Shown here: piece after piece, positions 1 to 39,113 of the stretch
Numbering within the stretch: the stretch's first letter is position 1
Layout of the letters: every line of letters begins with the position of its first letter
Source of the DNA: Pelomyxa schiedti
Taxonomy: Eukaryota; Protista; Evosea
Length of the DNA: 39,113 nucleotides
Direction of reading: 5' to 3'
Assembly (NCBI GenBank): GCA_020536535.1
Contig: JAHLWZ010000951.1
Coordinates: 1 to 39,113 of the forward strand
Made by a program: the position numbers and the translations under genes
The notes under the pieces: generated by a model
Seen by the model: only the letters and a program-made list of their open reading frames with translations
Told to the model about the DNA's origin: nothing
Databases searched by the model: none

Positions 1-254
1 TGTAGCTCTGGGCCAAACTCAGTGCCACTGCATTAAGAGTGTAAACATCTGAAAGGTCCTGGTGTTCTGTGCACATTTCCTTAACATAGAGCTTTTTGTT
101 CTGTGTACCCACCCAAAAATGGCTCTCTTTGTTTGCACATTTTTGGGTGGTTTCCTATTTACTTTTTAATGAGCTTTTTAAACACCTACCAGGCCCATGT
201 TATTTGTTGCTGTGCTTCTGCCCACCAGTTCCCAGTGTATTATCACTTTTTCAG

Positions 255-506
255 CTGACTAACACTACCACTGTGAGCACCACCACTGCAAGCCTCACCA
301 CCACAAGCACTGCCACCTTGAGTGCCTCTACTACAAGCACTCTCACTGTGCACACTGCCACTGTGAGCACTGCCAGCATGAGCACCACCACAAGCACCAC
401 CACTCTGAGCACTACCACCATGAGCAGTGCCACCATGAGTACTGCCACTGTAGGCACTACCACCATTGTTGCCACCATGAGCACTACCACAAGCACTACG
501 ACTTAA
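255..506. repeat. Degenerate 15-bp tandem repeat (consensus about AGCACTACCACCATG); open on + as Thr/Ser-rich STTTM-like units and on - as GSAHG-like units
   Basis: Units such as GAGCACTACCACCAT and GAGCACTGCCAGCAT recur from about 265 to 500. A polypyrimidine/CAG acceptor-like site (TTTTTCAG, 247-254) precedes it and TAA at 504-506 ends the + frame, so it could be the last exon of an upstream gene. Confidence 0.7.
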
Positions 507-729
507 AATTAAAAAAGAGAGGAATTTTTTCCAACAAAACATTTGTTTGTATTCTGGTAAAACTCAATTTCGGGCCCTCCTCAGAGTACTCAGACTTTCG
601 GAAGTGCTCAGTCGTCCAGGTTCTTCCTGCTGCACGTCGCACTGGAGTCTCCTCCACTGAGCTCAGTATGTTGGGTGCTACAGCTCTAAAAATTCTGCAA
701 TAACAATCACTGTAAGTTGGGAGTCAAAG

Positions 730-2058
730 ATGGACGATGTGACAAGCTATCGGCAAACACTCGAGACACTAGATGCGATAGGTTTAAAATAACAATGCCA
801 AACAACCAATAGGTTCAACTTAAACAAACAAAAGCAGAGCCATTTCATCAACGCCAAAGTAAACGGACACATTTAGTTTAACCTTATTAATAAAGCCAAA
901 TTAAAACAGCATGCAAAAACTTGCCATATGCTCGTACTGTTGGTCTCACTGGATATGTGAAATTCCCCACATTCATTCCATCTCTGCTGGCTCTTCGTTA
1001 CCTCTGGAGAATAAACAAAAAACTGAGGCAGCCCACAGACCCACGCCCTCGTCACCTTCTAAACTTGGCGAAAAAAGCCTATGCTGAAGCTGACCTCAGG
1101 CGAGAAGCAGAGACATTTTTCGCGGATTCGAGTGTTCAAAACAGCCCTGTGAAGTGGCATGTTCTGCTCCTTCACGCCACAATGGTGATGCAAGTTGATG
1201 CAAGTGATCCTGCAGCCGGATTTCGTTTGTTCAAACTAGCTGCTGATGAGGGATTGGTGGCTATGGCTCAGTATAATGTGAGTACTTCCTTTTTTTTTCT
1301 TTTAGTTGGATCGCTTTAGATATCAATGACTCTGTTTTCCATATTTATTACTTATGCAATATTTATAACATTATTACGATGTAATGCCTATCATTAGGTT
1401 GGAGTATGCTACCAGATTGGCTCCGGAGTACAAGTTGACTTGTATGAAGCAGTCCGATACTACAGACTATCAGCTGATCAAGGAATTCGTTACGCAATAG
1501 GGAACTTGGCCGTGTGCTATGTACAAGGGGCCGGTGGGCTCGACAGAGACGTGCCTCTTGGTGTGGAAATGATCCGCTCAGTAGTTGGATGCAGCAGCAA
1601 GAGCTTTGGATATACATTGGCGGTGGTGCTACTATACAGCTTCACGAAATGCGGATCACGAACCTGTACAGGATGTGAAGGTTGTTCCGCTGTAAAAGAA
1701 GGGCTAGGAATTCTACTTGACCTTGCAGCCACTGGTCACGGTCCATCCCGTGAACAACTTGGGAAACTATATCTTGGAAACTGTGGAATAACTAGGGACG
1801 AGAGGAATGCCTGGAGGTCAGAACTACTTTTTTTTACCCCTTTACAAAAAAACAAATTAAACTATATGTGTGACTGACTTTTTATTTTCTTTTACTCATA
1901 GGTGGTTCCTGCACTGCCCAGACACTTGTGAGGAAGTCAGATTTTATTGTGATGTCATAAGATCAAACTTAAGAGTAGGGTCTGAGGTTCTTGCTGGTGG
2001 TGAAGAATGTGAAGAAGATGATGGTCCAGATCCATACCCAGAAGATGATGCTGAGTAA
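730..2058 (+). CDS. Sel1-like (SLR) repeat protein, 4 predicted exons (730-781, 910-1277, 1398-1816, 1902-2058)
   Basis: Spliced translation gives Sel1 consensus blocks: 'AAGFRLFKLAADEGLVAMAQYN|VGVCYQIGSGVQVDLYEAVRYYRLSADQGIRYAIGNLAVCYVQGAGGLDRDV' and 'GHGPSREQLGKLYL'. GT-AG boundaries are phase-compatible (GTGAGT at 1278, TTAG at 1397, GTCAGA at 1817, CATAG at 1901). Exon 1 is the least certain. Confidence 0.8.
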
Positions 2059-2179
2059 CATTAATAATCCAATACATCCACAAAAAAGTGGTGAGGTTCT
2101 CTTAGTTTTGATTCCATCAACTTGGGGCTGCGCGATAACAGATCCCATCATCACGGAATTCACTATTTAGAACAAACGA

Positions 2180-5100
2180 ATGTCGGGACAACCAACAGAC
2201 GCCAACGAGGGCGCAACGCCCCCACAGCCCAATGATGCTAATTACCCCAGTCCCAAAGATACAGATCACAGCACCACCATCGCCAAAGAAAAACACCACC
2301 AACAACACGCGGACGACGGTCCCATAAGTAAAAGCAGCAGTCACCATAGCACTCACCACCACGGCCACCACAAGCACAGGTACAAGTACAGGCCCAGTCC
2401 CACACCTCCCATAATCTCCCCTTCGCCGTCGCCCTCCCCATCCCCCTTATTGGCGTCGTCGTCATCATCATCTACACCGGTTCGGACTTCCTTGTTGAAT
2501 TTGCGACGGAGCACCGATGGCGACCGCGACGGCGACGGTCCCATAATGACTAGCGCGATCAGCGGCGATCGCGACGATGGAGTGACAAAGAATGTTGGTG
2601 ATTCTTCTGCAGCGACAATGACAAAAACTGCAACTACTACAACTACTACCACAACGACCACAACAAGTGACAGTGGAACGGCAGGTTTTGCTTGTATAGG
2701 ATAGTGATGGATTTTTTTCATTTTTTCGTTGCTTGGGTGGTGGTTTGTTTGTTGCCAATTGATTGGTTCTAATTGGATGAACACCCAAGGCCAACAGCAA
2801 GAGACTGAGCATGAACAGGTGCAGCTCGAAATGGCAGCTGTTCGAGCAAGAGACGAAATCACCAAACGAGCACTGGAAACGTTTTTGACTACAAGTGGTT
2901 CCTGCAACTGGTTATCATTATTTTTGAAAAATACTTTTCTTAATGGCATTTAGTTCAAGTGTGAAGCCAAAACTAGAAGTGAAAACAGCCAAGAATGACC
3001 CTCTTGAGTCATCAACTGTCTGCTCTGAACCTCCAGTCAGTTCCATCTCGAAGTCCATGCAATCAAGCTGCTCCATGCTTTCTACAAGCCCAGAGCAACA
3101 TGATGAAGATGAGGAAAACGCTTACGATTCGTATACATATGAGTTGCCTGCAGATGCGCCCATTCCCAAAATTGCTTTCTGTGCTTCGGGAGGAGGAATG
3201 CGGGCAATGGTCAGCATGGTTGGGTTTATGGATGGCCTCAGTCAGATCGGTCTACTTGACTGCATAACTTATGTTGTGGCATTGTCTGGGAGTGTGTGGT
3301 GCCCTCTGCAGTGGTTTGCCTGCCCTGGAATTGGCCAAGGGTGGAATCCTTTTCATAGTACAAAAACAAGCGACCCATGGAAGGCGGGTGGTTGCTTTAG
3401 TGAAGAAGAGCACAACTACTCTCTATTAGAGGAGATGGTTGTAAATGGCAGAGAAAAACGAGATACAATTGCTGCATCCTTCCTGGAAGCAGTCATGCCC
3501 GAGTCACTTGGAGTGAAGGGAGGTGCCTTTGATCTTTTAGCAGCATTGCTGCACAAAGATGCCTCAGTTGTCAAGGAATATACATCCTTTCTTGCAAAGA
3601 GATTAGTGTCACACTGTTGTAAAACGAATGCAACGTCTGTGACTTTCAGTGATTGTGCCCCAAAACTTAGTTCTGGTGATTACCCGATCCCAATTATTAC
3701 TGCCATTACAAGTGATTCTGGCGTCAATTATACGGGAGCACTCCCCGAGTGGGCGTGGATTGATATCACACCATTCACTATCAGGAAAGATGGCAAATTC
3801 ATAAAGCCTACACAGGAATTGCAGTTTAACACTGTACCTCAGTTGATGGCAACCTGCGCTGCCGCGTTTGCCTGTGACTGGGATTATGTACTTCCAACAG
3901 TTCAAGGTGCCCTTCCTAACATCGTTCAACGCCTTGTGCTTCCAACTGATGCCTGGTGCGATCAAAGACAACCAGCTGCTGAGTTCATATTTAAAGAAAC
4001 GGCCGGGTATGATTCTGACATTGGGCATATGAGAGATGCGGGAATAGATGTAAATGTACCATTCAATGCTTTGAGAGGAAGACACGTTGATATCGCCATC
4101 GTCATGGAATCCTCCAAATCTGCAAGGGGTTGCGAGTGTCTTGTGGCCGCAGTCAAAAAGGGATATGTATCTGTGTGCAAACAGGATGAACCTCTTCTTA
4201 CTGCCCCCTTTGGGCAAAATCAGTGCTTCAGGGTGTTCCACCCAGAAAAGCCTGGTGATCCTCTGATAATCTATGTAAGGGGCCACACACTTATAAGCTC
4301 TGTGTATCTAGACTTCACAAGCGATGAAATGCACGGCATTGTGGATTCTGTGAGAAGAATGGTTGTTCAAGAAGCTGAAAACTTCCGCTGGGTTATTCGC
4401 AACTGGGTTGGTAGAGCAGCATCAACAAAAATTTTACACTCTGTTGCTCAAGTTGTGAGCCCTCCTATTCACAACAAGCTTAAAGAGTTTTTCCGAGGCA
4501 AGTACAGTAGATTGTCCTTGCTTGGCAGTACGAGCCGGTGCTTTTCTGACCTGTTTGTCAAAGTGAATCTAGCCCACGAAACAGTGCACGGAAGAGATAC
4601 ATGTGTGAGTTTAAATGACCTTTGGGAAATTGCATTCCGCAACGGCAAACGACGATGCATTATTGAAGCTTCAGCGGGCTTTGGAAAGTCCACTTTGGCT
4701 AAATATCTAGCAAGAAACCAAGGGGAAAAAGGATGGAGCAAACATTTTGGAGTAGTTATAACTCTGGAGCTGCAACACATTGATCCTTCTCACCCTCCCC
4801 AAACTCAACATGAAGCTTTACATGATGTAGTGGGTATAACAGATCCAGAGCTATTGGAGTATATTGAGAAAGATATGTGTAGTGATGAAATTCTATGGAT
4901 ATTTGATAGCTTTGATGAAGTGGAGCGTGTTCCTGCACATCTCCCTCTTCGGAAGTGGCTTGACAAACTCATACAAGGAAATCTTGGGTGGGCATCTAGC
5001 ACCCTAATAATGAGTAGAAAAGAAAGAGATGCTGTATTTGATGATGCTCTTCACACTGACCTGGAAGAGTGGGGTGATGAAGATGTTGAGAGGTATATAA

Positions 5101-8054
5101 ACAAGTTTTTCAAAGATAAACCAGAAGCGGATAGGGTAAACACCTTAGCCCTCCTCAGGGTTAATCCAAGTATAAGAGCTTTTGCCAGAACCCCGCTGGT
5201 TTGTGAACTACTCTGCACAGTTCAACACATGCTTACAGAACCCAACCTGACCTTGAAGATGCTGTTGGATACACTCGTTACATGGCTGTGGGATAGAGCC
5301 AATGACAAAAGATTGAAGGCGGGGCTGGCTTCTTTCACTAAACAACAAATTGAAGAAGTGTCTTCAAGGTTAATGCAATTTGCTCTGGACTCCTATCGTG
5401 GTTCTGGCAATATTTTTGAACTGGATGTCAACGATCCTATGGAGAGCACAATCTACAACAGTGGGATTGTGCGGCAATTCGCAAATCCCAGAGAGGTAAA
5501 TAGAGCACCTTGTAAAAAGAAATGTGAGTTCATACATAGAATGCTCCTAGAGTATTATACAGCTCGCGCCGTGTGGATTAATATGCAATCCCACAGGCAG
5601 TTGATTCAAGGTTTAGTCCATCTGAACCCTGATGAAAGATTGATGTTTGTCATCTTGGCTGGATTTGCCAAGGAGGGGAATTGGAATGAACTCTTCTCTG
5701 AAGTGCTTTCAATGCTTTCCGATAAGTTATCCCAGAGACTTGTAGAATTTGAGAGACAAATGCAACATGAAGGGAAATGGTACAGCACTCGAGAGAAGTG
5801 GAGAAACAACCTCGGTGTAAACATTGTTATTGAGATGGCCACAATTATTGGTGATACTGCAACAGAAAAGTTTATTTGTTCTCTATCACCTATGGCAGCC
5901 AAGGTAACTTAACTCCAGTCATCATTCTCTAACAAAGCTAAGTTGGGATCTGTGATTGAGTACATTCCCCTTGTGAGTCGTTGGGTAGCAAAACCATCAA
6001 CACGCTATGCCTTTGCCCCATGGATATTCAGGATCCTTGTAGAGCCAGCAGCACGATATGGAAATATCTACCTGCTTTCGCACCTTATTTCACGGGCAGG
6101 AGGGCACACCGAACTTGATCAAGGCCTTTTAGAAGCATACCTCTCCAGACAACATGCAGTTATTGAACTCCTTGTAAGCCAAGGTGCTGGAAGGCTATCT
6201 GCTGAGATCCCGGCCAGACTGGGCCATGTGGAAGGAACAAAAAAGATGCTCATTGAAGCAGACTACAAAGACTCCGTCATGACCAAAGTTATGATTGCTG
6301 CCCTATCACGGGATCAAGTGCATGTCATCGAGCTGCTAGTGATGCATATGGACCTCACTGTCCTTTTAATGCACGCTTTGGTTTACCGTGCCAAGTCGTG
6401 CATACAGAGTCTCAGTTCCAGGATTACAAAAATCAACCTCAGTAATTCCACCAGGACCTTCCCTTCAGATATGGTTATGGTGATGCTCAGAGCGTGCCCT
6501 AATATGGTGTCCCTAAATTTAAGCAACTGCAATGTCACAGAATACTGCATCCTGCAGATTGCGGCGAATTGCCCCCGGCTCACATCACTTCAACTAGCCT
6601 GGTGCATCAACACCACTGATGCCTGCGTGACATCCATTTGCCAGCACTGCACAAACCTCAACGTGCTGAACCTGTCATACTGCCAGAGGGTCAGCGACCA
6701 CTCCACGCTCAGGATACCGCGGTCCCTCCCCAACCTCTGCGTCCTAGACATATCCGGCTGCATCAGGGTCACTGACAAGACGCTGCTCAAGATAGGCCAG
6801 TCATACTCCCACACCGGGCAAGTCGCCGGGCCCCCCTCTATCCTCTCGTGCATCGACCTGTCCGGCCTCCCGCTGATCACCGACGAGGGCGTGTCCGTGC
6901 TGGCGCTGGGGGCCGCCGCGAAGCTCGCGGCCGTGGGGCTGGCCAACTGCGCGAGGCTCACCGAGGCCAGCGTGGTGGCGCTGGCGGACAAGTGCGGGGC
7001 CTCGCTGACCTCGCTCAACCTGGACGGCAGCGCCGCCGCGGCGACCGACCGGGCGCTGCAGCACGTCGCCTCGTGGTGCACGGCGCTGCAGCACCTGTAC
7101 GCGTCGTCGTGCGAGCGGCTGTCGGACGACGGCGTGCTGGCGCTGGCGCGGAGCCCCGCGTGCGCGCCGCGGCTCGAGTCGCTGCACCTCGCGGACTGCC
7201 CCGGGGTCACCGAGAAGTCGGTGGCGGCGCTGGCGCACTCGTGCGCGGCGCTCGCGGACCTGGACGTGTGCGGGTGCCAGGGGCTGACGGACGAGGGGGC
7301 GTCGCGGCTGAGCTCGGCGCCGCTGCGGGCGCTCACGCTGAGGTGGTGCACGCTGGTGACGGACGTGACGCTGGGGTGCCTGTCGGCGGCGCGGCCGGCC
7401 GAGACCCTGCAGAGCCTGGACCTGTCGTACTGCGTGCGCGTGAGCGACCGCGGCGTCGCGTTCGTCGCGGCGGGCTGCCCGCGGCTCGCGCGGCTCAAGC
7501 TCAAGGCGTGCCACAGGGTGACCGACGCGGGGCTCGCGGCCCTGGCCCGCGGCGCCTGCGCCGGCAGCCTCTCGCGCCTGTGCCTCGGCGGCTGCCCCTC
7601 CGTGACCGACGCTGGCGTCGCCGACCTCCTCTCGCTGTGCTTCAAGCAGTTCCGCAGCACCCCAGCTGAATCGTCCACACCATTATCTGAATCCTCGCAA
7701 GTAGTGACAGAACACTCACAACAAACACCAACACCAGCAGCTTCTTCAACAGCGGTGGCATTATCAGGATCCACAACATTAGCAACAAGCGCATCACCTC
7801 AAATGGAACCAGCCAGTGATGCGGCTGCAGTGCAGCAGTTGGGTTCCTCCTCTTCGTTGTCTTCTTCATTGGTGGCATCCTCATCCTCTGCACTAAGGGC
7901 AACAACACAGGAGTGGTACCCTTACAACCCTGATGCTGTTAGTTACAAGGACAAGAACAGGCCCGTTCTGGACCTGCGGCAGTGTGTTGGTGTCACAAAG
8001 TCGTTGTTGTCAAGGACTGCAGAGACACACCCAGGTGTTAGAGTGAAGTTATAG
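2180..8054 (+). CDS. NLR-like protein: cPLA2/lysophospholipase - NACHT - ankyrin-like - Cys-containing LRR; predicted exons 2180-2684, 2790-2910, 2954-5903, 5943-8054 (1895 aa if spliced this way)
   Basis: PLA2: 'IAFCASGGGMRAM' (3171), 'YVVALSGSVW' (Ser at 3285), 'MRDAGIDVNVPF' (Asp at 4035), 'RHVDIAIVME'. NACHT: Walker A 'IIEASAGFGKSTLAK' (about 4662-4700), Walker B 'ILWIFDSFDE' (4890-4919), 'RTPLVCELL', 'EFIHRMLLEYY'. ANK-like: 'AARYGNIYLLSHLI', 'HAVIELLVSQGA', 'ARLGHVEG'. LRR: repeated LxxLxLxxCxxhTD units. The four exons sum to 5688 nt in one frame. Confidence 0.8.
3165..4390 (+). other. Cytosolic phospholipase A2 / phospholipase B-type catalytic domain (approximate limits)
   Basis: GGG-R oxyanion loop, xLSGS nucleophile motif and catalytic DxG motif appear in the order known for cPLA2 (SGGGFRAM...GLSGS...DSG). 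Confidence 0.85.
4490..5580 (+). other. NACHT-type STAND NTPase with helical/winged-helix motifs (approximate limits)
   Basis: Pre-NACHT 'FSDLFVKVNL', P-loop GFGKST, Walker B hhhhDxhDE, sensor 'TLIMSR', 'TPL' helical motif and FxH...EY winged-helix motif. Confidence 0.85.
6400..7650 (+). repeat. Cys-containing leucine-rich repeat array (FBXL/AMN1-like, about 26-aa units)
   Basis: Examples: 'CPRLTSLQLAWCINTTD', 'CTNLNVLNLSYCQRVSD', 'LESLHLADCPGVTE', 'LQSLDLSYCVRVSD', 'CPRLARLKLKACHRVTD'. Confidence 0.9.
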
Positions 8055-8131
8055 TGTGTTGTTTTGTTTGTGTGGGAGAAAGAAGAGAATTAATGCATAT
8101 GACTTCTTTTTTGTTGCTTGGCGATTTGTGT

Positions 8132-9361
8132 TTACAAAAAGAGAGGCTTTGTTGCTCTGCCGAGCCTGTCCACAATTGCAGCCCAAAGCCCGTCTGAATG
8201 GTCTGGCATAAGCACTAGTATTAGAGGTTTTCCGCCTTCATCTACATCTCTGAGGCATGCATAGAGCTTGTGTGCATAATCCCGTGCTTCTGAAGGCATT
8301 AAGGTGGTTTCGTGTGGTGGAGGTAGGTACATGTGAGGAGAGTATGTTATAAGTGATATGGAGAGGTGTGGGTGTGTCGGTTTCAGTGCTTTTATAGTGT
8401 CTTCAGCCGGTTGGCATATTCTGTGCTCGCTACTGGAGCTACTACTACTGGTACTACTGTCGCTCCACGAAGCACACCAGGTTAGAACATCACTCCACTG
8501 AGCTTCCGAAAATCTAAATGCCGGTGTACGGGGAGCGTAATGGCTGTCGAGCATTCCAGGGCTCGGTCTGGGGGCGTCTTCAGGAGTCGGTTTCGGGGCA
8601 GAGTGGAGAGGAACCACTCGAACTCCCAAACACTCTGACATCATCTCTGCTGTAACAGCTCCAGGTCTCAATACAACGGGGGGATTACGAGTCACGTCAA
8701 CGACAGTTGATTCTACACCAACATCACACTCCCCACCATCCAAGATGGAAACCAGTCCAGCCGGTCCTGCACCACTGAGCTCCGCCATGACATGTGCTGC
8801 ACTGGTTGGTGAAGTAAATCCGGAACGGTTGGCAGATGGAGCAGCAATAGGCCTCTTGGACGCCTCGATTAAACGTCGAGCAATAGGATGTGAAGGTACA
8901 CGTATGGCAACAGAAGGAAGACCGGCTGAAACACAGGCAGGAATCAAAGCTTGATTTCTAGGAACAACGACAGTCAGCGGACCAGGCCAAAACCGTGCCG
9001 CAAGCTTTTCCGCCTCCACAGGCAATACACCCCCACTAGCACACGTTCTCGCCATTTCCACGTCTGTAACGTGAACTATCAACGGATTGTTGGAGGGTCT
9101 TCCCTTCGCAATGTATATACTTTGCACAGCGGTCGCATTCGTGGCGTCGGCACCTACGAATACTAAGTATACTGCACAACGGGAAAAGAGAAAAAAAAGG
9201 AAAAAAAAAACCGTGGATCGCGAACCTAAACCGTACACCGTTTCAGTAGGAAACGCGACTAGTTTTCCATCACGTATGACTTGACCGGCCTCAGACAAAA
9301 TCTGCTGCGTATCGCTGTCGCTTCCCCGCAAGCAATCTCGCACCGTGACAATCGCCGACAT
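8132..9361 (-). CDS. SUA5: Threonylcarbamoyl-AMP synthase Sua5 (YrdC plus SUA5 domains); exons 9361-9226 and 9153-8132
   Basis: 'LVAFPTETVYGLG|ADA...AKGRPSNNPLIVHV', 'FWPGPLT', 'IAAPSANRSG..SPT', 'GVESTVVD', 'PGM..SHYAP'. The 'SRSTVFFFLFFLF...' stretch is a 72-nt in-frame GT-AG intron (9154-9225). Confidence 0.95.
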   Translation of the reverse strand: MSAIVTVRDCLRGSDSDTQQILSEAGQVIRDGKLVAFPTETVYGLGSRSTVFFFLFFLFSRCAVYLVFVGADATNATAVQSIYIAKGRPSNNPLIVHVTDVEMARTCASGGVLPVEAEKLAARFWPGPLTVVVPRNQALIPACVSAGLPSVAIRVPSHPIARRLIEASKRPIAAPSANRSGFTSPTSAAHVMAELSGAGPAGLVSILDGGECDVGVESTVVDVTRNPPVVLRPGAVTAEMMSECLGVRVVPLHSAPKPTPEDAPRPSPGMLDSHYAPRTPAFRFSEAQWSDVLTWCASWSDSSTSSSSSSSEHRICQPAEDTIKALKPTHPHLSISLITYSPHMYLPPPHETTLMPSEARDYAHKLYACLRDVDEGGKPLILVLMPDHSDGLWAAIVDRLGRATKPLFL

Positions 9362-9577
9362 TTTCGTTTTTGTTTTGTTTTTGTTTTTTTGTAGATTCGT
9401 GAAATTCTTCCGAAATCGAGCTTCGTGACTGAGAATTCTCGACCACGAAGCCTCATTGTTAACAACAAGTATGCAGGGTTAATGGTTCATTCACTTCCTG
9501 GTGGGGATCTCGTTGTGTTCTTAAAGTATTGGTAAACAACCAATCATTTGGGTGTTTTTATGTGCTGTAGTTGTATG

Positions 9578-12500
9578 TTACAGATAAAAGGCTAATATGT
9601 TGTGCCTATCAAACAAGTCTTTGACTGCTGGGAGTGCACTGGGAACCCAGTTGGTGTGCGCAAGTCGCCGCTTGTAGCCCTCAATAGTGAAGCCCTTTTT
9701 GTCCAAAACCTGTGTAGGATCACAGTTTTATTTGTTAGCCATTCTTGGAGGTGAAAGTGAAGTGAAGTGCAGAAAGAATTCAGGATTGGAATGGAGAAGT
9801 TACCACGTTGGCGATTTCGCTGTAAGGGACAACCCACTGGCATGATGCCTTGCCCCCGTGATGCCGCTGAATCAGAACCACGTGGGTTGTTGTAAGAATG
9901 AGAGAAAGCTGCTGGGAGCCTGATGTATCACAAGACACCCTCTCCACAAAGACCAAACCCTGTAAGTAGTGAGAACTAGGCCATGGGAAGGAGCGTATCA
10001 AGTAGGAAGGATAAAGGAAGGAAGAGGGGGACGGGGGCATACTTTGCCGGCAAAGCTCAACAAAAATTGCCCAAGGGTGTCATTGGCTGGGGTGTTGTAC
10101 GGCGAAGCACTGGAGGCTGTATTTTTGGCTGTGCTGAGTGGGAGGGGGGTGGATTGTGCTCGGGGAGAGGAACCCGGCTGCGGGCGGGGTGGTTTGGTGG
10201 GTGGGGATGTTGGCTGGTGGGCCACAGAAGCCGAAACTGGAAGGGGTGTGTGTGGCGGGGGCAGTGAGGGTGTGGAGGCGGTCTTGACTTGCTGTGGGAG
10301 GACCGCCAGGGGAGGCGGGGGAGGCAGGTCCGATGTGGAATGTGTTTTGATGGTGCCGAATGCGGAGGGATAAAGTTGGAGTGGGGGTGACTGTACATGT
10401 GGTAGGAGTATCTGGGGTTGCGGTTGCATCAACAGCGGTGGCTGGGTCTGCGGCTGTAGGGACGGTGATGGGGACGGAGGTGGGGACGGGGAAGGGCCAA
10501 GAGGGGACAGACCCGGGGTCGAGGGTGGGGAAACTCGTATCGCGAGAGGAGACTGTTCTAATGTGGGTGAAGTTGGTGTTAAAACAGGGGATGAGAGCGC
10601 GGATGAGGAACGTAAAGGTGCAGATTGCACTCTCGACAATGCCAAGTTGGATGAAGAGGTTGCCAGTATTTGGCTGTGCAATAGTCCACTGAATGGGTTC
10701 GGAGTACCTGGAGACTTCTTTCGGGAGACTCTGCGTGCGGAATTGGCAGTGCTAGACACACCACCATTGACTCCTTGGGCTGTTCCTGCCGCAAGATCAA
10801 GTAATCCAGCAGCAGGTTTTGTTACTAAGCCGATAGTTCCGCCGACCATGCCACCAAGCAGCCCAAGGGCACCATGTTCTTGAAATCCTCGCATTGGCTG
10901 TGTGACAACGCCAGTGAATCCGCTTTGCACACCAAGTTTAAGAGCATGTCCTCCCTTCGCTAGGCCATCGACAACACTAGTTGGCTTAGTAAGCATCACT
11001 TTCTGGTGCTCAGCGATATCTTGATTTCATTAACGCTAAAATTGGAAACGTCACAGCTCACAATCCTTATCCCTGGTTGCCGCGCCTAGCTGAGAACCAG
11101 CCCAGGAAGACAATGAGCCTGTAAATCCCACAAGACCTGAAACAGAGTGCTGTGCCATACTTAAAGCACCTTTGCCAAGACCAATTCCAAACCGTGTTTT
11201 ACTCACTGCTGCACCTTCATAAGACTCATAACTACAGTCAAGTTAGTTTGTTGTTCGTTGTATCGTTTATTTGTGGGAGCAAACAAGAGGTCCATGACGC
11301 CAGTTTTAAGGTTTCGGAATAAGAGCATAGGATTTCCAATGATTTCAGAGCTTCCAAAAAGAACCAGAAGTTGCTTATTTGCTTGGCTGGTGTAATGGCT
11401 AAAACATCTCTGAGCGAGATCCCCCCACTCCAAGAAGACATCTTAAGAAAAATGTCAGACGTACATATGATTTGGATGAAAGACCTTCAACAACAAGTTC
11501 AGAGAAATGTATGGGAGCACGTACAATGTTTCCCATTACAATTCCAGTGATTCTTAAGAGTCGATTGTTATCATTTGCTGCATGCGGATCGTCATTTCTT
11601 TGAGAAGGTGAGAAGGGAAAAAGGTTTAAAGAGTATCAAAGTACACACTTTATCAGCAATGGTGTGAAAGAAACATTAATGAAGAGTGGATTAAGGAATA
11701 GCAGCTTCACATATGCATGCCTCGTTTCAGAGGAGTTGTTGTTCTGGACGAGATTAACCAACTATTAGCATTTTGCAAGTCATACTATGGTTGGGGTAGT
11801 GGGAGGGCTTTCCCCCATGGCTGCTTTAACCTCCTTGGAAATGAAATCACTTATCCCAAGGATTCTGTGTAATGTATCCCCTGAGCTCTCATTAGGAAAT
11901 AGATGACTGATGGAAAAAAGAAACCTGTTACTTCAATCTCAATTTCTTGAACAAGTAAATCCAGAATTTCAAAAAAGTCAATGGTTTTATTCTCCAAAGA
12001 TCTTATTGTAGATAAATGAAGAGCTGGTTTTCCAGTATGATCCCTTGTTGTGTACAGCATAACGGGGTATAGTTCATCGATCTATAAGAATGAGAACGTG
12101 CGTAAAGCTTTCCTCACTTACTTGATTATCCAACTGTATTTCATATATATTGAAAACTAGAGAGTCCCGAAGATTAGATCTGGAATACTGAAAGTCTATA
12201 TCACTCAAGGTGAGATACAGAAATTCAGTTGATGTTATTTCAACCCTTTGTGAGATTAATTGTGAAATTGATGAGTGTCGTTATACAATGAAATGCCAAG
12301 GGACACATTTGCTAGCTCGATGCATAATGTTGTCTCACCTTCCCGTTTTTGGCTTGTTGCTGTTGCTGGATCATCACAATCCCACACCTAATGAGAGCGA
12401 AATCAGTCTCATGAAAAACAATAGAAGGAGACCTTGATGATGCGGGTTGGACCACAAGCTTCCACACTCAAAACCATGCAGTTGGGAATTGTAGTTAACC

Positions 12501-15500
12501 CAAGTTTGAGTATATCAACAGGATGTGAGGAAACAGCCAATGTACGGCTTTGGTCGGGCAAATCTGGGTTTTTCATTTTAAGAAAAAGCTGTGTAAAGAA
12601 CTTCGAATACCCCAGGCAAAATCAACATAATGACTGGGAGGTACAGTTTGTACTAAGGGGCAATTACCCTGTCCCACAAGAATTGGAGTGGAACGATAAT
12701 TTTCAATCAAAAACTGTGGAACAGCAAGTGGGTAAACTTTGACAACAGTAGCCTTGCCCTTTAATGTGATATGCTGATAATTCTTAGTGAAATTGTAAAA
12801 CAAGAAATACAGTACAATTGAAACAAAGTAATAGTCCCCAATGCTATTTTTGAGTCTTACTGAAAATTCATCTAAACTATCGACTGGAATAAACCCAGTG
12901 CATTTAAAATCATCCACTACAATCTTCAAAAAGTTAGTTATCTGAAACACCAATCAGCATTGAAAACCTGAAATTTTGAGTTGGCACAGTAAAGAGGAAC
13001 AACTGCTCCAGGTTCCACTGAGCCATAGGTGCTTCCAATCATTGTGTATTTCAAAGTAACAGGGAGAGCGTTCGATAAATGTAATGCAGATGACAAGGTA
13101 ACAACTTTTACGTCACCATAAGCAGGAGCGGCAGTGATACTAACGACGATATTGTAGACCTCATTGAGAGAATCACCAGGTACAGAGACTACACCACTTG
13201 CCCCTATTGTGTTTATAGGAATTGGTCTACTCTGTCTTCTGTATCCTGCGAGTTGTAGGTTTGCACTCTCCCACCCAACGGCGGGAAACAGTATAGGCTT
13301 AGACTCAGTCACTGCAATACAGAATTCGCCCCCAATATTCCTTGGATTTGGCGTGAGGCCCAGAAATAAACCTGTGGTGTTGAACAGCCAGAATGGACAA
13401 GATATAGTTGCTCGCCACACAGCACTTTTTATTTTCTGCAATGCCAAGGGAAGAGAAAGAGAACCAAGAGTAATACTAGGTGGGCAATCTACAGATTCCT
13501 TTCCATGCTTTGGAGCCGTGAATGGGTCAATACGCATGAAAGAAAGGTACAAACTTTATCAAAACTTCGAGTGAATACAGGGATAAACGGGCTCCACTCA
13601 TTACATTCTGATCTTATCTGATAATCAATGAAATGGATGGAAAGGCAAAAATCATTTGTCATTCCTGTGGAGATTAGTCCTATATTAGGTGTTATGAAAT
13701 AGAAACCTAGATGTACGGGGGCACTATGCCCAGGCTCAACAATACCATCAGCAACCACACACCCGTGCTCTGCTACTCGAAATTCAAACGTGTAGGGGAG
13801 TTCATTCATTATCTGAAAGGCAGCACTTACAGTAAACTGTAAAACGTCCTCAGTTTGAACTTTTGAGGTAAAATCTTCATCGCCACTGTCGTCCTTCCAC
13901 AATGCAAAGACCACTGGTCGACTGCCAACCTCCCCATAGGATGCAACAGGAACACTCCAAGAAGCCTTTATGTTGGACAGCATGAATCCGCTGGAGTATT
14001 TATAGCCAAACCCTGCAGGCCGGATAAAGCAAACACACATTTCAGGAAACATCACAGGTAGATAGCAAATTTCTCCTGGAGGCAGTGTTTCAGTAACAGA
14101 TTGCCCAGATTGGTGTTTGAACATCAAATCGAGAGGCATTATACATGAATTACGTACACGTACTTGTGAATGAAGTGAAACAACTTTTACACCGTTTTCA
14201 CAAGTAATTTCAACAATAAGTGTGCACTTGCTAGTATTAGTAACATTCGTGAGGGAAAATGTGTGCTTCCGTGCACGGGAGAGATTGATAAGTGATGTCT
14301 GAGAACAAGATCCAACTTGGAAGGATGTCTTCATTGGTGCACCACTGTCATTGTCAAGTTCCAAAACGGCTCTTGGCTCTAAAGAGAAAGTGTCTTGTTG
14401 TATCTGAAAAACTACAGTATGGCCACTGTGATTTACAATGCGGTAGGGCTTGGTTATAGTCCCACTTGGGATGCTTAATTTTTTTACAAAACTGTCATAA
14501 TCAGATGCCCAGACATTTAGCAAGGCTTTAACGGTAGCTATGAATTGTACACTTGCTGTAAGTTCTATTTTCTTTTGTGGGAGTAGAGAAAGAAGGGCAT
14601 GAGGACAGTAGTTCAGCGAAGCATTACACTGGAACGGTTGAACCAATGACTCCCAGGCAGACAATAATTCGTTGTAGAATTGTGCCTGTAAGCAGAATTC
14701 AAGCATATTTTGGGTGAAGTTATTGATACAGTTGAGTTTCGTTTCGGTAAAAGAAATTTCTACTACTGGCCTGGAAAGGGCGTTTCTGTTGTTGACTAGG
14801 GCAACACTAACTTGAGAACATTTGATGCTCACATTGACAGTAATCCCTTCACCAAAATATTTTGTAGTCATTGAAGCGCCTTTAGAATACTGTACTGGTA
14901 GAAGTTGGGGACCGGTGTGCTGACCAGATGGTACAATTCGTTTTGGAGAATGATCAGTAAGAGTGATTGTGGGCTGGCTTGAATCCATCCCACTTCCCCA
15001 CATTTGTTTATTTTTGCTAAATTGTAGTACCACAATGGCGGCGATCCTTAAGTCAAAGTATGAAACCACTGAAACAATGTTGCTTGAGCTGAAGTCCAAA
15101 TCAATTTTATTATTTTGGAGTGCACAGGTGAAAATCAGGTCACAAGGGCACAGTATAGATGTCTTTTTTGAAGATTTCGTTTCAGTTGTAGATGAAGAAA
15201 ACACCTCTAAGCCACCGATGTAAAAATTGGCTCTTGCCTGCTGTGAGGAAAGGGATGATAATTCGGCGTTGAATTGGGAGAGCTGCAATGTTACAGTGGC
15301 TGAGGTGGGCTTATTGACATCTTCAACAATTACAATCAAAGGGTTGTGAAGGGCACATTCGAATTGAATGGAATAGTTTGGAAGATAAGATGTAAGAGTT
15401 TTCTGGGAGGTTTTCTTGTTCACCTTGGAATGCTTGGCCGCAGGGTCCACAACGGGCTTCGGTAAACCCGAAGTACTTGAATCAGTTGGGGCCGCAGTTG

Positions 15501-18500
15501 GCATAAAAAAATCTGAAATTGCTAGAATAAGGTGTGGCAGTAGGATTAATCGTGGTTGTATCAGTTTTAGGGATGCCTTCTTGCCTCCTGTCACGGAACT
15601 ACAATATTCAGCAGACACCAAAGGTTCTGTGCTTTCACTTGCAGTAGCTACCAGCTGCTTGAAATTACTTGGCTGACTTTGCTGTGTTTCGTCTTCAATA
15701 GTTATTGAACTCAGGGATACTTTTGTAACGAGAGCTTGCTCTGATGCAGCGCCTGGGGTTGTTTCAATCATAGGGAAGTCTGTTGATGCTATGGAAGCGA
15801 CAAGATTGGAGAGAGTACAGTGTGCAACATCTTCTAAGCGTACAACCAATCGCTGCAACAGGAGAGCACAGCACCATTTGTCAGTATTGACAAAAGCAGA
15901 AGATGTGGGTTTAATCTTTGCCTCTGGCTCTCTTGGCAATACTGATGATGGTGGTTTAGGGGGTGGAGAAGGGTTTTGTGAGAAAAGACTTGTACAGATC
16001 GATAGTAGAAGTTCGTATTCCAATTTGGAAAAGCTCACACTTATGACAGGTATAGAAGCACTCACATTAAGGTAAGGTAATCGCTCAAGGGTGAGTTCGA
16101 TGTCGATGTTTCCAATAATTTGTTTGTAAGGAGAACTTCCATCTAGAAGTAAACTCAGATCCGAATCGCGAAACCATAAACTGAGCTTTCCATGTGCTAC
16201 ACCTTCTGTGTCCTTACTGTCCTTTATAATGCAAGTACCAATGTTGCATTTAACTTCGCTTCTATTCTGCTTGTTGTCCCGAAAGATGATCTGTGGGCCT
16301 GTAAGTACTGCATCGACACATAACCGCCTAGGAGCTGTTATCACTGTTTCTATGGCCTTTTCAGCAGTTGCTTGAGCAAAACTTGTTAGAAGTGATAACT
16401 CTGCTGCGTAGGCTTTCATGTCCGAAAAGAAAGAGGGGACATAGATGGCAGAAGACTTTTCTGTTCTGACTGTAAGGCCTATCAAATCAGGATTCATTGC
16501 TACTTGTAGTTGGCATGCGCCACCTTTCCCAAATGACAGAATATTTTCATGTGTTTCAGTATTAGTGATTGTTACAGATTCCAAATTGGAAGTCTGGTGG
16601 AATGTCAGAGGAAAACGAAAACTAAAACGGGTACCAATTCAGTTGAAGAGGTATTGGAATTGTAGTCTAAGCCAACCATGCCTTTCTCCAATTTGGCTAC
16701 GGCGAATTTCTTTCCGCCAGACACCTATTTTTAAAGTTGGTAAAATGCCAGAAAAAACCTTGAGGCTACCAGAGTTAGAGTCAAACATCTAAGAAGCACT
16801 TCACAATGGTACTTGCTGTTCACTGGAGCAACAGAACCCGGAGGTGAGAGTGCCAGCCAGGTCTCTGAGTCTGGATTGAAGTACCTGAATAGTTCGACAA
16901 ATGTGTTTTGATTAAAGCTTCCCCACATTGTATGGAAGTTGATTATTAGACCCTGTGATAAGACAAGATCAGAACCAAGCTCCCTGCTGTATGTCAGAGA
17001 AACACTATCCGTTGGGCAGCAGTTTTTATCGCAACTTTCCTCAAGGAGCAAGGTGCTTTCAGATGTGCCTTGGGGAGAACAACTCCCTAAAGTACTTGGA
17101 AGTTTGTCCATGCCTTTGTATGTCAACAATGTGCGGAAATCCGGTCCATAGGGTTGCATAGTATCCACTACATGCAGCCCCTTAATATCAGATTTGATGA
17201 CATAACAAGGTCCGCGTTGCGTAATAATAACTCCAAATTCCAGCATATCCAAAATAGCAAATGGAGAGTGTGCATTATACGATGTGAGCTGGAGAGAAAG
17301 ATTTCTGAATGAAAACGAGTACACCCGCCAATTGACATGCAAGTCTTGTGGTAAAGGTGAGGGAGGCAGTTTATATTCATCAAAGTTTTCAAATAGTATC
17401 CCAATAAAAAGGTTATACTGAGCTTGAGAAAATGACATCTTGACGGTTTTAGTTGAGGCAAAAAATTAAAAGATTCCTACTAAAACTGGCGGGATGTCGA
17501 TAGTAAGGTCAATTTCTGGGTGAAGTTTTTCAAAACTCCACAGCGGTCTTTTGTAGTGGCAGGTAATAGAAACTACGAAAGGTTTGATTGTGTTCAAAGA
17601 AAGAAGAAAGAAACCTGCGTCAGTAAGCTTGTATGGTATACAAGTGCCCTCTTTGAAATGATTGGAAGTTAAGCTTTGCAGATCAACATCAATTCTCATA
17701 TCGTCGATTTCTGAAAGAAAACTGGGAAGGTTTAGTGAAAACATTCATCATAATAAATTAATAAAGTATCTTGAATGGTGAATACCTATTAGAGACCACG
17801 ACTTTTTCTATTTTCCCAACAAAGGAATCTTTGCTTCGAGAATTTCGAGGAACCAAGAAAGTAATGTTATACCCAAGAATTTCAAGCTTCAGTTTGGAAT
17901 CCTTGGGCAGAAGAACATTGTGCAGCTGATTTATGACGATGGCACGCATCTCCTGGAAATTACTTATATAACAAAGCAGCTGCTGTACAAATCGAAACAA
18001 GAATTCAATATGTGCAGAAGTAATTTCAATATGAATCAAGGTATCATAGCCAGGATAATTGCGTGCCCATTTGGAAAATAGTCCAACATTGAAGGTGACG
18101 GGCTTGTTTGTCAGAGTGGTGAGGGCATCTTTGTGCAAAGTGCCATCTACTGTCAGATCAGAAACCGTAATAGACCCAAGAGATCCTGTTGCGGCTACAG
18201 TACGTTTGTGAATATTGACGCAAGTGTCTACATTTGAAACAGAAAACTGAGCCAGCACTTCTCCATCTTTATTCAATTGCAAATTGAGGTGGTTGAAAAT
18301 TACACTGACGCGAAGCAGAGGTGATTCCTTAGGTGGAGAAGATTGAGGGGCAGGAGCAACATCTGGAGTCACCCCAAAGTCAAAAAATCGCATTAACTGT
18401 GCCACTGTGGGGAGATTCACAACTACAAACAGGGAATTTGCCACCACCTGTAGTATTTCAACAAGGTCTCTCAAGACTTTTTTTTTTTTTACCTCAACAC

Positions 18501-21500
18501 TGAGGGGCCCATTTCCACCAGCAGACACAGTAAGATTAATCAATTTTTCTGATCCAGAGGATACAAGAAGAGGGTTTTTGCACATTACCCAGTGATCTGT
18601 CACATTTAGTGATTGCACCCCAAGCTGTGCTTGTTGCCTGTAGCAGTGATGGGTGTCTTAGTAATTTACTGTTAGTCTGGGAATAAGAGAAACTATGCTC
18701 TAGGGCAAGTTACATGTGGCATGGATCCCTTTTGTGGTAACGTCAACCAACGGTCGTTTATCAATAAATAAATGAGCCGCAATGTTGCGCAAATCGAATT
18801 CCAGTGATAATAAAAACGGATCATGTGATAGCATATCTTCTCTTTCAACAATGTCTAGACCTCTTGCACCACCAGAAGGGATTGGAATAGAATGGATGTC
18901 CTCTATTTGAGGCAATTGCTTATTCATGTGCTCTTTCAGTATCTCCTTCAAGGAAGATAAAGCAGCATCGCTCATGGAGATATGGATATCCTCAATTTGC
19001 CCTTGAATTTGAATCTTTGGGTGAATCGAATCTGTTGGGAGTAGATACTGCGAAAGAGCGAGTTCAACGGTGAAAGGAGGGACAATGCATTGAACATTGG
19101 AAAGTTGACTGTGCCAGTTATTTGAGGTATGTCCTGGAAGGAGAAGTGTGTGTAAATTGCTTGCTGTTACTAGGTAGTGATCATAGTGTTCAAATGTTGG
19201 AGAATCACAGGAAGGCTCCATAACACCGTCCAGTTTACTCTAAGAGGATTCATGGAAATAAAGGTTATTAATGGAAATACAGATTAGCAACGATTTACCC
19301 TCACGTTCAATCTCCCTAGATCAAGAAGGAGCATTGGAGTGCCAGGCAAATTATTTTTTGGGATGACAACAAGAGGAGAATGCAAATCAACGTCAAAATC
19401 AATCTGCTAAGAGTTGAGAGGCAGTAAACGAATGTTTCAACAACCCTGATGCGATTTTCTGCCACCTGAGCCCAGTTAATGCTGGTGTTCTCAGTTACCC
19501 AGTTGTTAATATCACCATTGATTTCATTGGTCATTATAGATGTTGGGGTCTGGAAGAAATTGGAAACCTATGGCTGTTAGTCTAAACAGGACGTTGATGG
19601 GAAAAGGGAGCTACTCTTCGAATAAATGATGGTGAGACAAAAATCTCCAAAGGGAGAAGACGCATTGTTACAGCAAGGTCCGCACGTTTGTCAGCCGAGG
19701 TTTTAATATTCATACAAAATGTTGTTGGTGCTGTCATGGTTGGGGGACTGGGCATGATGAGAGGTTGTGAGGGGGAACTTAGAGACTGCTCCTCAGACGT
19801 TTGCTGGTGATATTCTTGAGAGTTGGAAGTTGTTTGATTTGTGTCCACAACACCCAGATTTTGCTGGTACAACTCATATGGGGGAATTGTGCGCAATGAA
19901 ACCACATTCCTAAAGAGTTCCCCATTGTTTTCAGCTTTTTCATCACAGATTTTTACTCCTCCAACCTTGAAATCAACCTCAAATTTTCCTTGTTTCCTTC
20001 TCCAATCAATACTAGACTGTGAAACCTCAAGTGTTGAGACTGCACTGCCTGGGGCTTCCATCAATGACACACACAAAGTATGCACAAGTAAGCTTGCATG
20101 GAGTTTTACAGTACTCATTAATATTGTCTCTATCTGCTCTCCCTGGTATCCAAAGGCGCGCAATAGCTCCTGTTTTTGTTCTTCAGTAAGTGGAACAGGT
20201 GCATTTGTGTCCTCTACAGGAGCCACTGGTTGGGTTACGGTAGTGCTACCTCCCCACCATGAAGAAAACCATCCACCCTGCTTTTGTGGAGGAGGGGGAG
20301 GTGAAGGTTGTTTCAGTGGAATATGCGCCTTTCTTGCTTGCAACACAGTTAAGGACCGAAAGTAAATAATGTCTTCAAAAGCGAGTTGCTTTTGTATCTC
20401 ATTTACGAAAGTGGTGTCTTCTGCAGTTTCCTTCCAGAATTAAAAAAAAAAATACATAGATGATAATACTCACTTTTCCAGCAAGAATTTTGGCATATGC
20501 TTGAGTGTATTTGATGCGGTTGTCCCTACGTTGTGCTATTTGTGCCCATTTGTAAGGAAGTTTCCTCTTTTTAACATCATTCAATACTGAGTTCATGGCA
20601 TACTTCAACCATGCTCTGGGATTAGCTGATACTGAAACCACTGGTCTACCTTTCTACCAAGTATTATTAGGTGGTTGTCTTTTCAGGTAGTACCTTCATT
20701 AAGTTCTTTTGGATAGCATGAAGGTTAGTTGCGACTTCCAGGATATTCAGGTATTGTAATCTATTCAAGTACAACACAATGCGGTCGAATCCAATATGAA
20801 CACTGTACTTTGGTGGAACGGACTGTCCGGGTACTGAGGTTCCGTTGTTAATTGTTACTTGCATTGTACCGGAAATGGGCTCAAGGATAAATGTGTGACT
20901 GGATGTAGCAGGATCAACCTTTGAAATAAACTAAGTCTTTTCCTTTATCAAGGATAAAATACAGTACCAAACGAGACATCTCAGAGCAAAACGCTTCAGC
21001 TGTCGATGTGGTAACATAGTCCGTATTGTTGTCACAGTAGACGGAAAAGTTATGTAGAGAAACAAGCTTGTGAAGTTTATCTTGTGGGAAGAGTGTGGAA
21101 AATATGTACTTTATAGACACAGTCACCAGAGTCATTGACATACATAGGTTGCCATTGGGAATTTGTTGTTTCTAGTAATATAAGCATTCTTTCAAATGTC
21201 AGTAGTACCTGCTGAAATGTGTTGGATGGTTATGCCAAGAGCAAATCTGTCTGTTTCTGACGTGGCTGCCTCAAATCTGGGATAAATTGTGGATGTGATG
21301 ATACATAAAATGTGGTACCTCAAATGAATGTTGGAGAGCTTAATCTGCATATTTGCCAGTACCTTGGTGAACACCCGTTGACTAAATGATGTCTGCTGAC
21401 TTGCGTCATCTTAGCAAAGGTAAGGTTTTAATAGTTAAAGATACGATACCAGTGGTGGGCTTCTTTGAATGTGATGCCTCATATAGAGCTACCTTGTCCA

Positions 21501-22010
21501 TTTTTAGCTTGTGCAGCTTTGCATCAATTGCGTCGTCACTGTCAGGAGCAACCGAGCCTTGTGCACCTTTAATAACGAGAACAGCATATATTCCATCGAC
21601 GGAGATAATTGAAGGTTTGCTGCTCAGATTTTTCCATGGGACTTCAATGTGGAGTGTTTTGATGTAGCCTGCCACAGGAAGAATTCACAAGTCAGTCAAT
21701 CCCACAATCACGCGTCAGGTGCCCATACCTTTCTTAACAACAACAGGGAGATCAAGCCCATTGAACGCACTCTCCTTCAACTCCAAATTGGAAATTGTAG
21801 CACCGCCTTAATGAGCCAACAACCAAAATTTAACAACTTGTATTTGGTTTTTTATTGCACGCAAAAAAAGGGGGAAAAAAGACAAAGAACAAAAGAAAAA
21901 AGCATATGCACACCAGACCAAGGATCTAGAACGAGGTTGTTTGCGTCCAAAGTCTTTACGTATTCACCCACATACTGACGCAACAGATCGCTCACCAACT
22001 TCTCGAACAT
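9578..22010 (-). CDS. VPS13: VPS13 family bridge-like lipid transfer protein (multi-exon)
   Basis: Chorein-N start 'MFEKLVSDLLRQYVGEYVKTLDANNL' (ATG at 22010), then 'KESAFNGLDLPVVVKKG|YIKTLHIEVPWKNLSSKP' and 'NPRAWLKYAMNSVL'. VAB-type repeats 'YRIVNHSG', 'VRVRNSCIMPL', 'FQIMNELPY'. C-terminal 'GFTGVVTQPMRG...GLVTKPAAGLLDLAAGTAQG' followed by PH-like exons. The last exon (9709-9578) and many internal boundaries are inferred. Confidence 0.93.
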
Positions 22011-22342
22011 CTTTGATCGTTTGACGTTGCGTTGTTTTTTTTTGTTTTTTGTTGTTTTGTTTGTTTCCCCTTCTTCGTTGCTTTCCGAAATGACATTTGC
22101 CGTTGATGAAATTTACGATTGGTGCCCAATTTCCTCACATTTCCCCGACTGACGCTGGCCCCAAGACCTGGTTGGGAGTTTGGGCTGGGTTCAGCTCGGT
22201 TTAACCCAGCTCCCTCCCTGCGGCCGCTGCGGTGACTGTTGTTGGCAGAGGATTCTTTCCCAGTCCCCACCTCCCACCCCTCGAATTTGTGATCAGATCG
22301 CGTCTAGATTTAATTGTCTTCGTTGTTCGCGTTGCGTAGGCG
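22011..22342. promoter_or_regulatory. Putative bidirectional promoter between VPS13 and SEC24
   Basis: 332 bp between divergent ATGs (22010 on -, 22343 on +). No specific element was validated. Confidence 0.45.
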
Positions 22343-25300
22343 ATGAGCACAAACATAAAAAAGCGGCGATACCCCGCTGTTGGTGGTCCGTCGATTTCCC
22401 TTTCTTCGTTCACGTTTTTTTTTCTAACTTAGAAGTACCTTGTAGGCGATATAAATACCACCGCCAGTGCCGCTTCACAGTCTTTGTCACCATCGAATCT
22501 GGTGAACTCCCTTTTTTTTGTTTTTCCCCCTATTTTAACTCAGCACAGAACGCCTCTTCCACTGGCACTGCGTCACATGACATCACCAGACCCCCTGCGA
22601 TAAGTCGTGGAGAAGACTCCCTACCAACGCGGGTTGCTGTTTCATATGCCAAGAACACAGCTCCCATAATAGCTCCACGTTCGGTGCAGCCAGTTCCGCC
22701 CATGCTTGTTTCATCGCACTCTATCTCTTCGTCTGTTGGTACTGCTTTGTCAGCAACCACAACAACCTCAGCGGAGCCTGTGGAACTGCCTGTGCAGGCT
22801 ACAAACACTGCAATTATGCCACGATGCGTGGCTGTTCACACAAATACTGCGAACTGTAGCATCAAGTTCATGAGGATGACAGTACATGAAATGCCATCAA
22901 ATGGGGTATTGGCTTCTGCATGTGCTGTGCCACTGGCAGTCATTGTGACTCCCTTGTCGGAGATCGGCGCGAATGTGCGTTATCAGTCTTGAGTTGAAGC
23001 TGCTCAACATACTTACAGGAAGGCATACCATTTGTCGACCATGGCAAAGATGGCCCACTGAGGTGCAACAAATGCAAGGGTTTCATCAATCCGTTTGTCA
23101 AATTTTGCAACGATGGGCACCAGTACATTTGCTCCCTCTGTGGGATGACCAATCCTGGTGTGTTTGCAGATTGTGCCTGTGTGGAGTGAAGCGTGCATCA
23201 CCTTTGGTAGTTGATAACTATTAATAAATTACTTATAATGAGTGCCACATTAATAAACAAGCAAAGTCCCAAGCTGGTTCTATAGCCCACTTGAACAAAA
23301 CGGAAGAAGAATGGATCACGACCTCCGGCCTGAGTTGGCAAGAGGAACTGTTGAATTCACTGCGGATGCTCCTGTACTGCCTTTTCCTTCCTTTACAACA
23401 TCTATTTACACCTTTTCTTCCAACAGATGTATATGCCTTTAGACAGACCACTTCAGCCATGCGCATTTTTATGTGTGATTGATTGCACTGAACAAGCTCT
23501 GTGCTCAGGAATCACCCTGAAAGTCTGCCATGCCTTGAAACAAGCACTAGCAACATTACCTGAGACATTTGTTCCAAAAATAGGCTTCCTTTCATATGGA
23601 AATCATTCCGTTCATTTTTGGGATTTGTCTGTATGTACAACACAGTGAATTGTTAGTGTGACATAGCAATTACAGGCCGATAAACCAAAGATGTTTATTG
23701 TTCCAGATACTGAAAATATATTTACTCCTCTTCTTCGGGGAGTGTTTGTAAAGTATAGCCACAAGTATACAGGATGTAACTTACTCTTTATGCAGGCACA
23801 ATGACCCAAAAATATCTTCTTTCCTTACCAAACTTCCTTCCCTGGCCAGACTTCCAAAAACTAAGATTCAATCTTCCCTTGGTGCTGCTCTTCTGGCGGC
23901 CTCTACTTTATTGGTAGGGACATTTTCTTTTTCGTCTGGACTGATTTTTTTTCTGCCAAAAGAAACCATTTGGTGGAAGAATCCTGGTTTTTCACACGTC
24001 AATGCCAGTTAGTGACCCAGGAGCCCTTATTGACCGGGGCAGTCTTTGCCTCTATGGATCTGATAAAGAAGGCGCTTTATTCAAGCCCCAAGTGGATAAT
24101 TTCTTTTTTTTTTTTCTTTTTTTTTCAATCCTCTTCCAGAGTTCTTTCTATCAAGATTTGGGAGACCAATGTGCAGCAAACAAAACCTCAGTCACTTTCT
24201 TTCTGTTTTCAAACCAATATTTGGATGTAGCTTCAATAAGTTAGTTTACCATCATAAGTGCTTTCTAACTCGTGCATAGAGGCTGCCAGTTTACACACTG
24301 GTGGCAGAATATACCACTATCGTGATGGTTGAGGTTTGTCAAGTAAGACTCTACCTAACAACACTTATTCTAGGATACGACTCAGCCTGGGATGAAAGAA
24401 ATCTCCAAGCCGATTTACAACACTGTTTCACTCACACAGTTGGTTATGATTCGATGTTCAAAGTATGTGCCAGTCCAGGTAAATTTTTTCAAATATCAGA
24501 ATTGTTGTTTAACTATTCGTAAGGTATCTTAGTTGACAAATACACTGGCCATCTCAAACTCTCTCCAAACAACAATGTGTCAATTGCCACAGTGGATACT
24601 GACACTACACTACTCATATATTTAAAGCATGACACCGGTGGCTTAGCAGTCCAAGAAGCTGTATTGCAGAGTTCTCTCCTGTAAGTAATTCTAATTCTAA
24701 TCAGTTACATTGCTCTGATTTCCCAGGTATACCACTACAGATGGTATGAGAAGAATAAGAGTTCATACTCTTTCTCTTCCTGTTGTGGCTGACCACTCTC
24801 GCGTGTTTTCGTCTGCTGATGTTGACGCAATTGTTTTTTGTCACGCAAATAGAGGTACACACTGAAAGGGGGAGGAAATATTTGACATAAACAAAGCTGT
24901 GGATATTGTGTACCACGGCAAACCCTCCAAGGCCAAAGACTCTGTATTCGATTCTTGTGTTGATGTTGTAACACCACTCTTATCCGCAATTTTTTTACTT
25001 GCACGATTTAGATAGCTGCGGCATATCATAAGTACTGCTTCCCCCAGAGAGCTTGCATTGAATTTGTCCTCCCCGATTCACTCCGACTTTTACCTCTTTT
25101 ATCATTAGCACTGACAAAATCACCCCTGCTCCTTCCAAGTTTTTCCCTTTTCATTCAAAGCGCTTTTCCTTGTTAATTTGACTTTTGCTCGTGTTATTAT
25201 ACTGTAGGTAAACCTACGGATATGAAATGCACAAGAGCGTCAATTCTGAGTTCTGTCCCAATTTCTAGTGCAATAGCCTCAATATATCCCATTGTCTACT

Positions 25301-25850
25301 TGTTGCCTGTTGGAGCAGTGAGTGAGAAATCACGGAATCCTGAGGCCCTTAGGCTTTCAGCAGGAGCAATTTCCACGTCGAGTGGTCTTTATATTCTATA
25401 CAATGGAATGCATTTAGTGGTAAGCTCCATTCCTCCTTGGATCCCTCCTAAATAAAACTGGCACAGGTCTACGCAACAAACATAGAAGACTTGTCAACTT
25501 TGTACGGAGTGGAAATAACCCCCACCACCCCAGCAGATGAACTTTGCAGTCTTTTTTGGAAGTCTGCATCCAACCCAGATTCTCCCGCATTCAGTGCACT
25601 GCAAGCACTGTTATCACTGCATGGACACAACCAGTTGGCTCTACATGTATGTGCACCCCTAGCCGAAAAAGCACATATACTCTTTGGAATCCCTTCTAAC
25701 CATGACTAGGTGCTCCACAACCAATTGCCGGGGTTCAATACCCACTTGGCAGCGAATTTCCATGAAGACAAAGGCCCGTATGATAATCCCTCTCTCTCGG
25801 ACTGGTTGAGACTGCTAAAAACCTTCCTGCACACAAAGTTGTTGTGGTGA
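22343..25850 (+). CDS. SEC24: COPII cargo adaptor Sec24 (SEC24C/D-like), multi-exon
   Basis: N-terminal 'MSTNIKKRRYP'; 'NCSIKFMRMTVHEMP...VPLAVIVTPL'; Zn finger 'GPLRCNKCKGFINPFVKFCNDGHQYICSLCGMTN' (first Cys at 23064); 'RPELARGTVEF'; 'AFLCVIDC'; 'GMRRIRVHTLSLPVV...SADVDAI'; C-terminal 'FHEDKG...' to TGA at 25848-25850. Confidence 0.92.
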
Positions 25851-25944
25851 TTCTGTGGAAGACACACAACCCACACATTTAAAAAAAAAGTCAGGCACTG
25901 TTGCTAACTAAAGAAAACACTTTTTTAAATTTCCAACTCATTCC

Positions 25945-28193
25945 TTACTCTGATGTGGAGAGTTTTTGTAGTCTCCTCTTTCTTATTTCCTCTGGTGATG
26001 CCGGAGGGCTATTGCTACTGTTGCTGGCAGAATCTGCTGTTGATATTGGTGTGGGTTTTGCTGTTGATGTTGATGTTGATGTGGATGAAGTGCTGGGTGT
26101 TGCAGTGTAGGCTGTTGGTGTTGTAGTTGTTGTGGCAGTGGTTGCGGCTGGTGGTTGTGGTTGTGATTGCGATTGTGGTGTATTTGGTTGTCTGGGCTGA
26201 GCCGGAGTAGTTGTTGCAGAGCTGAGAAGGGCCGCGTTCAGCTCCCAGGCTTGGGAAATTTGTGCTTGTAGGGCTGCCTGCTGCTGCATCAGGCTGTCTA
26301 ATTGCCACTGAAGACGCATTTGCAGTTCATAAGGGCTCTCCGTGGGGTGTGTGGCTGGTGCTGTGGTTGTTGTTGTTGTTGATGCTGGTGCTGCCGCTGA
26401 TGCGGATGCGGATGCGGATGCGGATGCAGCTGAAGTATGACTTGGTGTTGTGGAAGTTTGTGGCTGACCTGCTGATTGCCACTCGGGTGGGGTTGGTGGT
26501 TGAGGCTGTACATGAGGGAGATGGGGTTGTGGCGCTGGCTGATTGGCTTGTGGGATGTGGGGTTGTGGTGCTGGTATATTTACAGCAGGGGCATATCCAT
26601 TCTGGGGCATGAATTGGGGTACCCAAAAGCCGGCTGCTTGTGGAACCATGAATGGGATTGCACCCATTTGGAATTGCATGTACTGTGGGTGTGGCATATG
26701 CGGCGGGAAAACAGGTCTCTGGCAAATTGGACAGTTTTGTGACTGTGCAAGCCAGGCCCTGAGACAGTGAAGATGCAGAATATCTTTTTTTTTGTGTTAA
26801 AGATTATTATAAATACACTTTGCGTACGGTTGCAGGGAAGACGTTTGCCAACAACCATATCCTCGCGGCACACAATGCATGTTGGATCTGCATTGGGGAA
26901 ATTGGCAAGAGCCACAGTTTCCAGCCTGTTTGTTTGTTGTTAGCTGTATCTAGAGGGAAATAGTGAAATACATTCTGTCCATGATTGCAGTTGCCCTGAG
27001 GTAGCGTGTTAGCTCGGAACAACGTTTCCTGAATGAACTACAAGCCATCCACACTTGTCTTACCAAGTATATGGGCAAACCTTTATCGGAATAAACAAGG
27101 TATAACCAGGGAGGCTAAAGCAAAACCGTGGAACTGGTAAACGATCAAGAAAAAGAGTGTATAAGTAACCATAGTGAACCCTGTCTTTTGGTTTGTGTTG
27201 GTTTGTTTGCTACAGGAGTATTGGAAAGGTTTTGGCACCTGAATGACAGCCAGATATAAGAGATATTTGGCCTTGTTGTCCCAATTACCCTCCATCCTGA
27301 CATCAATGCAGTTGAATATGAATTTGGAGATGGTGCATAGGATCATCACTGACAGTAATGTGAACTAGAGAAAGATTAGGGTACAGTTTGGGACTGCACA
27401 TGGCAAACCTCAAAACCAAACAATATCATTGTAGAGGGGCCGTTAAGCCAGCAATGTTTCCAGGAATAGAGTGCCAAAGCACAGTCGACTGTAGTCAGCA
27501 ACAACATAAGGACCACAATCCTCACATTATCCAGTATTGATGTGAGGGGGACTTGTTGTAACTTTGTCCGTAAGCAAATATTTTGAGAAAGAAGACTTAC
27601 GAAGTCAACTCTATCTTCAAGAATCCAATGAAAGATCTTGATGAATAAAAGCATAACGAAGGCACCAACAAGGGTGGCATTGAACTGGTCACCAAATATA
27701 GTCATTGCGAGCAGTGTTTCCATGATGGCGGGCCATAATTTCTCGTACATCACCTAATTGCAGGAGCAATTTATTTGTATTGTCAAACACAATAACACTT
27801 TCTATACCTCATAATCACGCTCTCTTGGCTTCCCAAAGAATATTCTTTTCAGGAGATAACCCAAGAAAATGGAAAACATAAGGACACAATTGCCCAACAC
27901 CTACATTACCAAGGGTTACGAAACGAAACACACTGTTTCATTTTATTCCACTCTCACCATCATTGCAGCCTTGGAACTCGTCAAATAAAGTACTATCTTG
28001 AAATACCTTTTTCAAGTTGGAACAAAGGTGCCAAAAGAAAAACAAAAGAAAAAAAAGGGACAAAAAAACAAACACAAAAAAAGGGGGGGAAACAGAATTA
28101 CCTGTACTGCCATATTTCACACGTGGAGTACAACAACCCAAGAGTCGACGCCACTGTCAACAGCACGTAGTGCCGGAAACTGAATCGAAACAT
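25945..28193 (-). CDS. HRD1: ERAD E3 ubiquitin ligase Hrd1/synoviolin, multi-exon
   Basis: Transmembrane region 'IVLYLTSSK...KRIFFG...YEKLWPAIMETLLAMTIFGDQF...LLFIKIFHWILEDRVDF'. Spliced RING-H2 '[37 protein letters not shown]'. Pro/Gln-rich tail ending in a VCP-binding-like motif 'EEIRKRRLQKL'. Confidence 0.93.
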
Positions 28194-28492
28194 CGTCACT
28201 CGCTCCCCACCGGTGATCTTCTGTCCTCACAAGAATACAAAACTGAAAACTAGACGACAACAAACACAGAACGAAACCTTAGCCGATTTCCACGTGTCAA
28301 CCAGTGACTCTGATGTTCCCTCCTGAACCCAGAATCTCTGCGGGAAAAGCCCCGACTTGGCTTGCCAGACTCCCTCCCACATTCCAGTCCAGAGGATCCT
28401 GCAGATCCAACCATCAAAAACCAATCAAAACTCAGGTTTTTTTTTTGTCAAAACAGGGAAAAAAAAAACGAGCTGCAACGAGTGGGTTTGGG
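28194..28492. promoter_or_regulatory. Putative bidirectional promoter between HRD1 and the SAPS gene
   Basis: 299 bp between divergent ATGs (28193 on -, 28493 on +). Confidence 0.45.
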
Positions 28493-31400
28493 ATGTTCTG
28501 GGATACGATTGAGACCGCGCCGGTCCCACCATTGATAGATCTCCTTCAAAAGTCCAGAGATGGCACACTCGCGGAGCCAGTAACACTAGAAAAACTCGTG
28601 GAGTTCGACGACTTTCTGCAGGAAGCAAAGGCGCAAAACCCTTTGATTATGACAATGTGACTTTTTCCCCCGTTTGTAAATGTCGCCACTGTGGTTTTCA
28701 AGATCACATGGTGGAATTGAATTACGAAACCTACGCTTTATTTTATTTACTGAATAAGATGGCACTAATTGTGTGATAGATTAAACACCCCAGAAATGGT
28801 GCAGAAAATTGTGGACCATGCCATAGCTAATTGCACTCCCGATCTGTCACAAACAAAGTAATTAAATATTAATGGAGATATACTTATTTTATTGGATTTC
28901 TGTTTGACCCTCATTGCTTCCAAGGTGTTCCTACTTGTGCACTGAAATATTATGTGCTGATATCAAGCCACTTTTAGAGACAATGTTTGCACACTGCGAA
29001 ATTTTGAACCACCTATACCACTCTTTTTTGCTTGATACCACCACACCAGACCCCACTCAAAGTGGGGAAGGGAGTTGTGTTCTTCCCATGCCAGATGTGA
29101 GAGCAGCAAAATCTGCAAAAGCAATATTACAAAGCTGCCCAAACCAGGTTTTCTTTGTTCTTTGAGTGACATGTGAATCACAAACTACAGACAATTAATT
29201 TTTTGAGGAATACATATGGAGGTGTTTTCGTTGAGCAACTCTGCAATCATATCAGTACCCCAGGGGCTTCAAACTACCTCCTTCTTCTCATCACATTTGA
29301 TAACACTGTGGGAGGTGCTGGTATCCTTCAGGTATGGTAACTATGAAATTCTTTGGTTCTGAGGGAAAGTAGTGGTTACTTGATAATTGCCTGTGTGAAC
29401 ATCTTATCCAACAGCTGTCGCATTTAAAACCAGAACAGGTCTAGCACTGCTTTCGCCAAATTTAACTTACAGTTAATAGGAGCAAGAAGACTCTTCCCAA
29501 GTCATTATTGACATCATGACAAGCACTTCAAAAAACAGACTACCAGATTCCCCCATTTCCCCTTTTGTTGAGAAACTTTTTTCCATGGCAACTGTATCTG
29601 GACTCATCAATGCCATAACCTCCCCAGTGGACCCTTCAAACTATTCTTCTCTTGTCAATGGAGGACCAGTATTAATTGAGCTACTTCAAAAAGTTCCCTT
29701 TCATCCATGTGATAACGAATCACCACCTCAGCACATGCTGCTAAAAGAAATGATTCCATATCTACAAACTGTCCTACAAGTATTGATACTTTCTTCAAGC
29801 TTAATCTCCCATCCAATTACAGGCTACCACAGGAGGAGGAGTTGGCATTGTTCGACTGCAAGTATGCAGGCTGATAGGAGCACTTGCTGCTATACACTCC
29901 CCAGTAATCATTGAAGCTTTGTCGCAGTCCCCAATTACCCTGAAACTCATAGTACACCTCATTACAGCCACTTGCGCCAAATGACAGAAACTTTTAGGAC
30001 TTGTTTTTTGAGTATCCTTGGAATTCTTTTCTTCATCAAGCTGTTCAAGGTATCATTGAACACATTTTCACTGAACCACTGGCGTCATCCTTGAAGCGGC
30101 AGGTAAGAAATGAAAATACATTCACTATTTTTTTACTTGTACATTAGATAATTGTTGAAGGAGGCATATTACGAAAAATACTCGAAGCTGAGAAGCTGAA
30201 TGCAAGTGAAATGTACAATTTCAATTCACTTTATTGCATAGTGAGTACCCATAGGAATGAGAATAAGCCTTGCCGCGATTACATTGCGCACATTACGCGA
30301 ATAGCCAATGTGATATCATCTGATAGTGAATTAACTTCTGGTTGGTCCGTTTGAAGATACATGTGTGTAATAGTTCTAGGTGATACAGAGTGGACCACAT
30401 ATACAAAGACCATTCTGGCAGAACGCACAAAGAAAGAGCAGGGATATCTAGGTGGTGTAAAACCTACTGCTGACAAAAATAATCCAGGTATATGCCGCTA
30501 TCTTTTTTCCTCTAACAGTTGATAAATCAGGAAATTCGATTCCTGATATCGACATGAACTTCGAAACAAAGAAACCCAAAATCCTTCCCCCAAATGCTCT
30601 TTCCCTCATTCCCTCCAACCCCGTCTTTGCCGCCACTGACGACGGAAAACCACAATGGTTTCAATTCAATTCTGCTGCACCTTCTGAGTTACCAGAAAAA
30701 AATGTTGAAGTGGTTACACAGCCTCTCACTCCTAATGACCAGCCTTCAGTTCTGCTCACCACTCCCCAGTCCCTCGGGATTACGCCAAACAAACTACAGG
30801 AGACTCTGCCCACTGGCGAAACCACCTCTTCAGATGCAGATAATTTTGCCTTTTTCAACACCAGTTGGGATTGGAATCCAGTTGAGGCCCCAAATGGATC
30901 TGAACAAACAAACTTGGAGACGCATTCTGACAAGCCTGAATCAACAACTACAGAAATACCTCCTTCTTCTAATATTGTGGAACTCCCTGCAGTTTTTAAT
31001 ACAGTGGACGACATTTGGAATCAATCTTCAAACTTCTTCCCTCAATCTGAAGAGCCCCCTTCAATTCCTACAAAATTGCCCAGTAGCAATGAAAACACAT
31101 TTGCCAGTTTTGACAGCCCCAACAAAACTGAAGTGGGCAAAGAGTCTGGTACTGTAAGTACACCAAGTGACAATTTCTTTGCAAATTTCAATGCCTTTGG
31201 AGAGGACACATTCCAAAACAACCCCACTTTTCCTCCCTCAAGTTCAGAGGCTGAAAACGCTTTTCCTGACAGCATTGGCAAAGACAAACCACCTGTCATA
31301 CTCAATGAAAACCCAGTTACTAATGATACGCCTACAGCACCCCAGGAAAAATTGGAAAACCTTGCCTCTACTGATACCCTCATTAGTCCATCAGTGGAAA

Positions 31401-34400
31401 AAGAAACCTCAACAAATTCAGCTGAAACTCAAGAATCAAGGCAAGCACCAATGCCTACAGATGATCTACTTAAAACCCGTGTTGTTTTTATTTCTGGGGC
31501 GTTTTCCACCCCATCGGCTTCCTCAACTGTAAACGTGGTCACACCAACTGAAAAGCCCAATGTAATGGAGCCTCCAGAACCAATCAAGACCAAGGAGGAG
31601 TCCAGTGAGGAGCACACTAGTGACACTCAGACAACTGCACAAGCACCCACTCAAGCAGACTGGTTTGCACATTTTGACTCTGTGGACTTCAGTTCCGGCA
31701 ATGCTGAAACCACATCTGCCTCCAGTGACTTTTTCCCTGCCGACTTTTCATCGTCCTTCCCTTCACACATGACTGGTGATTCAAGCTCTGGCTTTAGCAC
31801 AGAAGCATTTTCAAGTCCACTAAACCCAACAAACCTCTCAGTATCTTCACCAATGAATAAGGAAGAAACTGACTCCTATCATGGTGACTCAAATGCTGGT
31901 GAGCCAAAGAACTCATTGGAACCAAATGCCACAAAAACCACTGAGGCAAACTTCTTTGAAACTCCTAACTTGGCACTAAATTTGGAATCCCCTGCACTAC
32001 TTTCAAACCCGATACCATCACCACCTCCCTCATTTGAAGTACCAGCACCTCCCCCATCCATTCAACTCGCACCTATGGAAAAAGAAACTCCTGTGACAGC
32101 TCCTCCTGAATCAGCTGGCTCGAGTGAGTTTTCGTCTAGCTCTGATTTTTTTGCAGACAAGTCAAGTACCACAACAATAAAATATGTGAACCTATTAATC
32201 TTCCAGCAGACAAACCTGAGAATTCTTTTCCAGCAGACCTTACAGACAAGAAGACTGAAGGGGTTGCAGATTCTAAACCAATTTCTTTTGAGGTTCTTCC
32301 CAGTACCACAACTATCCATTTTTATTGCCTACAGGGATTCACTTTTGAGGAGCCAAAGGCTGGTGTGTCTTAGTGGCTATGGAATGAGCAAATTGTTTAA
32401 ATATCTCACATAAAGTAGACCAAAGTGCATCAACAACTTCTAGTGCTACCAAGGAAGAGATCAAGGAGACTGCCTCTGATTTTGGCTGGGCGGAGTTTGA
32501 TAGTAAATCTGGTTATTTCCCTTTCTTAATGTTTCTTTGTTTTTCCCCAATCCTCTGCATCACATTTCTTATTCTTCAATGTAGGTTCCGTGGTATTCTT
32601 ACACTATTTGCATAATTTTTGAAGTCACTGATCATAAGTTCAGAGTGACTCTGATTTTCAGTGGCAAGACAATGCGGACAACACTGACAATGCTGACAAT
32701 GATGAGGCTCAATGGGCTAACTTTACAGTATCTACCCCCGCTGTTCCACCTGCAACTACTATCCCTGAGCACTCAGGTGAAGGGTCTTGAAAGTAATAAA
32801 ACTCTTTGTAATTCAAAGTAGTTGGAAGTGACCTTATTTCTGAGCAAGACCCCACTTCAGTAGCCAAACATGTAGAAACTATGGTCACAAATCTTCCAGC
32901 CACGGAACCTCAGCAGTCCTCTTTGAACATTTACATAGTTGTTTCTCTCAAAGCTCTGTCGCACACACTTGAGACTGTACTCAGAGCAAGGTCTGGGTCG
33001 TAATATCTTTTTTTTTACAAGATTAATTTCGAGCCAGTGAATTGGACGGGAAGAAAGCCAAGTATTTGCAGTGCGATTCCTGCAAATACACACATTATGC
33101 TCCCACACCAGACAAATCAAGTTTCCATTTCTCAAAGTCAATTTTCACTAAATTACGTAGGATGTATCCTTTGTGGCCATTTGGATAGAACCAAGATGGC
33201 CTATGCACCTAACACTAGCCCAAATACGCCATCCCACATGTTCGAGGACACTCTGACACATGCCCTGCATCTCCCAAAACTAGTTTGTAAATACTGGCTA
33301 AGAGAAATTTAACCTACTTTCAGGCTCCCGCCCAATCCTCCAGTCTAGCTCATTCTGGAGGACTGGATACACCTCCAGTGAAGATGCCTATAACCCCGGA
33401 AATTCCACAAATGCTTCCTTCACCTTCCATTCCATCAGTGTCTCCAAAACTATCTTCACCAACCCTCACCCCAAAGGCGGGCCACTCCGCCAACCACGTA
33501 AATAACGAAGGGCGCTCACGATCCCCTCAACGAACTTCTGTCGTCACCAAGGGTGGCCCTCAACCTCAATCACCACCCCAATCACCACCACCACAACCAA
33601 AGCAAGGGGTGGCAGCAACTCTTGCAAACCTTCTTTCATCACCACCAAACGCAAGAAAAGGTGCTCAAGTTTCCTCTCCTCCTCCGAAAAATCCATCTCC
33701 TGCAATTCCAGCGCCATCTACTCAAATTACATCTCCCTCACCTGCAAAGAGCCGTTCTCCAACACCTGATATAAAATCTAAATCTCCAGGTCTTCTACCT
33801 GTATCAGCCACAAAATCACACTCGGCTTCAGCAATCACTTCCCCACAGCAAATTGCCCCCACAGTTCCCACACAAGCCCATACACAACATCATAGCCACG
33901 CACCTGCGCCCCTTCCTCCTCCTCCCGCACTCGTGCCCCCTCCAACACAATCTGCACCTGCCACAACTCCCAAAATACCTTCAACTTCAGACCCTTCCGT
34001 ATCACCTCTTCATCCAGACAACAAGCAGGCAATCCCCACTCTACTTCCACCTAATGCAAGTCGTACAATACAGACAGTATCTCCTACCCCAGCAGTTTTT
34101 GCACCCTCTGACTCTACTTCGCTATTTCCATCCCAAACTGCACTACCTCAGACTATGGACAAAGTAGTTGATGAACCACCCCCCTTAGCACCTGTAGCAA
34201 TCAAACCTGATACCGTTCCAGCCCCACCACAAGAAGACAAAAAAGTGGATTTCAATTTTGACTTCGATGCAGTCTGGACGAGTGTGGAATCAGGTTCTTC
34301 GTATACAAGTGATTTCGATGCAAGTGCAACAAGCACAAAAAATGAGATACATATCAATGAAGCTAGAACAGATGTTCTCGTTACCACCCCTTCAGCAAGT

Positions 34401-35736
34401 CCAAATACTAGTACAGACTTGAACTTCATTTCAAATCGTGATGGACAGGATGCAAGTAAAGCACAACCGCCACTTCCACTTGCTCCTCTTCCAACCAACA
34501 CCACTCCAGACTCCTTACCCACATCCTCATCAACATTCCTTACACTCCTTGGAGCTGAAGGGCAATCCAATTCAGTATTTTCCTTTTCGAGCAAAGAAAC
34601 AAGCGTGCCTGTGGGCATACCATCCAACTTCAGCTTTTCCACAAATATTAAACTTGATGCTGCCAAACTGGAGACTGAACCAAATAAAGGCCCAACTTTG
34701 GGAAGCAATAAATCAGACACCAGTTTCTTGGATTCACTTGTACTACAAGATTCAACAAAACGTGCCTCTGATTCCCAAGCCGGCAAATCGGGTATTGACT
34801 TGTTTGGGGAAACCTTGATGGCTCCAAAAGAAGCACCCAAACAAAAGCCCCTGGACTTGGATTTTGTATCTCCAACATTTACCTCGAAGTCAAAAGAAAC
34901 ACCCCAACAAAAGCCTACTGAAGGTATATCCTTCGATTTTGTTTCAGCAGCCGACACACCTTCCTCATCTGCTGACTTTGGTTTCTTTGAAGCAGCACCA
35001 AAACCAAATGCAAGCACCACCAAAATAGACATGGACTTTTTCCCGTCTGATACAAAATTCTTTGGCAACGAGAAGCAGGAAGCACCTAAACCTATTGATG
35101 CAACTTCTTCATTATTCGGCGACAAACCAACACAATCTCCACAACCTACGACCGACTCTCCAATTGCCTCTCCCATTTCCACGATCACGCCACCCAGCCC
35201 CATGGCGCCCTTTCCTTCTCTACTATCGGTCCCACCCCCACCACCATTACAATTACCCACGCCGGAAACAGAAAAACAAGCCGCCTCATTGCCAATGAAG
35301 AACCTCGTCGCAGCAACACCACCCTCAGTTACGGCACCCCCTGTGTCATTAACAACATCCCCTGTCTCGCTAACACTTCCACCTGCCCCACTGCAAGCAG
35401 CACCAGCCGTATCGTTACCAGCACCTCCGGTCTCACAAGATACCACAGTATGTGCATTCACACCCTTTTTCTCCCCAGACCTAACTGATACAAATACAGA
35501 AGTCTGACTGGACCTCCTTCCTTCCCACACTCACGCTGAAACCCACGGCATCATCATTCGAGTCCTTGCTTTCAAAAAGCAGCACCGGCGGCAACAGCAG
35601 CACTCCGCAACAACAATCGAAACCCAAGGCCTCAGTAGCGCCAACTCCGGTGCTTCTTACAGAAGAAGCATTGCTCGCCGGCATACCGGACCTAAGCTTC
35701 ATCATCTCGCCCTCTCTAGTTCTTCCCAATCCCTAA
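28493..35736 (+). CDS. SAPS-domain (SIT4/PP6 regulatory subunit-like) protein with a very long low-complexity C-terminal extension, multi-exon
   Basis: 'MFWD....IDLL....VTLEKLVEFDDFLQEAKAQNPLI' matches the SAPS N-terminus; also 'RCSYLCTEILCAD', 'HITRIAN' and 'EWTTYTKTILAE'. Long Pro/Ser/Thr ORFs 30554-32413 and 33378-35507; where checked (Zn-ribbon exons, the 33378 ORF and the last exon) the GT-AG junctions are phase-compatible. Last exon 35500-35736 ends at TAA. That the tail belongs to the same gene is inferred. Confidence 0.75.
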
Positions 35737-35889
35737 CCCAGACACAATTCCGATGTAATTACTTTCACCTGTGTTCGGAAAATGTCGATATATTGTTTCT
35801 TATCCCTCATACCGTAGTCACTAGCCCAGATTGACTGGTGTTCGCAATGCTTTTCCCAACTTCCAGGGTTGTGGCCACAAACTTATTTG

Positions 35890-36740
35890 TCTTTGCTGCA
35901 CCCCTGATTGAAGAGAGCTCTGCGAAAGTCCAACTCCTTGTTGTTGGGTTAATTAGTTGTGGTAGGGATTGGTACAAGAACTTCTTACCTTTTTGGATGA
36001 GGATACGGGGCCTGACTCGTGTGGTGTTTCCAATTCGTGGAGAACTCGTGTGTCTGTGCGAGGTTGTTTGTTGGCAAGTACGTAATGGTTTTGGTTTTTG
36101 GTTTACCTGGGAACCTCAGGCAAAAAGACTCAATAATAGCACCGTAGCATAGCGACCTTGCGTTGATGAGGATTGATGGATAATGCGGGTTCTACTGATA
36201 TTGCCGGCATGGATTTGATGGGATGGTGCTGCTTGGTGATGGATTGTTGGGAGTTGGAGTCGGTTGCACAAGAAACATGTTGACTTGCTGCGCGCCTGAT
36301 TCAAGAAAAGAATTGGCTATCTTTTTTTTCATGCACGTTCGAATCAATCCTTCACTTTTGGATCAGAGACGATTGTCTACTTGTATGATACCAAGAAGGA
36401 AGGGGAATGCATTACTCGGTGTTCAGGCAAAAATTACCACAAGTCCTCCAAGAGAATGAGTATTAATACCACTTAAGGAACAGACAATCCATATGCATAC
36501 CTTTGAACTGATGCCGCAAAGAACCGTTCTCGAGATAAATCAACTCATTCCTGGTCTGGGTTTTTCTGCGGGGGCTCATTCTCTTTGGTGAGAGTGTCGC
36601 TTCCACAACGTCTCCCAACTCACTGAAACTTCTCAGTGGATGAATGTGGCTTGGAGGAGGGTCTGAGAGGGTAACCACCAAACGTAGAGTGGATGTGACT
36701 GCAGAATAACCAAGTCGCGAATGGCAGTAACACCAAGACA
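35890..36740 (-). CDS. Probable spliced hypothetical protein; structure and ends unresolved
   Basis: Canonical minus-strand donors (GTATGC at 36500, GTAAG at 35988) and a 52-nt GT-AG intron (35937-35988) of typical size flank short open frames. No recognisable family. Confidence 0.3.
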
Positions 36741-38073
36741 AGCGGTAGTGGTGTTCGTTGTACTACTTTCATCAAACAGTTGTCTCGTTCCTGAGGTTAC
36801 ACCTTGTGTGGAAAATCATGTGACTGAGCCCCTATTGGCGGTGATGTGAGAGAAAAAGAGGGAGAGCGTGGTAGTGGAATCTGAAATCCTCACCGCATTT
36901 ATTTTTAGACTAGAATATTCTGACAGTCTTGGCTTCGAAGCCTCGGTTTCACGAGTTTTTTTTGCAGTACTTTTCCCTTCATTTCTCCAACCGCACACCC
37001 AACCACAAACCAGCGTAGCGTACCAAACCCGCGATGCATCGCCACCACAGGACGCAGATCCCTTCTTCCTTGATTTGTTAGTTTGCTTGTTGGACAATTC
37101 AAATTGTGGCATGAATGACATATTGACATTCCGATTTGCCTGCGTGTACCGCTACGCACGGTGTCCAAACACGGCCATTTGGAGACAACAAACGCCGATG
37201 TTCACGTAACCATCAAACTTCTCCCATTGGCGCCGCCAGTTGGGTTTCCTTCTGCAGTGGCATCACTGCATACGAGGGCACAGTTGGCACCCTTCACGTA
37301 CCTCGTACATAGACTTAGACGTAGACTTAGAGATCTTCCCCGTCGCTATCTTATTTCCTAATCCTGTTCCTATTTTCTTATACAATTGCTATTTTCTGGC
37401 CGGGGAAAAGACTCAATACAAACAAAACAAACAAAACAAAAAAAACCAAAACAAAAAACACAAAAACCCGACACCAGAAACACGACACGAACCAACATTT
37501 CACGCTTGTTTGTGGTACCATTTGTCGCAATGGTATCTAATACAACCAAAGTCCCGTTTTTCTTTTCCCCATGTTTTGTTACTCTGTTTTTTTTTGTTCC
37601 GTATAACAATGTTGGGGTTAACTTTGCGTAACGTATTCCTAGTACATCGGATCTTGAGTGTTTTTTCTGTGGGGAGAATCTCCAATGCGCAAACTGTGTC
37701 ACGGTTGTTGGCGCACACAACAACCTGACGAGATGGCGAGGCGCGGCTCGTGCACAGAGCCGCACCTCAAGCAAAGCAAGCTCTCCCTGGAGAGCTGTGA
37801 CCCAGGTTTTATATCTGAAAGTTTTCTATCTGGTATTCTAATATCAACTTTCCGACAAAAGAGAGCTGCTGGATATCAGGATTTGCATTTGGATTACAGT
37901 AAGCACACAAGGAGAGGCACCCAATTTTCCCTGCATCACCTGTACGAAGCAACTCATAGGTGTAATCACACTGGGCTCTATGGGCTGAAAGTCACAGATC
38001 AATCAAGGTTGTTGTACACCTGATGGGCCCCCGTGTTTGTTGCACTTCATTGTTTGAGAGTGTTTGTTTTCTG

Positions 38074-38307
38074 GGTGTTTTTACTGTAGAAATTAAATTT
38101 AACTTAACTTAACTTACTTGCACACAGAGAAATCGGAGAGAAGGAGAAGTCACATGAGAAATACAAAGGCTGTGAGAACACTGTGAGGCTGTGAGGTTTG
38201 GAAACTGAGGGAAAAGCAACCTTTGTATTTCTCATGTGACTTCTCCTCTCCAATTTCTCTGTGTGCAAGTAAGTAAAGTTAAATTTAATTTATACAGTAA
38301 AAACACC
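38074..38307. repeat. Long imperfect inverted repeat (arms 38074-38169 and 38220-38307, 50-bp loop)
   Basis: Left arm GGTGTTTTTACTGTAGAAATTAAATTTAACTT...GAGAAGTCACATGAGAAATACAAAGG is the reverse complement of right arm CCTTTGTATTTCTCATGTGACTTCTC...AAGTTAAATTTAATTTATACAGTAAAAACACC, with a few substitutions and small indels. Confidence 0.9.
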
Positions 38308-38391
38308 AGGTAACTGCAGCAAGCATCAATCCACTCCACTTCAAAGAAGGAGGTTGACAGGTTATCCTCAATATCGCATATCTGGAGCCCA

Positions 38392-38532
38392 GGGGTGGTC
38401 ATTTTACATAGAGGAAAAACCACAGGAAAATTGTAAAATGACCGCCCCATCGTTTTGAGGGCGGTCGTTTGTCAATAAGGAAAAAATTGTAAAATGACCG
38501 CCCCGGGGTGGTCATTTTACAATTTTTTCCTT
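38392..38532. repeat. Cluster of five copies of GGGGYGGTCATTTTACA in alternating orientation, including a 56-bp near-perfect palindrome (38477-38532)
   Basis: Copies at 38392 (+), 38432-38448 (-), about 38459 (+, degenerate), 38488-38504 (-) and 38505 (+). Palindrome AAGGAAAAAATTGTAAAATGACCGCCCC|GGGGTGGTCATTTTACAATTTTTTCCTT has one mismatch. Confidence 0.9.
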
Positions 38533-38911
38533 TTAATCTCTTAATTATTTTCTTCCTTCTGGGTACCACACCATGCCAGAACGTGGCTGTTGGTTGCCTC
38601 AATCCTTACCGAGCTCATGGTACTCATGGAACTTTAAAAAAATTTTTTTTTTTGCCTGATGTACAAAATGGGCATCAGGCCAGGGCACAGAGGTGAGGGT
38701 AGAGGAGCACAGCGGTGGCACAGAGCACAGATGTGAGATAGAGTGGGGTGTGCAAGGGCAAGAGGGTGGTGGGTGTGGAGGTGAGGTGTATGTCAGTCCT
38801 TCTGGCATCTGGAAAATTGTTGAGTGTGGTGAAGGTAAAAGGGGAGAGGGGATGTAAATTGGTGACAGGCTCTCAGCTACGAAGCTGGCAAGGCACCATC
38901 ATTGTTATAAC

Positions 38912-38944
<33 letters not shown>
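38912..38944. repeat. (AAT)11 microsatellite
   Basis: Direct reading of the sequence. Confidence 0.95.
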
Positions 38945-38945
<1 letters not shown>

Positions 38946-39113
38946 GAGGTGAGAGACTGAAAAAGAAAAAAAGGAGACACATACCAGTGTTGCTTGTGCC
39001 GGAAATGCCGAAAACGCTCGCACTGTGCAACACTGGGAGGGCTGTTCAAGGTTGAATGGTCAGGAAGAAAAAAAACCTGATATTGGAGGTGAGGCAAGAT
39101 TGAGGGTGTAAAT

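Follow-up and report, generated by a model that had tools for sequence, protein, structure and literature searches.

A Pelomyxa schiedti gene for a STAND/NLR-type protein with a cPLA2-like lipase domain, a NACHT module and C-terminal repeats

Gene Structure and Locus

The window is a stretch of 39,113 nucleotides of Pelomyxa schiedti DNA (contig JAHLWZ010000951.1), and positions 2180-8054 of its forward (+) strand hold a single four-exon gene. All features described below lie on this strand. In GenBank the gene is represented by KAH3743955.1 and is labeled there as just "leucine Rich Repeat family protein". The encoded protein has, in order, a low-complexity N-terminus, a cPLA2-type Ser-Asp lipase, a NACHT module (NBD-HD1-WHD-HD2), about four ankyrin-like repeats, and 15+1 FBXL-type Cys-LRRs. 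The original prediction, made from the sequence alone, was of a multidomain protein of 1895 aa in one reading frame from a unicellular eukaryote. The source is indeed such an organism, a member of the Archamoebae. The joined frame is borne out by the same introns in GenBank and by paralogues and a Mastigella mRNA that are continuous over the site of intron 3.

The exons of the 1895-aa model are 2180-2684, 2790-2910, 2954-5903, and 5943-8054, and their translation contains no internal stops. KAH3743955.1 is 1758 aa long and has three GT..AG introns identical to those of this model. There are two candidate starts, ATG 2180 in the 1895-aa model and ATG 2546 in GenBank. Exon 1 (2180..2684) encodes the low-complexity N-terminus, which is rich in His, Ser, Pro, and Thr and gave no match in a Pfam search. 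A stop codon lies immediately 5' of ATG 2180, from which the frame runs open, and a polymorphism at 2291 found by comparing assemblies is a 9-nt indel that keeps the frame. Intron 1 (2685..2789; 105 nt, GT..AG, phase 1) is removed to join SGTAG to QQQETE, as in KAH3743955.1. Exon 2 (2790..2910), also present in KAH3743955.1, encodes a short helical segment before the lipase domain. It is similar to the residues immediately N-terminal of the lipase domain in the paralogue C820 and in P0001, a relative from GCA_040384225.1. Intron 2 (2911..2953; 43 nt, GT..AG, phase 2) was placed by mapping KAH3743955.1 onto the window. Exon 3 (2954..5903) is contained in one open frame (2943-5912) and encodes the cPLA2-like lipase, the NACHT domain, and the NACHT-associated helical domains, with Pfam matches to PLA2_B and NACHT. 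Exon 4 (5943..8054) is an open frame for the ANK-like repeats, the LRR array, a disordered insert, and a terminal LRR, and it ends in a TAG stop. The AF2 model of exon 4 has a pLDDT of 76.

Intron 3 (5904..5942; 39 nt, GT..AG, phase 0) holds an in-frame TAA at 5910-5912. If this were a real stop, the join would be an annotation artefact, and the locus would be either two genes, one for a lipase-NACHT protein and one for the ANK-LRR part, or a pseudogene. The 39-nt segment is divisible by three, and no P. schiedti RNA contig spans 5904-5942, as would be expected of such an artefact. It is nevertheless a very improbable account. In five paralogues and in P0001, one open frame runs uninterrupted through the site. 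The Mastigella eilhardi orthologue P0009, which is transcript-derived, carries the lipase, NACHT, ANK-like, and LRR parts all on one mRNA. At the junction its ...PTIAKIGGIVEAVPLLGRW... matches the window gene, where PMAAK is followed by LGSVIEYIPLVSRW..., residue for residue, with the 13 intron codons absent. In addition, the boundaries are canonical, and the frame downstream of intron 3 starts with a non-ATG codon and has no ATG at its 5' end. Two of the 39 bases differ between assemblies, a variant density above that of the exons.

RNA of P. schiedti is represented by three short contigs, 3284-3573, 6654-7028, and 7694-7907, all of them exonic and all from X1, the single RNA run in which the locus occurs. 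None of the three crosses any intron, in a kind of library that can contain DNA, and the case for splicing therefore comes from the GenBank model, the paralogues, and the Mastigella transcript. An alternative genetic code in which TAA is a sense codon was rejected because the paralogue frames of 1370-1672 codons hold no stop. The neighboring genes at the locus are housekeeping genes (Sua5 and VPS13), with no variable island.

The Lipase Domain

The cPLA2-type lipase domain (PLA2_B, patatin superfamily) occupies 3138..4442, as delimited by a family profile, AF2, and Foldseek. Three motifs could be read from its sequence. SGGGMR (3186-3203) is the GGGxR motif with the oxyanion-hole/phosphate-binding Arg, ALSGS (3279-3293) holds the nucleophile Ser of a GxSGS motif, and RDAG (4032-4043) holds the catalytic Asp of the DxG type. 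Pfam PLA2_B passes its cut-off with an E of 1e-8, and the match covers only HMM positions 1-52. The lipase family profile reaches human cPLA2 alpha (1CJY) with an E of 2e-23, in an alignment that takes in the Ser228 and Asp549 motifs. The AF2 model of the domain has a pLDDT of 85 and a pTM of 0.88. When this model was searched with Foldseek, the top ten matches were all cPLA2 alpha or delta (E 3e-16 to 2e-12, TM 0.5-0.6 by query), and VipD, PlpD, CapV, patatin, and ExoU were found at lower ranks. Profile and fold searches agree with the original prediction of a cPLA2-like domain that has its GGGxR, GxSGS, and RDAG elements intact.

The domain could still be something other than the output of the protein. 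It could be catalytically silent in vivo, or could serve as a lipid-binding sensor or membrane anchor, and partners recruited by an oligomer would then provide the output. The shortness of the Pfam match, limited to the first ~50 HMM positions in the window copy, would fit such a role, as would a domain ~150 residues shorter than the catalytic domain of cPLA2 alpha and cap regions that are of low confidence in the AF2 model. This account appears improbable when set against the conservation of the active site. The nucleophile Ser and the catalytic Asp do not vary in any of 40 homologues, which come from several eukaryotic supergroups, and at least 90% of these homologues retain GGGxR. The fold match to cPLA2 is strong and extends over the whole domain. 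The lipase is also N-terminal, which is the effector position in the animal and fungal NLRs used for comparison (PMC6040629 and PMC10197012).

An N-terminal C2 domain, which serves in Ca2+-dependent binding to membranes, is typical of GIVA and GIVB-F. No C2 domain was found by Pfam in any exon of the window gene. A C2 domain is present in some lipase-only relatives (P0004 and P0023).

The NACHT Module

The NACHT NTPase core lies at 4650..5117, where the Pfam search and a genome scan located a NACHT match with an E of 7e-12, above the cut-off. Walker A is GFGKST (4677-4694) and aligns with the P-loop of NLRC4. Walker B is within ILWIFDSFDEV (4890-4922), aligned with LLDGYNE of NLRC4, and the sensor-1 region was read from the sequence as IMSRKER (5007-5027). 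The following stretch, 5118..5903, encodes helical domains like HD1, WHD, and HD2, as placed by a profile alignment with NLRC4 residues 131-488. It includes TPLVCELLC (5190-5216) and EFIHRMLLEYY (5526-5558), in which the winged-helix His is aligned with that of FFHKSFQEY in NLRC4. In NACHT proteins the winged-helix His contacts ADP. None of the 15 family members departs from the Walker A Gly and Lys, the Walker B Asp, or the WHD His.

A single-sequence phmmer search of PDB with the NACHT region gave no matches at E <= 0.001; NLRC4 and NLRP3 were reached by family profiles only. The NACHT family profile matched NLRC4 with an E of 1e-19 and NLRP3 with an E of 4e-17, over the NBD, HD1, and WHD. 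The Pfam match and these profile results substantiate the NACHT NTPase that had been predicted.

The order of effector, NOD, and repeats is identical in all full-length relatives. With Walker A, Walker B, an HD1-WHD region with its His, and this tripartite layout, the protein has the sequence features by which it can be assigned to the NACHT clade of STAND proteins. An effector-NTPase-repeat (STAND/NLR) architecture in one gene had been predicted, and profile and fold searches found all of its parts in that order.

C-Terminal Repeats

About four degenerate ankyrin-like helical repeats were found at 6015..6425 with a family profile, starting at a conserved EPAARYGN motif. Their spacing of ~27-29 aa, as against ~33 aa in standard ankyrin repeats, was read by eye from the sequence, and paired helices are seen at residues 27-158 of the exon-4 model. 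When a profile of 6015-6425 and its relatives was searched against PDB, almost only ankyrin-repeat proteins were retrieved (ankyrin, Kidins220, NOMPC, DARPin), with E down to 2e-9. Pfam Ank_2 in the window copy is below threshold (E 0.023, 15.7 bits vs a cut-off of 27.3), and it is found in 6 of 11 relatives. The degenerate ANK repeats of the original prediction stand at the level of the family profile and not at the level of the Pfam model in the window copy.

The next segment, 6429..7658, encodes 15 Cys-containing (FBXL/LRR_CC-type) LRRs of ~26 aa each, identified by Pfam LRR_6 and LRR_4 and by the AF2 model. Their consensus is LxxLxLxxCxxhTD, and the 15 repeats form regular strand-helix units at exon-4 model residues 163-572. 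The best Foldseek match of the LRR model is FBXL2 (E 1.6e-19, 24% identity). FBXL17 is also among the top matches, and these are followed by RNase inhibitor and NLRPs. An FBXL-type LRR array had been predicted, and the Pfam and fold matches agree on it.

Since its best structural matches are FBXL2 and FBXL17, the array could be taken as the mark of a ubiquitin-system substrate adaptor and not of a ligand sensor. This has hardly any probability, because Pfam detected neither an F-box nor another E3-linking domain anywhere in the protein, which has FBXL-like LRRs without being an F-box protein, and because relatives carry RNI-, LRR_8-, or BspA-type repeats instead.

A Ser/Ala/Thr-rich insert follows at 7659..7958 and is predicted to be disordered (pLDDT <50 at exon-4 model residues 573-672). 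Downstream of it is a terminal LRR-like unit (7959..8051) with the motif VLDLRQC, modeled as strand-helix-strand at exon-4 model residues 675-702.

The distal LRRs also contain a patch, 6867..7617, in which GC3 is 98-100% by codon-bin count. GC3 is 0.98-1.00 in five consecutive 50-codon bins, as against 0.28-0.68 over the first 1350 codons. No such patch was seen in the paralogues, and the 100%-GC3 patch is a feature of the window gene alone. A repeated or imported cassette was considered as its origin and rejected, since a DNA search of the genome retrieved only the patch itself and the paralogues do not have it.

Relatives, Distribution, and Selection

Relatives of the protein were collected by an exhaustive HMMER search; a length-windowed homologue search with a 989-aa frame gave just four proteins. 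The architecture is rare, with ~17 clusters among 1.84 billion protein representatives. These come from Pelomyxa, Mastigella, a prokinetoplastid, and other protists. The original prediction had proposed counting paralogues, and P. schiedti has six copies: the window gene, C682a, C682b, C231, C820, and C387. The other relatives include P0009-P0011 of Mastigella eilhardi, P0015 of Papus ankaliazontas, and P0001. Paralogues and orthologues have in common a lipase-NACHT-helical core with 30-54% identity, and all have C-terminal repeats. The window gene differs from its paralogues in possessing the longest FBXL-type LRR array and a coding-region intron that is absent from them at that site.

In the tree, the window gene is the 1:1 orthologue of Mastigella P0009 with a support of 100/100, and C820 and P0010 form a second Pelomyxa-Mastigella orthologue pair. 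C682a, C682b, and C231 are the products of a recent tandem and dispersed expansion. Among these three, amino-acid identity is ~80% in the lipase and NACHT and ~40% in the C-terminal repeats. Their dN/dS is ~0.2-0.3 in the lipase and NACHT vs 0.5-0.76 in the repeats, where it is still <1, with dS near saturation. Repeats that evolve faster than the core in this trio appear, from the sequence comparison, to follow an NLR-like evolutionary pattern.

Variants between single-cell assemblies were counted for the window gene. Overall, there are 19 synonymous to 7 non-synonymous variants, and in the lipase-NACHT core (3120-5900) there are 17 to 1. The catalytic motifs of the lipase and the NTPase motifs of the NACHT are intact and under purifying selection. 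The window gene is an intact, selectively constrained gene of P. schiedti that encodes a STAND/NLR-type protein.

A constrained gene of this kind could also be a regulated lipase of ordinary physiology and no immune receptor. The NACHT and the repeats would then place or time phospholipid remodeling, with phagosome or symbiosome maturation, encystment, and lipid signaling as examples. The two orthologue pairs that have been kept, the count of just six copies, and the strength of the purifying selection all speak for such a role, as does the position beside housekeeping genes and outside any variable island. Some animal NACHT proteins are non-immune as well: NLRP5 and NLRP14, of the cytoplasmic lattice, are among the fold and profile matches. 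Ordinary physiology is possible but on the unlikely side. The C-terminal repeats evolve far faster than the enzyme core, the C682a, C682b, and C231 expansion is recent, and the repeat type is swapped among members of the family (FBXL-type, RNI-type, LRR_8, and BspA-type), and together these are hallmarks of sensor diversification. The 1:1 Mastigella orthologue sets the window gene apart from the fast-turnover NLR repertoires of animals, plants, and fungi, and a housekeeping role would be compatible with it. A small family with such an orthologue would be equally in keeping with a conserved cellular role and with immunity.

Comparison with Known Systems

The NACHT part of the protein most resembles that of animal NLRs. 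Like NLRC4, NLRP3, and NOD2, it has a NACHT NBD-HD1-WHD(-HD2), Walker A and B, and the WHD His (profile E 1e-19 to 1e-16). It also has a putative LRR sensor at its C-terminus, and the LRR model matches the LRRs of NLRPs. Animal NLRs signal via CARD, PYD, or BIR adaptor domains and have no built-in enzyme. They carry RNase-inhibitor-type LRRs, as against FBXL/Cys-type LRRs in the window protein, whose ANK module between NACHT and LRR they lack.

Human cPLA2 (GIVA alpha, 1CJY; GIVD delta, 5IZ5) gives the best profile and fold matches to the lipase domain and shares with it GGGxR, GxSGS, and Dx(G/A). Identity is 13-18%. The window protein differs in its shorter catalytic domain, its reduced cap, its lack of a C2 domain, and its fusion to a STAND switch.

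The patatin-like phospholipase domain of Neurospora crassa PLP-1 is essential for NLR-controlled cell death, and its oligomerisation is experimentally supported, as stated in a passage of PMC10197012 that summarises Heller et al. (2018). In PLP-1 and other fungal patatin-NLRs, as in the window protein, a Ser-Asp phospholipase of the patatin/cPLA2 superfamily is N-terminal and is fused to a STAND NTPase and to C-terminal repeats that form a superstructure. They differ in that PLP-1 has a patatin domain (PF01734) and is fungal, and the window protein has cPLA2/PLA2_B and is amoebozoan. PLP-1 possesses NB-ARC and not NACHT, and TPR and not ANK and LRR. For the window protein, the Pfam results are PLA2_B, NACHT, and LRR in place of the PF01734, NB-ARC, and TPR that define the PLP-1 type. 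Patatin is a distant fold relative only, ranked well below cPLA2 by Foldseek, and no sequence kinship was seen beyond the superfamily level.

By analogy, the concept of an assembly-activated phospholipase effector in cell-autonomous defence is the same in CBASS CapV/CapE and in bacterial NACHT/STAND defence proteins. CapV and CapE are among the Foldseek matches of the lipase model, weakly (E 1e-4 to 1e-2), as structures that are ligand-bound filaments. Unlike the window protein, they are separate small patatin-type proteins that are activated by cyclic nucleotides.

Possible Function

On balance, it is slightly more likely than not that the window protein is an NLR-type switch in which oligomerisation of the NACHT would activate the lipase against membranes or phospholipids, for defence or symbiont control. 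Animal NLRs, human cPLA2, and the fungal patatin-NLR PLP-1 are the models for the proposed switch mechanism, lipase activity, and defence role. The predicted immune receptor role, activation by oligomerisation, and membrane hydrolysis or lipid signaling are likewise drawn from analogy.

In the resting state, an ADP-bound NACHT (via the winged-helix His) and the C-terminal repeats would hold the protein monomeric and the lipase off its substrate. Binding of a ligand or a modified self-protein by the LRR/ANK sensor would lead to nucleotide exchange and NACHT oligomerisation. Through clustering, the lipase domains of a protein that has neither C2 nor any other membrane-targeting domain could acquire membrane avidity and activity. 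The clustered lipases could then cleave phospholipids, and this may result in cell death, in attack on a pathogen or symbiont vacuole, or in lysolipid and fatty-acid signals. Normally, cPLA2 alpha requires its C2 domain and Ca2+ for membrane access, and the lack of a C2 domain in the window protein counts against this explanation. P. schiedti hosts three prokaryotic endosymbionts, according to a passage in PMC10579272, and intracellular surveillance is plausible for this reason.

A broader reading can be offered tentatively. The cPLA2-armed NACHT-LRR proteins may constitute a class of eukaryotic receptors, ancient and sparsely distributed, for cell-autonomous immunity or symbiont control, with members in Amoebozoa, Discoba, other protists, and possibly a virus-like element. 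The receptor itself would be the executioner: fast-evolving repeats would sense, the NACHT would oligomerise, and the clustered lipase would lyse host or vacuolar membranes.

Significance

Full-text literature searches found no paper on a cPLA2/PLA2_B domain joined to NACHT. By term search, neither NACHT nor phospholipase is mentioned in the P. schiedti and M. balamuthi genome papers. The original prediction had supposed that the cPLA2-NACHT-ANK-LRR combination was undescribed, and these searches turned up no paper on it. Work on bacteria and fungi has dealt with NLR/STAND receptors that contain their own enzymatic effector, and animal NLRs mostly use adaptor domains. The family described here has a NACHT nearest to that of animal NLRC4/NLRP3 and an LRR as in animal NLRs, and, like fungal PLP-1, it carries its executioner-type lipase as a direct fusion. 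Its hosts are free-living anaerobic amoebae with prokaryotic endosymbionts, and a prokinetoplastid. Mutational analysis has evident handles in the catalytic Ser, the Walker A Lys, and the WHD His.

If the protein functions as proposed, it would make a tractable case of cell-autonomous immunity or symbiont control in a protist. It would also add a mode of regulation of a cPLA2-type lipase that uses neither C2 nor Ca2+, and would provide a data point on the origin of the NACHT-LRR architecture outside animals. If the family is in fact an old receptor class, enzyme-effector NLRs of the NACHT-LRR type would exist outside animals and fungi.

Gene structure and joining of the exons

The lipase-NACHT gene (2180-8054, + strand) is made up of four open segments on the + strand: a low-complexity segment rich in His, Ser, Pro and Thr (2180-2704), a short segment (around 2790-2910), a 989-codon frame (2943-5912), and a 703-codon frame (5943-8054). 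The 39 nt between the last two have GT..AG ends and carry an in-frame TAA. The 1895-aa model that was originally predicted (2180-2684, 2790-2910, 2954-5903, and 5943-8054) was reproduced, with 1895 codons and zero internal stops. An exhaustive protein search placed the window, a 39,113-bp contig, in Pelomyxa schiedti (Archamoebae, Amoebozoa); GenBank already lists the protein as KAH3743955.1 (1758 aa), with the uninformative title "leucine Rich Repeat family protein". When mapped onto the window, this entry has three introns identical to those of the 1895-aa model, and its start ATG is at 2546, not 2180. Gene models of Pelomyxa schiedti were built with Augustus, PASA and EVM with single-cell transcriptomes, and neither NACHT nor phospholipase is mentioned in the genome paper (PMC8887013). 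In one of the single-cell assemblies, X4, an additional 9 nt, AACACCACC, are inserted in frame at 2291, within the low-complexity N-terminal exon that is rich in His and Thr. The resulting length polymorphism keeps the frame and lies upstream of the GenBank start codon.

No intron-crossing RNA contigs of P. schiedti were found; the RNA run consisted of three short contigs, all exonic. The joining of the exons was explored through relatives. Each of the five other lipase-NACHT genes in the genome consists of one open frame, 1370-1672 codons long. In these, and in P0001, a related protein from another organism (GCA_040384225.1), the NACHT-associated helices continue uninterrupted into the EPAARYGN/ANK-like segment. 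The closest relative, P0009, is the product of a Mastigella eilhardi transcript assembled with Trinity (EukProt). Its alignment continues residue by residue through the junction, and it has no counterpart of the 39 nt. Lipase, NACHT, ANK-like and LRR parts are all on a single mRNA in this orthologue, which thus passes the refutation test set with the original prediction, that transcripts should not show these parts always apart. The comparative evidence thus argues strongly for one gene, despite the RNA contigs being confined to exons.

Differences among independent single-cell assemblies were 17 synonymous and one non-synonymous in 3120-5900, and 19 synonymous and seven non-synonymous in the whole coding sequence. 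Two changes were found in the 39-nt intron. Sequencing errors would show no bias toward synonymous sites, and the frame is therefore under purifying selection.

GC-rich patch and surrounding genes

Within the distal LRRs, a patch of about 250 codons (6867-7617) has a third-codon-position GC of 98-100%. GC3 lies between 0.28 and 0.68 over the first 1350 codons. It climbs to 0.74 and then 0.86 in the last 100 codons ahead of the patch, which gives this a graded 5' edge; its 3' edge is abrupt. The enrichment in GC extends to first and second codon positions, and the encoded repeats are rich in Ala, Gly and Arg as a result. By DNA search the patch occurs once in the genome, and it is missing from all five paralogues. 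It is spanned in independent assemblies, and one contig of the RNA library extends over its 5' edge. Biased gene conversion and a grafted segment are both possible origins. Further stretches of about 1 kb with raised GC and strong positive GC skew are found at 10001-11000 (GC 0.57, skew +0.34) and 26001-27000 (0.51, +0.36); the background GC is about 0.42.

No immunity island is apparent around the gene, whose neighbors have ordinary housekeeping functions. Tail-to-tail with it lies the gene for a Sua5/YrdC threonylcarbamoyl-AMP synthase (8132-9361, - strand), followed by a multi-exon VPS13 gene (12938-20346, - strand).

Domains of the protein

Pfam PLA2_B scores above cut-off, covering only the first ~50 HMM positions. 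A profile built from eight family members matches human cPLA2 alpha (1CJY) with an E-value of 2e-23, and the alignment takes in the GGGxR/GLSGS region and the Asp549 region. An AF2 model from 40 homologues (pLDDT 85, pTM 0.88) has cPLA2 alpha or delta as its ten best PDB matches (E 3e-16 to 2e-12), followed by the patatin-superfamily proteins VipD, PlpD, CapV, CapE, patatin, ExoU, and iPLA2 beta. The nucleophile Ser and catalytic Asp are invariant in 40 of 40 homologues, and GGGxR is conserved in at least 90%. No C2 domain is present in the protein. The cPLA2-like domain of the original prediction is upheld, and its active site is complete.

The predicted NACHT NTPase is supported by Pfam (E 7e-12) and by a 15-member profile that matches NLRC4 (E 1e-19), NLRP3 (E 4e-17), and NOD2 (E 3e-16). 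Unlike this profile, a single-sequence phmmer search with the NACHT region gave no PDB match at E <= 0.001. The profile matches extend over NBD, HD1, WHD and part of HD2, with Walker A, Walker B, the TPL..C motif and the WHD His all aligned. Judged from these motifs, the NLR-type nucleotide switch is complete, WHD His included.

The description of the next region as degenerate ANK repeats was fair. A profile built from 6015-6425 and related sequences matches almost exclusively ankyrin-repeat proteins (best E 2e-9), and the AF2 model has stacked helix pairs. Pfam Ank_2 matches six of 11 members, with the copy in this gene below threshold. The FBXL-type LRR array that had been proposed consists of 15 regular repeats, each about 26 aa long and Cys-containing, followed by a Ser-rich insert of 100 residues, predicted to be disordered, and one terminal repeat. 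FBXL2 is the best fold match (E 1.6e-19), then FBXL17, RNase inhibitor and NLRP LRRs. No F-box was found in the protein.

Family and distribution

At least 12 NACHT loci were found in the P. schiedti genome, six with PLA2_B in the same frame: this gene, a tandem pair on contig C682, and one each on C231, C820 and C387. The five paralogues (L021, L022, L024, L026, and L027; 1370-1672-codon frames) have zero introns. The mean reported for P. schiedti is 7.43 introns per gene (PMC8887013). Retroposition or recent family spread could account for the intronless copies. The genome has other large NACHT frames: a NACHT-WD40 frame of 1603 codons on contig C185 (L025:1128-5936, - strand) and two frames of about 2700-2900 codons on C381 and C42. 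The STAND repertoire of P. schiedti is therefore varied beyond the lipase family.

Among 1.84 billion cluster representatives of public proteins, about 17 clusters span lipase and NACHT. Four are from Pelomyxa, three from Mastigella eilhardi, one from the prokinetoplastid Papus ankaliazontas, one from GCA_040384225.1, and the remainder are metagenomic. One metagenomic member is on a compact eukaryotic contig, next to ZPR1, a Nop/Prp31-like gene, and BEACH-domain and myosin genes. The C-terminal repeats can be FBXL-type, RNI-type, LRR_8 or BspA-type. In the tree, this gene pairs with P0009 (support 100/100) and the C820 gene with P0010 of M. eilhardi (93/91); C682a, C682b and C231 are a recent expansion within Pelomyxa. 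Among these three, lipase and NACHT have about 80% amino-acid identity and dN/dS of 0.2-0.3, versus about 40% and 0.5-0.76 in the C-terminal repeats, a trend rather than positive selection because dS is near saturation. The repeat module is faster-evolving than the core and exchangeable among members.

The metagenomic P0022, a cPLA2-like/NACHT/BspA-type-LRR relative, retains GLSGG and RDAGID motifs (L029:10001-14128 and L030:1410-5537; JGI metagenomes 3300062177 and 3300062191). It is on 17 contigs of up to 120 kb, most at least 10 kb. The flanks on two of these (90 and 59 kb) hold dense short ORFs without Pfam matches, one weak SET match and one DUF5710 match. Such surroundings resemble a giant virus or other mobile element more than a cellular genome. 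In P0024 (Bodo saltans CUG86623.1, 1038 aa) and P0025, a cPLA2-like domain stands at the N-terminus, ahead of about 500 residues without Pfam match. P0027, P0034-P0036, P0038, and P0042 (1000-1260 aa) match the profile through the cPLA2-like domain only. A switch or sensor module in diverged form might be present in the tails behind these domains.

Novelty and putative function

A full-text literature search found no description of cPLA2/PLA2_B joined to NACHT, in agreement with the original prediction. NLRs armed with a lipase are known in fungi. In choanoflagellates, proteins that combine NACHT and LRR and lack CARD or Death domains are reported (PMC6040629). The nearest analogue with experimental study is fungal PLP-1, in which the patatin-like phospholipase domain is reported to be essential to NLR-controlled cell death and oligomerisation is experimentally supported (PMC10197012). 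We infer that the protein would rest as an autoinhibited monomer and that a ligand would be bound at the LRR/ANK module. Nucleotide exchange would follow, then NACHT oligomerisation, and the clustered lipase domains would act on membranes.

The gene could instead serve ordinary membrane physiology, a non-immune role that the small copy number of the lipase-NACHT family and its conserved orthologue pairs would fit. As an immune-type receptor, it could act in defence or in the control of prokaryotic endosymbionts, three of which are reported to be hosted by P. schiedti (PMC10579272).
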